A stretch of 64,000 nt of DNA from Escherichia phage FL31. Each line of letters begins with the position of its first letter. The first letter of the stretch is position 1. The stretch is from sequence record PP400782; one strand, 5' to 3'. The notes under the pieces are model-generated. The model saw only the letters and a program-made list of their open reading frames with translations. It searched no databases and was not told the origin of the DNA. Below, piece by piece: positions 1 to 64,000 of this stretch. The translations under genes were made by a program, and so were the position numbers.

Positions 1-41
1 ATGTTTCCTTTAAATGTAAATAGGTCTGAGTATTAGCTTTA

Positions 42-620
42 TTAGGAATTACGGGCTGCATTAGCAACGGCGTAAGCGTACTGAACATTAGCGTCTTTAA
101 ACGTGCCCTTAGTTGTATCTAGTTCTACCTTAAAACCGCCTTTAGCCATAACATCGGCAAATTCTTTACGGAAAGCCATTGCATCAAGACCTTTCCATGA
201 TGATTTATGCTTGGCAAATTCAAGACCTGCGAAGTTGACAGCTTTAGCTAATTTATTATCAATGACCCATTTACCTGCTTTAGGCACAAACTTCGGACCT
301 TTTTGTTTAGAGAACAGTTTTAAATTCCAGCGACGAAGGTCACTGTCGGCTTTAACAAAAGCTGCGTCTAAGTTACTAGCAACAACATCTTCAATATGAG
401 CAAATTTAAGTCCGTCAACTTCAATATTTAGATCATTACGCCAGCGTAGTCCTTCCCAAGCGAAGGCTTTAAAGTCGGAAGCCTTTGTAGCTAAGTACCG
501 TTCAATAGGAGCAGTTTTAGGGTCAAAGCCGTTTCCGCCACGATAAGTCCACTCGTCTTTATTAATGCCTTGAGCTTTTCCTGCAAAGGCCTCGGCGATA
601 AATTCTTTATATGTTTTCAT
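42..620 (-). CDS. ipIII: Internal protein III-like capsid-packaged protein with N-terminal capsid-targeting sequence (CTS)
   Basis: 192 aa; N-terminus MKTYKEFIAEA matches the T4 IP leader (MKTYQEFIAE) cleaved by gp21; size and body match T4 IPIII as recalled; ATG at 618-620. Confidence 0.7.
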   Translation of the reverse strand: MKTYKEFIAEAFAGKAQGINKDEWTYRGGNGFDPKTAPIERYLATKASDFKAFAWEGLRWRNDLNIEVDGLKFAHIEDVVASNLDAAFVKADSDLRRWNLKLFSKQKGPKFVPKAGKWVIDNKLAKAVNFAGLEFAKHKSSWKGLDAMAFRKEFADVMAKGGFKVELDTTKGTFKDANVQYAYAVANAARNS

Positions 621-645
621 TTTGTTCCTATTGATTTAATTTATG

Positions 646-960
646 TTATTCTTTAGGGAAGTTTTTAGAGTATGCGTCATAAAGTTTATTACCGATGCGA
701 CGGAAGACTTTAGCTGCAAAACGGTTTTCAGGGTTTTTAATCATGATTTGCATCATGTAAGTTCCTGCATCCGAAAGAGCTTCTTCATAGTACCCATTAA
801 TTTCTTTAAGAGTCCTACGTTTACCACCAGGACCATCAACAGTAATTTTCCATTTACCAGTAGAAGTGCGGCTCGGTGGTTCAACTTGTTCAATCCAAAT
901 ATAACCACCTTCAACGCGTTGGTTGGCGGATTCTGCAATAAATTCTTTATACGTTTTCAT
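646..960 (-). CDS. CTS-bearing internal-protein candidate (104 aa), function unknown
   Basis: N-terminus MKTYKEFIAES; ATG at 958-960; early promoter GTTTAC-N18-TATAAT and RBS AAGGAAA upstream. Confidence 0.55.
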   Translation of the reverse strand: MKTYKEFIAESANQRVEGGYIWIEQVEPPSRTSTGKWKITVDGPGGKRRTLKEINGYYEEALSDAGTYMMQIMIKNPENRFAAKVFRRIGNKLYDAYSKNFPKE

Positions 961-990
961 TTTTGTTTCCTTGTTTGTTTTGATAGAGTA

Positions 991-1020
991 ATTATACCAT
1001 ATTAATACTTAAGCGTAAAC
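991..1020 (-). promoter_or_regulatory. Early promoter GTTTAC-N18-TATAAT for the CTS-gene run 960 to 42
   Basis: Minus strand GTTTACGCTTAAGTATTAATATGGTATAAT. Confidence 0.55.
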
Positions 1021-1023
1021 AAT

Positions 1024-1284
1024 TTAAGCTTTACCGTCAGAAATAATTCCGAAGTTGTTAAAATCGTATCCAATATCGTCAACATCTACTTTAGGACTTG
1101 CTACAACATAAGCAATTTCACTACGTTTTGCATAGGTGTTGATTTCTTTACCATCGCCACCTAAGAAAGAATACCCATTACGTTTTAATGAGCCAAAGTC
1201 TTCCGCATCACCAATGAAAGCTTTAACTTTAAATTTAGGACCTTTGACATCTGTTTCAATGATAAATTCTTGATACATTTTCAT
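1024..1284 (-). CDS. CTS-bearing internal-protein candidate (86 aa), function unknown
   Basis: N-terminus MKMYQEFIIE; ATG at 1282-1284; directly downstream of denV on the minus strand. Confidence 0.55.
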   Translation of the reverse strand: MKMYQEFIIETDVKGPKFKVKAFIGDAEDFGSLKRNGYSFLGGDGKEINTYAKRSEIAYVVASPKVDVDDIGYDFNNFGIISDGKA

Positions 1285-1290
1285 TTTTCC

Positions 1291-1704
1291 TTAGTAAATT
1301 GATTTACCATAGTATTTGTACCAAGTAGGACGCTGAGCAATTTTTTCATCTAAGCGTGCTTGACTTATCGCAATGGACGCTTCGGACGGGACATAATTAT
1401 TACGAAATTCTACAGGAATATCGGAAATATCCTGGACAGTCGTGTCCTTGATTTTGAAACCACGTTTCAAACATTCGGCTATTAGCTCGATTTGACGTAA
1501 ACGTAAAAATTCGAGTTTGTCGTAAAAGAATGTTACGTGACCTGTGCCTAAGATAAATGTTGGAGAGATTTTAAAATCCTTTACACGTTTACCGTTTTGA
1601 ACATGTTTACGGACTGCACCAAATACGCGTGGTAATTCACGATACTCAGCCATAAGATGTTGGTCGGTCAGTTCAGAAACAAGTGTTAAATTGATACGGG
1701 TCAT
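1291..1704 (-). CDS. denV: Endonuclease V, pyrimidine-dimer DNA glycosylase/AP lyase
   Basis: 137 aa from internal ATG ([12 protein letters not shown]...), near-identical to T4 DenV as recalled; RBS GGAGGAAATT; ORF-track start is upstream non-ATG. Confidence 0.9.
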
Positions 1705-1709
1705 AATTT

Positions 1710-1761
1710 CCTCCAAGTAGTTGATGAATGTATAGTATCAAAGTCCTTGGAGGAAGTAAAC
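1710..1761 (-). promoter_or_regulatory. Early promoter for denV wrapped in an 8-bp inverted repeat
   Basis: GTTTAC-N18-TACTAT; arms CCTCCAAG (1710-1717) and CTTGGAGG (1746-1753) enclose the -10. Confidence 0.5.
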
Positions 1762-1762
1762 A

Positions 1763-2044
1763 CTATTTTTCTGAAGCGCCTGAAATATATTTTTCAAGAC
1801 GCTGTTTCATCAACGAGCCGTTCTTAGCGATTTCTTCCGGTTTATCGCACATACGCAACAATGCTTCAAGCTTAACGATATCACTGGTGCGCTCAAATTT
1901 GCGAGTATCTATCTTACTAGCAAGTTCAGAAATACGTGCTAATAGACTTTCGGCTTCAACCAAAGCTGCACCTAGCTTAGTTGCAAATGTGTCAGTAGCT
2001 TCGTTAAGAATAGATTCCGATAAAAATTCACTATATGTTTTCAT
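1763..2044 (-). CDS. CTS-bearing internal protein (93 aa) in the ipII/ipIII position between e and denV
   Basis: Starts [10 protein letters not shown] at ATG 2042-2044, overlapping the e stop (ATGA); track start is an upstream in-frame ATG. Confidence 0.55.
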
Positions 2045-2529
2045 ATATACGCTTTCCAAGTTCCTGTTTTAAATGTTGAGATTACGCGTTTCGCGCGATT
2101 AGGTGTCTGACGATACCATTTAGATTGGGCTAGATTTACTGCCGCTTCGTCCCAACGTTTCTGTTGAAGCATACGAAGAGAATTAGTAAAACCGGCGACG
2201 CCTGCTACACCCATTTGGAAGACCATATTGACCAATGCACAACGACGAACCGCATCTAAAAAATCATATACCGGTTTAAGTTTAGCATTACCCAAGATTC
2301 CGCGAACGGCTTTATCAACGTCTTCATTAAATAGCTTTTCAGCCTCATCAAGGGTAATTGTACCGTTGCATTTACGACCGATCATTCTGTCAAGTTCAGC
2401 TTTAGCTACGGCTAAAGACGGGTTCTTTGTTACCAAATGGCCTATGCCAATCGTCCAAAAGCCTTCAGTGTCTTTGTATAAAGTCAGTCTAAGACCTTCG
2501 TCATTACGAAGCATTTCAAATATATTCAT
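2041..2529 (-). CDS. e: Lysozyme (endolysin, glycoside hydrolase family 24)
   Basis: MNIFEMLR...GIGHL...; near-identical to T4 lysozyme as recalled; start trimmed to ATG 2527-2529 with RBS GGGAGGTA. Confidence 0.95.
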
Positions 2530-2563
2530 AATACCTCCCACGTTTATAGGAGGTATTTATTAC

Positions 2564-3022
2564 TTATAGGAGGGTAGTGAGCACCTTATATAATGATTTG
2601 CCCATTACATATTCCCATTGAGAAGGTTTAATTAAAGCGAATGCATCAAATTCAGGAATCTGTCGTCCGTCTGGGAATGTATGATAGGAATTACAAACAC
2701 TGTTTCTGAATTGCTCGTGCTCTACAGGGATGGTATATTGGAACAGATGAATATTCTTATTGTCTGAGTAATGATGTTCACCTAGGTCTTTCAGGAAGGC
2801 AGGGTCATATTGTGTAAACCCAGTTTCTTCTTCGCATTCACGAATAGCGGCTTCAATAGGAGATTCGCCAGGTTCGACACGGCCTTTAGGAATATCCCAC
2901 CGATGAGCTAAAGAACCTTTAGGACGAGAACCAGTTACACGGCCCATGAATAATTCTTTATCTTCGGTAAGGAAAATAATACCAGCTGATAGTTCTTTCA
3001 CTTTATTTTTCTTACTCATCAT
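2564..3022 (-). CDS. nudE: Nudix hydrolase NudE
   Basis: Nudix box GRVEPGESPIEAAIRECEEETG; position immediately after e as T4 e.1; ATG 3020-3022 overlaps upstream stop (ATGA). Confidence 0.85.
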   Translation of the reverse strand: MMSKKNKVKELSAGIIFLTEDKELFMGRVTGSRPKGSLAHRWDIPKGRVEPGESPIEAAIRECEEETGFTQYDPAFLKDLGEHHYSDNKNIHLFQYTIPVEHEQFRNSVCNSYHTFPDGRQIPEFDAFALIKPSQWEYVMGKSLYKVLTTLL

Positions 3023-3417
3023 CTCAAATTCCTGCATTCGGTGATAAAACGTTCAACTTCATTATTCTTGGCTTTTATCTTGTCTTTACGTTCCTGTAAA
3101 CTACTTTTAACAAGATTAATAATGATGCCTACAGTACCTCCACCAATAATACCACCAATAATACTTACGATAGTAGATGCTAATAAGATAGCGATAATAT
3201 CTAGTATAGCAAAGGCACTTACTTTAGTACTAAAAAACCACACTGACGGTACAAATATAATCCATCCTGTTATCCATTGACACTTATTGAAAAACTTTTC
3301 AAGCTCAGCTTGAGTTGTTCGTATTACTTCATCGATAGGTTGATATCCATTAATGTATCTGTTCACGATAATACCTGCTGGCTGGTTGATTTTAAATTCT
3401 TGGCAAATATGTTTCAC
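3019..3417 (-). CDS. Hypothetical membrane protein (C-terminal hydrophobic, Gly-rich segment)
   Basis: 132-aa ORF with no ATG anywhere in frame; only possible start is GTG at 3415-3417 with in-frame TAG directly upstream; weak RBS. Confidence 0.4.
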   Translation of the reverse strand: MKHICQEFKINQPAGIIVNRYINGYQPIDEVIRTTQAELEKFFNKCQWITGWIIFVPSVWFFSTKVSAFAILDIIAILLASTIVSIIGGIIGGGTVGIIINLVKSSLQERKDKIKAKNNEVERFITECRNLR

Positions 3418-3499
3418 TAAGTAGGATGGACATCCTGTCCAATCTACTGAATAATACGAAATACCTTCGTTGCATTAGACCAATATGTTTTGTTAATCA

Positions 3500-4186
3500 T
3501 TACCAGCCTTCCATAGGGAATTCCAGATAAACTTGAGCGTTGACACGAATTTCATTGGTAATCTTTTTAACTCGGTCTGTATTACGAGATACACGTCCAA
3601 ACCAACGCCATCCGTTACTAATTGCACGAGAACCAGTGTGCCATGTTTGCCAATCAAATTGAAGAAGAGTACGGTCTGGAGCTTCCCATTTCTCTAGTTC
3701 GCCTTTTTCGATTTTTTCGAGGACTTCTTTGTGCCACTGGCGATAGATAAGTTCGCCATCAGGAATCTGACTGAACTCTGCAGTTCCTGTTGCAAAATGA
3801 GTAGGACACACATCAGCGTTAACAAGACCAAGAATATGTTCAGACAAATAGCGAGGATTGTCATAGTCAGGTTGTCCTGCAGTAATAAAGTGTTGACCAA
3901 CTGGAATATCAGGGCGTGGAACATCGTCATGGTGATATCCAGGAATAGCAGGGTACCAGCCAGGCATCAGCATGTGGACTCGTGAATCAAATACAACCTG
4001 GTCGGTGTTCCAATCATCCGGCAAGTTCATGATGAAGCTGCGAGTAATAGGACCGCCGTTATTATAAGCAAATTCTAAACTACAGTTGAAGAACATAGGC
4101 TCGTTCTTGATTTTATCATTAGAAATACCGCCGGCAAAACCACCTACTGCACGAGCTTGACTATTAAACACTTTAGAACTATTCAT
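3500..4186 (-). CDS. Hypothetical protein (228 aa)
   Basis: ATG 4184-4186; long ORF in early block; His/Asp-rich motif GYHHDDVP; no family recognised. Confidence 0.55.
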   Translation of the reverse strand: MNSSKVFNSQARAVGGFAGGISNDKIKNEPMFFNCSLEFAYNNGGPITRSFIMNLPDDWNTDQVVFDSRVHMLMPGWYPAIPGYHHDDVPRPDIPVGQHFITAGQPDYDNPRYLSEHILGLVNADVCPTHFATGTAEFSQIPDGELIYRQWHKEVLEKIEKGELEKWEAPDRTLLQFDWQTWHTGSRAISNGWRWFGRVSRNTDRVKKITNEIRVNAQVYLEFPMEGW

Positions 4187-4187
4187 A

Positions 4188-4493
4188 TTATTTTCCTCGA
4201 CATTCTTTAATGAAATTTTCTAGATTGGTAGATTCAATAGCTTTTTTACGAGCTTCTGCGTGTTCTTCTTCGGTCAATTTATGTTTATAATTGACCCAGA
4301 CATTATGGTCGAAACTAGTCGTGGCATATAATAACAAAGCTCCGACGAATAATAAAAACGGTGATAAGAATATACAACCAGGCACACCATCCATACTGTA
4401 AGCCTTTTGTAATACTGCAACAGAAAGAGTTGCGTAAAAAAGTGATGCAAATATTGTTAAAAGACCAATTCGGTTGGTTTCGCCTAATTTCAT
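4188..4493 (-). CDS. Hypothetical small membrane protein (two predicted TM helices)
   Basis: ATG 4491-4493 preceded by GAGGAG RBS and palindromic early promoter. Confidence 0.55.
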   Translation of the reverse strand: MKLGETNRIGLLTIFASLFYATLSVAVLQKAYSMDGVPGCIFLSPFLLFVGALLLYATTSFDHNVWVNYKHKLTEEEHAEARKKAIESTNLENFIKECRGK

Positions 4494-4513
4494 AATATTC
4501 TCCTCATGTTTTG

Positions 4514-4550
4514 GTAGGACTACTATAACATAGTCCTATAATTGTGTAAA
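4514..4550 (-). promoter_or_regulatory. Early promoter with stem-loop (TAGGACT..AGTCCTA around -10 TATAGT)
   Basis: Minus strand GTTTACACAATTATAGGACTATGTTATAGTAGTCCTACC. Confidence 0.55.
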
Positions 4551-4563
4551 CAGTTTTGCGAAA

Positions 4564-5520
4564 TTATTTGAAAGGTTTTACCATATGGAAATTTTGTTTG
4601 AAACGTTTGACGTAATCGTCATGTCCTAAGCTTTGGTACATACTTACTACTTTGCTGTAGTTTTCCCAGGCGTATTCACGGAACCAACCGGAGGTGATGC
4701 TTGTACAGACCTTTTCCAATGCCGTCATAAAACTGGCTTCAGGGTTAATTTTAAAGTCATTAGGAATCTGAGAACGTTCTAATGCTAATACACATGATTC
4801 TTCATATACACCGGCCAATTTGACCATTTCCGGTAATGATTCGAACTTCTCGCGTGAGGTCATGACTTCAGAACCATCTTTCATGTAAAATGTATACGCT
4901 GGACGGTCTGTTAGTGCAATGGCTTCATGAATAGTATCATGGTCATATGTATAGATGTCATCTTTAAAGAATGCGCTTTTAGAAGTGTCAAGAACCGGGT
5001 GAGCATAATTCAAGGTTTCTTTCTGGCGTTTCAGCATAATTTCAGTAAGTTCATCGTTCAGTGTAACACCTTTACCACGAAGATACTGAATATGGTTCAT
5101 AGTCTTTAAAAAGAATGGATTATTTTTCTTGAAACGATGAGACATCTTAATTGCAAGACACATCTCAGGAGTTGCCCAGTAAAACCCGTTAAAACGATCT
5201 TTAGTCAAATTTTTCTTGGCGTATTTTAAAAGGTCATAAGAAGACGTGAAATCTTCAGGAGTGAGTTCACCGACTAATTCACGGACATTAGTGATTGCCG
5301 GAACAATATATGCTTCAAAATGAGTTTCGCGTCCATTATGGAAGCATTTGAAAACTTGGACATCAGGGTTATCTTGGTGAACATATACACCCATCATTTG
5401 ATTTTTGAATGCATTCCAAGAACCTTGGTCCGCAATAAAGTCCCAATCACTATTTTTAATAGCGCTAGAATCAATAAGACCGTGATAGTGAAGTGCACGA
5501 GAACCAATAACTAACATCAT
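4564..5520 (-). CDS. Hypothetical protein (318 aa), possible nucleotidyltransferase-like N-terminus
   Basis: ATG 5518-5520; N-terminal IGSRALHYHG...DWDF loosely resembles G[GS]...DxD; no confident family. Confidence 0.55.
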   Translation of the reverse strand: MMLVIGSRALHYHGLIDSSAIKNSDWDFIADQGSWNAFKNQMMGVYVHQDNPDVQVFKCFHNGRETHFEAYIVPAITNVRELVGELTPEDFTSSYDLLKYAKKNLTKDRFNGFYWATPEMCLAIKMSHRFKKNNPFFLKTMNHIQYLRGKGVTLNDELTEIMLKRQKETLNYAHPVLDTSKSAFFKDDIYTYDHDTIHEAIALTDRPAYTFYMKDGSEVMTSREKFESLPEMVKLAGVYEESCVLALERSQIPNDFKINPEASFMTALEKVCTSITSGWFREYAWENYSKVVSMYQSLGHDDYVKRFKQNFHMVKPFK

Positions 5521-5548
5521 AATATTTTCCTCGGATTAATTCATTAAC

Positions 5549-5800
5549 TTAAATTTCACGACATGCGATATTATATTCATCCCAGAGGTCATCGTGTGAA
5601 GCCTCTACTAATGGAACGATTGTACCATTTATGTCTTCATTATAAGGGCAAATTGTACAATGTGCATCTTCGAATCGGATGCCTTTGTGTTCAGATTTTT
5701 TATAACGCATATCGAATATCTTTGCAAACTTTTCACGAGTAATGGTTTTACCAACCACTTCGGTTCCGATACTTTCGTAATAAATCATTGTGGACTCCAT
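5549..5800 (-). CDS. Hypothetical protein (83 aa)
   Basis: ATG 5798-5800; palindromic early promoter upstream (5817-5846). Confidence 0.5.
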   Translation of the reverse strand: MESTMIYYESIGTEVVGKTITREKFAKIFDMRYKKSEHKGIRFEDAHCTICPYNEDINGTIVPLVEASHDDLWDEYNIACREI

Positions 5801-5808
5801 TTAATTTG

Positions 5809-5846
5809 ATAGGACTACTATAACATAGCCCTATCTTGTTGTAAAC
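5809..5846 (-). promoter_or_regulatory. Early promoter with stem-loop, same family
   Basis: ATAGGACT..AGCCCTAT arms (one mismatch) around TATAGT; GTTTAC at 5841-5846. Confidence 0.5.
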
Positions 5847-5851
5847 TGTTT

Positions 5852-6049
5852 TTAGCAAGAATAACTAGATGATACCCAGCCTTGAACAGTAATACTATTG
5901 TGGGATAATGAGATCGCGTCCTGGAGATTCAGACCTGCGTTATCTTCAATCCATAATGTAACTTCTTCGCGTTCTTCTGTTGCAATTTGGAACAGGTTTT
6001 CTAGAGCAGCTACTGCGGTACGTACAGCACAATCTAATTCACGAGACAT
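5852..6049 (-). CDS. Small acidic protein, paralogue 1 of tandem triplet ending WVSSSYSC
   Basis: 65 aa; ATG 6047-6049 with RBS TAAGGAAACC; C-terminal GWVSSSYSC shared with two upstream paralogues. Confidence 0.5.
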   Translation of the reverse strand: MSRELDCAVRTAVAALENLFQIATEEREEVTLWIEDNAGLNLQDAISLSHNSITVQGWVSSSYSC

Positions 6050-6058
6050 ATGGTTTCC

Positions 6059-6331
6059 TTAGCAAGTGTGAGAAGATGCAACCCAACCACCAGTTTCGAG
6101 GCTCAGGTTGTAGTCATATTGGTAAACGTCCGCCCATTCAGCATAGCCGTTTTTTGTACAACGTTCAAGATCGGCTTTAAGATGTCCGGGTGAATGATAG
6201 GTTCCACCCATACCATAAGCTGGGTACAAGTTGAATGTTGTGTTTTGTTTATCAGCAATTTCTTTGGCAGCCTCAATAGCTGCATAGATTTTTGCTACAG
6301 CTTCGGCCAGTTCGGTTTGTTCTTTAGACAT
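6059..6331 (-). CDS. Small acidic protein, paralogue 2 of tandem triplet ending WVASSHTC
   Basis: 90 aa; ATG 6329-6331 with RBS TAAGGAATC; Ala-rich N-terminal helix; C-terminus GGWVASSHTC. Confidence 0.55.
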   Translation of the reverse strand: MSKEQTELAEAVAKIYAAIEAAKEIADKQNTTFNLYPAYGMGGTYHSPGHLKADLERCTKNGYAEWADVYQYDYNLSLETGGWVASSHTC

Positions 6332-6340
6332 AATGATTCC

Positions 6341-6646
6341 TTAGCACAACGCAGAAGACGAAACCCAAGCACCTTCAGTAATAACGTATCCATTACCTTC
6401 ACGCTTAACATCGCCGCCATTATTTTCAATTTCATCTTTCATCCACTGGGATACGATTTCACCCTTAGGATAATAAGTACGACCGCTACCATAATCACCT
6501 ACAGAAAATGATACGGCATATTGGTCTGCGATCTTTGTTGCTTCTTCTTCGATACGTTCAGCTTGATTCAGAAGTTTATAAATTGCATCTGAAGCGGATT
6601 TGGCATCATTAAACTCTGGTACTTTAATTTCAATAATCTTACTCAT
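6341..6646 (-). CDS. Small acidic protein, paralogue 3 of tandem triplet ending WVSSSALC
   Basis: 101 aa; ATG 6644-6646; early promoter GTTTAC-N18-TATAAT at 6706-6735; C-terminus GAWVSSSALC. Confidence 0.55.
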   Translation of the reverse strand: MSKIIEIKVPEFNDAKSASDAIYKLLNQAERIEEEATKIADQYAVSFSVGDYGSGRTYYPKGEIVSQWMKDEIENNGGDVKREGNGYVITEGAWVSSSALC

Positions 6647-6744
6647 TTTCTACATTCCTTAATAAAGTTTTCGATTGTTTCATTTTCACGTCTAGCTAGG
6701 AGTTCATTATAACTAATCATTTGAGAAGCGTAAACAGCATAATT

Positions 6745-7137
6745 TCAGTTGAGGCTTTTGCATCTTATTTCCTTAACGAATTCCATAGCTTCTTCATATT
6801 CATACTTTTTAACAGCTTCATCATACTGAGCTTGGGCTTTTGCGCACTGAACTTTCCATTCTCTTAATCTGGCTCTGTGATGACGTCCTTGGTACCAATA
6901 TCCCATCCAGTTAATAGGCATTAATAAAAACGGTATAATAAGTGGTGCGACGAACATTAATGAAAATGCTGCATCAGACGATATAACTTCACTAGAATCT
7001 AAAACAGCTCCTATAATCATAAAGATTAAAAATGCTAAAGCTAAAATAGGGCCAAATAATACTTCATTTGGGATTAATTTACGCTTGTATTCATACGCCC
7101 AGGGCTTAATTGGCATGTATAGGGTTGGCTTTGACAT
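6745..7137 (-). CDS. Hypothetical membrane protein (2 TM helices, basic C-terminal tail)
   Basis: Trimmed to ATG 7135-7137 (MSKPTLYM...); ORF-track start is TTG. Confidence 0.45.
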   Translation of the reverse strand: MSKPTLYMPIKPWAYEYKRKLIPNEVLFGPILALAFLIFMIIGAVLDSSEVISSDAAFSLMFVAPLIIPFLLMPINWMGYWYQGRHHRARLREWKVQCAKAQAQYDEAVKKYEYEEAMEFVKEIRCKSLN

Positions 7138-7708
7138 ATTCTCTACATTCCATAATAAATTGCTCAAGGATTAAATTGTTAGTGAAATTAGGACTAACAA
7201 CCATAGTTTCATAAAGCGCATCAATAGCACTTAAAGCATCAGCTCTTTTAAGCAAAGGCTTGCCTTCATACATAGTTTCAGAATCGACGATTAACGTAAA
7301 GTAATATTTTTTATTATCGACTAGAACTTCTGTATCGATATAAAACATATTAGACCTTAAAAGCTTATCTCTAAAACCATAATAATCTTCAGAGCGTTCG
7401 CTGATATATTCCCATTCAGTGTTTAAACAACAAACAGACCATGTAGGAGCAACGAAATCAGTGAATCTAATATCATGGTCTGCAACTAGTTTAGCAATAG
7501 CTCCGATATCATGAATCATAATACCTGGGGCTAATAAAGATTTTCTGTTATGGCTAGCCGTTTTCTCGGTGGTCTCATAAGAAGCCGACCAGTACCATTT
7601 ACGACCGGTTGCGGCATATCGTAATGAATCAACTAAAGACGTAGGTGGATTTACCTTATTTCGGAACTCTTCGAACATTGAGTCAATATCATTATTTTGG
7701 TTTCGCAT
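7106..7708 (-). CDS. Hypothetical protein (200 aa)
   Basis: Trimmed to ATG 7706-7708 with RBS AAAGGAG; track start is TTG. Confidence 0.55.
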   Translation of the reverse strand: MRNQNNDIDSMFEEFRNKVNPPTSLVDSLRYAATGRKWYWSASYETTEKTASHNRKSLLAPGIMIHDIGAIAKLVADHDIRFTDFVAPTWSVCCLNTEWEYISERSEDYYGFRDKLLRSNMFYIDTEVLVDNKKYYFTLIVDSETMYEGKPLLKRADALSAIDALYETMVVSPNFTNNLILEQFIMECREYVKANPIHAN

Positions 7709-7731
7709 GTTAACTCCTTTATTATCCAAAA

Positions 7732-7749
7732 GGAGGACCGGAGTCCTCC
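7732..7749 (-). terminator. Hairpin plus T-run after ORF 7758-8351
   Basis: Minus strand GGAGGAC-TCCG-GTCCTCC then TTTTGG. Confidence 0.5.
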
Positions 7750-7757
7750 GTATTATT

Positions 7758-8351
7758 TTATTTCAAAGAGTTAATATATTCTTGTACATCAGCAGAAGTG
7801 GTTTCGACACCGACCGGAGTGCCATTGAATGTTTCGACACGAGTCAGAGTGTCTTCGATATCAACCTTAGTCAGTGCAGCGATTTCAATTACATCATCGG
7901 CCGTAGAGATACCAAGGGCATTGGCTGCTCGAGTTTCACGAATGTATTCGAGTTTGATTGCCAGGTTCTGACGAGCATCGTCAAGTTCAACCACCTTACG
8001 AGCAATTTCAATTCGCATAGCGGCATACCCGTCAGCTTTTGTATTAAGTTGTTCGGCAGTTCGACGATACAGAAGACCAAGCTTAGCATGCATGGTAACA
8101 TCTTGTCCTTCGGCCAGGAGCTTACGAATTTCACGTTCCTTAGAAGCGGCTTGCTTGTTCTTTTCATTAACAAGTTCGCGAATACGTTTTTCTTCATTAA
8201 TAGATTTAACAGAAGCCGTTTTTAGTTCTTTGATTTGGGTAATCAACTTATCTGCAGCTGCGTTATACTGTTCTTCAACAGTCAGATTTTTAGCCATAGC
8301 AGTACCCAGTTTAGTGCGGATGAATTCAACAAGTTTCTTCAGTGTGTTCAT
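7758..8351 (-). CDS. Hypothetical coiled-coil protein (197 aa), faint PspA/IM30-like character
   Basis: Trimmed to ATG 8349-8351; heptad-rich Lys/Glu/Ala/Arg composition; hairpin terminator directly downstream. Confidence 0.5.
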
Positions 8352-8421
8352 ATTATTACCTTTCAATTGGTGGTTTATTATCCAACGAGAGCATTATACT
8401 CTGCTCTCAAGAGTTTGTAAA

Positions 8422-8649
8422 TTATTTTTTAATCAAATTGACATAAAACTTGGCGTCTTCGGGGTGCATGCCTTCGCAGTATTCTTCAACCATGAACTTC
8501 TTAATAGCTTCATAAGGACCACTCAGATTAAGCTCAGTTGTCCAGAACTTGGAATCTTGGGCTGAATCGATACGAACTTCAGGGTGACGGTTGCGAATAA
8601 CTTCTTCGGTGTATTCATAATCAACGACATCAATACTAACTGTAGCCAT
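8422..8649 (-). CDS. Hypothetical protein (75 aa)
   Basis: ATG 8647-8649; GAGGAAAA RBS; early promoter TTTACA-N17-TATAGT at 8680-8708. Confidence 0.5.
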   Translation of the reverse strand: MATVSIDVVDYEYTEEVIRNRHPEVRIDSAQDSKFWTTELNLSGPYEAIKKFMVEEYCEGMHPEDAKFYVNLIKK

Positions 8650-8697
8650 TTTGTTTTCCTCTTGATTTGATAGGAGACTACTATAACATAAACTTAC

Positions 8698-8862
8698 TTA
8701 GATGTAAATTATTTCAACGTCACCTTTAGCTGCTTTATAACCTTCAGCCCAAGATACAACAGAGTTTTTATCTGAGGATTCAAATTCAGGCATTGGACTT
8801 TCACCAATATTCACACAGTATGTTTCTTCATTTTCATCGAACCAAATAATTAAAGTAGTCAT
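8698..8862 (-). CDS. Small ORF (54 aa) below ORF-track cutoff, driven by the duplicated 47-bp cassette
   Basis: ATG 8860-8862; MTTLIIWFDENEETYCVNIGESPMPEF...; promoter, GAGGAG RBS and first codons identical to 45012-45058. Confidence 0.4.
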   Translation of the reverse strand: MTTLIIWFDENEETYCVNIGESPMPEFESSDKNSVVSWAEGYKAAKGDVEIIYI

Positions 8863-8902
8863 TTTGTTTACTCCTCTGTAGTTGATAAGTCTATAGTATC
8901 AC
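8856..8902 (-). repeat. 47-bp exact direct repeat, copy A (early promoter -10, 5'UTR, RBS, ATG and first codons)
   Basis: TAGTCATTTTGTTTACTCCTCTGTAGTTGATAAGTCTATAGTATCAC read on the plus strand; identical at 45012-45058. Confidence 0.85.
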
Positions 8903-8930
8903 CATCCTTGGTGCTTGTACATCATTATTT

Positions 8931-9236
8931 TTAATTTTTCCAACTTAACAACTTGTAGTGTCCTTCATTCATACGTGGTTTATCCCAAGAAATACTAATA
9001 TATGATTCGCTGTCAATAGAAGTCGCCGGGTTTTTCTCTACCGTAAGACCTTCACTTTCCAGCCATTCAATAGTATTTGCGCATAAATCAGAAGAACACC
9101 TAATCGGAAACCGGCAAGATTTTTCACCTTTAGCTGCAGTGTTATACATCTTTTCTAAAATACGCTTTTGCACGTTTTTAAAAATAGTTTCAGCAGATTC
9201 TTCAGATTTTTTATTCAGTTCAGTGTAAAGACTCAT
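8931..9236 (-). CDS. Hypothetical protein (101 aa)
   Basis: ATG 9234-9236; GAGGAG RBS; early promoter GTTTAC-N17-TACTAT at 9265-9293. Confidence 0.5.
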   Translation of the reverse strand: MSLYTELNKKSEESAETIFKNVQKRILEKMYNTAAKGEKSCRFPIRCSSDLCANTIEWLESEGLTVEKNPATSIDSESYISISWDKPRMNEGHYKLLSWKN

Positions 9237-9323
9237 AATATTCTCCTCATGTTTTGATAGGTCTATAGTAACACATCTAGGGAAGAAGTAAACAACTTTT
9301 TCAGTAAGTTATAGACCCCCTAA

Positions 9324-9339
9324 AGGGGACCGAAGTCCC
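9324..9339 (-). terminator. UUCG-tetraloop hairpin after CTS gene 9346-9972
   Basis: Minus strand GGGGAC-TTCG-GTCCCC immediately after the stop. Confidence 0.45.
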
Positions 9340-9345
9340 CATTCT

Positions 9346-9972
9346 TTACTTACGAGTTTTTGCATACTGAGCAGCGTCAGCAGCCAAACGACCTGCCTGA
9401 CGAAGTTTTTCTTTAATCGCATCGTGAAGTGGTTGAGTGTACTTCAAACCTTCGATAGTCAAATAAAGACGATAAAGGTCCGGGGTATCAAGGTTGTTGA
9501 TATGTTGGCCATTACGAAGAATATTGAATTCACGAACGAGTGAAGATGTATCGGATTCAATATCACGAACAAGCGAAGATAGTTGTTTATATTTTTTTTC
9601 CAGACTAGAAGTATCAAACTTAAGAGCAGGAGCTTTAGGAGTTGCTTTTACTTCAGGCTTAGGCTCAGGTTTTGCTATTGCTTTAGGGGTCGCAGGTTTA
9701 GGAATGGAAGGAGTAGGTTTTACTTTAGGCGAACCCGATTTAGCAGAAACACCACCACTAACAATATCTTTGAATGCTTTAGAAGCTCTGTAATATTCTT
9801 TTTGGCTGGAAGTGTCGATACCGTACATGGCTTGAACGTTTTTGAAAAACTCTGTACTAGTTTTTGTACCAGAAATAGCATCGTAAGCAGCTTGCCATTT
9901 CTCTTTTGTCATACGTACACCGGCTTCGGTGATTACTTCCGTTTCGGCTAAAAATTCATTAAAAGTATACAT
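9346..9972 (-). CDS. CTS-bearing capsid-packaged protein candidate (208 aa) with Pro/Lys-rich linker
   Basis: Trimmed to ATG 9970-9972 (MYTFNEFLAE...); RBS TAAGGA; minus-strand TATAAATA at 10008-10015; linker PKVKPTPSIPKPATPKAIAKPEPKPEVKATPKAP. Confidence 0.6.
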   Translation of the reverse strand: MYTFNEFLAETEVITEAGVRMTKEKWQAAYDAISGTKTSTEFFKNVQAMYGIDTSSQKEYYRASKAFKDIVSGGVSAKSGSPKVKPTPSIPKPATPKAIAKPEPKPEVKATPKAPALKFDTSSLEKKYKQLSSLVRDIESDTSSLVREFNILRNGQHINNLDTPDLYRLYLTIEGLKYTQPLHDAIKEKLRQAGRLAADAAQYAKTRK

Positions 9973-10007
9973 CAATGGTCCTTAGAAAGTAGGTTTATTG
10001 TTTACTA

Positions 10008-10015
10008 TATTTATA
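10008..10015 (-). promoter_or_regulatory. Late promoter TATAAATA upstream of CTS protein 9346-9972
   Basis: Minus strand reads TGTATAAATATAG about 36 nt before the ATG, directly after hairpin plus T-run. Confidence 0.5.
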
Positions 10016-10021
10016 CAAAAA

Positions 10022-10045
10022 AGCCCCAACCTTTCGGAAGGGGCT
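10022..10045 (-). terminator. Hairpin plus T-run terminator ending the tRNA/structured-RNA transcript
   Basis: Minus strand AGCCCC..GGGGCT followed by TTTTTTG. Confidence 0.55.
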
Positions 10046-10345
10046 ATATACCTTGTCGGGGTTCCACCTGCTAAGGCAAGTGTTTGTACGAAACGCCGGG
10101 ATTCGAACCCGGTTATTAAGTAGTTGACGCTACTCAATATTTTTAAAAGGCCATATCTCGACCATATCCGAACGTTCCGTCAAAAACGCTACTCGGCTTA
10201 CGGCAAAGATATTTCCTCGAATCGATAATTCGGTGCGCCGTTTCTGCTGTGATATAAGGGGGCATTAACAAAACATAAAGATTTATTAATGCCAGTCCTT
10301 ACTCAGGGAACATCAGTCCGACGACTTACCGGTAGCGACCCGGCT
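10046..10345 (-). ncRNA. Possible stable structured RNA(s), tRNA-like T-arm element
   Basis: No ORF; minus strand contains CCGGGTTCGAATCCCGG (perfect T-arm) but no cloverleaf could be built; position matches where T4 encodes small stable RNAs (recall). Confidence 0.25.
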
Positions 10346-10347
10346 TC

Positions 10348-10692
10348 TTATTTTGGCATATCATCAATTTGCTCTCGACGCCGACGCCATAGATTAATCG
10401 CTTCATAAACACATTCTGCGTTTGGTATATGACGGCAATAATATAATGATTCGCGTTTCTGGAATCGATGTTGCAATGGGATTTCGTTTAAAAGGTCTTT
10501 ACGGTCAAAGTATTCAAAACTAGTTAACCCGGAACGGTTTTTAATGAACTTCCAATGACCAAATTCATTTTGAACATAGATGTAATCTGCATGTTGGTAT
10601 AACAAATTAATCAATCGGTCTGAAATAACTGTATCATGTTCGTTAAAATAAAACGTTAAATCATGAACTACTAAGTAAACATTACCTTTCAT
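10348..10692 (-). CDS. Hypothetical protein (114 aa) within the tRNA region
   Basis: Trimmed to ATG 10690-10692 with RBS GAGGAAA; track TTG start would overlap tRNA-Arg. Confidence 0.5.
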   Translation of the reverse strand: MKGNVYLVVHDLTFYFNEHDTVISDRLINLLYQHADYIYVQNEFGHWKFIKNRSGLTSFEYFDRKDLLNEIPLQHRFQKRESLYYCRHIPNAECVYEAINLWRRRREQIDDMPK

Positions 10693-10710
10693 ATTTTCCT
10701 CACTTAAAAT

Positions 10711-10787
<77 letters not shown>

Positions 10788-10887
10788 ATGATGCGGCTTT
10801 GGGTGTTTCAGTGTTACTCGTTTGTAGGTTCTACTTTTAACCCTTATTCGAACAACTTACCTACCTAAGAGCGTACTCACCGCGAAT

Positions 10888-10962
10888 TGGTGGCCCTGGC
10901 TGGTTTCGATCCAGCTACCTATCAGTTATGAGCTGACAGCTCTCCCATTGAGCTACAGGGCC
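10888..10962 (-). tRNA. tRNA with CAU anticodon (Met, or Ile if lysidine-modified as in T4)
   Basis: Minus strand: acceptor GGCCCTG/CAGGGCC, D-arm GCTC-AATGGGA-GAGC, anticodon arm GTCAG-CTCATAA-CTGAT, T-arm GCTGG-ATCGAAA-CCAGC, encoded ACCA. Confidence 0.8.
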
Positions 10963-11058
10963 TAAATAACTTTCTATTATGAAAGGCACTTGAGGGAGCA
11001 CCTTTGGTAATAGAGGGTAGATTAATAATAACACATAATTCTTAAAGCAAATTACGTT

Positions 11059-11349
11059 TTACCGTACCATATTAATGTAGTTATATTCAATGCAACGTAA
11101 TTTCAAAGGGTTCTTGAAAATATCATATTCAAGAGGGCCTTTTTCTGTTTCAATAAAGAAATCAAAGTTAACTGTGTTAAATTTAACGTCTTCACAGAGT
11201 AATTTAACTTGTGAAGATGAACGGTCGATATAAACCTTTTCAACCTCAAAGATAGTCAGAATACCGTAGTCATTAACCAGTGCTTTAGCTGCACGTTGGT
11301 CGCTTTCATATCCGTTCTCAATGGACGATACTTTAGCATAAAGAATCAT
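11059..11349 (-). CDS. Hypothetical protein (96 aa)
   Basis: ATG 11347-11349 overlapping upstream stop (ATGA). Confidence 0.5.
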   Translation of the reverse strand: MILYAKVSSIENGYESDQRAAKALVNDYGILTIFEVEKVYIDRSSSQVKLLCEDVKFNTVNFDFFIETEKGPLEYDIFKNPLKLRCIEYNYINMVR

Positions 11350-11708
11350 GAATGTTCCACCATTTCAAAGGTATGAGCATCAACAATATGATACCAGTCA
11401 AAATTTTCTTCCGCGTTTTTATAAATTTCGCGAAGAGCTTCAACAGTTTTTCCTGTAGCAACAAGATCGTCAATACCACCAAGAGGATAACAGTAATAAC
11501 CAGCAAACAGAAGGAAATTAATAGTTTCTGTAGGTTCTGGATGCAGAACTCCGTTATCGTCTACCACTTCAAAGAAAGTGTAAGAAGGAGTACAAGTTTT
11601 AATCCAAGCCCATGCTTGAGCTGCCGAATCAAATGGTTTGCGTATCAAACGACAATCAGGGTCTTTAGAAGGATTTGCTTCAAAATCTGCATATACATGA
11701 TATTTCAT
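11346..11708 (-). CDS. Hypothetical protein (120 aa)
   Basis: ATG 11706-11708; no recognisable motif. Confidence 0.5.
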   Translation of the reverse strand: MKYHVYADFEANPSKDPDCRLIRKPFDSAAQAWAWIKTCTPSYTFFEVVDDNGVLHPEPTETINFLLFAGYYCYPLGGIDDLVATGKTVEALREIYKNAEENFDWYHIVDAHTFEMVEHS

Positions 11709-11894
11709 TTACTCACCTTTTGCAATTTTATCCATAACAATAGCGATTAAACCGATTAGAAATGCTACTACCAATGAGATAGAATTTTCTGTTGTTGTCA
11801 GTAGTCCACAAATGAATCCTACAAACATCGAAAAACTAAAAGCCATTGAAGCAATTACTACAGCAACATTACGAATCAGTTCAGCGCGTTTCAT
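11709..11894 (-). CDS. Hypothetical small membrane protein (61 aa)
   Basis: Trimmed to ATG 11892-11894 (MKRAELIRNV...) with RBS GGAGA; early promoter at 11932-11960. Confidence 0.45.
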   Translation of the reverse strand: MKRAELIRNVAVVIASMAFSFSMFVGFICGLLTTTENSISLVVAFLIGLIAIVMDKIAKGE

Positions 11895-12057
11895 TTTATT
11901 TCTCCATTTACTCATTTGTTTTGATAGGACTACTATAACATATCCCTATAGGCTTGTATACCTTTATTTCAAATATATTGCGTATTTTTTATAGCCACCA
12001 GGCTCGTGTCGAAGACCTTTATCATTCGCAAAACGTTGAATGTTATTGAACTGGTTT

Positions 12058-12228
12058 TCATCAAGTTCGGATGTGTTAAATATAAAAAAAGTTTCGTTTG
12101 TTACCAAGCGTGATATGCGGAGTTAAGTCAATGTTATACAAATTAAGAATATCAGCAATAACCTGATTAACCGCTTTGTTAATTTTCACGCCAGACGATT
12201 CTGAGATGAATTCGTTGAAAGTTTTCAT
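12058..12228 (-). CDS. Small CTS-bearing ORF (56 aa) below ORF-track cutoff
   Basis: ATG 12226-12228; MKTFNEFISESSGVKINKAV...; early promoter TTTACA-N17-TATAGT at 12261-12289. Confidence 0.4.
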
Positions 12229-12252
12229 TTTAGGTTCCATTTGGTTGTTTTG

Positions 12253-12289
12253 ATAGGACTACTATAACATAGTCCTATCATGTTGTAAA
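12253..12289 (-). promoter_or_regulatory. Early promoter with perfect 8-bp stem-loop (ATAGGACT/AGTCCTAT)
   Basis: TTTACA-N17-TATAGT; arms at 12253-12260 and 12271-12278. Confidence 0.55.
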
Positions 12290-12601
12290 TTATTTTATGC
12301 CTTTAGAAGAAATGGTATTTTGGCGTTTGGCCCCTGTTTGTGAAAAATCGTGGTTATCGATTTGGTCAACTCTCATAACACCAAATGCGGATTTAATTTT
12401 GGCTTTTGAACCTTTTTTGATACTAATTATCATATAAGTATCATTTTTCTTATATTCGAAATTTGTTACTTCAACGCCTTGATTAGAAATTGACTTAATA
12501 ATAGCATTAGCGTATTCATCATCTAATGGACCGGTAGTGTTAATAATAAAATTTTTATCTGGTTTAGTAGCTTCAGCGATAAACTCTTGATAAGTTTTCA
12601 T
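12290..12601 (-). CDS. CTS-bearing internal protein at the ipI locus (103 aa)
   Basis: Trimmed to ATG 12599-12601 (MKTYQEFIAEATKPD...), exact T4 IP leader; sits where T4 encodes ipI. Confidence 0.6.
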   Translation of the reverse strand: MKTYQEFIAEATKPDKNFIINTTGPLDDEYANAIIKSISNQGVEVTNFEYKKNDTYMIISIKKGSKAKIKSAFGVMRVDQIDNHDFSQTGAKRQNTISSKGIK

Positions 12602-12630
12602 TTGTTTTTCCGTTTGGTTTGTGATTTGAT

Positions 12631-12666
12631 AGGATGATAGTAACACACCATCATCCTTATGTAAAC
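12631..12666 (-). promoter_or_regulatory. Early promoter with 8-bp stem-loop (AGGATGAT/ATCATCCT) for the ipI-locus CTS gene
   Basis: GTTTACA-N18-TACTAT; arms 12631-12638 and 12650-12657. Confidence 0.5.
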
Positions 12667-12679
12667 TGTTTTGTGAAAA

Positions 12680-13365
<686 letters not shown>

Positions 13366-13369
13366 TTTA

Positions 13370-14104
13370 TTACCTTAAGATTTTTTCAATTTTAGAATAA
13401 AGCTCTTCTAACGAGCCGTCGTTTGTAATAACTAAGTCGCCTTCTTCAATAGGCAACCCAGCTTCTGTAATATGTTTATCAGTGGATTCCGTACCAGAGC
13501 GAACCACATGAATAACTGTAGCACCCATCGCTCTAGCGGTTTCCATTTCATGGACTTGGCGTGTATCGGTCACAACGTAGTAATCGAAATCACTTCCAAT
13601 ATAATCCATATAGTTTAATGCAAAAAGTTTAACCCAATACATACGGTCAAATAAATTAACGACAACATCCGTACCGAGGGCTTGCATAAGACGGCGGATT
13701 GACCACGTGTCGTTGATATTATTTATAGCTTCACGCAGGGCTTCGTACGGTTTAATATCTAGATATGAGTATCCACCTTCTAGTGATGATAATACGTTAA
13801 CACCATTAATTGGCAGGTATTGTCGTTGTAAATAAATTAGCGTTTCTTCCATTAATTCAATAACATCCAATTTATTGAGATTTAATGGTGTTTCACGGTC
13901 GTATCCAATGCCTTCAAAGTATTCATATTTCAACTCGGTGAATACATCAGGGTTTTCGGCATGTTTACGCTCCCAAGCTATTGCTAGAGCGTCTTTAATT
14001 GGATACGCTAATTGATATTTTATAGATTTAAAGTTTGAATTGATGTAATCAGCAGTAGTGTCTTTACCACTACGTTTGATGCCGCTTAAAAAGATTAGCT
14101 CCAT
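13370..14104 (-). CDS. 1: Deoxynucleoside monophosphate kinase gp1
   Basis: 244 aa; P-loop LSGIKRSGKDT; matches T4 gp1 along length as recalled. Confidence 0.9.
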   Translation of the reverse strand: MELIFLSGIKRSGKDTTADYINSNFKSIKYQLAYPIKDALAIAWERKHAENPDVFTELKYEYFEGIGYDRETPLNLNKLDVIELMEETLIYLQRQYLPINGVNVLSSLEGGYSYLDIKPYEALREAINNINDTWSIRRLMQALGTDVVVNLFDRMYWVKLFALNYMDYIGSDFDYYVVTDTRQVHEMETARAMGATVIHVVRSGTESTDKHITEAGLPIEEGDLVITNDGSLEELYSKIEKILR

Positions 14105-14158
14105 AGGTTTTTCCTCATATAATTTATGAACGATTATAACATATGGAGCTAGAAGCGA

Positions 14159-14743
14159 TTAGCGCAAGGAAGGGTGTCTAGAAATGGATTTAGATTCGGC
14201 AGCCTGACGTGGTTGTTGAGATACAATGACTTCGCCATCCTTTTCTATCGTCATATACGCGTAATGAATAGTTGCTACGCAAGTAACGGCAGGGTCAGAG
14301 TCTTCGGTGTAACTAAATTCAATTTCACTCAAATCAGAAATCCATGGTTTATAGAAATTCGCCGTCAAAACTACTTCAGTCTTATTGTTGTTTAAAATGT
14401 GCAAAGTAACAAACTCAGGACCATCGGAGTGTGCCGTATTATGTCCGGTTATATAGTTATTAGTGCTGAGCATCCATTTATACATGTTCATCCAGGACGT
14501 CATGTCTTCATCAACTATAAATCGTACAACAAAAGGGTCATATTCAAATGTGGTGCCTGCACGCATTGCACGTCCTAACCCCATTGTGCCTGTCACAGTT
14601 TCAACAACAGGAATTCTCACACCTGGCAATGGAGCCGTTTGGGCATTGAGCACAAAACCTGAAGTTCGTGTACTATCCGGGATATCCACAACAAAGTTTG
14701 TTATATTTGTTTGGTTAAAAATCTGTCTCGCTGGACGAGTCAT
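14159..14743 (-). CDS. 3: Tail completion and sheath stabiliser protein gp3
   Basis: Trimmed to ATG 14741-14743; NQTNITNF...APLPGVRIPV matches T4 gp3 as recalled; track start is GTG. Confidence 0.8.
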   Translation of the reverse strand: MTRPARQIFNQTNITNFVVDIPDSTRTSGFVLNAQTAPLPGVRIPVVETVTGTMGLGRAMRAGTTFEYDPFVVRFIVDEDMTSWMNMYKWMLSTNNYITGHNTAHSDGPEFVTLHILNNNKTEVVLTANFYKPWISDLSEIEFSYTEDSDPAVTCVATIHYAYMTIEKDGEVIVSQQPRQAAESKSISRHPSLR

Positions 14744-14845
14744 AAGCACCTCAAAAACGCTTTAATAAAAATGCAGTATAATGGTTTTAGGTCTCTTCCA
14801 TTAATCCGGTTTAACAGAATATCAGACGAACGGAAGAGAATAGAA

Positions 14846-15667
14846 TTAAGATTTCCAAACAGTATTTGCAGAGAAACGTTTTCCTTTTGACATAAACTGC
14901 TGAGTAGGTAACATGATTATGTTAGCCCAGTCTTTAGGAGCTATTTCTGTTATTGTTCCTCTAATGTGGCCTGGCAGGTATGCTTTAATCATTTTGTCAG
15001 CACCTTGAAATCCTTTCACCTTGCTCCAGTCTATCTTCAACTTTGTGTTATTAGTAATAGTAGTTGTGCTAGCATATTGCTTCAGCAATTCTTCAAGAAA
15101 CTGTTGACGTGCTTTAGGTGGGATATAGTGCAAGTTTAACCCATACATCAAATTATGTTTACCTAATCCTAAATAAATAATCAAAGGATATCTGTCCCAA
15201 TACGGTAGAGTATCTTTATGTTTAGCATCATACACGTAAGTATAAATTTTGCCTGGCGTAGGCTTGACTACTTTATGACCTTTTACACTTTTCTTAATTG
15301 TTTCAACAAACCACTTGGATGATTTGTTGTTTACTGCTGCGCCTTCATTTCTAATCTTTTCTCGTATTGAACTGCGAAACGAGTTTATCATCAGAAGTTG
15401 ACGTTCTTGCTTATTGAGTTTATTTTTAGGTTTAGATTCAAGCGTTTCAATTTTCTGTGCAGTCTTAATAGATGATGCATATCTAGACATTGCAGATGTA
15501 AACGACGAGTATTTTATTCCTTTTGATTCTGCAAATGCTTTTGCAGTGATTCCTTTCTCTTTAGCTTTCTTGTATTCTAATCCTATCTCAATCCATTTTC
15601 TTTCATTCATAGACTGAGCAATCTTAGGGGCTTGTACGCCTTCAGATATAATTTGGAATATGCTCAT
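14846..15667 (-). CDS. 2: DNA end protector protein gp2
   Basis: 273 aa; ATG 15665-15667; synteny 4-2-3-1-57 as in T4. Confidence 0.85.
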
Positions 15668-15669
15668 AA

Positions 15670-16119
15670 TTACCCCTTGTATCCGAGTTTTCTAAGTCCG
15701 TCTTCGGTTAGAACTCGAAATTTTATATTTCTCTTTTCAGCAACAGCTGAGGCAGCTTTCCATTTGTCACAGTTCACAGACCACGTGTAGATTTCATTCA
15801 TATAACGTTTCTTAGCCGCAGTTGTAAGATTCACCGGTTTAATAGGCGGCTGAGTTTCTTTCTTTGGTTTTATTTCTACAAAGAACTCTTGACCTGATGC
15901 ATCTTTCATCCATATGTCCATATAGTATCGACGTTTCTTACCTTCGGCATTACAAAAATATGGAATTACTGCTGTTTCACTACCCCATGCAATAATTTCT
16001 GGATTTTTATCCAACCATTCGAAAAAGAATTTTTCCCAGTTTGAACGATACGTTATTTTGGTATGGTCTCCACGGTATTTTTTTAAATTTTTTGGGACCC
16101 ATTTACCAGAGTAGGCCAT
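15670..16119 (-). CDS. 4: Head completion protein gp4
   Basis: Trimmed to ATG 16117-16119 ([11 protein letters not shown]...), 149 aa; RBS GGAGG; minus-strand TATAAATA at 16146-16153. Confidence 0.85.
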
Positions 16120-16130
16120 GTTGTCCTCCT

Positions 16131-16138
16131 TATAAATA
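16131..16138 (+). promoter_or_regulatory. Late promoter TATAAATA for gene 53
   Basis: TATAAATA 43 nt upstream of the gp53 ATG. Confidence 0.6.
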
Positions 16139-16145
16139 GTATTAT

Positions 16146-16153
16146 TATTTATA
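16146..16153 (-). promoter_or_regulatory. Late promoter TATAAATA for gene 4 (divergent from the gene 53 promoter)
   Basis: Minus strand reads GGTATAAATAATAA; gp4 ATG follows. Confidence 0.55.
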
Positions 16154-16180
16154 CCAATTTCATATTGGAAGGAGACTATC

Positions 16181-16756
16181 TTGTTATTTACATTCTTCGA
16201 CCCAATAGGATATAGTGCTAAAACAGTTGATAAGAATGCACCTACTATTCCTATGACAGACATATTTCGTAACTATAAAGAGTACTTTAAGCGTGTTGCT
16301 GCCAATTATAGATTACGTTCTTATTATATTAAAGGCTCTCCACGTCCTGAAGAACTAGCGAATATCATTTATGGCAACCCTCAATTATACTGGGTCCTTT
16401 TGATGTGTAATGATAACTATGATCCGTATTATGGTTGGATTACATCTCAGGAAGCAGCGTATCAAGCTTCTATTCAGAAGTATGCAAATGCAGGTGGAGA
16501 CCAAATTCTTTATCATATTAACGAAAAACGCGAGAAATTTTACAACTTAGTTTCATATCCAGATGAGCCATTAGTATGGTATGATAAAGGCGACAAAGCT
16601 CGTAAGTATCCGCAATATAAAGGACCTTTAGCTGCAGTAGATACTTATGAAGCGGCAGTATTAGATAATGAAAAACTTCGTAAAATAAAAATTGTTGCAA
16701 AAGAAGATATAAACTCATTTATCACTGATTTGATTCGTGAGATGGAGATTGCATAA
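16181..16756 (+). CDS. 53: Baseplate wedge protein gp53
   Basis: 191 aa MLFTFFDPIGYSAKTVDKNAPTIPMTDIFRNYK... near-identical to T4 gp53 as recalled. Confidence 0.9.
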   Translation: MLFTFFDPIGYSAKTVDKNAPTIPMTDIFRNYKEYFKRVAANYRLRSYYIKGSPRPEELANIIYGNPQLYWVLLMCNDNYDPYYGWITSQEAAYQASIQKYANAGGDQILYHINEKREKFYNLVSYPDEPLVWYDKGDKARKYPQYKGPLAAVDTYEAAVLDNEKLRKIKIVAKEDINSFITDLIREMEIA

Positions 16757-18489
16757 TGGAAATGATTAGTAGTAGCCTTAATTGGTTTGTAGGTGTTGTT
16801 GAAGACAGAATGGACCCATTGAAACAAGGGCGTGTTCGAGTACGAGTCGTAGGCCTGCATCCGGCGCAGAGAACACAAGGTGATGTACAAGGTATTCCTA
16901 CAGAAAAACTTCCATGGATGACTGTTATTCAACCTATTACGTCTGCATCAATGTCAGGTATTGGTGGTTCTGTTACAGGTCCTGTTGAAGGAACTCGAGT
17001 ATATGGTCATTTCTTAGACAAATGGAAAACAAACGGTATTGTACTCGGTACATACGGTGGAATCGTACGTGAAAAGCCTAATAGACTTGAAGGTTTTTCA
17101 GACCCGACAGGCCAGTATCCACGACGTTTAGGTAATGATACGAACGTATTAAACCAAGGTGGTGAAGCTGGTTATTATTCGAACTCTAACGTAATTCAAG
17201 ATAACAACTTGGATTATGGTATAAACCCAGACGATACAGATTTAGCAAATATTCCAGAAGATGATGACCCAAATTTTACAATAACAGAAATGTTACGTCG
17301 TGACGAAGGTCTTCGTGATAAAGTGTATTGGGACCATCTCGGATATCCTACAGTAGGTATTGGACACCTTATCGTAATGGAAAAGACCCGAGATATGTCT
17401 CGAATTAATAAATTGTTATCCGATCAAGTAGGGCGTGAAGTAACAGGAAATCCAGGGACTATTACATTAGAAGAAGCAACAGCGTTATTTGAGAAAGACC
17501 TTGCTAAGATGCAGAAAGACATTCGTTCTAATTCTAAAGTAGGTCCTGTTTATGCTAAAATGAACAGATCTCGCCAAATGGCATTAGAAAACATGTGCTT
17601 CCAAATGGGCGTTGGTGGTGTAGCAAAATTCAATACTATGCTTAAAGCAATGGCCGAAGGTGATTGGAAAACTGCATACAAATCTGGACGCGATTCATTA
17701 TGGTTCCAACAGACTAAAGGACGCGCTTCACGTGTAACAACAATTATTTTAACCGGTAACATGGAATCATACGGTGTTCCTGTTAAAACACCGCCTTCAC
17801 CAGGAGTTGGTGCCGATTTAGTTACTAGAAATACCGATCCAGAAGACCCGGCTGGTCCTCCTGTTCCATTAGATTCACGCATCCTTTTTAAAGAACCGGA
17901 ATCAAGTTATCGTGGTGAGTATCCATACGTTCATGCTATGGAAACAGAAAGTGGTCATATCCAAGAATTTGACGATACTCCAGGTAATGAACGTTATCGC
18001 TTAGTTCATCCAACAGGGTCATATGAGGAAGTTTCTCCATCCGGGCGTCGTACTCGTAAAACTGTAGAAGACCTTTTTGACATCACTAATGGTGATGGGA
18101 ACTTTTTGATTTCTGGCGATAAGCTTGTTAACGTTGGTGCTAATGAAATATATTATAACATGGCAGACCGCCTCCATCAAATAGATGGCAATGACACAAT
18201 CTTTATTCGTGGCAACCAAGTTAAAACTGTTGAAGGCGATGGAACTCTTTATGTTAAGGGTAATATCAAAATAGTTGTTGACGGAAATGCAGATATTCTT
18301 GTTAAAGGTGATGCTAAAACTCAGGTCGAAGGGAATCATGATTACACCGTAAACGGAAACGTTAAATGGACTGTTAATGGTAATGTTGATATGACTGTTA
18401 CCGGGGATTGGGCAGAGACAATGTCTACAATGAGCTCAATAGCTTCAGGACAATACACTGTTGACGGATCTCGTATTGATATTGGGTAA
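16756..18489 (+). CDS. 5: Baseplate hub and tail lysozyme gp5
   Basis: 577 aa; lysozyme-like core (EGLRDKVYWDHLGYPTVGIGHL) and C-terminal beta-helix repeats; TAATG overlap with gene 53. Confidence 0.95.
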   Translation: MEMISSSLNWFVGVVEDRMDPLKQGRVRVRVVGLHPAQRTQGDVQGIPTEKLPWMTVIQPITSASMSGIGGSVTGPVEGTRVYGHFLDKWKTNGIVLGTYGGIVREKPNRLEGFSDPTGQYPRRLGNDTNVLNQGGEAGYYSNSNVIQDNNLDYGINPDDTDLANIPEDDDPNFTITEMLRRDEGLRDKVYWDHLGYPTVGIGHLIVMEKTRDMSRINKLLSDQVGREVTGNPGTITLEEATALFEKDLAKMQKDIRSNSKVGPVYAKMNRSRQMALENMCFQMGVGGVAKFNTMLKAMAEGDWKTAYKSGRDSLWFQQTKGRASRVTTIILTGNMESYGVPVKTPPSPGVGADLVTRNTDPEDPAGPPVPLDSRILFKEPESSYRGEYPYVHAMETESGHIQEFDDTPGNERYRLVHPTGSYEEVSPSGRRTRKTVEDLFDITNGDGNFLISGDKLVNVGANEIYYNMADRLHQIDGNDTIFIRGNQVKTVEGDGTLYVKGNIKIVVDGNADILVKGDAKTQVEGNHDYTVNGNVKWTVNGNVDMTVTGDWAETMSTMSSIASGQYTVDGSRIDIG

Positions 18490-18492
18490 TAT

Positions 18493-19008
18493 ATGGCACA
18501 AATACTTCCTTTAAATACCGACTTAGGAGAAGACATGGAAGGGGCGTCTATTGACGTCCTTTTTACTCCGCAGTTAGAAACAACCGAAACTTTAGTGTCA
18601 ATAAATATAACAGATTATGAACCGACACAAGGCATTGCGGTAGATGGCAATCGTTTATATGGAACATATGAAAGTGTGTTTAGCTTTTCTTCAGATGCAT
18701 TGAAATACCGATTAAATGATGATTTTGAAACCGCATCTTCATGGGATGATTTACCAAAAGATGAATCCACACAGTTATATTTGTGGAGAGCTCCTCAGAA
18801 TCTTCGTAAAGTGTTTAGTTATACGGTTGAAATGATTTATAACTACCAAGAAGAAAGTTCATCAGGCGGTTCTAGAAGTGACTCTGGTACAGAACCTCCG
18901 CCAGCTCCGATACAAAAAACTCTTACTAAGGTTTATACAAAAACTATAGTAGGAAATTGGAGCAAATGGGCTCAACAATTACGAAACTATGTTTATGCGA
19001 GGCCATAA
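18493..19008 (+). CDS. 5.1: Conserved hypothetical protein, T4 5.1-like
   Basis: 171 aa between gene 5 and the PAAR-like 5.4, as in T4. Confidence 0.65.
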
Positions 19009-19010
19009 AA

Positions 19011-19304
19011 ATGTCTGGATTAAGTTACGACAAGTGCGTTACAGCAGGTCATGAAGCATGGCCTCCTACTGTAATAAATGCTTCCCAATCTAAAGTGTTC
19101 ACCGGCGGTATTCCTGTTCTTGTGGCAGGAGACCAAATAACACCTCATACAGAAATTAAAAAACCATACGAGACTCATGGAGGTGTTACTGAACCTCGTA
19201 CATCTAAAGTATACGTCACCGGTAAAAAGGCCGTTCAAATGGCTGACCCAATTTCATGCGGGGATACTGTTTCTCAGGCCTCGTCAAAAGTCTTTATAAA
19301 ATAG
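19011..19304 (+). CDS. 5.4: Baseplate spike tip protein gp5.4 (PAAR-like)
   Basis: Trimmed to ATG 19011 ([20 protein letters not shown]...), 97 aa; matches T4 gp5.4 as recalled. Confidence 0.85.
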
Positions 19305-19312
19305 GAATTAAA

Positions 19313-21283
19313 ATGGCAAACACTCCTGTAAATTATCAATTAACCCGAACAGCGAATGCTATTCCCGAGATTTTTATCGGGGGCACATTTGCCGAAATCA
19401 AACAGAACATTATCGAATGGCTTAATGGACAGAATGAATTTCTTGATTATGATTTTGAAGGTTCACGCTTAAACGTATTGTGTGACCTTTTAGCATATAA
19501 TACTCTTTATATCCAACAGTTCAGTAATAGTGCAGTGTATGAAAGCTTTATGCGTACTGCTAACTTGCGCAGTTCCGTTGTACAAGCGGCTCAGGATAAT
19601 GGATATCTGCCTGCATCTAAATCAGCAGCACAAACAGAAATTATGCTCACATGTACGGATGCATTAAATAGAAACTATATCACTATTCCACGTGGTACTC
19701 GTTTCCTGGCGTATGCTAAAGGTACTTCTGTAAATCCATATAACTTTGTTTCCACCGAAGACGTCATTGTAGTTAAAGACAAAAATAATCAATATTTCCC
19801 ACGTCTTAGGTTAGCTCAGGGACGTATTGTTCGTACTGAATTAATATTTGATAAATTAAAACCTATCATTATTCGTGATAAGAACATCGACCGTAATTTG
19901 GTTAAATTGTATGTTGACGGAGCAGAATGGATTAACTGGACTCGCAAATCGATGGTTCATGCTGGTTCTACTTCAACCATTTATTATATGCGAGAAACTG
20001 TTGACGGGAACACTGAATTTTATTTTGGTGAAGGTGAAATCTCTATTAACACATCAGAAGGTGCTTTAACATCCAACTACATTGGTGGCCTTAAACCTGT
20101 CCAGGGTTCTAAAATCGTAATTGAATATATTTCTACTAATGGTGCTGAAGCAAATGGTGCAGTAGGATTCTCTTATGCTGATACATTAGCTAATATCACA
20201 GTTATTGGAATTAATGAAAACCCAAGTAATAACCCTGACTTCGTTGGTGCGGATGGCGGTGGCGACCCTGAAGATATTGAACGTATCCGTGAATTAGGTA
20301 CAATTAAACGTGAAACTCAACAACGATGTGTGACTGCGACTGATTACGACACATTCGTCTCTGAACGATTTGGTTCTATTATTCAAGCGGTTCAGACATT
20401 TACGGATTCATCTAAGCCTGGGTACGCATTTATTGCTGCTAAACCTAAGTCTGGGTTATATTTGACTTCCGTCCAACGAGATGATATTAAAAATTATCTT
20501 AATGAGTATAACTTAGGGACGATAACTCCTGTTGTTATTTCTCCTGATTATTTGTTTATTAAAATGAATATTCGCGTTACGTATGCATTGAACAAATTAC
20601 AGGAATCTGAACAATGGTTAGAAGGCCAAATTATTAATAAAATCGACCGTTATTATATTGAAGACGTGGAAATTTTTAACTCGTCATTCGCAAAATCTAA
20701 AATGTTAACGTATGTCGATGACGCGGATATTTCTATCATTGGTTCGTCTGCGACTATTCAAATGGTTCGCGAGGTACAGAACTTCTACAAAACACCTGAA
20801 ACAGGTATTAAATACAATAACCAGATTAAAGATAGAACATTAGAATCTAACGTGTTTTCATTTGATAGTTTACGCGTTGACCCTGAAACGGAAGCTACTA
20901 TTAAATACGACGTTCGCATTGTAGGTTCAGATAGAAATGACCGCGGCATTGGACAAGTTATTATTGGCCCGTTTGCAGATGGCGACGTTATAGAAAACGC
21001 TTATATTCAACCATATACTGGTGACGATTTTAATAAACTTCATGTTACGGACGGAAGAAACAAATATTACTCTATAGGTGAAGTAAATTATCCGGCTGAT
21101 TCAATTTATTGGAATATAGCTAAAATTGATTTAACTTCTGATAGGTTTGAAGTTCAAACTATTGAACTCTATTCAGACCCAGCTGATGATGTTATCTTTA
21201 CTAAAGACGGGTCATTAATTGTATTTGAAAATGACTTACGTCCACAATATTTAACCATAGATTTGGAGCCTATTTCACAATGA
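19313..21283 (+). CDS. 6: Baseplate wedge protein gp6
   Basis: Trimmed to ATG 19313 (MANTPVNYQLTRTANAIPEIF...), 656 aa. Confidence 0.9.
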   Translation: MANTPVNYQLTRTANAIPEIFIGGTFAEIKQNIIEWLNGQNEFLDYDFEGSRLNVLCDLLAYNTLYIQQFSNSAVYESFMRTANLRSSVVQAAQDNGYLPASKSAAQTEIMLTCTDALNRNYITIPRGTRFLAYAKGTSVNPYNFVSTEDVIVVKDKNNQYFPRLRLAQGRIVRTELIFDKLKPIIIRDKNIDRNLVKLYVDGAEWINWTRKSMVHAGSTSTIYYMRETVDGNTEFYFGEGEISINTSEGALTSNYIGGLKPVQGSKIVIEYISTNGAEANGAVGFSYADTLANITVIGINENPSNNPDFVGADGGGDPEDIERIRELGTIKRETQQRCVTATDYDTFVSERFGSIIQAVQTFTDSSKPGYAFIAAKPKSGLYLTSVQRDDIKNYLNEYNLGTITPVVISPDYLFIKMNIRVTYALNKLQESEQWLEGQIINKIDRYYIEDVEIFNSSFAKSKMLTYVDDADISIIGSSATIQMVREVQNFYKTPETGIKYNNQIKDRTLESNVFSFDSLRVDPETEATIKYDVRIVGSDRNDRGIGQVIIGPFADGDVIENAYIQPYTGDDFNKLHVTDGRNKYYSIGEVNYPADSIYWNIAKIDLTSDRFEVQTIELYSDPADDVIFTKDGSLIVFENDLRPQYLTIDLEPISQ

Positions 21284-24200
21284 CAGTAAAAGCGCCAGCA
21301 GTCACGAGTCTCAGATTATCTAAATTGTCCGCAAACCAAGTTCAAATTCGCTGGGATGAGGTTGGCGCTAATTTCTACTATTTTGTGGAAATAGCTGAGA
21401 CCAAAACAGCTAACGGGGAAGTAATTCCACGTAATAGCTATAGATGGACTAATTTAGGATATACCGCTGATAACAATTTCTTTGAGTCCGGTTTAAATTC
21501 ATTAACAACATATATGATGCGTGTGGCTACAGCAGCGGAGGGATTTGAGCAGTCTGATTGGAGATACACCGAAGAGTTTGAAACATTTGAAATAAACGCT
21601 TACACATTCCAACATATGATTGAAATGCAATTAGCTAATGAGTTTATTTCTGAAAAATTTACAAAAAATAATACAAACTACGTTGATTTTAATAATGACA
21701 CGATCATGGCAGCCCTGATGAGCGAGTCGTTCCAATTTAGTCCTGCATACACCGATGTGTCGTCGATTAGAAATTTTATAATTGGTGAAAATCAGTATCA
21801 TGAAATCCAGGGGCATATCCAGGACGTATGTAAAGATATAAATCGAGTATATCTAATGGAATCTGAAGGAATTCTTTACCTTTTTGAAAGATTCCAACCT
21901 ATTGTAAAAGTGTCTAATGATAAAGGCCAAACATGGAAAGCGGTTAAATTGCTTAATGACCGTGTAGGATATCCACTTTCACGAACTGTATATTACCAAT
22001 CAGAATATACGACGTATTTGCTCGGCTATGATAAGATTTTTTACGGGCGTAAATCATCCGATATTCGTTGGTCTGCTGATGATGTTCGTTTCAGTTCACA
22101 AGATGTAACATTTGCTAAAATCGGGGACCGATTAAATTTAGGTTTTGATGTAGAGATTTTCGGTACATACGCGTCATTACCAGGAAACGTATCACGTATT
22201 GCAGAAGCTATTACTTGTAATGATGACTATGTTTATATTGCGGCCAGAGATAAAGTTCGCTTCGTTAAAACCAGTAACGCTCCTATTGATTCAGATCCAT
22301 TATCTCCGACCTATTCCGAACGGTTGTTTGAACCTGAGACGTTTACAATAACAGGCAACCCTAAAGCAGTTTGTTATAAAATGGATTCTGTTGGTGGAAG
22401 AATATTCGCTCTTATTATTGGTGAAGTCGAAAACGTTAATGACGACCCAAGAACAAAGCCTATTTTGGATTCCGTTGATAAAGGTGTATACGTTTTAGAC
22501 CATGACGCTGGAACATTTAAAAGGATATTTGGTAATACCGAAGAAGAACGCCGTCGTATAGAACCGGCTTTCACCAATATGTCTACTGATGGTGTTGAGC
22601 TTTATATCTCTTCTAGTAATTTTAAATTTTTAGAATCTGATATTGTTGACGACCCAGAAACGCAATCTAAGTATGGACTTTTAGAAGCAGTTAAGTATGA
22701 ATATCCTAGAGAATGGCTCGCAGATAAACATTACCATATGATGATTTTCGCATCAAACGAAGAAAGTAATTGGGAAACTTTTTCACCAACTCCTATGCAG
22801 TATTATGCAGAACCTTTCTTTAGTTATTCTAGAAAATCAGGCACACGTTCTTGGATTAATAACTCTGATAGAGCGGTAGTGATTTATTCTGATTTGCTTT
22901 ACACAAAGGTAGTGGAAAGCCACCCTAGCACTTCACCTGATCGCAAAGTTCATGAATACTGGAATGATGGCGATTGTAAGATTGTTATGCCGAATATAGA
23001 ATTCACCGGATTTAAAAAATACGCATCTGGTATGTTATTTTATAAATCATCAGGTGAAATAATTTCATATTATGATTTTAGTTATCGTGTTAGAGATAAC
23101 GTTTCTATAATTTGGAAGCCCACTAACGTATTCTTGACCGCCTCATTACAAAACCAAGAAAAAGAAACTTCTTGGGTTCCTGTTGAAGAGACAGGTCTAG
23201 CTGACCCGGATTTACGCCCATTACTCACTACAATGATGCCAGAGTCTTATCTGTTGGATAATACAAACTTTGAAGCATTTTGTGAAGCGTATATTCAATA
23301 TCTTTCTGATGGATACGGGACTCATTATAATAACTTATTGAATTTGATTAAAAATAAATACCCACGAGAAGAACACGCCTGGGAATATCTTTGGTCTGAA
23401 ATTTATAAACGGAACATTTATTTGAATGCTGAGAAACGTGATTTAGTTTCTAGGTTCTTTGAGTCCAGAAGTTATGATTTTTATTCTACTAAAGGAACTG
23501 AAGCGTCGTATAAGTTTTTGTTTAAAGTTCTTTATAACGAAGACGTTGAAGTTGAAATCGAGTCATCTGCTGGAACAGAGTACGATATCATAATTCAATC
23601 TGATTCTATAAGTGAAGATTTGGTTGGACAAACTATATACACCGCTACAGGTAGATGTAATGTTACATATTTAGAAAGAAGCTATTCTAAAGGTAAATTA
23701 CAATGGACTGTGACTATTCATAACCTTTTAGGTAGGCTTTTAGTCGGTCAAGAAGTAAAAGCCGAAAGACTAGCAGATTTTGAAGGTGAAATAGTTCGCG
23801 GTATTAAAGGTAAAGAACTTGCCCAAAACACTATCGATTATTTTAATCGTGGTAGAGCTTATTACGTCATGAAAATAAAGTCAAATCTTCCATCCTCTCG
23901 TTGGAAATCTGACGTACTACGTTTTGTACATCCGGTAGGATTTGGATTTATTGCAATAACCTTATTAACAATGTTTATTAATACAGGATTAACGCTTAAA
24001 CATGTTGGAACTATTATTAATAAATATAAAAATTATAAGTGGGATTCCGGACTGCCTACGGAATATGCAGACCGAGTCGCTCGTTTAGACCCTCAAGGTA
24101 ATGTGGAATTCAATCCTGTTACAGGTGAAGTAATTTATGATGCTGGTCCTTATGCTGGTATCGAATACCCTTTACCTGCAAATTATAACGAAGAAAATGA

Positions 24201-24378
24201 TAACTCTATTTTCCAAGGACAATTACCGTCCGAACGACGCAAGCAAATGAGCCCATTATTTGATGCATCAGGTACAACGTTCTCTAGATTTAGAGAGCTT
24301 GTTAATGAAAGATTGTTAGATAACGTGGGAAATCCTAGAGACCCGATTAATCCACCACAGGTTAAATTAGATGAATGA
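21280..24378 (+). CDS. 7: Baseplate wedge protein gp7
   Basis: 1032 aa, same length as T4 gp7; ATGA overlap with gene 6. Confidence 0.9.
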   Translation: MTVKAPAVTSLRLSKLSANQVQIRWDEVGANFYYFVEIAETKTANGEVIPRNSYRWTNLGYTADNNFFESGLNSLTTYMMRVATAAEGFEQSDWRYTEEFETFEINAYTFQHMIEMQLANEFISEKFTKNNTNYVDFNNDTIMAALMSESFQFSPAYTDVSSIRNFIIGENQYHEIQGHIQDVCKDINRVYLMESEGILYLFERFQPIVKVSNDKGQTWKAVKLLNDRVGYPLSRTVYYQSEYTTYLLGYDKIFYGRKSSDIRWSADDVRFSSQDVTFAKIGDRLNLGFDVEIFGTYASLPGNVSRIAEAITCNDDYVYIAARDKVRFVKTSNAPIDSDPLSPTYSERLFEPETFTITGNPKAVCYKMDSVGGRIFALIIGEVENVNDDPRTKPILDSVDKGVYVLDHDAGTFKRIFGNTEEERRRIEPAFTNMSTDGVELYISSSNFKFLESDIVDDPETQSKYGLLEAVKYEYPREWLADKHYHMMIFASNEESNWETFSPTPMQYYAEPFFSYSRKSGTRSWINNSDRAVVIYSDLLYTKVVESHPSTSPDRKVHEYWNDGDCKIVMPNIEFTGFKKYASGMLFYKSSGEIISYYDFSYRVRDNVSIIWKPTNVFLTASLQNQEKETSWVPVEETGLADPDLRPLLTTMMPESYLLDNTNFEAFCEAYIQYLSDGYGTHYNNLLNLIKNKYPREEHAWEYLWSEIYKRNIYLNAEKRDLVSRFFESRSYDFYSTKGTEASYKFLFKVLYNEDVEVEIESSAGTEYDIIIQSDSISEDLVGQTIYTATGRCNVTYLERSYSKGKLQWTVTIHNLLGRLLVGQEVKAERLADFEGEIVRGIKGKELAQNTIDYFNRGRAYYVMKIKSNLPSSRWKSDVLRFVHPVGFGFIAITLLTMFINTGLTLKHVGTIINKYKNYKWDSGLPTEYADRVARLDPQGNVEFNPVTGEVIYDAGPYAGIEYPLPANYNEENDNSIFQGQLPSERRKQMSPLFDASGTTFSRFRELVNERLLDNVGNPRDPINPPQVKLDE

Positions 24379-25375
24379 TTCAAGTGTTGTCTATCGTTCG
24401 ATAGTTACTTCAAAATTTAGAACTGAAAAAATGTTGAATTTCTACAATTCAATAGGTGATGGTGATAATAAAAACACCATCTTTATAACGTTTGGTCGGT
24501 CTGAACCATGGGCTGCTAATGAAAATGAGGTGGGCTTCGCCCCGCCGTATCCAACAGACTCGGTTTTAGGTGTAACAGATATGTGGACTAACATGATGGG
24601 TTTAGTTAAAGTTATCCCATCTATGTTAGACTCGGTTATTCCTAGACGTGACTGGGGAGATATTCGTTATCCAGACCCTTATACATTCAAAATAAATGAT
24701 ATAGTCGTATGTAATACAGCCCCTTATAATGCTACTGAAGACGGGGCAGGATGGTTAGTATATCGTTGCGTAGATGTTCCTGATGTTGGGATGTGTTCTA
24801 TTGAGTCTCTCGACAACAAAGAAGAATGTCTTAAATTAGGTGGTAAATGGACTCCATCTGTTAGGTCTTTAACACCTCCTGAAGGCCGTGGAGATGCTGA
24901 AGGGATTATCGAAGTTGGTGATGGATATATATGGGAGTATCTTTATGAGATTCCACCTGATGTGTCTATAAACCGATGTACTAATGAATATATAGTCGTT
25001 CCATGGCCGGAAGAAGTTAAAGAAGACCCTGCTCGTTGGGGATATGAAAACAATCTAACCTGGCAACAAGATGATTTTGGCCTTGTGTATAGAGTTAAAG
25101 CAAACATAATTCGTTTTAAAGCCTATTTAGACTCAGTTTATTTCCCTAATGCAGCACTGCCTGGTAATAAAGGATTTAGACAAATTTCTATTATCACAAA
25201 CCCGTTGGAAGCTAAACTCCGTCCTAATGACCCTAATATAAAAGCTGAAAAGGATTATTATGACCCCAGAGATTTACAGCGTCATTCTGGTGAAATGATT
25301 TATATGGAAAACCGTCCACCTATTATTATGGCAATGGACCAAACCGAAGAGATCAATATTTTGTTTATGTTCTAA
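24371..25375 (+). CDS. 8: Baseplate wedge protein gp8
   Basis: 334 aa, same length as T4 gp8; synteny. Confidence 0.9.
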   Translation: MNDSSVVYRSIVTSKFRTEKMLNFYNSIGDGDNKNTIFITFGRSEPWAANENEVGFAPPYPTDSVLGVTDMWTNMMGLVKVIPSMLDSVIPRRDWGDIRYPDPYTFKINDIVVCNTAPYNATEDGAGWLVYRCVDVPDVGMCSIESLDNKEECLKLGGKWTPSVRSLTPPEGRGDAEGIIEVGDGYIWEYLYEIPPDVSINRCTNEYIVVPWPEEVKEDPARWGYENNLTWQQDDFGLVYRVKANIIRFKAYLDSVYFPNAALPGNKGFRQISIITNPLEAKLRPNDPNIKAEKDYYDPRDLQRHSGEMIYMENRPPIIMAMDQTEEINILFMF

Positions 25376-25379
25376 TTTA

Positions 25380-25397
25380 GGGAGACTTCGGTCTCCC
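25380..25397 (+). terminator. UUCG-tetraloop hairpin after gene 8
   Basis: GGGAGAC-TTCG-GTCTCCC followed by TTT; identical 18-mer recurs at 44721-44738. Confidence 0.55.
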
Positions 25398-25404
25398 TTT
25401 CGTG

Positions 25405-25412
25405 TATAAATA
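25405..25412 (+). promoter_or_regulatory. Late promoter TATAAATA for gene 9
   Basis: TATAAATA 25 nt upstream of the gp9 ATG; AAGGA RBS. Confidence 0.6.
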
Positions 25413-25437
25413 GTATAAACTATTAAGGATTAGCCAC

Positions 25438-26301
25438 ATGTATATTCAAACTCCAAAACAATTGATTGACGTTGGCGAAATTGGTAACGCTTCTACAGGC
25501 GATATCCTTTTTGACGGCGGTGTTAAAATAAACAGTGATATAAATGCTATTTACAACGCGTTTGGTGATCAACGAAAAATGGCAACTGCTAATGGGACAG
25601 GACCAAATGGACAAATAATCCATGCCACTGGATACTACCAAAAAGGAGGTCCTACTGATTATTTCACCCCTGTTCCAGTAGGAAGTAGACATGACATAGA
25701 TGCTTCTACCGGTGGTGTTATTGTTACTGTTGCTAGAGGTGAACTCGGTGATTCCGTGGAATTTATAAATTCAAACGGGTCAATTTCTGTAAACAACCCA
25801 TTAAGTATCCAAGCATTAGATTCTATTAAAGGTGTTGCAGGTAATTTAGTTATAACTACACCTTATACTAAAGTTACTCTTCGTTGTATTTCTTCTGGTG
25901 CAGGCGGTTCAATATGGGATTATTCTACAGAAAGTATGTTTAGTCATACCGAAATTCCTGTAGACGGGACATGGAATATTATTTCAGACTATGTCAATAT
26001 TCCTCTATTTTATAAAACTGAATATAATGCTGCTAAACTTTTGGTTACATGCCAATCTGCCAACGGTAGAAAAATTAAATCATGTGAAATAAATATTCTA
26101 ATAGATACAATTAATTCAAGAGTTATTTCAACCGAATACGCAGTGATGCGCGTTGGAAATGATAACGAAGAAGATGAAATTGCGAATATTAGTTTTTCGA
26201 TAATTAACAATTTTGCCACTATGACAGTTTCTTCACATATAAATGGTCTTCGAGTGGCAGCTAAAGTTATTTCAACTCAGAAAATTAGGGTCGCTCAATA
26301 A
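25438..26301 (+). CDS. 9: Baseplate wedge protein gp9 (long tail fibre socket)
   Basis: 287 aa; IDVGEIGNASTGDILFDGG... matches T4 gp9 as recalled. Confidence 0.9.
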   Translation: MYIQTPKQLIDVGEIGNASTGDILFDGGVKINSDINAIYNAFGDQRKMATANGTGPNGQIIHATGYYQKGGPTDYFTPVPVGSRHDIDASTGGVIVTVARGELGDSVEFINSNGSISVNNPLSIQALDSIKGVAGNLVITTPYTKVTLRCISSGAGGSIWDYSTESMFSHTEIPVDGTWNIISDYVNIPLFYKTEYNAAKLLVTCQSANGRKIKSCEINILIDTINSRVISTEYAVMRVGNDNEEDEIANISFSIINNFATMTVSSHINGLRVAAKVISTQKIRVAQ

Positions 26302-28115
26302 TGAAACAAAATATTAAAATTGGGAACGTCGTTGATGACGGACAAGGCGATTACCTTCGTCGTGGTGGTGCAAAAATTAATGAAAACTTTGATGAGTTGT
26401 ATTATGAATTAGGCGATGGCGAAGTTCCATATTCCGCTGGTGCCTGGAAAACATACCATTCTTCAGATGGACTTAATTTAGCTGCTGAATGGGGTAAATC
26501 ATACGCAATTGATACTTCAACAGGGCGTGTTTCTATAAATTTACCTAAAGGAACAGTGGAAGATTATAATAAAGTAATTAGAGCCCGTGATGTATTCGCC
26601 ACATGGAATATTAACCCTGTAACATTAATTGCTGCCAGCGGTGATACTATTAAAGGTTCTTCTAGCCCAGTAGAAATCAATGTGCAGTTTTCAGACTTAG
26701 AATTAGTTTACTGTTCTCCTGGGCGATGGGAATACGTTAAAAATAAACAAATAGACAAAATTACTAGTTCTGATATTAGTAGTGTAGCTCGTAAAGAATT
26801 TTTAGTCGAAGTTCAAGGTCAAACTGATTTTCTTGATGTATTTGGGTCTGTTTCTTATAATGTGAATAATATCCGTGTAAAACATCGTGGTAACGAATTA
26901 TACTACGGTGATGCGTTCAGTGACAATAGTGACTTTGGTTCTCCAGGAGCTAATCCTGGTGAAATCGTTGCATTAGATGGTAAAAACATCCGTTTAAGAC
27001 AACCATGTAATATTGGCGACACCGTACAAATTGAAACCTTTTTGGATGGGATTACACAATTACGCAGTTCTTATTCTCGCCGCCAAATACGTATTTTAGA
27101 TTCGAAATTAACAACCCGTCCTTCCTTAGAAGGAAGTGTATATGTCGCTGATTTGTCAACTTTGAAATCTATTCCTTTTTCGGCATTTGGAGTTAATCCT
27201 TCAGAACCTGTCAATACTAATTCTTTAGAAGTTCGTTTTAATGGTATTCTTCAAGAATTAGCTGGTACTGTTGGTTTACCTATGTTCAGATGTGAAGGTG
27301 CTGATGCAGAAACTTCTACCGAGTGTTCAGCTTTAGGTGGGACTTGGGTTACATCTAACACCGATTATTCTATTGAATATGATGATAACGATGCAACTAT
27401 TGCACGTGCTTTAGTCTTTGACCGTAAGTTTGAAGACCAAGACATTATTGATATTACATGGTTTAATAACGATTTAGGCACTTTATTAAGTATCGATGAC
27501 ATTTTAGATACAACTGATGAAAGATATGTTGCACAAGGTGCAACCGTAAATGTGACCGGCGATGTGGCTTTGACCGATTTCAATAATATCGGATGGCCTA
27601 ATGTAGAATCTGTTCCGGCATATAGCAGGGAATTCTCATCTATTGCAAATATTTTTAACACTATTTACCCTGTCGGTACTATTTACGAAAATGCAGTGAA
27701 CCCTAATAACCCAGCCACGTATTTAGGATTTGGCTCTTGGAAATTATGGGGACAAGGAAAAGTATTAGTTGGATGGAACGACGATATTAGCGATCCTAAT
27801 TTTGCATTAAATAATAACGACCTTGATTCTAGCGGGAATCCTACACATACCGCCGGTGGAACAGTCGGAACAACGTCTAACACACTAACTAATTCTGATT
27901 TACCTCCTACTCAAACTGACGAGAAAGTTCTTATTTCCGATGAGAACGGTACAATTATTATTGGTGGCTGTCAATACGACCCTGATGCAGAAGGTCCTAT
28001 ATACACCAAATACCGTGAAGGCCACGCCACAACGAATAGTACACACATACCGCCTCAAGCCGTAAATAATATTCAACCGTCAATTACCGTATACCGTTGG
28101 GTAAGGATTGCATAA
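26301..28115 (+). CDS. 10: Baseplate wedge protein gp10
   Basis: 604 aa; synteny 9-10-11-12. Confidence 0.9.
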
Positions 28116-28774
28116 TGACCATACTTAATACTAAAGCGGGAGTAATATCCCGCGAAGCAGATTTTTTAGGATTTAGAAAAAATCCTACTCAAATTGATAT
28201 TTTAAACAACCAAGGCGTAGGTTCTGTAACCATTTCTCAATTGGCAAAAGGATTCTACGATGATAACGTAGAATCTGCAATAAACGATGTTCATAATATT
28301 GCTAGAGCAGATGTAGGAACAGTTACAATTAACACCTCAGGTGTATCTCCTGAAGGAACTTCACAGGTAGATTATTGGTCCTTTAGTGGAAGTGTAACTG
28401 ACCCTAGTTTGCCCGATGGAAGCCCTGTTATTGTAAAAGTTTACGGGCTTCCTGTTAATGCTACTGTAGGTATGACAGCCGACGAATTTGTTGTACAATT
28501 ACGTACTACTCTCCGGAATGCGATTTCCGACCAATTGGCTATTGCAGAGTATAAAGATGACCCTACTGTTGGGACTAAATTACAAATAACATATTTAGAT
28601 AACCAAAGACACGTACTCCCAACGTATTCCTCTTATGGTATCACGGTTTCTCAAGAAATAGTGTCTCAGGCTAAGTCCGGGTACGGCACTTGGAATTTAC
28701 TAGGTGCGCAAACCATTACTCTTGACAACCATATTTCACCTACAACCTTTTATTATTTTGTGAGAACCGCATGA
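28115..28774 (+). CDS. 11: Baseplate wedge protein gp11 (short tail fibre attachment)
   Basis: Trimmed to ATG 28115 ([20 protein letters not shown]...), 219 aa; TAATG overlap with gene 10; track start is TTG. Confidence 0.9.
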
Positions 28775-30321
28775 GTAACAATACATATCAACACGTTTCG
28801 AACGAATCGGTATATGTTGAATTTGACCCGGTAGGGTCAAATTTTGATAGTTCAATAACCAATGTCCAGGCAGCCTTAGCCTCAATTAGCGCATATGGTG
28901 TTAAAGGTGTTCCGGACGCAAGCGAAGCAGAAAAAGGTGTAATTCAATTAGCGACAGAACAAGAAGTTCTTGATGGATTTAATAGTACTAAAGCCGTTAC
29001 ACCCGCCACATTAAATGCAAGACTTCAGTATCCGAACGCGTCAGAAACACAGTACGGCGTAACTAAATATGCAACACAAGAGGAGGCCATTGCTGGCACT
29101 TTAGACACTGTTTCTATTACTCCGCTTAAATTAAACCAAACTATTGATAACACGTTCTCTACTCGTTATTCAACAGAAACAACTAACGGTGTTATTAAAA
29201 TTGCAACTCAAACCGCTGCACTTGCCGGGTCTGATGACACCACAGCAATGACTCCGCTTAAAACGCAGCAATTAGCAATAAAATTAATTTCTCAAATAGC
29301 TCCTAATAACGACCCGGCTTCAGAATCTATTACCGGTGTTGTGCGTTTAGCTACGGTGGCTCAAACACGTCAAGGAACTCTTCGCGAAGGATATGCAATT
29401 TCCCCATATACCTTTATGAATTCTGTTGCAACACAAGAATATAAAGGTGTTATACGTCTAGGAACACAAGCGGAAATTAATAGTAATTTGGGAGATGTTG
29501 CTGTAACAGGTGAAACGCTAAATGGTAGAGGAGCTACCGGTTCTATGCGTGGAGTCGTAAAATTAACGACGCAGGCCGGTATTGCCCCTGAAGGCGATAG
29601 CTCCGGAGCATTAGCATGGAACGCAGATGTAATTAATACACGCGGTGGACAAACTATTAATGGTTCTTTAAATTTAGATCACCTCACAGCAAATGGAATT
29701 TGGTCGCGTGGCGGAATGTGGAAAAACGGTGACCAGCCAGTTGCAACAGAGAGATATGCATCTGAACGTGTTCCTGTTGGAACAATTCAAATGTTCGCAG
29801 GTGATAGCGCTCCTCCAGGTTGGGTTTTATGTCATGGTGGGACCATTTCTGGAGACCAATTTCCGGACTATCGAAATGTGGTTGGAACAAGATTTGGCGG
29901 TGATTGGAATAATCCTGGAATTCCGGATATGCGCGGCCTTTTTGTTAGAGGAGCTGGTACTGGCAGTCATATTTTAAATAATCGTGGCCAAGACGGCTAT
30001 GGAAAGGATAGATTAGGTGTAGGATGTGACGGCATGCATGTTGGTGGTGTCCAAGCACAACAAATGTCATATCATAAACATGCCGGTGGATGGGGCGAAT
30101 ATCAACGTCATGAGGCACCGTTCGGAGCATCCGTATATCAAGGTTATTTAGGTACTAGAAAATACTCTGATTGGGATAACGCATCATATTTCACAAATGA
30201 CGGCTTCGAATTAGGTGGTCACCGCGACGCGCTGGGTACTCTTAACCGTGAAGGACTTATCGGATATGAGACTCGTCCGTGGAATATATCTTTAAATTAT
30301 ATTATTAAAGTCCATTACTAA
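28771..30321 (+). CDS. 12: Short tail fibre protein gp12
   Basis: 516 aa; repeat-rich N-terminal half and His-rich C-terminal receptor-binding region. Confidence 0.9.
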
Positions 30322-30330
30322 GGGTAAAAA

Positions 30331-31773
30331 ATGATCGAATTAAAAAGTCTACCATATGTTGATGGCCCTCCTGACGAGGGTCAAAAACGTTTAAACTGGA
30401 TTAAAAATTCAGAAGAAATAACTGGTGCTGACACGTTATATGGTTCTGAAGGAGTAATGAACCGTCCAATAACAGAAGTTCAACGAAATGTGGAAACAAT
30501 TAACGATAACGTTAAGACTATTGCAGAATCTTTAGATACCGCTAATGCTGATATTGTCACAATTAAAAGTATCTTGGATGTTTCTGGTGACGTAGATGCT
30601 TTAGCACAAATTGGACATAACACTGATGATATTGAAGTATTAAAACATACTGTAAATTCACACGGTGTTGATATTTTAAACACTGAAGAAAAACTAGATG
30701 ATACTATTGCTAATATCGGAGTAGTTAATCCGGAAACAGATTCAGTGTATCGTACGGTGCGTAACGACCTTCTTTGGATTAAAACCGAATTAGGGCAATA
30801 TACTGGACAAGATATTAATGGTGTCCCGACCGAAGGTAATGAAAGCACCGGGATGAAACGACGTATTATTACTAACAGCTCAGTGTTGGTTGACCAAGGC
30901 GTTCGTTTAACCGAGTTGGAAAATAAATTTGCCGATTCTGATGTTGGGGCTCTGACAACTGAAGTTGAAAACCTCCGCCAAGAAATGGGTCCTAGACCAT
31001 CGTTAACAGTACCGGTTTACACTCGTTTATCTAGTATTGATTCATCCATTTCTATCCAAACCAGAGATATTGCGGCATTAAAAGATTTTGTTGGATATCC
31101 TAATTCAACCGCTATTAAAACTCAAGTCGAGGCCAATCGTCTTTCTATATCAACAATAAATTCAGACATTAACTCGCCTGGTGGTATTAAACCACGTTTG
31201 ACAACGTTAGAAACTACTATAGGCTCTCCGGATTTACCGACTACTCTTCAGGGTAAGATCAAATTAAATACCGATTCCATTTCAGGTATTAACACAGTTT
31301 TAGGTGTTGATTCTTCTAGCGGTTTACGTTTTAACGTAGCATGGCTTAATCAGGTGGTTGGCGTCGATTCAAATGGTGGACAACCTGAACCGGCTGGTTC
31401 ACTTTTATATAGGACTCGTATTCTTGAAAATGGTGTTACTGACCTAGGCAATAACATTCAAAACGTTCAAACCGAATTGGGAACTAATTCGTCCGGTATT
31501 AAAGGACAAGTGACTAGTTTAAATAAACTTATAAGCGGCACTAACCCAAACGGTCAAACCATAGAAGAACGTGGTATATTGCCAACAGTTAAAAACCATG
31601 ACACGACAATTACGGATTTAACTACGCGTGTTACCACTTTAGAAACAGACCTTGCTGCAGCAGAAGAAGAAATTCAAGCCCTTAAAGAGGCCGGATATAT
31701 CGAAGACGCTCCTTCAGACGGTAAATTCTATGTTCGTAAAGATGGTGCTTGGGTTGAACTTCCTACAGCTTAA
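30331..31773 (+). CDS. wac: Fibritin (whiskers, neck collar)
   Basis: 480 aa coiled-coil ending in foldon-like GYIEDAPSDGKFYVRKDGAWVELPTA. Confidence 0.9.
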   Translation: MIELKSLPYVDGPPDEGQKRLNWIKNSEEITGADTLYGSEGVMNRPITEVQRNVETINDNVKTIAESLDTANADIVTIKSILDVSGDVDALAQIGHNTDDIEVLKHTVNSHGVDILNTEEKLDDTIANIGVVNPETDSVYRTVRNDLLWIKTELGQYTGQDINGVPTEGNESTGMKRRIITNSSVLVDQGVRLTELENKFADSDVGALTTEVENLRQEMGPRPSLTVPVYTRLSSIDSSISIQTRDIAALKDFVGYPNSTAIKTQVEANRLSISTINSDINSPGGIKPRLTTLETTIGSPDLPTTLQGKIKLNTDSISGINTVLGVDSSSGLRFNVAWLNQVVGVDSNGGQPEPAGSLLYRTRILENGVTDLGNNIQNVQTELGTNSSGIKGQVTSLNKLISGTNPNGQTIEERGILPTVKNHDTTITDLTTRVTTLETDLAAAEEEIQALKEAGYIEDAPSDGKFYVRKDGAWVELPTA

Positions 31774-31778
31774 TGAAA

Positions 31779-31794
31779 AGGGCCTTCGGGCCCT
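31779..31794 (+). terminator. UUCG-tetraloop hairpin after wac
   Basis: AGGGCC-TTCG-GGCCCT immediately after the wac stop. Confidence 0.5.
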
Positions 31795-31805
31795 AAAGGA
31801 TTTAT

Positions 31806-32732
31806 ATGTCAGGTTATAATGCACAAAACCCTAAAGAATTAAAGGATGTAATATTACGTCGTTTAGGCGCTCCTATTGTAAATGTTGAATTAACTACAGA
31901 CCAAATTTATGATTGTATTTCACGGGCGTTAGAACTTTATGGTGAATATCATTTTGACGGATTGAATAAAGGTTTTCACGTATTTTTTGTTGATGACGAA
32001 GAAAAATACCGTCACGGCGTATTTGATATGCGCGGTTCTAATGTATTTGCTGTAACAAGAATTATAAGAACAAACGTTGGCTCTATTACTTCAATGGATG
32101 GTAATGCAACTTATCCTTGGTTCACTGATTTCCTTTTAGGAATGGCAGGTGTTTCTGGTGGTATGGGTAGTAATTGTGGTAAATTCTACGGTCCGAACGC
32201 TTTTGGTGCCGACCTCGGGTATTATTCTCAATTAGTATCTTATATGGGTATGCTTCAAGATATGATTGCTCCTCTTCCGGATTTTTGGTTTAACTCTGCA
32301 AACGAGCAATTAAAAGTAATGGGTAACTTTAGACAGAAAGATGTCATTATCGTTGAATCGTATGTTCGCTCTTATATCGAGACCCATAAGATGGTAGGAA
32401 ATACAGTAGGGTACGGTCAGGTCGGTCCTCGTGATTCATGGTCTATTTCTGAACGTTATGATAATCCAGACCATAATTTGGTAGGACGTCGAGTTGGTGA
32501 AGATCCTGCAACCAAACAAGGCGCGTATAACAACCGCTGGGTTAAAGATTATGCAACTGCATTAGCTAAAGAGCTTAATGGACAAATTCTTGCTAAACAT
32601 CAAGGTATGATGTTACCTGGTGGTGTCACTGTTGACGGTGTTCGATTAATTGAAGAAGCCCGTTTAGAGAAAGAAGCTTTACGAGAAGAGTTATATTTAC
32701 TGGACCCTCCTGCAGGTATTTTGGTAGGTTAA
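31806..32732 (+). CDS. 13: Neck protein gp13
   Basis: 308 aa; synteny wac-13-14-15. Confidence 0.9.
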
Positions 32733-32733
32733 T

Positions 32734-33498
32734 ATGGCAACTTATGATAAAAATCTTTTCGCCAAGCTAGAAAATCGTGGTGGGTATTCTCAGACAAATG
32801 AGACCGAAATCCTCAATCCATTTGTCAATTTTAATAACTATGAGAATAGTCAGACATTAGCCGATGTTCTAGTGGCAGAAAGCATACAGATGCGCGGTAT
32901 TGAGTGTTTTTATGTTCCACGTGAATATGTTGCCGTGGACCTTATCTTTGGTGAGGACCTTAAAAATAAATTTACTAAAGCATGGAAATTTGCTGCATAT
33001 CTGAACTCTTTTGAAGGTTATGAAGGAGCGAAATCGTTCTTCAGCAACTTCGGAATGCAAGTTCAAGACGAAGTTACATTATCTATTAACCCAGGTCTTT
33101 TCAAACACCAGGTCAACAATCAGGAGCCCAAGGAAGGTGATTTAATATACTTCCCAATGGACAACAGTTTGTTTGAGATTAACTGGGTTGAACCATATGA
33201 CCCATTCTATCAAGTAGGTAAAAATGCGATTCGTAAAATTACTGCAGGCAAGTTTATTTACTCTGGCGAAGAAATCAATCCGGTGCTTCAGAAAAATGAA
33301 GGTATCAATATACCTGAATTTAGTGACTTGGAACTTAACCCTGTTAGAAATCTTGACGGTATCCATGACATTAATATCGATGAATATTCTGAAGTTGAGC
33401 AAATCAATTCAGAGGCAAGTGAATACGTTGAACCGTACGTAGTAGTTAACAACCGTGGTAGACAAAATTCACCATTTGACGATGGGTTTATGAATTAA
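32734..33498 (+). CDS. 14: Neck protein gp14
   Basis: 254 aa; synteny. Confidence 0.9.
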
Positions 33499-33521
33499 TA
33501 AATAGATAAGATAAAGCAAAC

Positions 33522-33539
33522 ACCGGCCGAAAGGCCGGT
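33522..33539 (+). terminator. GNRA-loop hairpin after gene 14
   Basis: ACCGGCC-GAAA-GGCCGGT followed by AGGAG RBS of gene 15. Confidence 0.45.
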
Positions 33540-33550
33540 TAGGAGAAATG

Positions 33551-34372
33551 ATGTTTGGCTATTTTTACAACTCGTCGTTCAGGCGATATATCACAATGAT
33601 GGGCGATTTGTTTTCAAATATCCAAGTTAACCGTCAATTGTCTACAGGCAATAAATTAATTAGAGTTCCTATTACGTATGCATCTAAAGAGCACTTTATG
33701 ATGAAACTTAATAAATGGACCTCTATAAACTCACAAGAAGATGTGGCTAAAGTCGAAACTATTCTACCACGTATAAATCTCCAAATGGTAGATTTCGTTT
33801 ATAACCCAACGTTTAAAACGAATATATTGAATAACTCTCTTTTGAGTAAATCGACTAAGGATATTGTAGACCAATACAACCCATCACCAATTAAAATGAT
33901 TTTTGAACTGAGCATCTTTACTCGTTATGAAGATGATATGTTCCAAATCGTTGAGCAAATTATTCCATATTTTCAGCCGCATTTTAATACGACTATGATT
34001 GAGCAATATGGGCAGGATATTCCATTTGAAAGGGATATTAAAGTCGTATGGATGGCAGCAGCAATGGATGAACAAATAGACGGTGATAATTTATCTCGTC
34101 GACGTTTAGAGTGGTCATTAACATTTGAAGTAAATGGATGGATGTATCCTCCGGTAGGCGCAGCAGAAGGCCTTATTAAAACGACTTATCTTGATTTTCA
34201 TGCTAATGAACGAGACCTTCAAACAGCCGCCCACGTTTTTGAATCAGTTGATACAGAAATTAAACCGAGAGACGTTGAAGCACAAGATTGGAATGGTGAA
34301 GTTGAACAAACTTATACTCATGATATTCCAATCCCGACTCCACCAACCCCTCCTGGTCCTAGAAAACAATAA
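33551..34372 (+). CDS. 15: Tail sheath stabiliser and completion protein gp15
   Basis: Start taken at second ATG (MFGYFYNSSFRRY...) for RBS spacing; 273 aa. Confidence 0.9.
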   Translation: MFGYFYNSSFRRYITMMGDLFSNIQVNRQLSTGNKLIRVPITYASKEHFMMKLNKWTSINSQEDVAKVETILPRINLQMVDFVYNPTFKTNILNNSLLSKSTKDIVDQYNPSPIKMIFELSIFTRYEDDMFQIVEQIIPYFQPHFNTTMIEQYGQDIPFERDIKVVWMAAAMDEQIDGDNLSRRRLEWSLTFEVNGWMYPPVGAAEGLIKTTYLDFHANERDLQTAAHVFESVDTEIKPRDVEAQDWNGEVEQTYTHDIPIPTPPTPPGPRKQ

Positions 34373-34381
34373 GAGGTAAAT

Positions 34382-36698
<2,317 letters not shown>

Positions 36699-36725
36699 AA
36701 ATAAAGCAAATTAAGAGGAATTAAA

Positions 36726-38708
36726 ATGGCACTTCTCTCTCCGGGCGTTGAGCTCAAAGAAACTACCGTACAGAGTACTGTAGTTAATAACTCCACTGGT
36801 ACTGCTGCCCTGGCTGGAAAATTCCAATGGGGACCTGCATTCCAGATTAAACAAATCACCGATGAGGTTGCGTTGGTTGATATGTTTGGTACTCCTAACA
36901 CAGACACCGCAGATTATTTCATGTCTGCTATGAACTTCCTTCAATATGGTAATGACCTTCGTGTTGTACGCGCAGTTGATCGTGATACTGCTAAGAACTC
37001 ATCTCCTGTGGCAGGAAACATTAATTTTACTATTTCTTCGGCTGGCACCAACTACAGAGTAGGTGATAAAGTTGTAGTTAAATATTCTACAGATATTATC
37101 GAACCAGACGGTGAAGTTACTTCAGTTGATTCTGACGGTAAAATTTTGAATATCTTTATTCCTTCAGGTAAAATTATCGCTAAAGCGAAAGAAATCGGCG
37201 AATATCCTGAATTAGGTTCAAACTGGACTGCCGAAATGTCTGGGTCTTCTTCTGGTCTGTCTGCAGTAATTACTATTGATTCCGTTGTAATGGATTCTGG
37301 TATTCTGTTGACTGAAGTTGAAACTTCAGAAGAAGCTATTACTTCTCTAACTTTCCAAGAATCTATTAAAAAATATGGTGTCCCGGGTGTAGTTGCTCTT
37401 TATCCTGGTGAACTTGGCGACCAGCTTGAAATCGAAATCGTATCTAAAGCAGACTATGACAAAGGTGCTTCAGCCCAGTTAAAAATTTATCCTGATGGTG
37501 GTACTCGTGCATCTACTGCTAAAGCAGTGTTTGGATATGGCCCACAAACTGATGACCAATACGCAATTATCGTTCGTCGTAACGATGCTGTAGTTCAGAG
37601 CGTAGTTCTTTCTACTAAACGCGGTGAACGAGATATTTATGGTAGTAATATCTTTATTGATGATTTCTTTGCTAAAGGCGCAAGCAATTATATTTTCGCT
37701 ACTGCACAAGGTTGGCCAAAAGGTTTCTCTGGTGTAATCAAACTGAATGGTGGCTTATCATCTAATGAAACGGTTGACGCTGGTGATTTAATGGAAGCTT
37801 GGGATTTGTTTGCTGACCGTGAATCTGTTAATGCGCAGTTGTTTATTGCCGGTTCTTGTGCAGGTGAATCTTTAGAAGTTGCTTCTACAGTTCAGAAACA
37901 TGTTGTAGCAATTGGTGATTCTCGTCAAGATTGCTTGGTTCTTTGCTCGCCTCCACGTGCAGCTGTAGTTGGTATTCCTGTTAATCGTGCAGTTGATAAT
38001 CTGGTTGATTGGCGTACAGCGTCAGGAACTTACACTGATAATAACTTTAATATAAGTTCTACTTATGCTGCTATTGACGGTAACTATAAATATCAATATG
38101 ACAAATATAATGACGTGAATCGTTGGGTTCCATTAGCTGCTGATATTGCTGGTCTTTGTGCTCGAACAGACAATATTTCTCAGCCTTGGATGTCTCCAGC
38201 CGGTTATAACCGTGGACAAATTCTTAACGTTATTAAGCTTGCAATTGAAACTCGTCAAGCACAACGAGATCGTTTGTATCAGGAAGCTATTAACCCTGTT
38301 ACTGGTACCGGTGGTGATGGGTATGTTCTGTACGGCGATAAAACTGCCACTTCTGTTCCTTCGCCATTTGACCGTATTAACGTTCGTCGTTTGTTCAATA
38401 TGGTTAAAACGAACATTGGTTCAGCATCTAAATATCGCCTGTTTGAATTGAACAACGCATTTACCCGTTCTTCTTTCCGTACAGAGACTTCTCAATATCT
38501 ACAGGGTATTAAAGCTCTTGGTGGTGTATATAACTTTAAAGTTGTTTGTGATACTACCAATAACACCCCAGCAGTTATCGACCGTAATGAATTTGTAGCT
38601 ACTTTCTACTTACAACCTGCCCGCTCGATAAATTATATTACGTTGAACTTTGTAGCAACAGCAACTGGTGCTGATTTCGACGAACTGATTGGTGCTGTAG
38701 GTGGTTAA
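36726..38708 (+). CDS. 18: Tail sheath protein gp18
   Basis: 660 aa; MALLSPGVELKETTVQSTVVNNSTG...; matches T4 gp18 as recalled. Confidence 0.95.
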   Translation: MALLSPGVELKETTVQSTVVNNSTGTAALAGKFQWGPAFQIKQITDEVALVDMFGTPNTDTADYFMSAMNFLQYGNDLRVVRAVDRDTAKNSSPVAGNINFTISSAGTNYRVGDKVVVKYSTDIIEPDGEVTSVDSDGKILNIFIPSGKIIAKAKEIGEYPELGSNWTAEMSGSSSGLSAVITIDSVVMDSGILLTEVETSEEAITSLTFQESIKKYGVPGVVALYPGELGDQLEIEIVSKADYDKGASAQLKIYPDGGTRASTAKAVFGYGPQTDDQYAIIVRRNDAVVQSVVLSTKRGERDIYGSNIFIDDFFAKGASNYIFATAQGWPKGFSGVIKLNGGLSSNETVDAGDLMEAWDLFADRESVNAQLFIAGSCAGESLEVASTVQKHVVAIGDSRQDCLVLCSPPRAAVVGIPVNRAVDNLVDWRTASGTYTDNNFNISSTYAAIDGNYKYQYDKYNDVNRWVPLAADIAGLCARTDNISQPWMSPAGYNRGQILNVIKLAIETRQAQRDRLYQEAINPVTGTGGDGYVLYGDKTATSVPSPFDRINVRRLFNMVKTNIGSASKYRLFELNNAFTRSSFRTETSQYLQGIKALGGVYNFKVVCDTTNNTPAVIDRNEFVATFYLQPARSINYITLNFVATATGADFDELIGAVGG

Positions 38709-38740
38709 TAAGACGCCTGATGGGCTATTTCGGTAGCCCA

Positions 38741-38748
38741 TATAAATA
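38741..38748 (+). promoter_or_regulatory. Late promoter TATAAATA for gene 19, preceded by hairpin 38721-38740
   Basis: TGGGCTA-TTTCGG-TAGCCCA hairpin immediately followed by TATAAATA. Confidence 0.6.
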
Positions 38749-38820
38749 TACTATATCGTTTAAAAATTAATTCTATGGGCCTCCGGTTAATCCTAAGCCC
38801 ATATTACTACAGAGGCTAAT

Positions 38821-39312
38821 ATGTTTGTAGATGACGTAACTCGCGCCTTCGAATCTGGTGATTTCGCTCGCCCTAACCTGTTCGAAGTAGAAATCTCTTA
38901 TCTTGGGCAAAACTTTAGCTTCCAGTGTCGTGCTACGGCTCTTCCTGCTGCGATCGTTGAAAAGGTTCCTGTTTCTTATATGAACCGTAAAATTAACGTG
39001 GCCGGTGATCGTACATTCGATGATTGGACTATTACAGTAATGAACGATGATGCTCATAGCATTCGTCAGAAATTTGTTGATTGGCAAGGTATTGCTGCTG
39101 GTCAAGGAAATGAAATTACTGGTGGTAAACCTGCTGAATATAAAAAGTCTGCTATCGTTCGTCAATTTGCCCGTGATGCTAAAACGGTCACTAAAGAAGT
39201 TGAAATTGTCGGCTTGTGGCCTACTAACGTTGGCGAAGTATCTCTTGACTGGGACAGCAATAACGAGATTGAAACGTTCGAAGTAACTCTTGCTCTTGAT
39301 TGGTGGGAATAA
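38821..39312 (+). CDS. 19: Tail tube protein gp19
   Basis: 163 aa, same length as T4 gp19. Confidence 0.95.
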   Translation: MFVDDVTRAFESGDFARPNLFEVEISYLGQNFSFQCRATALPAAIVEKVPVSYMNRKINVAGDRTFDDWTITVMNDDAHSIRQKFVDWQGIAAGQGNEITGGKPAEYKKSAIVRQFARDAKTVTKEVEIVGLWPTNVGEVSLDWDSNNEIETFEVTLALDWWE

Positions 39313-39360
39313 TCTGGTTGGGGAGAAATCCCCAGCTTCCCGTGATGACGGAGAAGTCCA

Positions 39361-39368
39361 TATAAATA
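39361..39368 (+). promoter_or_regulatory. Late promoter TATAAATA for gene 20
   Basis: TATAAATA 28 nt upstream of the gp20 ATG. Confidence 0.6.
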
Positions 39369-39396
39369 TAACTATAATTCCCATTCGGAGAATACA

Positions 39397-40968
39397 ATGA
39401 AATTTAATATCTTAAGTTTGTTTGCTCCATGGGCAAAAATGGACGAACGTGATTACAAAGACCAAGAAAAAGAAAATTTAGAATCTATCACCGCACCAAA
39501 ATTGGACGACGGCGCTAAAGAATACGAAGTATCTGAAAATGAAGCACAGCAAACATATAATGCTATGTTTCAGAGAATGTTCGGTAGTCAAGAACCAGGG
39601 CTCAAATCAACCCGTGAATTAATCGATACGTATCGAAATTTGATGACGAACTATGAAGTGGATAATGCAGTCTCTGAAATAGTTTCTGATGCTATCGTAT
39701 ATGAAGATGATACAGAAGTCGTTTCTATAAATTTAGACAACACAAAATTTAGTCCAAATATCAAATCAATGATGTTGGATGAATTTAACGAAGTGTTAAA
39801 TCATTTATCTTTCCAACGTAAAGGTTCAGATCATTTTAGACGTTGGTATGTGGATTCTCGAATTTTCTTCCATAAAATTATTGACCCTAAACGCCCTAAA
39901 GAAGGTATTAAAGAGCTTCGTCGTTTAGACCCACGTCAAGTTCAATATGTCCGTGAAGTTATTACAACCACTGAAGCCGGTGTTAAAATAGTCAAGGGTT
40001 ATAAAGAATATTTCATTTATGACACATCACACGAATCTTATGCTTGTGATGGTCGCATATATGAAGCTGGCACAAAAATAAAAATCCCTAAAGCCGCGAT
40101 TGTTTATGCCCATTCTGGTTTAGTTGATTGTTGTGGTAAAAATATCATTGGTTATTTGCATCGGGCTATTAAGCCGGCGAACCAATTAAAACTTCTTGAA
40201 GATGCCGTCGTAATTTATCGTATTACTCGTGCTCCTGATCGTCGTGTATGGTATGTTGATACAGGTAATATGCCTTCAAGAAAAGCAGCCGAACATATGC
40301 AACATGTTATGAATACGATGAAAAACCGTATTGCATATGATGCTACTACAGGCAAGATTAAAAACCAGCAGCATATTATGTCGATGACCGAAGATTATTG
40401 GTTACAACGACGTGATGGTAAAGCAGTAACAGAAGTTGACACATTACCAGGTGCAGATAATACTGGAAATATGGAAGATGTACGTTGGTTCCGTAATGCG
40501 CTTTATATGGCTTTACGTATTCCTATTACCCGTATTCCAAGTGACCAAGGTGGTATACAGTTTGATGCTGGTACTTCTATTACACGAGATGAATTGACAT
40601 TTGGTAAATTTATTCGTGAGCTGCAACATAAATTTGAAGAGATATTTCTAGACCCGCTTAAAACTAATTTAATTCTTAAAGGAATTATTACAGAAGATGA
40701 GTGGAATGATGAAATAAATAATATTAAGATAAAATTTCATCGGGATAGTTATTTCTCGGAATTAAAGGATGCTGAGATTCTGGAGCGTCGCATTAATATG
40801 CTTCAGATGGCCGAACCATTTATTGGTAAATATATTTCTCACAGAACAGCTATGAAAGATATTCTTCAGATGTCTGACGAGGAAATTGAACAAGAGGCTA
40901 AGCAAATTGAAGAAGAGTCGAAAGAGGCTCGTTTCCAAGACCCCGACCAAGAACAAGAGGATTTTTAA
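39397..40968 (+). CDS. 20: Portal vertex protein gp20
   Basis: 523 aa; synteny 19-20-67-68-21-22-23. Confidence 0.95.
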
Positions 40969-41198
40969 TGGACGATTTAATTCAAGCTATTAAATCAAAC
41001 GACCTCGTTGCTACTCGAAAGTTTTTTGAAAGTGCAATGGCAGAAAAAACGGTTCGTTTGATTGAAGCACGCAAAGCAGAAATCGCTTCTCAATTTTTGA
41101 TTGAAGGCGAAGAACCCGAAGAAGAAGAGAAAGCTTCGGAAGACGACGCTGATGAAGGCGATGACGACGAAGACGAAGATGATGAGGACGATGAATAA
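40968..41198 (+). CDS. 67: Prohead core protein gp67
   Basis: 76 aa with poly-acidic C-terminus; TAATG overlap with gene 20. Confidence 0.8.
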
Positions 41199-41623
41199 TG
41201 TATCTTATCCCTGAATCTTATGAATTGGTACTCGAAAATGTCGAAGCACTTATTCCTGAAGCACAGGGCCGAATCGATGCATTGTCTTCTGCTCTCGATA
41301 TTGACGATATAAATACTATTATCGAGAACATGCTTGAAACTGAAACGGATTTAGCTGTTGCAATGGCTTCCATTATTAATGAAGAACAGTTAAATGAGTT
41401 TATCGTTAAACATGTTTCTTCTCGTGGTGAAGTCACTCGCACTAAAGACCGTAAAACTCGTGAACGTAACGCGTTCCAAACAACTGGTCTTTCTAAAGCA
41501 AAACGTAGACAAATCGCTCGTAAGGTCGTTAAAGCTAAAAAAGCTAACCCTTCAGGCCAAGTTAAAGGCTTGCGTAAGCGTAAAAAAGCTCTTAAACGTC
41601 GTAAAGCATTAGGATTAAGCTAA
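41198..41623 (+). CDS. 68: Prohead core protein gp68
   Basis: 141 aa with basic C-terminus; TAATG overlaps on both sides. Confidence 0.8.
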
Positions 41624-42264
41624 TGAATAAACCCGAGTTACTTATTGAAACTTGGGGTCAACCCGGTGAGATTATTGATGGCGTTCCAATGTTGGAATCT
41701 CATGATGGAAAAGATTCTGGCTTAAAACCAGGGCTTTATATAGAAGGTATTTTTCTTCAGGCAGAGGTTGTTAACCGAAATAAACGTTTATATCCTAAAC
41801 GCGTTTTGGAAAAAGCAGTAAGTGACTATATTAAAGAACAAGTCGAAACCAAACAAGCCCTTGGAGAATTAAACCATCCACCTCGTGCAAATGTTGACCC
41901 CATGCAAGCCGCTATCATTATTGAAGATATGTGGTGGAAAGGAAACGATGTATATGGACGTGCTAGAATTATTGAAGGCGACCATGGTCCCGGTGATAAA
42001 TTAGCTGCTAATATACGAGCTGGTTGGATTCCAGGTGTTTCCTCTCGTGGTCTTGGTTCTTTAACCGACACCAATAAAGGGTACCGTATCGTGAACGAAG
42101 GATTTAAATTAACCGTCGGCGTAGATGCCGTATGGGGACCTTCTGCTCCAGATGCTTGGGTTACTCCTAAACAAATATCAGAATCAGAAAATTCGGTGGA
42201 AATCACCAAAAACAGTGCTGATGAAGCATTTAAAGCTCTCGCAGAGAGTTTAAAAGCATTATAA
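41623..42264 (+). CDS. 21: Prohead core protease gp21
   Basis: 213 aa; synteny between 68 and 22; this protease cleaves the CTS leaders. Confidence 0.9.
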   Translation: MNKPELLIETWGQPGEIIDGVPMLESHDGKDSGLKPGLYIEGIFLQAEVVNRNKRLYPKRVLEKAVSDYIKEQVETKQALGELNHPPRANVDPMQAAIIIEDMWWKGNDVYGRARIIEGDHGPGDKLAANIRAGWIPGVSSRGLGSLTDTNKGYRIVNEGFKLTVGVDAVWGPSAPDAWVTPKQISESENSVEITKNSADEAFKALAESLKAL

Positions 42265-42267
42265 ATA
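42260..42267 (+). promoter_or_regulatory. Late promoter TATAAATA for gene 22
   Basis: TATAAATA overlapping the gene 21 stop, about 30 nt before the gp22 ATG. Confidence 0.55.
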
Positions 42268-42297
42268 ATAATGTAATCTAAACCACAGGACACTAAA

Positions 42298-43110
42298 ATG
42301 ATCAAAGAACAACTTTTGAAAGAAGCTCAGAATATCGAGACTTCAGTTGCTCTTAATAGTGTTTTCGAATCAGTAGAACTGTCTCCGGACGTTAAAGCTA
42401 ATTTCAGCACTGTATTCGAAGCCACCGTTAAGCAGGAAGCAGTCAAACTAGCTGAATCTCATATCAAAGCTATCGCCGAAAAAGCCGAAGAAGAAGTTGA
42501 AAAGGCTAAAGAAGATGCTGAAGAGAAAGCTGATAAAAAATTGGCTGAACAAGCTTCTAAATTCCTGGACCATCTTGCAAAAGAATGGCTCGCAGAAAAC
42601 CAAATCGCAGTTGATAAAGGCATTAAAGCTGATTTGTTCGAATCCATGCTTGGTGGTCTGAAAGAACTGTTTGTTGAACATAACGTTGTTGTTCCAGAAG
42701 AATCTGTAGATGTTGTAGCAGAAATGGAAGAAGAGCTGGCCGAACATAAAGAAGAAACCGCTCGTTTGTTCGAAGAAGTTACCAAACGTGATGCATATAT
42801 CAATTACGTTCAGCGTGAAACCGCTATTAATGAAAGCGTGAAAGACCTGACTGAATCTCAGAAAGAAAAAGTTATTGGCCTGGTTGAAGGTATGGATTAT
42901 TCTGACGCATTTGGTACTAAGTTAACTGCTATTGTAGAAATGGTTAAAGGTTCTACTAAAGAAGAAGCCGCTATTACCGAAAGTATAAATACAGTTGACA
43001 ATGACGCTGCCGGTCTTAATTTTGTTGCCGAAGCAGTTGACACTACCACAACTCAGGTAGAACAGAATTCTAATGTAAGTTTATATGCGAAAGTCGCATC
43101 TCGTTTCTAA
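42298..43110 (+). CDS. 22: Prohead core scaffold protein gp22
   Basis: 270 aa, acidic coiled-coil-like. Confidence 0.9.
   Translation: MIKEQLLKEAQNIETSVALNSVFESVELSPDVKANFSTVFEATVKQEAVKLAESHIKAIAEKAEEEVEKAKEDAEEKADKKLAEQASKFLDHLAKEWLAENQIAVDKGIKADLFESMLGGLKELFVEHNVVVPEESVDVVAEMEEELAEHKEETARLFEEVTKRDAYINYVQRETAINESVKDLTESQKEKVIGLVEGMDYSDAFGTKLTAIVEMVKGSTKEEAAITESINTVDNDAAGLNFVAEAVDTTTTQVEQNSNVSLYAKVASRF
42984..42991 (+). promoter_or_regulatory. Late promoter TATAAATA for gene 23, inside the 3' end of gene 22
   Basis: AGTATAAATACAG about 137 nt upstream of the gp23 ATG. Confidence 0.55.
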
Positions 43111-43127
43111 TTTAAAGGTTAACACAA

Positions 43128-44696
43128 ATGACTACTATCAAAACTAAAGCTCAGCTCGTAGACAAATGGAAAGAACTGCTGGAAGGTGAAGGCCTGCCGG
43201 AAATCGCTAATAGCAAGCAGGCTATTATCGCTAAAATCTTCGAAAACCAGGAAAAAGATTTCGAAGTATCCCCTGAATATAAAGACGAGAAAATCGCTCA
43301 GGCATTTGGTTCTTTCTTGACCGAAGCTGAAATTGGTGGTGACCATGGTTATAATGCTCAGAACATCGCAGCAGGTCAAACCTCTGGTGCAGTAACCCAA
43401 ATTGGGCCGGCAGTTATGGGTATGGTTCGTCGTGCTATTCCTAATCTGATCGCTTTTGATATTTGTGGTGTTCAGCCTATGAACAGCCCGACCGGACAGG
43501 TATTTGCTCTCCGTGCAGTATATGGTAAAGACCCTATCGCTGCTGGCGCTAAAGAAGCTTTCCATCCGATGTATGCCCCAGACGCGATGTTCTCTGGTCA
43601 GGGTGCTGCTAAGAAATTCCCAGCTCTGGCTGCTGACACTACTACTGTTGTAGGTGATATCTATACTCACTTCTTCCAAGAAACTGGTACTGTATATCTG
43701 CAAGCTTCTGCTGTCGTAACACTTGATTCTGGTGCAACTGATGCAGCTAAATTAGATGCAGAAGTTAAGAAACAAATGGAAGCTGGTGCACTGGTAGAAA
43801 TCGCTGAAGGTATGGCTACTTCTATCGCTGAACTCCAGGAAGGTTTCAACGGTTCTACCGATAACCCATGGAATGAAATGGGCTTCCGTATCGATAAACA
43901 AGTTATCGAAGCTAAATCTCGCCAGCTGAAAGCTGCTTACTCTATCGAATTAGCACAAGACCTCCGTGCAGTACACGGTATGGATGCTGATGCTGAACTG
44001 AGCGGTATTCTGGCTACAGAAATTATGCTAGAAATCAACCGTGAAGTTGTTGATTGGATTAACTACTCAGCACAGGTCGGTAAATCTGGTATGACCCTGA
44101 CTCCTGGTTCTAAAGCTGGTGTATTTGACTTCCAGGACCCGATTGATATCCGTGGTGCTCGTTGGGCCGGTGAAAGCTTTAAATCTCTGTTGTTCCAGAT
44201 TGATAAAGAAGCAGTTGAAATTGCTCGTCAAACCGGGCGTGGTGAAGGTAACTTCATTATCGCTTCCCGTAACGTAGTTAACGTACTGGCTTCAGTTGAT
44301 ACTGGTATTTCTTACGCTGCACAGGGCCTGGCTTCTGGTTTTAATACCGACACTACTAAGTCTGTATTTGCCGGTGTACTTGGTGGTAAATACCGCGTAT
44401 ACATTGACCAGTATGCTAAACAGGATTACTTCACCGTTGGTTACAAAGGCGCTAACGAAATGGATGCAGGTATTTACTATGCTCCTTACGTTGCACTTAC
44501 CCCACTGCGTGGTTCCGATCCTAAGAACTTCCAGCCGGTAATGGGCTTTAAAACTCGTTACGGTATCGGTGTTAACCCGTTTGCTGAAAGTTCCCTGCAG
44601 GCTCCAGGTGCTCGCATCCAGTCCGGTATGCCGTCTATCCTGAACAGCCTTGGTAAGAACGCTTACTTCCGCCGTGTATATGTAAAAGGCATCTAA
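43128..44696 (+). CDS. 23: Major capsid protein gp23
   Basis: 522 aa; MTTIKTKAQLVDKWKELLEGEGLPEIANSKQAIIAKIFENQEKDF...; near-identical to T4 gp23 as recalled. Confidence 0.97.
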   Translation: MTTIKTKAQLVDKWKELLEGEGLPEIANSKQAIIAKIFENQEKDFEVSPEYKDEKIAQAFGSFLTEAEIGGDHGYNAQNIAAGQTSGAVTQIGPAVMGMVRRAIPNLIAFDICGVQPMNSPTGQVFALRAVYGKDPIAAGAKEAFHPMYAPDAMFSGQGAAKKFPALAADTTTVVGDIYTHFFQETGTVYLQASAVVTLDSGATDAAKLDAEVKKQMEAGALVEIAEGMATSIAELQEGFNGSTDNPWNEMGFRIDKQVIEAKSRQLKAAYSIELAQDLRAVHGMDADAELSGILATEIMLEINREVVDWINYSAQVGKSGMTLTPGSKAGVFDFQDPIDIRGARWAGESFKSLLFQIDKEAVEIARQTGRGEGNFIIASRNVVNVLASVDTGISYAAQGLASGFNTDTTKSVFAGVLGGKYRVYIDQYAKQDYFTVGYKGANEMDAGIYYAPYVALTPLRGSDPKNFQPVMGFKTRYGIGVNPFAESSLQAPGARIQSGMPSILNSLGKNAYFRRVYVKGI

Positions 44697-44720
44697 TCTT
44701 AATTGATTAAATCTTATTTT

Positions 44721-44738
44721 GGGAGACTTCGGTCTCCC
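44721..44738 (+). terminator. UUCG-tetraloop hairpin plus T-run after gene 23
   Basis: GGGAGAC-TTCG-GTCTCCC followed by ATTTTTGG; same 18-mer as 25380-25397. Confidence 0.65.
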
Positions 44739-44748
44739 ATTTTTGGTT

Positions 44749-45018
44749 TTATTTCTGTGCAATTTCGATGTAAGTTTTCAAAATATTTTGCCAATTAGGC
44801 ATACCTTCTTGGACATATGCCGGAGAACCATCTTTGTTTTTGAATGATGCAAGTTTATCAGTGGCCCAATAACCTTTAGCTCGAGCTTCAGAATCAACTT
44901 TCATCCATACTTTGTTGAAGGCATTACCATTAACTTTTGCACCGTATTTTTCTACTAACTTAACTGCTTCAGCTTCCAGAACTTTTAAAGTATCTCGTAA
45001 GAAACGTGCTTTAGTCAT
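44749..45018 (-). CDS. Small early protein (89 aa) on the opposite strand in the 23-24 intergenic slot
   Basis: ATG 45016-45018; own early promoter GTTTACA-N17-TACTAT; MTKARFLRDTLKVLEAEAVKLVEKYGAKVNGN...; T4 carries segD here (recall). Confidence 0.55.
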   Translation of the reverse strand: MTKARFLRDTLKVLEAEAVKLVEKYGAKVNGNAFNKVWMKVDSEARAKGYWATDKLASFKNKDGSPAYVQEGMPNWQNILKTYIEIAQK

Positions 45019-45058
45019 TTTGTTTACTCCTCTGTAGTTGATAAGTCTATAGTATCAC
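45012..45058 (-). repeat. 47-bp exact direct repeat, copy B
   Basis: Identical to 8856-8902 by direct comparison of the two stretches. Confidence 0.85.
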
Positions 45059-45078
45059 ATACTAAATACGTTGTAAAC
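45049..45078 (-). promoter_or_regulatory. Early promoter (GTTTACA-N17-TACTAT) for ORF 44749-45018
   Basis: -10 and 5'UTR are part of the 47-bp cassette repeated at 8856-8902. Confidence 0.55.
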
Positions 45079-45084
45079 AATCTT

Positions 45085-45092
45085 TATAAATA
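45085..45092 (+). promoter_or_regulatory. Late promoter TATAAATA for gene 24
   Basis: TATAAATA 27 nt upstream of the gp24 ATG. Confidence 0.6.
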
Positions 45093-45119
45093 ATCTATAT
45101 CACATAAGGAAAAAATGCA

Positions 45120-46403
45120 ATGAGTAAAATCCAAAAATTATTGCGTGAATCTACAACGTCTACTAGCAACTCAATTGGTCGCCCAAATCTCGTTGCTTTG
45201 ACTCGCGCTACGACTAAATTAATATATTCTGACATTGTAGCAACACAAAGAACTAATCAACCTGTTGCTGCTTTTTATGGTATCAAATATCTTAACCCAG
45301 ATAACGAATTCACATTTAAAACCGGTGCTACTTATGCTGGCGAAGTTGGATATGTAGACCGAGAAAAAATTACTGAGCTCACAGAAGAATCAAAAGTCAC
45401 ACTAAATAAAGGTGATTTTTTCAAATATAATAATATCGTCTATAAAGTGTTAGAAGATACACCATTTGCAGATATTCAAGAAAGTGATCTAGAATTAGCT
45501 CTTCAGATTGCAGTCGTTCATTTAAAGGTACGGTTATTTTCAGATGCAGCGGTAACAAGCAAATTTGAAAGCTCTGATAGCGAAATTTCTGATGCAAGAT
45601 TCCAGATTAATAAATGGCAAACTTCAGTCAAATCTCGCAAACTTAAAACTGGTCTCACGGTTGAATTAGCGCAAGATTTGGAAGCGAATGGATTTGATGC
45701 TCCTAACTTCTTAGAGGATTTGCTTGCTACTGAAATGGCTGATGAAATTAATAAAGATATTCTTCAGTCTTTAATTACTGTATCGAAACGTTATAAAGTT
45801 ACTGGAATTACTGACACCGGATTTATTGACTTGAGCTATGCATCCGCTCCAGAAGCAGGTCGTTCATTATATCGAATGGTGTGTGAAATGGTATCACACA
45901 TTCAAAAAGAGACAACTTATACTGCAACGTTTTGTGTAGCCTCAGCTCGTGCAGCTGCTATTCTTGCTGCTTCCGGTTGGTTAAAACATAAGCCAGAAGA
46001 TGACAAGTATCTTTCACAAAATGCTTATGGATTCTTGGCAAATGGATTACCTCTTTACTGCGATACCAACAGTCCGTTAGATTATGTTATTGTTGGTGTT
46101 GTAGAAAATATCGGCGAAAAAGAAATTGTAGGGTCCATCTTTTATGCTCCATACACTGAAGGAGTAGATTTAGATGACCCGGAACATGTTGGTGCATTTA
46201 AAGTTGTAGTTGATCCAGAAAGCTTGCAACCGTCTATCGGATTATTGGTTAGATATGCTTTATCAGCAAATCCTTACACAGTAGCAAAAGATGAAAAAGA
46301 AGCGAGAGTAATTGATGGCGGGGACATGGATAAAATGGCAGGACGTTCAGACTTGTCTGTTTTACTCGGTGTTAAATTGCCTAAAATTATTATAGATGAA
46401 TAA
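45120..46403 (+). CDS. 24: Capsid vertex protein gp24
   Basis: 427 aa, same length as T4 gp24; gp23-like fold expected. Confidence 0.9.
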   Translation: MSKIQKLLRESTTSTSNSIGRPNLVALTRATTKLIYSDIVATQRTNQPVAAFYGIKYLNPDNEFTFKTGATYAGEVGYVDREKITELTEESKVTLNKGDFFKYNNIVYKVLEDTPFADIQESDLELALQIAVVHLKVRLFSDAAVTSKFESSDSEISDARFQINKWQTSVKSRKLKTGLTVELAQDLEANGFDAPNFLEDLLATEMADEINKDILQSLITVSKRYKVTGITDTGFIDLSYASAPEAGRSLYRMVCEMVSHIQKETTYTATFCVASARAAAILAASGWLKHKPEDDKYLSQNAYGFLANGLPLYCDTNSPLDYVIVGVVENIGEKEIVGSIFYAPYTEGVDLDDPEHVGAFKVVVDPESLQPSIGLLVRYALSANPYTVAKDEKEARVIDGGDMDKMAGRSDLSVLLGVKLPKIIIDE

Positions 46404-46411
46404 ACAAAAAA

Positions 46412-46429
46412 AGGGACCGTAAGGTCCCT
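46412..46429. terminator. Bidirectional hairpin terminator between gene 24 (+) and rnlB (-)
   Basis: AGGGACC-GTAA-GGTCCCT flanked by A-run and T-run. Confidence 0.6.
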
Positions 46430-46435
46430 TTTTAG

Positions 46436-47434
46436 TTATGATACTAATTCAATCCATGCAGGACGCAGAACATCTTGCACCATTCGGACTAATTCTTTCT
46501 TAACAAGATTCGGATTATCAGATGATGTTAATACAATACCTTCACGAGAAGTTTCTTCCAGAATATCTTGAACAGTCAATCCCATCACTTTGCCAAAATC
46601 TTTTGGCGTTACAGTCCCAATCTTAGAAATCACATTATTAACACGGTTTAATGTAACATAACAAGCTAGGACATCAAGCAAGTTTTTGTCAATTTCGGTT
46701 AATGGAACCTGAGTTTTAATAGGCTTATCAGACTTTTTCTTTTCACTGAATTTAGAGTTCTTACACTTAATAGCTACACGAGTACCGTTTGGCAGCCATT
46801 TAGGGAAACAAGGCTTCAGAACATAACCTTCTGCCGTATTATCGCCAATAACATTAGCATCAAATACACAATTATTTGCTTCTACAAGGTCTTCTGACGC
46901 AGTAGCATTATAAGCGGCTAAAACGGAATCAAGGTCATTTGGAATCATGATAAGAGAATCAAATGTTCCACGACCAAGCATTGGTGCCATTTTAAAACCG
47001 AATTCATTACAGAAATCTTGCATTTCGTAATCGGTCAAATACGTATTATCACCGCTTTCTGTATTGATAAGGATATCGAACACATAAAAATCTTTTTCAC
47101 CGTAGTCAACACCTTTCTGGATTCCACCACCAGCGAATTCACCAAAGACCTGATATGATACAGCTCGAGAACTACCAATTACTTCTTGAACGTTTTTAAT
47201 AGCCTTATCATACTTCTTGAGTACAATTTCATAACCATAAAAATCTTCTGCTGGAAGAATAGGGCCTGTGCGCTTGGCGCATGTGACGTTGTCACGTTCA
47301 ATTATTAACGAGAAGTTAGTCCCATGGATTTTCTCACGTGCTACCCAAACACCAGTAGTCAAACCATTAGTGTAGAGTTTTTCAATAAACTTAGAGTTGT
47401 AGTGGTTTTCAAGACTGCTGTATTTCTTAAACAT
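46436..47434 (-). CDS. rnlB: RNA ligase 2
   Basis: 332 aa; nucleotidyltransferase motif I KIHGTN; position after gene 24 as T4 rnlB. Confidence 0.9.
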
Positions 47435-47525
47435 AAATCACCATTATAAATAATAATATCAAAATAATTAGCAGAGACTCTATCTCTGACCGGATGTTTA
47501 ATTTGAATGGATAGAACCTAGATTC

Positions 47526-47551
47526 ATTATACCATCAAAAATTGTAAAGCA
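47526..47551 (-). promoter_or_regulatory. Candidate MotA-dependent middle promoter upstream of rnlB
   Basis: Minus strand ATTGCTTTACA (MotA-box-like TGCTTTA) then 12-13 nt then TATAAT. Confidence 0.3.
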
Positions 47552-47553
47552 TA

Positions 47554-47805
47554 TTAGAACTTGATTTCTATCCAATGACCATCACGCTGGTCGTGATTAA
47601 TTTTGTACTGAAAGCCGTTATCACGAAGCCATTGACCGACTTGTTCAGTTATAGTTAAATCATTCTTTGACGGATAGTATGTAAATTGTGTCTGGCCTTT
47701 GTCAGCGGCTTTCTCTGCCATCGCAGAGAAGTTAGTAATAAAATCACTCAACAAATTAGCTTTAGTGGCCAGAGCCCTTTCTCTTAATTCCTGTGCAAAA
47801 CTCAT
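47554..47805 (-). CDS. Hypothetical protein (83 aa), T4 24.2/24.3-position
   Basis: ATG 47803-47805 overlapping upstream stop (ATGA). Confidence 0.5.
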   Translation of the reverse strand: MSFAQELRERALATKANLLSDFITNFSAMAEKAADKGQTQFTYYPSKNDLTITEQVGQWLRDNGFQYKINHDQRDGHWIEIKF

Positions 47806-47996
47806 TTCTTCACCTTTTTGTTAATCAAACGTTTACGGTATACAACTTTTTCTTTTGCTTTAAACTTTGACCGAGCTATCTCGGCTTTAGTCCATAGTAA
47901 TCCAACTTCTTTAGGTTGTAAACCAATTTTTTGAGCAATTTCTACGAATGAAAATCCCGCCTCATGTAATGTATAAACTTCAACTTCAGCTCTCAT
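47802..47996 (-). CDS. Small basic protein with helix-turn-helix-like segment (64 aa)
   Basis: Trimmed to ATG 47994-47996; LHEAGFSFVEIAQKIGLQPKEVG resembles an HTH; Lys-rich C-terminus; weak RBS. Confidence 0.4.
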   Translation of the reverse strand: MRAEVEVYTLHEAGFSFVEIAQKIGLQPKEVGLLWTKAEIARSKFKAKEKVVYRKRLINKKVKK

Positions 47997-48075
47997 AATC
48001 AATCCCGTATTATTTGGTTTGTGCCATTATATACATCAATCTCAAGTTGTGTTTTGTATGCTTTAAAAACGAAGA

Positions 48076-48093
48076 AAGGGGCCGAAGCCCCTT
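48076..48093 (-). terminator. UUCG-tetraloop hairpin plus T-run after hoc
   Basis: Minus strand AAGGGGC-TTCG-GCCCCTT then TCTTCGTTTTT. Confidence 0.6.
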
Positions 48094-48097
48094 ACGA

Positions 48098-49228
48098 TTA
48101 TGGATATGTATAGATGATACCAGTTTCCAAAGCAGTTTTATGGATGATGTATCCATTACGTGATTCTTGAACATCAACTTCCGGATAGTCTTTCATCATC
48201 TTCTGAAGAGTGTAACGATGCAGGTAGTATTTACTATCTGGATCTTCAGTTTTCCAATCTTTACCTTCTTCAGTCATTTTTTGGATTTCATCCATAACCC
48301 ACCAACCGCACCAGATGTAAGCTGAAGTACGATGTGGAAGAGGATGAACATAAGGTAGTTCACCTTCTGGTTCTGGAGCAACTTTATCAGTTACCTGAAC
48401 TTGACCTTCTGCTGTAATAGTTTTGCTATCGTAATCAGTTGCAGTAATAGTTGCAGTAACTTCAATAGTTTGACTTCCAATAGATGAGGTATCAACGGTA
48501 TATACATTAGTTGACCCTTCTACAGGAGAAGAATCTTTCTTCCATGAATACGCAATTTGCGCTTCTTCTGGAGCATCCGTAACATTAGCGGTAAATGTAG
48601 CTGAAGCATCTTGCTGAACGTTAATAGAAGGAGGAGTCAATGTAACCTGTGGATTCATTGTCTTCTTATTAACCGTTAATGATACTTCATTCGAAGTAAC
48701 TTCCTTTGCATCATAATCTGTCGCAGTTACTTGGGCTACACATTTAATTCTTTTTACTCCATTTGTAGTTGGAGTATAATTAAATGTAGAGTTAGTTTCT
48801 CCACTAACTTGAGAACCGTCAACATACCATTGGTACGTAGCAGATGCGCCTGACGGTTGAGAAGCTAAAGCCGCAGTAAATTTAACAGCTGTTCCAATTA
48901 CTCCAGCAGCAGGGCTATCAGGAGTTATAGCCAGAGTAGTTGACTGAGTTTTATTTTTAACCGTGATAGTCGTAGTAATTTCTGCTGTTTCAGCTTCAGC
49001 TTCTGGAACTGTATTTGTTGCAACTACTTTAATAGTCTTTTGACCGGCAGGTCCCTTTAGTATATAACTAAAAGTTGCTTCAGCTCCATCTTGTGGAACA
49101 TCATCCACAGTCCAAGCATATGTAATAGTTCCACCTTCAGCCTGACCACTGGGTGTGGCAGTAAACTGCTGAGTCTGTCCTATAACTCCAGTAGGTGTTT
49201 TAGGAGTTATATTAACTGTAAAAGCCAT
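48098..49228 (-). CDS. hoc: Highly immunogenic outer capsid protein Hoc (Ig-like domains)
   Basis: 376 aa, same length and near-identical sequence to T4 Hoc as recalled. Confidence 0.9.
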   Translation of the reverse strand: MAFTVNITPKTPTGVIGQTQQFTATPSGQAEGGTITYAWTVDDVPQDGAEATFSYILKGPAGQKTIKVVATNTVPEAEAETAEITTTITVKNKTQSTTLAITPDSPAAGVIGTAVKFTAALASQPSGASATYQWYVDGSQVSGETNSTFNYTPTTNGVKRIKCVAQVTATDYDAKEVTSNEVSLTVNKKTMNPQVTLTPPSINVQQDASATFTANVTDAPEEAQIAYSWKKDSSPVEGSTNVYTVDTSSIGSQTIEVTATITATDYDSKTITAEGQVQVTDKVAPEPEGELPYVHPLPHRTSAYIWCGWWVMDEIQKMTEEGKDWKTEDPDSKYYLHRYTLQKMMKDYPEVDVQESRNGYIIHKTALETGIIYTYP

Positions 49229-49237
49229 AAGTTATCC

Positions 49238-49906
49238 TTATTTTAATGTTATGAAAGAAGAATTACGAGTTTCACGAATTAGAACTGATCCATCGCGATT
49301 AATATAATAAATTAAGCTAAATAATGTTTGGTGAGCAGAAGCATGTACAAAACTAGTTGGGCGAGATTTCCAATCTGGGGTTTCGGCTATCCATTGATAA
49401 ATCCACCAAGGAACAGTAACATATCCTGGGGCTTTGCCTAATTTAATGAGTGTAGGACTAAAATTTTCAGGCAGAACAAATTTTACTTCTTTATTTACCT
49501 CTGACTCAGGCTCTTTTTCAGATTCAACAACCTGAGTAATTGCTTCTTCGAATTTATCATGGTCGAATTCTTTTTCTTGTTCGACAACTTCTAATACTTC
49601 AACTTGTTCTGTTGGAGAATCAAACAACAGAATAGCTTCTTCTTTAACTTCTTCGTTGGTGAAATTAACACCGTCCACATCATCTGCGGCAGTAATTAAA
49701 TCAGTGATAGATAATCCATCAGTTTCAGGTAATGGTTCATCAGCCAGTGCGTTAAGAGCTTCTTCGATATCAATAACAATATTATCGAATGATTTTGTTT
49801 TCTTAACACTAATGCCAAATTGTTTCGCATATTCGAACAGTTTAGCTTTGGCTTCCTTTTTATCAGAAAGAGCACGTAACTCTTCAATATAGTCTTTATC
49901 GATCAT
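49238..49906 (-). CDS. inh: Inhibitor of prohead protease Inh
   Basis: 222 aa; position upstream of hoc as in T4; acidic middle region. Confidence 0.8.
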   Translation of the reverse strand: MIDKDYIEELRALSDKKEAKAKLFEYAKQFGISVKKTKSFDNIVIDIEEALNALADEPLPETDGLSITDLITAADDVDGVNFTNEEVKEEAILLFDSPTEQVEVLEVVEQEKEFDHDKFEEAITQVVESEKEPESEVNKEVKFVLPENFSPTLIKLGKAPGYVTVPWWIYQWIAETPDWKSRPTSFVHASAHQTLFSLIYYINRDGSVLIRETRNSSFITLK

Positions 49907-49919
49907 GGTATTTCCTCAT

Positions 49920-49927
49920 TATAAATA
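49920..49927 (+). promoter_or_regulatory. Late promoter TATAAATA for uvsW
   Basis: TATAAATA 29 nt upstream of the uvsW ATG. Confidence 0.55.
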
Positions 49928-49956
49928 TAACTATATTTATTACATGGTAATTTGAC

Positions 49957-51471
49957 ATGACTGACATTAAAGTACATTTTTATGATTTTAGTCACGTGCG
50001 CATTGAATGCGACGAAAGTACGTTTTACGAACTTCGTGACTTTTTTAGCTTTGAAGCTGACGGGTATAAATTTAACCCAAAATATCGCTATGGGCAATGG
50101 GATGGTAGAATTCGACTTTTAGATTACAACCGTTTGTTACCATATGGACTTGTAGGACAAATAAAAAAGTTCTGTAGCAATATGAGTTATTCTGTATGGA
50201 TTGACCCTAAAATCTTTGAGACCGAAGACCTTACCAGAGAAGATTTTGACGCATGGCTTTCTAAACAAGAAATTTATTCGGGCAACGCCAAAATCGAACC
50301 ACATTGGTATCAAAAAGATGCAGTATATGAAGGACTAGTTAATCGTCGTCGAATTTTAAACCTTCCGACATCAGCAGGTAAATCACTAATCCAAGCACTT
50401 TTAGCTCGATATTATCTAGAGAATTATGAAGGTAAAATTCTCATTATCGTCCCTACAACAGCATTGACAACCCAGATGGCTAATGATTTTGTTGATTATC
50501 GCTTGTTTAGTCATTCGATGATTAAGAAAATTGGCGGTGGTGCTGATAAAGCAGACAAATCTAAAAACGACGCTCCAATTATTGTTGGCACATGGCAAAC
50601 GGTAGTTAAGCAGCCTAAAGAATGGTTCTCTCAGTTCGGTATGATGATGAACGATGAATGCCACTTAGCAACAGGTAAAAGTATTTCTTCAATCATCTCA
50701 GGATTAAATAATTGCATGTTTAAATTCGGTTTATCCGGCTCATTAAGAGACGGAAAAGCCAATGTAATGCAGTACGTAGGAATGTTCGGTGAAATCTTCC
50801 GTCCTGTTAGCACGTCTAAATTAATGGAAGACGGTCAAGTAACTGAGCTTAAGATTAATAGTATTTTCCTTCGTTATCCGGACGAATTCACCGTTAAATT
50901 AAAAGGTAAAACATACCAAGAAGAAGTTAAAATTATTACCGGACTAAAACGTCGTACAAAGTGGATTGCTCAACTTTCGGTCAAATTGGCTAAGAAAGAC
51001 GAGAACGCCTTTGTAATGTTTAAACATGTTACACATGGTAAAGAAATATTTGAAGCTATTAAAGAGCTTGGATACGAAAAAGTTTATTACGTATCAGGTG
51101 AAGTTGATACTGAAACACGTAACGCGCTTAAAGTCATGGCAGAAAATGGTAAAGGCATTATTATTGTCGCATCATATGGAGTATTCTCTACCGGTATTTC
51201 AGTCAAGAATCTTCATCATGTTATTTTTGCCCATGGTGTTAAATCAAAAATTATCGTACTTCAAACAGTAGGTCGTGTGCTTCGTAAGCATGGTTCTAAA
51301 GCCGTTGCTACAGTTTGGGATCTCATCGATGACGCAGGTGTAAAACCTAAATCATTAAATACTAAAAAGAAGTATACTCATCTTAATTACTTGTTAAAAC
51401 ACGGTATTGATCGTATCCAGCGTTACGCTGATGAGAAATTTAACTATGTAATGAAAACAATTAATTTATAA
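49957..51471 (+). CDS. uvsW: DNA helicase UvsW (SF2, recombination/repair)
   Basis: 504 aa; Walker A PTSAGKS and DECH box MMMNDECHLA. Confidence 0.9.
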   Translation: MTDIKVHFYDFSHVRIECDESTFYELRDFFSFEADGYKFNPKYRYGQWDGRIRLLDYNRLLPYGLVGQIKKFCSNMSYSVWIDPKIFETEDLTREDFDAWLSKQEIYSGNAKIEPHWYQKDAVYEGLVNRRRILNLPTSAGKSLIQALLARYYLENYEGKILIIVPTTALTTQMANDFVDYRLFSHSMIKKIGGGADKADKSKNDAPIIVGTWQTVVKQPKEWFSQFGMMMNDECHLATGKSISSIISGLNNCMFKFGLSGSLRDGKANVMQYVGMFGEIFRPVSTSKLMEDGQVTELKINSIFLRYPDEFTVKLKGKTYQEEVKIITGLKRRTKWIAQLSVKLAKKDENAFVMFKHVTHGKEIFEAIKELGYEKVYYVSGEVDTETRNALKVMAENGKGIIIVASYGVFSTGISVKNLHHVIFAHGVKSKIIVLQTVGRVLRKHGSKAVATVWDLIDDAGVKPKSLNTKKKYTHLNYLLKHGIDRIQRYADEKFNYVMKTINL

Positions 51472-51496
51472 GGGCTTCGGCCCTTAGGAGATAAAA

Positions 51497-51730
51497 ATGG
51501 TACTTGAATTTAAACAATTTTTATACGAAGCATCTATTGACGAATTCATGGGTAAAATTGCTAGTTGTCATACCTTAGAAGGGCTTGAAGAATTGGAAGC
51601 TTATTATAAGAAACGTATAAAAGAAACGGAATTAAAAGATACAGATGATATTTCTGTCAGGGATGCCTTAGCAGGTAAGCGTGCCGAACTTGAAGGCGAC
51701 GATGATGAGGATGTGGAAGAAGACTTCTAA
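51497..51730 (+). CDS. uvsW.1: UvsW.1 small acidic protein
   Basis: 77 aa immediately after uvsW, with acidic C-terminus. Confidence 0.7.
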   Translation: MVLEFKQFLYEASIDEFMGKIASCHTLEGLEELEAYYKKRIKETELKDTDDISVRDALAGKRAELEGDDDEDVEEDF

Positions 51731-51738
51731 TTAAAAAA

Positions 51739-51761
51739 GGCCCGACCTTTTCGGAAGGGCC
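51739..51761. terminator. Bidirectional hairpin between uvsW.1 (+) and the uvsY operon (-)
   Basis: GGCCCGACC-TTTTCGG-AAGGGCC flanked by A-runs. Confidence 0.5.
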
Positions 51762-51786
51762 AAAAACCATAGGCAAAAAGGTAACA

Positions 51787-51954
51787 CTATAGTAAAAGTT
51801 GGGTTTCGTTCAATTGCTCTTCTGAACTTTCTGAAACCGGCAATTGTTGGACATAGTTATAACAAGGACCAGGATGTGCTGGACCTTTGTCTGTTTCAAC
51901 AACCAATGCAGAATCGATTGGAGTTTTACAGACAACACAAATCTTATCTGACAT
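51787..51954 (-). CDS. Small Cys-containing ORF (55 aa), uvsY.-2 position
   Basis: ATG 51952-51954 with RBS GGAGG; MSDKICVVCKTPIDS...PGPCYNY; below ORF-track cutoff. Confidence 0.45.
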   Translation of the reverse strand: MSDKICVVCKTPIDSALVVETDKGPAHPGPCYNYVQQLPVSESSEEQLNETQLLL

Positions 51955-51986
51955 GATTGCCTCCTAAGTTGAAATTACATATCTAT

Positions 51987-52211
51987 TTATACAACTCTCA
52001 TATGCATATCAATGCCCATATCTTTAGAATAAAAATATTCATCAAGATATCCAGCAAATTTTCCTTTAATATAAAGGACATCTTCACCACACGGGTGGTC
52101 GGCCAGGATACGAATATCCTGACGACGTAGACGATACTTTTCCATTAAGAATTTAATTTCAGTTTCAAATTCTTCGTCATTATTAAAGGCATCTTCAATT
52201 GAATAACGCAT
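51987..52211 (-). CDS. Hypothetical protein, uvsY.-1 position
   Basis: 74 aa; ATG overlaps uvsY stop (TAATG). Confidence 0.6.
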   Translation of the reverse strand: MRYSIEDAFNNDEEFETEIKFLMEKYRLRRQDIRILADHPCGEDVLYIKGKFAGYLDEYFYSKDMGIDMHMRVV

Positions 52212-52624
52212 TATTGCCCCGCTTCAAATTCTCGCATATCCTGGATATGTTTAAGTGCAAAACTACGAGACTTAACTGCGTCAAGTGCACCACTACAGAA
52301 CTCAAGTAAAATTCCCCAGTATTGTAAAGTAGTCTCTATTTTAAGCACATCTTTATCTGCAGCCAGGACAGTTTTCATTTCAGATTTCTCGTATCGGTCC
52401 ATACTGAATTCATCACCGTCACCTCGTCCCGAGTAGTAGTCTAATCTTGCTTTTAGAGCAGTTTTCTTCTGAGTCTCTATACGCAACATTTCTTTACGAA
52501 TAAATGAGTGCTTACGTAGCCATTTGCTGTATAACTTAACATTATTCGCCGTCTCATATTGCAACTTTGTCATATCAATAGCTAAGTCCGCGTCTAACTC
52601 TTCCTGTAAATCTTCCAGCTTCAT
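52211..52624 (-). CDS. uvsY: Recombination mediator UvsY
   Basis: 137 aa; ...RLDYYSGRGDGDEFSMDRYEKSEMKTVL... near-identical to T4 UvsY as recalled. Confidence 0.9.
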   Translation of the reverse strand: MKLEDLQEELDADLAIDMTKLQYETANNVKLYSKWLRKHSFIRKEMLRIETQKKTALKARLDYYSGRGDGDEFSMDRYEKSEMKTVLAADKDVLKIETTLQYWGILLEFCSGALDAVKSRSFALKHIQDMREFEAGQ

Positions 52625-52703
52625 AATATTCTCTCTTTAACTAATAATCTCCCGGCTGTATCGGAAGGACCTAAAACCATTATACATAGGTCGCCTTGAA
52701 GCA

Positions 52704-53102
52704 TTACACTCTATTGCTTGACGCTAACTGAAGTTTAATTTGTTCAATATCGTCAGGGTTGTCTACGACCGAAAATCTAATCTCTACTATAACCGTATAG
52801 TCATCATATACTGGCGTTACACTTACAGAAAGTTTGTCGATGCGTGGCTCATAGTTACGAACAGCTGCCTGGATATTACGCTCAATCGTATCGGCTGTAA
52901 GTGGTGTCATGTTCTCGAAAAGTTCATCAACCAAATCGCATCCAAATTCAGGGTCGAAGGGGCGTGAGCCTTTTCTAGTTGTCACTATGCCAAGAAGACT
53001 ATTTTTAATAGAACGAAGTCCTACAGAACGAGCAACGTCCTTGTTCCAATCCATACGCATTTCTGGGTCGATATCTGAATAAAGTTTATTGATATTAGAC
53101 AT
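52704..53102 (-). CDS. 25: Baseplate wedge protein gp25
   Basis: 132 aa; MSNINKLYSDIDPEMRMDWNKDV... matches T4 gp25 as recalled. Confidence 0.9.
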   Translation of the reverse strand: MSNINKLYSDIDPEMRMDWNKDVARSVGLRSIKNSLLGIVTTRKGSRPFDPEFGCDLVDELFENMTPLTADTIERNIQAAVRNYEPRIDKLSVSVTPVYDDYTVIVEIRFSVVDNPDDIEQIKLQLASSNRV

Positions 53103-53728
53103 TATAGTAACTCAAAGAATTCTTTGAGGCCTCGTATTGTGTGAACGTGTGACGCCCCACATTTGGGACATTTAATAGGGGTTGCCAGATAAATTGATGG
53201 CGACACCAAAAGATTTTTAATATTGATCATATCATCTTCTGTTATAAGGCCGTAAAGGTCGTTTATTTCTGCTTCAGTTAAATCTTCAACAGGGATGGAC
53301 TCTCCATTGACAAAAACGGCCTCAATACATGAAGCAATCATTAATGCGATATTTTTATCGTCAAATAATTTAGGTTGACGGAACTTAATTTTAATACCAC
53401 TAAACGAATACCAGGGATCGGCCTGTCCATCTAATTGAGTGTGCAATAAATTCATATAGACTTGAAATGAATGCCCACAGGAACAATTCCAGGTGTGTTC
53501 TTGATTCACTTCACCTAATGAATGTGCCCACAGATTTACCAACAATAACTCGGCTTCTTGTTTAGTCAAGTTTTTAGCATTAGAGCAATTAGTGATAATA
53601 TTGTTCACTGCGGATTCAATAGTACCGGTAGCCCGCGCACCTATGAGTCCTAAATATTCTTTTAAAGTAAAGGCTCTACAATTCACTTCTTTATCGCCTA
53701 AACGTACTGTAAACGTATATTTGTACAT
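53102..53728 (-). CDS. 26: Baseplate hub protein gp26
   Basis: 208 aa, same length as T4 gp26; TAATG overlap with gene 25. Confidence 0.85.
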   Translation of the reverse strand: MYKYTFTVRLGDKEVNCRAFTLKEYLGLIGARATGTIESAVNNIITNCSNAKNLTKQEAELLLVNLWAHSLGEVNQEHTWNCSCGHSFQVYMNLLHTQLDGQADPWYSFSGIKIKFRQPKLFDDKNIALMIASCIEAVFVNGESIPVEDLTEAEINDLYGLITEDDMINIKNLLVSPSIYLATPIKCPKCGASHVHTIRGLKEFFELL

Positions 53729-53746
53729 GTTAACTCCTTTATTGTG

Positions 53747-53754
53747 TATTTATA
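53747..53754 (-). promoter_or_regulatory. Late promoter TATAAATA for gene 26 (overlapping divergent pair)
   Basis: Plus strand TATTTATAAATA reads TATAAATA on both strands. Confidence 0.5.
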
Positions 53755-53758
53755 AATA
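53751..53758 (+). promoter_or_regulatory. Late promoter TATAAATA for gene 51
   Basis: TATAAATA 17 nt upstream of the gp51 ATG with AAAGGAG RBS. Confidence 0.5.
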
Positions 53759-53775
53759 ATAGAAAAGGAGTAATT

Positions 53776-54528
53776 ATGGCTAATATAATTCGTTGTAAAT
53801 TACCGGATGGTGTTCATCGTTTCAAGCCGTTCACCGTAGCGGATTATAGAGACTTTTTACTAGTTAGAAATGATATCGAACATCGTTCGCCACAAGAACA
53901 AAAAGAAATAATTGCCGATCTGATTGATGATTATTTTGGCGAGTATCCTAAAACATGGCAACCATTTATATTCCTGCAAGTTTTTGCAGGCTCTATAGGC
54001 AAAACAAAAGTTCCCGTTATTTTCACTTGCCCTAAATGCTCTAAAGAAAAAACTGCACCATTTGAGATATATCAAAAAGAACTAGTCGAACCTGAACTTG
54101 ATGTTGCTGGTATAAAAATACGTTTTTCTTTCCCTGAAAAGTTTTATGACAACAAGGCATTAATGATAAGTGAAAACATAAAAGAAATATATTATAATGA
54201 CGAATGGTACCCATGGAATGATTTGACTGAAGAGAACCAAATCCAAGTAATAGAAGCAATAGACATTGACTCGCTCGAGAAGGTTATTGCTTCTATGAAT
54301 CCTATTAATTTGACCCTTAGATTAGGTTGTTGTGAACGACATGTTAAAACATATACCGATATCTTAGAGGTTTTTAAATTGTTAGTTAACCCTGATGAGA
54401 TTTTTACATTCTATCAGATAAACCATTCACTAGTAAAGAGTCAATACACATTGGATTCTATTATGCAAATGATTCCTGTTGAACGTGGTATTGCTTTAAC
54501 ATTAGTAGAAAAGGACCATAAAAAATGA
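53776..54528 (+). CDS. 51: Baseplate hub assembly catalyst gp51
   Basis: 250 aa; Cys pairs [13 protein letters not shown]; synteny. Confidence 0.85.
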
Positions 54529-55697
54529 AAGTATTCCAACGTCCAGGATATCCTAACTTAAGCGTTAAATTATATCAAGATTATTCGGCTTGGCAAGAAA
54601 ATAGATACGTTGAACTCGCGGCAACAATAACAACTTTAACCATGCGAGATTCGCTATATGGAAGAAATGAAGGGATTCTTCAATTTTATGACACTAAAAA
54701 CATCCACACTAAAATGGACGGTAGACAGATAGTTCAAATCTCTGTTTCAAATTCAAACACACCTCTCCAAGTTAGAACTCGAATTTATGGATGTAGACAT
54801 TATTCTGTGTCTGTGGACTCAAAAGGTGACAATATTATTGCAATTGAGCTTGGAACAATACATTCTATAGAGAACCTTAAATTTGGGCGTCCATTCTTCC
54901 CGGACGCAGGCGAATCTATACGTGAAATGTTAGGTGTCATATACAAAGACCGTGCGTTAATTACTCCGCCAATAAACACTATTAATGCTTATGTTCCTGA
55001 TATCCCTTGGACAAGCACATTTGATGATTATTTGGCATATGTCAGAGAATTAGGACTTGCTACAGCGAGTGATAAGTTCGTATTCGTATGGCAAGATATT
55101 TTAGGCGTAAACATGATTGACTACGATACTCTTATTGGACAGGAAGGCATTAAGATGATTGTAGGTGAGCCAAATACTGTAGGTCAGTATATTCAAGAGC
55201 TTGAGTATCCATTAGTATGGGATTTCACCTGGATGACTAAAGCTAACCAATTTACAAGAGACCCTATTAAAAACGCCACGATATTCGCTCATTCATTTTT
55301 AGATACATCTATTCCGGTTATTGTTACAGGCGATGGTGATAATGCTATTCTTGTGTCAAGATCCGGTGGATATTCCGAAATGACCTATCGTAATGGATTT
55401 GAAGAAGCAAGTCGTCTTCAGACAATGGCTCAATATGACGGATATGCTAAATGCACTACTACAGGCAATTTTAACATAACGCCTGCTACTAAAATTATAT
55501 TTGTTGACCAAAAGAACCAATTCAAATCCGAATTTTACGTAGATGAAGTTATTCATGAGTTATCAAATAACAACTCACAAACTCATCTGTACATGTTTAC
55601 CAACTCAATGGTGTTAGAACCTGTTAACCCAGTTAAGGTTAAAAATGAACTTAAATCTGATTCTACCTCTAAAGAAAATAATTCTACCACAGTCTAA
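54525..55697 (+). CDS. 27: Baseplate hub protein gp27
   Basis: 390 aa; ATGA overlap with gene 51. Confidence 0.9.
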
Positions 55698-56178
55698 TAA
55701 AAAGGTAATGATTCCTAAATTAGGGCTCAAACATTATAATCTTTTAAAGGACGTTAAAGGTCCTGATGAAAACATGAAAATCTTAGCTGATTCTATTTGT
55801 AAAAATATGAGTCCCGCAGATTTTGATTTTGCATGTCTACACATATTGGAATTTAATAACAAACTTAAGTCTGAAGTTGAAAAAGATGGATTCACTTATA
55901 AACTAGATGACGTCTATGTATGCCAACGAACAGAATTCCAATTCCAAGGTAATACTTTTTATTTTAGACCACCAGGCAAATTTGAACAATTCGCTACAAT
56001 CAGTGAAATGCTATCAAATTGCTTAATAAAAGTTAATGACGAAGAGAAAGAAATTTCTTTCCTTGAGATGCCTGCTTTTGTAATCAAATGGGCAGAAGAC
56101 CTTTCGACAACTATTGCTATTCCAGGCCCTAATGGTCCTATTAAGGGTATAGCAGAAATTATTGGATTGCTTGAATGA
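55645..56178 (+). CDS. 28: Baseplate hub distal subunit gp28
   Basis: 177 aa, same length as T4 gp28; overlaps 3' end of gene 27 out of frame. Confidence 0.85.
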
Positions 56179-57947
56179 AACCTGAAGAAATGAAATCCAT
56201 GCGTAGAAATAAGGTCATTGCCGATAATAAACCACAAAAAGTAGCTGCAACAGCAGCTACCGATTCATTAGAAGCATTGAATGATATTTCATCAAAACTA
56301 GACGATGTCCAAGCTGCGTCTGAACTCACATCACAAAGTGTAGAAGATAAAGGCAATGGAATTATTGAATCAATTGGAGACTTAAAGAATTCGACAGATA
56401 ATACTGCTGAAGGCACAGAGCTTATCGCAGAAGTTATTGAAAAACAAACTGAAGTCACTAAAAGTATAAACGAAGTTTCTAGTGCAATAAGCTCTAAGTT
56501 AGACCGATTAGCTACATTATTAGAGCAAAAATTACAAACATCTACCGCTATTCAAAATACAGGAGGCACCTCTCTTGAAGTAATTGAGAACGCAATACCT
56601 GTTAAAGTGGTTGAGAATGAAACTTCTGATGAGTTGTTTAAAGCATTCCCTACACCTGAAAAGATTGATAATAAGCCAGACGAAGATTTCTTCCCAGCAC
56701 CGGTTCAAGAAAGTGCTAATTCTACTTCCGATTCTAAAGGCGGAATTAGCTTTAAATTGAGCGATAAAATTGCAATGCTCACCAAAACAGTTCAAACCGG
56801 GTTTAATAAATCAATATCAATTTCAGACAGAATTGCTGGAATGCTTTTCAAATACACTATAACGGCTGCTATTGAAGCAACAAAAATGGCCGCACTTATT
56901 CTTGGTATTGTTATCGGTATTGATTTATTGATAGTCCATTTCAAATATTGGACAGACAAGTTCACTTCTGCCTGGGATTTATTTGATGAAAACTTTACTA
57001 AATTCTCCGATGAAGCTAAAGAGTGGGGTAAATTCTTAAGTGATATATTCACTTCTATTGACTCGATAAAACAATTGTGGGAAGCTGGAGACTGGGGTGG
57101 TTTAACCGTTGCTATTGTCAAAGGTGTAGGAACAGCATTAATGAACTTAGGTGAACTAATTCAATTAGGAATGGCTAAACTCTCCGCGTCTATATTGCGT
57201 GCTATAGGTTTTGGCGATACCGCGGACGAAATAGAAGGACGTGCTTTAGAAGGATTCCAAGAAACTACTGGGAACAAATTAAAGAAAGAAGACCAAGAGA
57301 AAGTCGCTAAATATCAAATGAAGCGTGACGATGGGGAATTAGGAACCGTTTCTAAAGGTCTTGATATGTTACAACGCGGCAAAACATTCGTTACTAACTG
57401 GGTTCGTGGTAATGACAATAAAGAAGAGTTTAGTACAAGCGATGAGCGTGCTGCGGAATCAGCAAAATTAAAAGAGTTACCTGAAGAGGAACGTAAAGAG
57501 GCATACATAAAAGCGAATGAAACTCGTGCGGCACTGGTTAGATTTGAAGATTATATCGATAAAATCGATATGACTAATCCGGAAAATGCTAAAAACGTCG
57601 AGAAGTCTTATGCTGATTTAAGTAAACTTATTAAAGACCCTGAACTTAATAAAACTCCTGTTATTAAAAAGGAATTAGATGCTAGATTTGAAAAGCTAAA
57701 TAATAAAATGGCTGAAGCCAAAAAGGCTCAGACAACAGTTAAGCCTGAATCTTCGTCTAAATCTCCGGAAGCAAAACAAGTTCAGTCAATAGAGAAAGGA
57801 CGTGCTTCTGAATCTAAACAACAGCAACCGGTAGCGGCGATTAGTAACACAAATAATGTCGTCAAAAAGAATACCGTAGTCCAGAATATGACCCCTGTAA
57901 CAAGTACAACGGCTCCTGGAATTTTCCATGCCACCGGTGTTAATTAA
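56175..57947 (+). CDS. 29: Tail length tape-measure and baseplate hub protein gp29
   Basis: 590 aa, same length as T4 gp29; ATGA overlap with gene 28. Confidence 0.9.
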   Translation: MKPEEMKSMRRNKVIADNKPQKVAATAATDSLEALNDISSKLDDVQAASELTSQSVEDKGNGIIESIGDLKNSTDNTAEGTELIAEVIEKQTEVTKSINEVSSAISSKLDRLATLLEQKLQTSTAIQNTGGTSLEVIENAIPVKVVENETSDELFKAFPTPEKIDNKPDEDFFPAPVQESANSTSDSKGGISFKLSDKIAMLTKTVQTGFNKSISISDRIAGMLFKYTITAAIEATKMAALILGIVIGIDLLIVHFKYWTDKFTSAWDLFDENFTKFSDEAKEWGKFLSDIFTSIDSIKQLWEAGDWGGLTVAIVKGVGTALMNLGELIQLGMAKLSASILRAIGFGDTADEIEGRALEGFQETTGNKLKKEDQEKVAKYQMKRDDGELGTVSKGLDMLQRGKTFVTNWVRGNDNKEEFSTSDERAAESAKLKELPEEERKEAYIKANETRAALVRFEDYIDKIDMTNPENAKNVEKSYADLSKLIKDPELNKTPVIKKELDARFEKLNNKMAEAKKAQTTVKPESSSKSPEAKQVQSIEKGRASESKQQQPVAAISNTNNVVKKNTVVQNMTPVTSTTAPGIFHATGVN

Positions 57948-57955
57948 GGATTATT

Positions 57956-59065
57956 ATGATTAGTGTAAAAGAAATAGTAGTAGATGCAAAGGATTTAAAT
58001 AAAGCAATCCCAGTCTCAGAAAGTGCCGGGCAAAGCACTAAAACCGAAACAACTACTAAAACTTATGTTGCTCAATTTCCTACAGGAAGAGCAGCCGGAA
58101 ATGACTCCACAGGAGACTTCCAGGTAACAGACCTTTATAAGAATGGATTATTATTTACCGCGTACAATATGTCTGCACGCGATTCAGGATCCCTCAGGAA
58201 TTTACGTCCGGCGTATGCCGGGACTTCATCTAATGGTATCATATCAGATTTAACTGATAACGTGAAAGATGCAGTGACTAAATTCTCAAATGGCTTGCTT
58301 CCTGCCGGAGCTAATAAGTCTACTATAAACAAAACTCCTGTTGCTAATATACTTTTGCCACGTTCCAAATCTGATGTTGATACAACTTCACATCGTTTTA
58401 ATGATATCGGTGATAGCCTTATTACTAAAGGTGGAGGTACTGCTACAGGTGTTTTAAGTAACATTGCTTCTACTGCAGTTTTTGGTGCATTAGATTCTAT
58501 TACTCAAGGGCTTATGGCTGATAATAACGAGCAGATTTATACGACTTCTCGTAGTATGTATGGCGGTGCCGAGAACCGTACTAAAGTCTTTACATGGGAT
58601 TTAACTCCGCGTTCAACTGAAGACCTTATGGCTATTATAAACATTTACCAGTATTTTAACTATTTCTCATATGGTGAGACCGGTAAATCACAGTACGCCC
58701 AAGAGATTAAAAGTTATTTAGACGAATGGTACCGTTCAACGTTTATTGAGCCTATGACGCCAGATGATGCAGTAAAAAATAAGACATTGTTTGAAAAGAT
58801 TACTGCGTCATTAACAAATGTATTAGTTGTAAGCAACCCTACAATTTGGATGGTTAAAAACTTTGGTTATACATCTAAATTTGATGGATTAACTGACGTA
58901 TTTGGTCCATGCCAAATTCAAAGCGTACGTTTTGATAAAACTCCAAATGGACAATTTAATGGTCTTGCTGTTGCTCCTAACTTACCGTCAACATTTACGT
59001 TAGAGATAACAATGCGAGAAATTATTACATTAAACCGTTCTTCACTTTATGCGGGGACTTTCTAA
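57956..59065 (+). CDS. 48: Baseplate tail-tube junction protein gp48
   Basis: 369 aa; synteny 29-48-54. Confidence 0.9.
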   Translation: MISVKEIVVDAKDLNKAIPVSESAGQSTKTETTTKTYVAQFPTGRAAGNDSTGDFQVTDLYKNGLLFTAYNMSARDSGSLRNLRPAYAGTSSNGIISDLTDNVKDAVTKFSNGLLPAGANKSTINKTPVANILLPRSKSDVDTTSHRFNDIGDSLITKGGGTATGVLSNIASTAVFGALDSITQGLMADNNEQIYTTSRSMYGGAENRTKVFTWDLTPRSTEDLMAIINIYQYFNYFSYGETGKSQYAQEIKSYLDEWYRSTFIEPMTPDDAVKNKTLFEKITASLTNVLVVSNPTIWMVKNFGYTSKFDGLTDVFGPCQIQSVRFDKTPNGQFNGLAVAPNLPSTFTLEITMREIITLNRSSLYAGTF

Positions 59066-60027
59066 TGTACTCTTTAGAAGAATTTAATAACCAAGCTATA
59101 AATGCAGATTTCCAACGAAACAATATGTTTAGTTGTGTATTTGCTACTACACCATCGACTAAATCATCTTCACTAATTTCGTCAATTGGTAGTTTTGCTT
59201 ATAGTAACTTAGGGTTGGATTCCGATTGGCTAGGATTGTCTCAAGGTGATATCAATCAGGGCGTAACAACCCTGATTACAGCAGGAACACAGAAATTAAT
59301 TCGAAAATCAGGTGTAAGTAAATATCTGATTGGAGCAATGAGTCAACGTACGGTACAAAGCTTGTTAGGTGAGTTCACAGTAGGAACTTATCTGATAGAC
59401 TTCTTCAATATGGCATATAATAATACAGGTTTAATGATTTATTCTGTAAAAATGCCTGAGAACCGATTATCTTATGAAACGGATTTCAACTATAACTCCC
59501 CGAACATCCGAATTACCGGCCGTGAAATGGACCCGTTAGTAATAAGCTTTAGAATGGATTCTGAAGCATCTAACTTTAGAGCAATGCAAGACTGGGTAAA
59601 CTCAGTCCAAGACCCTGTAACAGGTCTTCGTGCTTTACCACAAGACGTCGAAGCAGATATTCAGGTTAATTTACATGCACGAAATGGTTTACCACATACC
59701 GCTGTTATGTTCACCGGATGTATTCCTGTTAGCGTCTCTTCTCCTGAGTTAACGTATGATGGTGATAATCAGATAACAGTTTTTGATGTAACATTTGCTT
59801 ATCGTGTTATGCAATCAGGTGCTGTAAATAGACAGGCTGCTTTAGAATGGCTGGAATCAGGACTTATTAGTAGTGTTTCAGGAATGTTTGGAAATAATCA
59901 GAATGATTCTGGACTAGGAAGTGCAGTATCAAGACTTTCTAGATTAGGTGGGACTGCTGGTGGTGTGTCTAATATAAACACATTGACAGGTGTGGTGAAT
60001 TCTGCGTCAAGAGTTTTAGGACTATAA
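59065..60027 (+). CDS. 54: Baseplate tail-tube initiator gp54
   Basis: 320 aa, same length as T4 gp54; TAATG overlap with gene 48. Confidence 0.9.
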   Translation: MYSLEEFNNQAINADFQRNNMFSCVFATTPSTKSSSLISSIGSFAYSNLGLDSDWLGLSQGDINQGVTTLITAGTQKLIRKSGVSKYLIGAMSQRTVQSLLGEFTVGTYLIDFFNMAYNNTGLMIYSVKMPENRLSYETDFNYNSPNIRITGREMDPLVISFRMDSEASNFRAMQDWVNSVQDPVTGLRALPQDVEADIQVNLHARNGLPHTAVMFTGCIPVSVSSPELTYDGDNQITVFDVTFAYRVMQSGAVNRQAALEWLESGLISSVSGMFGNNQNDSGLGSAVSRLSRLGGTAGGVSNINTLTGVVNSASRVLGL

Positions 60028-60032
60028 GAAAA

Positions 60033-60051
60033 AGGGAGACGTTGTCTCCCT
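60033..60051. terminator. Hairpin after gene 54, shared with the convergent minus-strand gene
   Basis: AGGGAGAC-GTT-GTCTCCCT flanked by A- and T-rich runs. Confidence 0.5.
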
Positions 60052-60059
60052 TTAGGGGT

Positions 60060-60353
60060 TTATTTACGGAATGAAAGGAATGCTGGTGCTCGGAATGGAG
60101 TATCATCTTTAGAGTATTTAACTAATACGACCATTGGTACCTCTGTTTCTAAATGACCTGTCACTACACCGATAAAAATTTGATCAGTGTGCTCAGGGTC
60201 ACGAAAGTTTTTAAGAGGTTCCATAGCAATATGGAATGCACCTGGGAATACTCGATTCAATTCGTCAATCACAGCTTCGTTAAAAACATCATCCGCTGGG
60301 ATAGCATCTTCAACTACTAGTTCTTGACCATTAAAGCGAAGCATAGATTTCAT
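60060..60353 (-). CDS. Hypothetical protein (97 aa), alt.-1 position
   Basis: Trimmed to ATG 60351-60353 with RBS GAGGAAAA; early promoter at 60383-60412; track start is TTG. Confidence 0.5.
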   Translation of the reverse strand: MKSMLRFNGQELVVEDAIPADDVFNEAVIDELNRVFPGAFHIAMEPLKNFRDPEHTDQIFIGVVTGHLETEVPMVVLVKYSKDDTPFRAPAFLSFRK

Positions 60354-60382
60354 AACGTTTTCCTCATGTTGTTGATGGGACA

Positions 60383-60412
60383 ATAGTATCACACATCCAT
60401 GTGTTTGTAAAC
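60383..60412 (-). promoter_or_regulatory. Early promoter (GTTTAC-N18-TACTAT) with embedded palindrome ACACATCCATGTGT
   Basis: Overlaps the 3' end of alt. Confidence 0.5.
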
Positions 60413-62499
60413 TATCCTTGGACAAATTTAAACGGAACTGATTCTAAATCCATTAAAGATGCTAACAATTTCAAACCTTTAGGTGCACTAGTTTTTTCTA
60501 CAAATGAGGCAAAAGATACCGGCTCATCTGATTCGATTTCACCCGTCATAGCAACTACCTCGCCTGTTTCCATGAGAACATCACCATCGTAAATGACAGC
60601 TTCGTCCAACTGGTCCGATGACATGACTTCAGCTTGAATAAATTTAAGGTTGGATTCTAAACCTGCACCAGTGTCAGATGACGCATCTGTAATTTTATTT
60701 ATCTGTAAGAGAATGCCTCTAGGCAAAATAATTTCTTGCTCATTAGGGTGATTACTCAACTGCCCCGGATAAATCACGTTAACTTTATGAGCGCCATCAA
60801 TAGCCCATCCAACATTAACACGAATTTGTTCTGGCGCATGCATAGCGGTACGCACCAGGCTAGGAGAAATAGTAACACCTTCGTCATTATTGTCAATGTT
60901 AAGCTCTTTGCGAACTTCTTCAGGAGCAAGTCCAAGGGCAACGTTCTCTTTAAACCCACCGAAAATAATAGGAGCTAGTGAAGTGGAAACATAGTTTCTG
61001 AAGTAGAATACCTTATTTTTAACCATTGCTTCGTAAATAGGCATTCTGATAGACTGAGCTCTATATAACGTTAGTCCTTCAGGTAAACGATCTCCATTTA
61101 AAAACGCTGAATCAAGACCATCAATAGCGCGTTTAACTTCATCTTCATCTGCAACATCGTAAAAATCTGGTTTATAACGACCTAACAACATATTATTGAT
61201 ATCGGTATACGCAGAAGAGGCATATTCACGAATAGCTCGTTTTTCAGCAACAGAGTATTGTTTAGGGTCCCGATTCATTGTTATATTAAAGGTGCCTCTA
61301 GCCGATTCTCGTGCATAAGTATACATCACATTAGACAAGAACGCTGATTTACGTTGTTTCCAAGTTTTTTCAGATACTTCAGCCAAAACATCGTCTGCCA
61401 GTTGGAAATTATCTCGTCTAAAATCTTCAAACCATTCGTCTCTAATAGAGTCTGCAATTTCATTTGCAGCTTCAACAAAAGCAGCTAATGCTTTAACAGA
61501 TGTTGTTTTTTCGGTTTTAATTTTCTTAGCAAACTTTTCTAAAGTTGGCTTAATAACACTACCATAAGAAACTTCATCAGCAAATCTAAAGGATTCATCA
61601 ATACGATTATAAATCTTATTTTCGATATCAGCAACTAAAGTGCCTTTTGCTGTGGATGATGCTTGGGCTAGTACGATTTCATATGCTTCAGGAAGTAATT
61701 CGGCTGTAGCCGGGCCACTAACTTCTTTAGCAGAATTTTCGTATTTCTGGAATAACTCACCTTCTTGGCGGTCAGCTTCTAAAGATTGGCTTGCGGCAAT
61801 AGCGCGCCGAGAAATTTTAGTACGAGCAATAACAGGCTTATCTTTACGTTTTTCTTCTACAGCAGCAATAGAACCAGCGATAGCCGTTTCTTTGGTGACC
61901 GTTTCGCCAGTCTTTTTACTCACATAAACTTCGCCAACATCAGAATCTACTTTCGTGTACAACTCTGTGTTAATGTTAGGGATGCCTTTAATATCTTCAA
62001 TGTTGGCATTTTTACGAACCATCATCACATAAGTGTGTTTACCTGTGAATTGATACATTGCCGACAATACTTTAAAACGACCACCGGTTTTAGTAGAAAC
62101 TAAACGAGCAAGAAGAGTTTGAAGTTGCTGTCCACGTCCTTTCAATTTCTTGGTAGGGAATCGGAACAGAACTGCATCCATACGAAGAGCTTTAACCTGT
62201 TCATACACTGTATTGAAAATGGTGTTGATTGCATCAATAGGAGCAGGGCCAAGGCCATTTTTCAATTCAGCTAGATTACCCTTTTCAGACAGACTCATAA
62301 TAACAACATGAGCGTATTTGTCGCCAAGTTTAACTTGTTTTACAGCGTCGCCTTCGGAAAGGTAAGAGAATAAACGAACTACAATATTTGTATCGATATC
62401 ACCAATTTTCCAGACTTGTGGAACTTTAGCTTTAGGGTTCAAATTGACGACAGGAAGACTGCCTTCAGATTCAAACACTTCATTTAATTGTTCAGACAT
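60412..62499 (-). CDS. alt: Capsid-packaged ADP-ribosyltransferase Alt
   Basis: 695 aa; leader MSEQLNEVFESE; R (YRAQ) / STS (YVSTSL) catalytic signature; position between 54 and 30 as in T4. Confidence 0.85.
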   Translation of the reverse strand: MSEQLNEVFESEGSLPVVNLNPKAKVPQVWKIGDIDTNIVVRLFSYLSEGDAVKQVKLGDKYAHVVIMSLSEKGNLAELKNGLGPAPIDAINTIFNTVYEQVKALRMDAVLFRFPTKKLKGRGQQLQTLLARLVSTKTGGRFKVLSAMYQFTGKHTYVMMVRKNANIEDIKGIPNINTELYTKVDSDVGEVYVSKKTGETVTKETAIAGSIAAVEEKRKDKPVIARTKISRRAIAASQSLEADRQEGELFQKYENSAKEVSGPATAELLPEAYEIVLAQASSTAKGTLVADIENKIYNRIDESFRFADEVSYGSVIKPTLEKFAKKIKTEKTTSVKALAAFVEAANEIADSIRDEWFEDFRRDNFQLADDVLAEVSEKTWKQRKSAFLSNVMYTYARESARGTFNITMNRDPKQYSVAEKRAIREYASSAYTDINNMLLGRYKPDFYDVADEDEVKRAIDGLDSAFLNGDRLPEGLTLYRAQSIRMPIYEAMVKNKVFYFRNYVSTSLAPIIFGGFKENVALGLAPEEVRKELNIDNNDEGVTISPSLVRTAMHAPEQIRVNVGWAIDGAHKVNVIYPGQLSNHPNEQEIILPRGILLQINKITDASSDTGAGLESNLKFIQAEVMSSDQLDEAVIYDGDVLMETGEVVAMTGEIESDEPVSFASFVEKTSAPKGLKLLASLMDLESVPFKFVQG

Positions 62500-62539
62500 A
62501 GTGTTTTCCTTTTAGTAATAATTTATATTTATGCCAAAA

Positions 62540-62555
62540 AGAGCCCGAAGGCTCT
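62540..62555 (-). terminator. UUCG-tetraloop hairpin plus T-run between gene 30 operon and alt
   Basis: Minus strand AGAGCC-TTCG-GGCTCT then TTTTTGG, followed by late-promoter-like ATAAATATAAAT. Confidence 0.55.
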
Positions 62556-62743
62556 TAATCCACAATCGGAAGCAAAGTACGATAAACTTCAAAATTAGGG
62601 CCTTTTTCATACCCATTAACGTTATCTACGAAAACCCGATACGAATTTTCATTAGGAAAATCTAATATAATCTGAGAGCAAGAGGTGGAAACATCTCCAC
62701 CATCCTTCTTAGCTACAATAACTGTTTCTAAATAAGCTTTCAT
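62555..62743 (-). CDS. Small ORF (62 aa) coupled to the gene 30 stop
   Basis: Trimmed to ATG 62741-62743 overlapping ligase stop (TAATG); terminator directly downstream; track start is GTG. Confidence 0.4.
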   Translation of the reverse strand: MKAYLETVIVAKKDGGDVSTSCSQIILDFPNENSYRVFVDNVNGYEKGPNFEVYRTLLPIVD

Positions 62744-64000
62744 TATAAACCTGTCTGGGACCACGGTCCAAATACGTCTTCAAATGAATCCGCTTCTGTT
62801 TTATCAAAACGGAACCCTTTAATAATTGGAAGGAAAATACCTACAGTACCTTCACGGCCTTTAGAATGAACCCAACCATTGCATTCACAATCAGCAATAC
62901 GTCCAATCAATTTACCTTCACGAGCTTCGGTCATTAATCGTTCACGGTCCAAATCATGACGCTCATCTAAAGGAATAAGAACCTTTACACCATCAACTGT
63001 TTTATGAGTTGTATCTTTAAACCCTGAACCACAATCAGTTGTAATACGACGACAACGTGATACGAGTTCGACACCACCTAATTTGTTAGGGTCTTTAGAG
63101 TGTTCATAGTATCCTACAACTTCTAAAGCGATATCAATAACTTCTTTAAATTTAATTAGGTTCTTAGAGCGTTTGTTTTCCCAGTATGAATCACGGTTTT
63201 TAAGGATAATACCTTCAAGACCTTGGTCAACATATTTTTTATAAACCACTTTAGCTTCATCAAGATTACGAACTAACTGGTTTTCGATAGGTTCAATTCG
63301 TTTAAAGCCTTCAGCCATATTTTCAAGAGCAGCAAAACGAACATCGTATTTCTGACCTTTAATTTTGCCGTCAGAATAGACTTCATCTAAAGGAACATAG
63401 TCCCAGGCTTGAAGAACCATACCTTCCGCTTCTTTAGGAGAAATAGTCCCTTGAAGAGATTTATTTGCTAAACCGTTTGAAGTGCTACGGTCTGCAACTT
63501 GTACTTCTTCGGATTCTTCATTATCACCAAATAAGAACGACAAGTCATTTCCTGAGCTCACAGCCTTTTTAATATCAAATGAATGATAAACTAATTCACC
63601 GTCGATTAAAACCCCATTAGGGTGTCTTTCACGAGCTTCTTTAGTCATTTCCATTAGTTCATCCGCTAATAGAGTAAGACCATGGTATTCATTACCAGCA
63701 CGAGAAAAGAATTGAACACCATCATCGCGAACTTCAGCGAAACAACGAGCACCATCTGCTTTTAATTGGGCAAATGCAGGCCATTTAATATTTTTAGTAA
63801 TCAATTTCTCGTCATATGCAGATGCTAACATCTGTGGTTGCAATTGAATAAGTCCAGGCCACACCTTATTCGCGATAGACACTGAAGCACCTACTTCAAG
63901 GTCGCGCATCATTACACGACGAAGGACTTCTACATCATCAGGTTTACCGTCAGCGATATAACCCATGAGCTCTTTAATTGCAGCATTACCAGTGAGTTTA
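62743..64000 (-). CDS. 30: DNA ligase gp30, partial (N-terminal part lies beyond the window)
   Basis: Reading frame runs to the window edge; KADGAR adenylation motif; C-terminal GKILECECNGW-like segment as in T4 ligase (recall). Confidence 0.85.
   Translation of the reverse strand, partial: KLTGNAAIKELMGYIADGKPDDVEVLRRVMMRDLEVGASVSIANKVWPGLIQLQPQMLASAYDEKLITKNIKWPAFAQLKADGARCFAEVRDDGVQFFSRAGNEYHGLTLLADELMEMTKEARERHPNGVLIDGELVYHSFDIKKAVSSGNDLSFLFGDNEESEEVQVADRSTSNGLANKSLQGTISPKEAEGMVLQAWDYVPLDEVYSDGKIKGQKYDVRFAALENMAEGFKRIEPIENQLVRNLDEAKVVYKKYVDQGLEGIILKNRDSYWENKRSKNLIKFKEVIDIALEVVGYYEHSKDPNKLGGVELVSRCRRITTDCGSGFKDTTHKTVDGVKVLIPLDERHDLDRERLMTEAREGKLIGRIADCECNGWVHSKGREGTVGIFLPIIKGFRFDKTEADSFEDVFGPWSQTGL

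Follow-up and report, generated by a model that had tools for sequence, protein, structure and literature searches.

UUCG-loop hairpins after genes 8 and 23 of an RB69-like phage as probable RNA-level punctuation of late transcripts

When a short palindrome stands, letter for letter, behind two late structural genes of a phage, does it act in the DNA or in the transcripts, and does the identity of the two copies mean anything? This question is raised by a 64,000-nt stretch of Escherichia phage FL31 (sequence record PP400782; hereafter, the window), in which an identical UUCG-loop hairpin had been predicted from the letters alone after gene 8 and gene 23. Our search of the window located the 18-mer GGGAGACTTCGGTCTCCC exactly, on the + strand, at 25380-25397 and 44721-44738. 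No further copy with up to two mismatches is present elsewhere in the window, and 100 dinucleotide-preserving shuffles yielded no match. The first copy begins 4 nt past the stop codon of the gene 8 homologue (CDS 24371-25375), and the second begins 24 nt past that of the gene 23 homologue (CDS 43128-44696).

By sequence similarity, the window is assigned to an RB69-like Mosigvirus (Straboviridae, T4 family): its segments 24000-27000 and 43500-46000 are approximately 99% identical to RB69-type phages (vB_EcoM_WFL6982 and RB69). Gene names were obtained by transferring the RB69 annotation onto the open reading frames of the window. Early and middle genes occupy the − strand at positions 1-16263, and the late structural block, from gene 53 to gene 24, occupies the + strand at 16181-46403. 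Beyond 46403 the strands alternate: rnlB-inh (−), uvsW and uvsW.1 (+), uvsY-26 (−), 51-54 (+), and alt.-3-30 (−). Only 5.4% of the window is intergenic. A search of the whole window against Rfam at the gathering score returned two tRNAs only, and no curated family matches the hairpins. The features at the two focal sites are as follows.

25379..25398, + strand: focal hairpin 1, A-GGGAGAC-UUCG-GUCUCCC-U, 8 bp, with a C-G closing pair and a UUCG loop
25398..25405, + strand: weak U-rich tail UUUCGUGU after focal hairpin 1, with 5 T in 8 nt, 3 of them contiguous
25405..25412, + strand: core of a T4-type late promoter, TATAAATA; the gene 9 ATG (25438) lies 26 nt downstream
44720..44739, + strand: focal hairpin 2, U-GGGAGAC-UUCG-GUCUCCC-A, 8 bp, with a UUCG loop
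44740..44749, + strand: U tract UUUUUGGUUU after focal hairpin 2, a canonical U5 preceded by an A

Free-energy calculation, which had been proposed as a check on the prediction, gave −13.6 kcal/mol for each focal hairpin alone, with G-C pairs making up five of the eight base pairs. Both hairpins are the minimum-energy and centroid folds of their contexts (56 nt for focal hairpin 1), with z-scores of −3.2 (gene 8) and −4.5 (gene 23), and none of 200 shuffled contexts was as stable as either. Both copies are thus the stable GC-rich stem-loop expected of an intrinsic terminator. They also have the C(UUCG)G configuration on the RNA strand, namely a UUCG loop with C-G closure, as the + strand is the sense strand of genes 8 and 23. 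Cleavage by RegB at the GGAG of the 5' arm was considered and set aside, given that a very stable stem sequesters this motif and that the transcripts are late.

The 18-mer is a near-perfect palindrome as DNA and adjoins a variable region that holds segD in T4, features that would suit an element acting in the duplex, such as a site for a dimeric protein, a cruciform, a recombination or packaging signal, or the target of a homing endonuclease. A DNA palindrome, however, has no reason to favor UUCG over CGAA, and the window favors it strongly. Within perfect stems of at least 5 bp, all of which were inventoried, we found 8 of the 218 sense-strand UUCG occurrences and none of the 276 sense-strand CGAA occurrences (one-sided P of approximately 0.001 by our own arithmetic), which bears out the strand-consistent use of tetraloops noted in the original prediction. 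Seven of the eight stem-flanked UUCG are intergenic, and every strong intergenic tetraloop hairpin has a UNCG or GNRA loop on the sense strand, with no case of the reverse complement. GNRA loops with Watson-Crick closure on the transcribed strand were found at 33522 (GAAA), 39319 (GAAA), and 46408 (GUAA), all on the + strand after + strand genes. A single GNRA hairpin in antisense orientation, at 60226, lies inside a CDS. Under RNA nearest-neighbor parameters, folding of the sense strand is favored over that of the antisense strand by 0.9 kcal/mol at each UUCG or GNRA hairpin, a difference that corresponds to the bonus of the model, and in contexts of 46-56 nt the hairpins of the window are the minimum-energy folds. 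In addition, T tracts are coupled to the UUCG orientation, and the T-rich tails of the focal hairpins occur on the strand of the upstream gene only.

Comparison across T4-like phages, including the covariation analysis that had been suggested for related phages, tells further against a role in duplex DNA. We sampled 54 gp8 loci and 75 gp23 loci from IMG/VR, with protein identities to the window ranging from 99% down to approximately 32%, and scored simple hairpins with a folding energy of −9 kcal/mol or lower, no farther than 110 nt from the stop codon. Of the gene 8 loci, 48 of 53 have such a hairpin, as do all 67 gene 23 loci, compared with 2 of 30 coding control segments from the same loci; both sites show the conserved gene-end position of an intrinsic terminator. 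The stems are diverse among relatives (GGGAGAC, GGGAGCC, GGGACCC, GGGCC, AAGCCACC, and AAAGCCAAUUC). In alignments centered on the loop, two-sided changes were seen in 8/8 pairs of the gene 8 stems and 7/8 pairs of the gene 23 stems. The proportions of paired cells, 95.8 and 98.3%, respectively, are high partly by construction, because the sequences were preselected as hairpins; when the partner columns were slid, pairing dropped to 23%-69%. Evidence free of this selection comes from how often a hairpin recurs at the syntenic position relative to the coding control and from the strand asymmetry.

This asymmetry is pronounced among the relatives. Unique hairpins after gene 8 have UUCG loops in 15 and GNRA loops in 5 of 31 cases, and those after gene 23 have UNCG loops in 15 and GNRA loops in 10 of 41 cases. 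Reverse-complement loops are absent from the relatives' unique hairpins at both sites, the contrast being 45 to 0 for UNCG plus GNRA, and 27 UUCG plus 3 UACG against none in a count of these loops alone. The closing pair is C-G in 23/24 (gene 8) and 22/22 (gene 23), and stability favors the sense strand in 21 and 30 cases, as opposed to 3 and 4 for the antisense strand. Stems that vary freely while remaining paired are the opposite of what a sequence-specific protein site would require, and the G.U pairs that are present correspond to A.C mismatches on the other strand. On the basis of strand asymmetry and covariation, we reject both chance and a DNA palindrome, the latter being extremely improbable. 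Moreover, at least 4 T in 8 nt follow 24/30 of the relatives' unique hairpins after gene 8 and 37/40 of those after gene 23, and a TATAAAT-like late-promoter motif lies within 25 nt of the gene 8 hairpin in 26/30 unique relatives. The conserved position, covarying stems, C-G closure, UUCG/GNRA loops, and T-rich tails support an RNA-level role.

The two copies differ in what follows them. Downstream of the gene 23 18-mer lies ATTTTTGGTTT, and a simple consensus terminator scan of the window listed this site, which is one-directional because the reverse strand lacks a U tract (AAAAUAAG). The gene 8 18-mer is followed by TTTCGTG and then by TATAAATA, and the same scan did not list it. In terms of the U tract, the gene 23 tail is canonical and the gene 8 tail is borderline; TransTerm and ARNOLD accept both. 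The late promoter motif has 18 matches in the window as compared with 8.5 expected.

With the sequence, fold, strand asymmetry, and covarying position observed, we infer from sequence, conservation, and precedent that both focal hairpins likely function at the RNA level, the gene 23 copy as a predicted terminator and protector and the gene 8 copy as a partial terminator or protector after which gene 9 is restarted. GGGAGAC-UUCG-GUCUCCC would act in the late mRNA and not in DNA, each copy folding, once transcribed, into an 8-bp stem under a very stable C(UUCG)G tetraloop. The gene 23 copy, together with UUUUUGG, would form a rho-independent terminator of the classical type, at which the abundant major-capsid transcripts end, and the stem-loop left at the 3' end of the mRNA would block 3'-to-5' exonucleases. 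The gene 8 copy, at the close of the gene 6-7-8 transcripts, would most likely terminate in part and protect the 3' end, with gene 9 re-initiated at its own late promoter TATAAATA, 7 nt further downstream; given this promoter, gene 9 would be independent of read-through. Owing to its weak U tract and the late promoter downstream, the gene 8 copy is probably leaky. Indeed, with three contiguous U and no call in the simple scan, termination at this site may be inefficient or negligible.

Other hairpins of the window show that tetraloops and terminators do not coincide completely. Besides the focal copies, the original prediction had listed six hairpins (31779, 48076, 62540, 9324, 33522, and 46412), all of which are present, with the loops as described on the strand of the upstream gene. 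Similar hairpins absent from its list occur at 7732, 38720, 39319, 51469, and 60031. All of these hairpins are given below, in order of position.

7732-7749, − strand: UCCG (UNCG) hairpin between e.6 and e.5, tail UUUUGG
9325-9340, − strand: UUCG hairpin after the open reading frame 9346-9972, weak tail UUUAGGGGG
31779-31794, + strand: UUCG hairpin AGGGCC-UUCG-GGCCCU between wac and gene 13, without a U tract, Shine-Dalgarno AAGGA directly after
33522-33539, + strand: GAAA (GNRA) hairpin between genes 14 and 15, without a U tract, adjoining the gene 15 Shine-Dalgarno AGGAG, z = −4.4
38720-38741, + strand: UUCG hairpin with a U.G closing pair after gene 18, without a U tract
39319-39334, + strand: GAAA hairpin after gene 19, without a U tract, late promoter at 39361-39368
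46408-46433, both strands: bidirectional A5-GGGACC-GUAA-GGUCCC-U5 where gene 24 and rnlB converge, with a GNRA loop as read along gene 24 (+)
48076-48093, − strand: UUCG hairpin after hoc, tail UUUCUUCGUUUU, listed by the terminator scan
51469-51486, + strand: UUCG hairpin overlapping the uvsW stop codon, adjoining the uvsW.1 Shine-Dalgarno GGAG, without a U tract
60031-60053, both strands: stem GGGAGAC/GUCUCCC as in the focal hairpins, loop of 3 nt (GUU on +, AAC on −), located where genes 54 and alt.-3 converge
62539-62556, − strand: UUCG hairpin between alt.1 and alt, tail UUUUUGG, followed by CATAAATA

The hairpin at 46408 was also listed by the simple terminator scan, and that at 60031 is flanked by an A-tract and a T-tract on both sides. 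The U.G closure of the 38720 hairpin forms on the + strand only, and its 3' end overlaps a late promoter, TATAAATA, at 38741-38748. The 9325 hairpin has a z-score of 0 in its context, because a downstream G-run provides competing pairing. When the hairpins are grouped by what follows them on the sense strand, T-rich tails are found at 7732, 9325 (weak), 25379 (weak), 44720, 46408, 48076, 60031, and 62539, and the U tract is missing at 31779, 33522, 38720, 39319, and 51469. These last five cannot be efficient terminators, since they have no U tract. Three of them adjoin the next Shine-Dalgarno sequence, and two have late promoters downstream. The proposal that the hairpins work at the RNA level as terminators or stabilizers, as in T4, is supported overall by loop orientation, context folds, covariation, T-rich tails, and the terminator predictions for RB69 and in GenBank, with efficient termination being untenable for these five.

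The five hairpins also bring in the view that the hairpins act after transcription only, either as barriers to 3' exonucleases after a cut further downstream by RNase E or a different endonuclease, or as insulators that keep the next ribosome-binding site unstructured, and that they would thereby set the relative stability of the segments of polycistronic late mRNAs. The weak U tract of the gene 8 copy is compatible with this view. Likewise, a 5' CUUCGG hairpin is noted in the literature to stabilize T4 gene 32 mRNA (PMC8948821). The wac/13 junction provides further support. In the window, the gene 13 ATG lies 11 nt past the stem of the 31779 hairpin, and, of 42 unique contexts examined upstream of gene 13, 38 retain a tetraloop hairpin (UUCG in 29, GNRA in 7). 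In 20 contexts, the stretch from the end of the hairpin to the ATG measures 9-15 nt and holds no promoter, so that gene 13 must be expressed by read-through there; in 15 others, a T-rich tail comes after the hairpin, then a late promoter and a Shine-Dalgarno sequence. Given that the hairpin is kept whether or not it is able to terminate, we argue for an extra post-transcriptional role at this junction, in RNA stability or in presentation of the ribosome-binding site. For the hairpins as a whole, however, action after transcription only appears quite unlikely: the gene 23 copy has a canonical U5 tract, the 18-mer in UUCG orientation is followed by at least 5 T in 8 nt in 70 of 81 independent occurrences, and T-rich tails are usual after both genes among relatives. 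The roles of terminator and stabilizer are not exclusive, since a terminator hairpin protects the 3' end as well.

Hairpins of this kind have a long history. C(UUCG)G hairpins of the T4 intercistronic regions were reportedly described by Tuerk et al. in 1988 (PNAS 85:1364). The presence of UUCG on the transcribed strand in the window repeats an observation first made in T4 in that year. Two later papers, which trace the finding to Tuerk 1988, describe CUUCGG hairpins as abundant in T4 intergenic regions and exceptionally stable (PMC4371310, PMC8948821). The hairpins of the window share with those of T4 the family, the motif, the C-G closure, the intergenic placement past stop codons, and the mRNA-strand orientation; only the stems differ, which is nothing essential, and one stem happens to appear twice in the window. 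T4, like the window, has UUCG hairpins at the orthologous junctions after gene 23, after hoc, and between alt.1 and alt. After gene 8, T4 has GGGAGCC-CAUG-GGCUCCC where the window has GGGAGAC-UUCG; after gene 23, the UUCG loop is common to both genomes, but the T4 stem is different (AGGGAACC-UUCG). The T4 hoc hairpin is identical to that at 48076, and the 39319 hairpin is conserved after T4 gene 19. Compensated stems with unchanged loops are seen in T4 at 18/19 (the UUUCGG loop of 38720) and at alt.1/alt (62539). Other junctions have diverged: T4 has GCAA in place of the UUCG of the window at wac/13, the T4 14/15 junction has no counterpart of the 33522 hairpin, and at 24/rnlB the GNRA loop belongs to opposite strands, being GAAA on that of rnlB in T4 and GUAA on that of gene 24 in the window.

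Stabilizing stem-loops between the cistrons of polycistronic bacterial mRNAs are exemplified by the REP elements of malEFG and the hairpins of the puf operon. The wac/13, 14/15, and uvsW/uvsW.1 hairpins resemble these elements in sitting between co-transcribed genes, but they are single short tetraloop hairpins at fixed spacing to the Shine-Dalgarno sequence and do not constitute a sequence-conserved repeat family. With the rho-independent terminators of E. coli and T4, the focal hairpins share the GC-rich stem, the 4-nt loop, and the 3' T-rich tail past the gene, whereas the gene 8 copy departs from them in its short, interrupted U tract and in the late promoter directly after it. The gene 8/9 arrangement is comparable to that of the T4 mobE terminator, for which approximately 30% termination was determined experimentally and which is followed by a promoter for nrdB (PMC2988022).

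Why, then, are the two copies identical? Their flanks have nothing in common outside the hairpin. Nor does the window hold a dispersed repeat family of the REP/BIME or MITE type: two exact copies and one copy sharing the stem were found, with unrelated flanks. It is conceivable that the 18-mers and the 60031 stem arose by copying between sites, through short-patch gene conversion or recombination in a recombinogenic T4-type genome, an account that concerns the origin of the hairpins and not their function. In the sister Mosigvirus clade (APCEc01), gene 8 is followed by GGGAGCC-UUCG-GGCUCCC, which is one compensated C-G/A-U pair away from the window, and this single base pair is the one that makes the hairpin of the window match that of gene 23. 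The gene 23 version is the more widespread, with approximately 99 records at least 99% identical at its junction versus approximately 46 at the gene 8 junction. Several other genomes also share a stem between gene 8 and gene 23, in 7 of 25 unique stem-plus-loop combinations against 2.9 expected (P of approximately 0.01).

This excess did not persist once only unique stem pairs were counted, a rough correction for common descent (3 of 17 against 1.4 expected, P = 0.15), and we accordingly make no claim that the stems behind genes 8 and 23 have evolved in concert. In IMG/VR, at least 120 stretches of viral contigs carry the exact 18-mer; in a sample of 80 such loci, 39 showed tblastx similarity to the window, leaving about half without it. 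The same 18-mer is also found at the wac/13 junction of other T4-like genomes. Its recurrence in many contigs and at other junctions suggests that the stem is one of a small repertoire of favored G-rich stems, reached repeatedly by convergence. Copying between sites is therefore unlikely as the source of the match, and short-patch gene conversion is not needed to account for it. The exact identity that headed the original prediction is real, but it has no demonstrable meaning, given the P value of 0.15 and the many viral stretches carrying the 18-mer; most probably, it is not meaningful. We also entertained, as a speculation to which we give little credence, that the hairpins of T4-like phages are interchangeable cassettes spread by short-patch gene conversion (8/9, 23/ORF, and 54/alt.-3) and that, separately, UUCG/GNRA hairpins without a U tract located 9-12 nt before a start codon (wac/13, 14/15, and uvsW/uvsW.1) form a conserved module coupling protection of the upstream mRNA to presentation of the ribosome-binding site.

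Both focal sites are already known and annotated as predicted terminators, and in this respect nothing here is new. The TransTerm list for RB69 names "8-->9" at 89887-89904 and "23-><-RB69ORF188c" at 109234-109251, which are the focal sites (Nolan et al. 2006, PMC1524935, Additional file 6). The same list holds "54-><-alt.-3" as bidirectional (60031), "24-><-rnlB" (46408), "24.3<--hoc" (48076), "alt<--alt.1" (62539), and "e.5<--e.6" (7732) (PMC1524935). It thus includes all of the T-tailed hairpins except that at 9325, whose flanking genes differ from those of RB69, and none of the five without a U tract (31779, 33522, 38720, 39319, and 51469). GenBank record MK373774 carries ARNOLD terminator features at both focal sites. 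We found no Term-seq, long-read, or other 3'-end mapping for T4 or RB69 at these sites in the searchable literature; the reviews of T4 late transcription and post-transcriptional control do not discuss the hairpins, and the Term-seq methods paper does not mention tetraloops.

The importance of these findings beyond annotation is small. Within it, they indicate that an RB69-type genome uses the classical punctuation of T4, in which a tetraloop hairpin is followed by a U tract and then by a late promoter, and the comparative tables illustrate the covariation of stems at a fixed position together with selection for UNCG and GNRA loops on the RNA strand. They also tell likely true terminators apart from hairpins that have to be read through, a distinction useful for phage engineering and for interpreting coverage steps in RNA-seq.

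The stem shared by the two identical UUCG hairpins downstream of genes 8 and 23 (GGGAGAC/GUCUCCC) is also found in a third hairpin of the window:

60031-60053, hairpin with the GGGAGAC/GUCUCCC stem and a 3-nt loop

Flanked by A3 and T3, this hairpin occupies the junction of the convergent genes 54 and alt.-3, where its RB69 counterpart has been published as a predicted bidirectional terminator (PMC1524935).

Hairpins are also present inside coding sequences:

28820-28843, + strand, perfect 10-bp stem, AATTTGACCC-GGTA-GGGTCAAATT, in gene 12 (CDS 28771-30321)
13048-13070, - strand, 9-bp GC-rich hairpin, TGCGCTGGA-AGACC-TCCAGCGCA, in CDS 12680-13135 (57B homologue)
56240-56261, GC-rich hairpin of 8-9 bp, in gene 29 (CDS 56175-57947)
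52104-52121, - strand, UUCG hairpin with a 7-bp A/U-rich stem, in uvsY.-1 (CDS 51987-52211)

The gene 12 hairpin (-13.3 kcal/mol) is located 50 nt past the start of the coding sequence for the short tail fibre, and its GGTA loop is neither UNCG nor GNRA. The hairpin within the 57B homologue is strong, at approximately -15.5 kcal/mol. On the antisense (-) strand of gene 29, the stem is followed by TTTTTGTGG and was listed as terminator-like on that strand; this hairpin might be a stop for antisense transcription through the late genes. The uvsY.-1 hairpin (-6.8 kcal/mol) has UUCG on the sense strand of the gene; of the eight sense-strand UUCG loops between perfect stems of at least 5 bp, this one alone lies in a coding sequence.

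Two further hairpins are located on the - strand outside coding sequences:

12251-12280, - strand, perfect 11-bp hairpin, TGATAGGACTA-TGTTATAG-TAGTCCTATCA, in the gap between two small - strand ORFs
9325-9365, - strand, UUCG hairpin GGGGAC-UUCG-GUCCCC, followed by UUUAGGGGGUC

The former has a loop of 8 nt, lacks a U tract and is not of the tetraloop type (a UNCG or GNRA loop on the sense strand). As for the latter, the G-run in UUUAGGGGGUC, 3' of the hairpin, is a possible competitor for the CCCC arm, and the z-score of the hairpin folded in its context was 0. The G-run could represent an alternative pairing or an accident.

A longer ORF-free stretch on the same strand contains a hairpin and a late promoter at its end:

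9976-10347, - strand, ORF-free stretch of 372 nt, 3' of two tRNA genes
10022-10045, - strand, GAAA-type hairpin at the end of this stretch, followed by U6
10008-10015, late promoter TATAAATA, after the U6

A tRNA-like T-arm, GGGTTCGAATCCCGG, was found inside the stretch at 10096-10112. When aligned, T4 70825-71167, which includes the small stable RNAs rnaD (species 2) and rnaC (species 1), was 91% identical to the first 335 nt of the stretch, and 679 phage records matched at least 80% of it. Rfam contained no family for the stretch, the sole match being a sub-threshold one to isrK.

Upstream of gene 13 (window 31779-31805), T4-like phages (loci L256-L321) exhibit two architectures of the wac/13 junction, both of which contain a tetraloop hairpin. 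In one, the hairpin adjoins the Shine-Dalgarno sequence, its end being 9-15 nt 5' of the ATG; in the other, a T-rich tail comes after the hairpin, then a late promoter and finally the Shine-Dalgarno sequence.

Differences from T4 were also observed around gene 24. Between genes 23 and 24, the window carries an antisense ORF:

44749-45018, - strand, ORF of 89 aa

At this position, T4 has the homing endonuclease gene segD. The RB69 annotation has two short fragments only; in Pfam, the sole match of the ORF was DUF4859, below threshold. In the window (46408-46433), the bidirectional hairpin between gene 24 and rnlB has its GNRA loop, GUAA, on the strand of gene 24; in T4 (locus L133, 30610-30635), the GNRA loop, GAAA, is on the strand of rnlB. 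The strand favoured by the loop is flipped between these relatives.

Follow-up and report, generated by a model that had tools for sequence, protein, structure and literature searches.

A small gene with an early-type promoter in the variable slot between genes 23 and 24 of Mosigvirus and other T4-like phages

Introduction

Several described systems offer points of comparison for small genes lodged between conserved phage genes. The morons of lambdoid phages, a concept that reportedly comes from Hendrix and colleagues, are self-contained genes with their own promoter, sit between genes that are neighbours in related phages and are dispensable. T4-type phages possess mobile regulatory cassettes called PeSL (Arbiol et al. 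2010, PMC2839356; Comeau et al. 2014, PMC4122927), and the T4/PST early promoter consensus has been given as TTTACW-N17-TAYWAT (PMC4122927). In T4 itself, segD lies between genes 23 and 24 on the minus strand, in agreement with a sequence-only reading of the DNA analysed here. A time-resolved omics study of T4 assigns segD to the early-RNA/middle-protein class, with SegD quantified from the first sampled minutes (PMC9697503). In a 2010 review, no segD-specific promoter was identifiable and very low transcript levels were assumed (PMC2988022).

Here we describe the corresponding slot in Escherichia phage FL31 (record PP400782), within a stretch of 64,000 nt that is called the window throughout. 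The window belongs to an RB69-like Mosigvirus and shares 99.3–99.7% DNA identity with NicPhage, PhAPEC2, APCEc01 and many others.

Results

Gene arrangement between genes 23 and 24

The region from 43 to 47 kb of the window harbours the T4-type head genes, and rnlB follows gene 24 on the minus strand. Genes 23 and 24 are separated by 423 nt. In this gap lies a Lys-rich ORF of 89 codons on the minus strand, as the sequence-only reading had described it. The features of the slot and its flanks, among them every one named in that reading at its given position, are as follows.

43128..44696, plus strand: gene 23, major capsid protein, left flank of the slot; gp23 is 94.8% identical to T4 gp23
44720..44749, plus strand: intrinsic terminator of gene 23, GGGAGAC-UUCG-GUCUCCC followed by a U-run, with the hairpin at 44720-44739; from sequence and folding
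44749..45018, minus strand: the gene, with ATG start, 89 codons and 89 aa; from the ORF list
45012..45058, minus strand: leader comprising −10 element, 5′UTR, Shine-Dalgarno sequence and start codon, with a copy at 8856-8902
45032-45027, minus strand: strong Shine-Dalgarno sequence GAGGAG, 8 nt 5′ of the ATG of the 89-aa ORF; read from the sequence
45078-45072 and 45054-45049, minus strand: T4-early-type sigma-70 promoter GTTTACA-N17-TACTAT with a TG extended −10
45085-45092, plus strand: late promoter of gene 24, TATAAATA, 28 nt 5′ of the gene 24 ATG (45120)
45120..46403, plus strand: gene 24, capsid vertex protein, right flank of the slot; gp24 is 95.1% identical to T4 gp24

The presence of a separate early promoter inside the late head-gene block was confirmed at the sequence level. 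Its transcript is predicted to start at about 45041, and RNA folding gave no structure for the leader. The window contains ten sequences of the type GTTTAC-N18-TANNNT where 0.85 would be expected; nine are on the minus strand, which is the strand with the runs of small early-type genes. The early promoter and the late promoter of gene 24 stand back-to-back, 6 nt apart, and the late promoter is present in all slot variants.

The ORF had also been described as framed by the gene 23 terminator hairpin and the gene 24 late promoter. Both elements are in place, and the hairpin forms in the minus-strand RNA as well, 9 nt past the stop codon of the ORF. There it lacks a U-tract, so that it frames the ORF physically and provides no canonical intrinsic terminator on the strand of the ORF.

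A catalogued gene that is split in the RB69 reference

The gene is already catalogued: some 240 GenBank phages have it annotated as a hypothetical protein, and it falls into PHROG 6003, with no assigned function. Its product matches the PHROG 6003 profile with an E-value of 2.1e-45, residues 1–89 aligning to profile positions 1–90 of 90, and is a plain member of this group of hypothetical proteins together with RB69 ORF188c-ORF189c, PhAPEC2 gp220 and VR7 gp190. In PhAPEC2 the counterpart is annotated as ‘similar to RB69ORF188c’, and proteins of 100% identity are annotated at the same position in many Mosigvirus genomes. Members of PHROG 6003 lie between genes 23 and 24 on the opposite strand in PhAPEC2, RB69, VR20, WG01, 04086 and KAW3E185. 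A literature search yielded no paper mentioning RB69ORF188c, its accession numbers or PHROG 6003.

A +1 indel, a −1 indel and clustered substitutions break the gene of the RB69 reference genome into ORF188c (41 aa) and ORF189c (29 aa). Phage mogra has a broken copy as well. Otherwise the copies are full-length, in 237 of the 239 phage records. Read against these full-length copies, ORF188c and ORF189c are evidently fragments, and the 89-aa ORF is the intact form of the gene. Judging from the two broken copies and from its absence in T4, the gene is non-essential.

Whether the ORF might be a conserved T4 gene that had gone unrecognised was checked with a family HMM searched against 98.8% of the T4 genome translated in six frames. 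No homologue was found (best E-value 0.56), and the ORF is therefore no overlooked T4 gene. The same HMM detected no paralogue of the ORF in the six-frame translation of the whole window. With three members as tblastn queries, the matches comprised only a Mosigvirus-type group (at least 80% identity), a Dhakavirus/Gaprivervirus-type group (below 60%) and phage ABPH49; no Tequatrovirus was among the matches listed for these three queries.

Selection on the coding sequence

We estimated dN/dS by the Nei-Gojobori method for informative pairs of alleles and obtained values ranging from 0.10 to 0.14: 0.10 for the window against a 62%-identical metagenomic allele, 0.12 for VR20 against WG01, and 0.14 for WG01 against 04086, a pair with an unsaturated dS of 0.32. 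Values of about 0.1, together with the 237 intact frames among 239 records, indicate that the protein itself is under selection. By this measure, the 89-aa ORF is a real, selected coding gene and not a chance ORF.

That annotators had called a chance ORF a gene could have been suspected from its small size and opposite strand in an AT-rich genome, and from the split copy in the RB69 reference. This suspicion is already refuted by the conservation data, namely synteny in three genera at 30–37% identity, conserved motifs and the dN/dS of about 0.1; the Shine-Dalgarno sequence, the promoter and a confident fold prediction likewise speak against it, and we consider its probability negligible.

The same data bear on the idea that the promoter or the transcript, rather than the protein, is the functional element, either by sending an anti-late RNA into the 3′ end of gene 23 or by insulating genes 23 and 24 from each other. 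Because a U-tract is missing after the minus-strand hairpin, antisense read-through into gene 23 would be plausible, and conservation is higher for the promoter layout than for the protein. Low dN/dS and near-universal intact frames are, however, not what a merely transcribed region should display. In VR20, moreover, T-runs flank the hairpin on either side, and transcription should therefore stop there, and most T4-like genera manage with an empty slot of 80 nt and no such promoter. We regard a functional transcript as very improbable.

Composition, predicted fold and database searches

Lysine makes up 14.6% of the 89-aa protein compared with 6.4% in the long ORFs of the window, and the pI is 9.6; all family members but one have a pI between 9.2 and 9.9. 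With a GRAVY value of −0.56, the protein is predicted to be soluble. Across 14 aligned members, M1, K3, F6, L21, N30-G31-N32-A33, N35, A45, W51 and Q70 are invariant. An AlphaFold2 model based on the 14-member alignment (pLDDT 88.9, pTM 0.76) has helices at residues 3–25, 31–48 and 76–88 and a beta-hairpin at 56–70. In this model, the NGNAxN motif, which is the most conserved element, forms the turn joining helices 1 and 2.

The family check proposed in the sequence-only reading returned no informative family and no significant structural match. NCBIfam and PADLOC gave nothing meaningful for the protein, and the best hits of a sequence-profile search of the PDB (E-value 0.026) were unrelated proteins and designed coiled coils. 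Searched with Foldseek, the model matched its own family alone in BFVD and nothing in the PDB below an E-value of 0.49. Nothing in Rfam came near its gathering score for the slot between genes 23 and 24. The only Pfam match, to DUF4859, had an E-value of 0.0029 and 17.9 bits against a cut-off of 22.6 and was dismissed as noise.

The family is small: about 20 clusters were found in 5.8 billion proteins, and an exhaustive profile search gave nine matches among 1.8 billion representatives. Three of these nine were rejected: two large Big_2/Ig-repeat proteins (P0022 and P0024), whose spurious scores were summed over repeats, and an assembly chimera (P0020).

A helical basic protein of this kind could equally well bind nucleic acid, and this is the main rival to the host-binding role discussed below. 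Such a factor would coat or bend DNA, or bind RNA, and so modulate host or phage gene expression in a role like that of T4 MotB, a Lys-rich early DNA binder (PMC7827196) to which the likeness would be one of role and not of sequence. The high lysine content and a basic pI retained across members of only 30% identity are consistent with such a role. The lowest-E matches of the model in the PDB include winged-helix proteins (ORC2 C-terminal domain, DnaD N-terminal domain, HTH regulators), which are not significant at E-values of 0.49 or more and TM-scores of 0.28 or less. On the other side, the protein matched no HTH or other DNA-binding family, its order of helix, helix, hairpin and helix is not that of a canonical winged helix, and its most conserved element is the NGNAxN loop and no basic surface patch. 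Taken together, we consider a nucleic-acid-binding role rather unlikely.

Occupancy of the slot across T4-like phages

A survey of the slot across T-even genomes, suggested together with the original observation, used as query the end of gene 23 joined to the start of gene 24. Mosigvirus has a slot of 423 nt and Dhakavirus one of about 434 nt. It is about 81–83 nt long in most Tequatrovirus genomes and equally short in representatives of Karamvirus, Slopekvirus/Jiaodavirus-type Klebsiella phages, Gelderlandvirus, and Kosakonia and Serratia phages. A slot of 80 nt has space for the terminator and the late promoter only. The slot is filled by homologous ORFs in three genera and empty in most other T4-like genera, and relative to this empty state of about 80 nt, the ORF and its promoter constitute an insertion.

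Homologues of 30–37% identity, in the same slot and orientation, were found in Gaprivervirus VR20, in Dhakavirus WG01 and 04086, and in two metagenomic T-evens. Between the genera that carry these divergent alleles, gp23 is 84% and gp24 70% identical. The slot protein has therefore either diverged faster than its neighbours, or the alleles are old and divergent.

The description of the gene as moron-like is a fair one, because the ORF and its promoter are inserted into an otherwise empty slot. Like the morons of lambdoid phages, the unit is self-contained, has its own promoter, lies between genes adjacent in relatives and is dispensable. In contrast to those morons, it belongs to a strictly lytic phage, so expression from a prophage does not apply, and the GC content of the ORF (35.6%) is not distinct from that of the window (37.9%) as would be expected of a moron. 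Of the promoter and terminator of its own that a moron would have, the unit has the promoter; the sole hairpin downstream is the one borrowed from gene 23, which lacks a U-tract on the strand of the ORF.

Exchange of the intergenic cassette and relation to segD

By its sequence, the 89-aa protein is unrelated to SegD. This bears out the earlier description of an unrelated small gene in place of segD: Pfam found no GIY-YIG domain in the protein, and 38 phages carry the small gene alongside a SegD homologue.

Phage KAW3E185, classified as a Mosigvirus, is informative in this respect. In gp23 it is 99.6% and in gp24 99.8% identical to the window. Its slot holds a Dhaka-type allele that is 94% identical to that of WG01 and 31% identical to that of the window, and 3 nt downstream of this ORF, on the same strand, lies a gene for a 219-aa SegD homologue with 58% identity to T4 SegD. 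In a four-way alignment, the identity between KAW3E185 and the window is lost in the 5′UTR of gene 24 and regained in the last codons of gene 23. The junctions hence flank the whole intergenic region, indicating that the entire cassette was replaced. Such a swap fits the pattern expected from endonuclease-associated co-conversion. We counted 38 phage records with the ORF-SegD junction, and another 49 in which the query matched over its Dhaka-type ORF portion alone, without the junction.

The locus of T4 segD resembles that of the slot ORF in several respects: it occupies the same slot on the opposite strand, with the TATAAATA complement back-to-back with an early-type promoter. It differs in encoding an unrelated protein and in the complete absence of the small ORF. 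The T4 sequence reads ATTTACA-N17-TATTAT, followed by a similar leader whose ATG leads directly into segD. This candidate early-type promoter of T4 segD aligns with the position of the slot promoter.

At least four states of the slot can be distinguished: empty, ORF alone, ORF with SegD, and segD alone. The genome comparisons show an intergenic cassette that is exchanged between phages, sometimes with a gene for a SegD-type homing endonuclease directly downstream.

It might be argued that the small gene is a passenger or helper of this endonuclease cassette, kept by co-conversion or aiding or regulating homing. The tight spacing of ORF and SegD homologue on one strand in 38 records, the replacement of the whole intergenic region in KAW3E185, and the fusion of T4 segD to the same promoter and leader layout would all agree with this. 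About 200 of the 239 carriers, however, have no endonuclease gene at all, including every Mosig-type allele examined, and none is adjacent to the family members on the Vequintavirinae-like and siphovirus contigs described below. Purifying selection on the ORF itself is a further argument against this possibility, which we judge improbable.

Early-gene leaders, the 47-nt repeat and PeSL cassettes

In the sequence-only reading, the gene was thought to have been delivered by a duplicated cassette. An exact repeat of 47 nt connects 45012-45058 with 8856-8902 and extends from the extended −10 through the 5′UTR and the Shine-Dalgarno sequence to ATGACTA. The partner leader heads an unrelated ORF of 54 aa at 8698..8862 on the minus strand, which belongs to PHROG 5461. 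This partner locus is native; with its leader, it is about 87% conserved in Tequatrovirus phages that have no slot gene. About nine early-gene leaders in the window share a TAYTATAGRCYTATCAA-type core, and a 101-aa ORF at 9236 has almost the same leader as the Dhakavirus slot gene.

Delivery by the duplicated cassette is not supported by these comparisons. The leader is one of a family of about nine, the layout of late promoter, early promoter and leader is common to the slot genes of Mosigvirus, Dhakavirus and Gaprivervirus and to T4 segD, the locus of the partner is native, and only 43 of 47 positions agree between the two RB69 leaders. The one swap that could be mapped has its junctions outside the leader, and a recent arrival via the 47-nt cassette was rejected as well. 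The identity over 47 nt looks instead like the outcome of sequence homogenisation among early-gene leaders, and not like the vehicle of the gene.

The leader family of the window corresponds to the published PeSL concept, and the slot copy lacks the defining stem-loop. As in PeSL, a promoter of the form TTTACA-N17-TACTAT is followed by GAGGAG and then the ATG, near-identical leader copies stand beside unrelated small ORFs, and the slot unit shares the association with indels and gene swaps. Unlike in PeSL, there is no stem-loop 5′ of the −35 element, where the late promoter of gene 24 occupies the space. The 64 nt covering the −35 element and the region upstream fold no better than shuffled sequences (z +1.1), compared with z-scores of −5.5 and −6.4 for other early promoters in the window with a strong hairpin. 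The slot differs further from PeSL in lying within a conserved head-gene block and not in a hyperplastic region, and in having its mapped swap junctions at the 3′ end of gene 23 and in the 5′UTR of gene 24 instead of in the leader.

Expected timing of expression

Based on the promoter sequence and the behaviour of T4 segD, the 89-aa gene is probably expressed early. As T4 segD behind an equivalent promoter is an early RNA, we infer that host RNA polymerase would transcribe the gene in the first minutes of infection. The early promoter agrees with the T4/PST early consensus, and its layout is kept in the window, RB69, WG01, VR20, 04086, KAW3E185, the two metagenomic T-evens and T4 segD. Our literature search found no Mosigvirus transcriptome.

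Relatives outside T4-like phages

Beyond the T4-like phages, we found members with 29–35% identity to the protein of the window. One is encoded by the Vequintavirinae phage ABPH49, where it stands in a series of short hypothetical genes with a common orientation, and another by a related contig (L010). A further member lies between a tail-tip gene and a gene for a DnaQ-like exonuclease, in a contig with about 69% identity to 42-kb Serratia siphoviruses; by tblastn, no homologue was detected in the cultured Serratia-siphovirus relatives. All carriers infect Enterobacterales or resemble phages that do, except ABPH49, whose host is recorded as Acinetobacter.

A role in capsid assembly, which the neighbouring genes might bring to mind, was rejected. 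Relatives are found in phages whose capsids are unrelated, most T4-like genera do without the gene, and in PhAPEC2 the neighbouring head genes are noted as structural virion proteins, which is not so for the counterpart of the 89-aa gene.

Discussion

The gene is an accessory gene of T-even-type coliphages, and on balance we lean towards the view that its early, small and basic product binds a host component and serves host takeover or counter-defence on some hosts. In outline, promoter, leader and ORF form a self-contained unit in the polymorphic slot between genes 23 and 24. The product would be small, soluble and basic, with the conserved NGNAxN loop and a so far unmatched fold made up of three helices and one beta-hairpin. 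It would act stoichiometrically by binding a macromolecule of the enterobacterial (Enterobacterales) host, as a takeover or counter-defence factor that may be needed only on some hosts. Since the carriers differ in having unrelated virion and replication machinery, the binding partner is more likely to be a host component than a T4-specific protein. Occurrence in several phage lineages would be just as compatible with any function of general use and does not point to counter-defence in particular.

A more far-reaching version is tentative and, in our estimation, doubtful. According to it, the family would be a new class of host-directed effectors, for counter-defence or host takeover, with an unseen small fold, traded among three lineages of Enterobacterales phages that are unrelated to each other (T-even myoviruses, Vequintavirinae-like myoviruses and Serratia-type siphoviruses), with the divergent Mosig and Dhaka types as specificity alleles and with co-conversion driven by SegD swapping them among T-even phages.

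The host-binding role would place the protein beside other small T-even early proteins of takeover or counter-defence, such as Emp/Gp94 of Mosigvirus AV110 and T4 MotB. It resembles them in its small size and predicted early promoter, and in being dispensable, lineage-restricted and of no known fold; it differs in that no sequence or structural relationship to them was found. In AV110, a toxicity screen of Mosigvirus early proteins chose its candidates by homology to T4 (bioRxiv 10.64898/2026.09.14.751387). As T4 has no homologue, the 89-aa gene was left out of that screen.

The element is ordinary in kind, sits in a spot of a type known to be prone to swaps and will not surprise a specialist. 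Its practical use lies in functional screens, for which it is a candidate that is selected, probably early, dispensable and fast-evolving, with no known fold. The slot also provides a compact natural experiment, with at least four states in the most conserved block of T-even genomes and a visible exchange of a whole cassette between genera. It is thus a clean example of cassette exchange inside a conserved head-gene block.

The gene 23–24 slot in T4 and Mosigvirus-type phages

In T4, the slot between the major capsid gene (gene 23) and the capsid vertex gene (gene 24) is occupied by the GIY-YIG homing endonuclease gene segD, upstream of which lies the following region:

About 5234-5320 of the T4 locus L005 (NC_000866, 102000-112000), minus strand: segD upstream promoter region, aligned to window 45019-45092

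In this alignment, the motif ATTTACA-N17-TATTAT with TG precedes segD. This early-type promoter lies back-to-back with the late promoter of gene 24, and its counterpart in the alignment is the slot promoter of Mosigvirus and Dhakavirus. According to a 2010 review, the segD promoter could not be found (PMC2988022); in the supplements of a T4 omics study, segD RNA is classed as early and the protein is detected (PMC9697503).

SegD homologues also occur, together with a Dhakavirus-type slot allele, in phages whose gp23 and gp24 are Mosigvirus-type, as in phage KAW3E185:

2400-3480 of the KAW3E185 locus L013: Dhakavirus-type slot allele and SegD homologue

We identified this slot state in 38 records, including JK45, ATK47, AV114, the LF82 series, mobillu and PNJ-9. 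In these phages the replacement extends over the entire intergenic region and takes in both the terminator of gene 23 and the late promoter of gene 24. Annotated T4 segD has a second in-frame ATG, which aligns with the start of the SegD homologue in KAW3E185.

The slot gene is a single 89-aa gene in all Mosigviruses other than RB69, whereas the RB69 reference carries two annotated fragments, ORF188c (41 aa) and ORF189c (29 aa):

3792-4032 of the RB69 locus L018 (NC_004928): split slot gene, corresponding to window 44749-45018

The split is due to a +1 indel, a -1 indel and a substitution cluster. These changes reflect either genuine decay of the gene in the laboratory strain or mistakes in the sequence determined in 2003.

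L002, L003, L006 and L008, which represent Gaprivervirus, Dhakavirus and metagenomic T-evens, have a tandem pair of gp24 paralogues, capsid vertex proteins I and II, beside the slot, whereas Mosigvirus and T4 have a single gp24 there. The 90-aa family member P0006 is labelled "NADPH-dependent curcumin reductase CurA" by one source, evidently an annotation transfer error.

Repeats and leaders within the window

These repeats occur in the window:

4503-4558, 5798-5853, 8661-8716, 11913-11968, 12242-12297 and 12618-12673, minus strand: early promoter element of 56 nt, present in six copies
41108-41185 and 42477-42536: GAAGA-rich imperfect direct repeats

The 56-nt elements form a strong hairpin, GATAGGACTA...TAGTCCTATC, across the spacer and -10 (z about -5.5 to -6.4), and constitute a PeSL-like repeat family of the hyperplastic early region (PeSL: a mobile cassette of early promoter and stem-loop). 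The slot promoter lacks that hairpin. The GAAGA-rich repeats look like low-complexity coding sequence, not a mobile repeat; 42477-42536 lies within the gene 22 scaffold ORF (42298..43110), encoding acidic Glu/Asp/Lys-rich runs, and 41108-41185 lies a short way upstream of the ORF for the prohead protease (start 41623).

The leader of one early ORF in the window resembles that of the Dhakavirus slot gene:

9228-9274, minus strand: leader of the 101-aa ORF 8931..9236

It is nearly identical (GTTACTATAGACCTATCAAAACATGAGGAG) to the slot-gene leader of Dhakavirus WG01 (L003, 2455-2500); the early ORF itself is unrelated to the slot gene. Early-gene leaders of this kind are common to different genes and genera.
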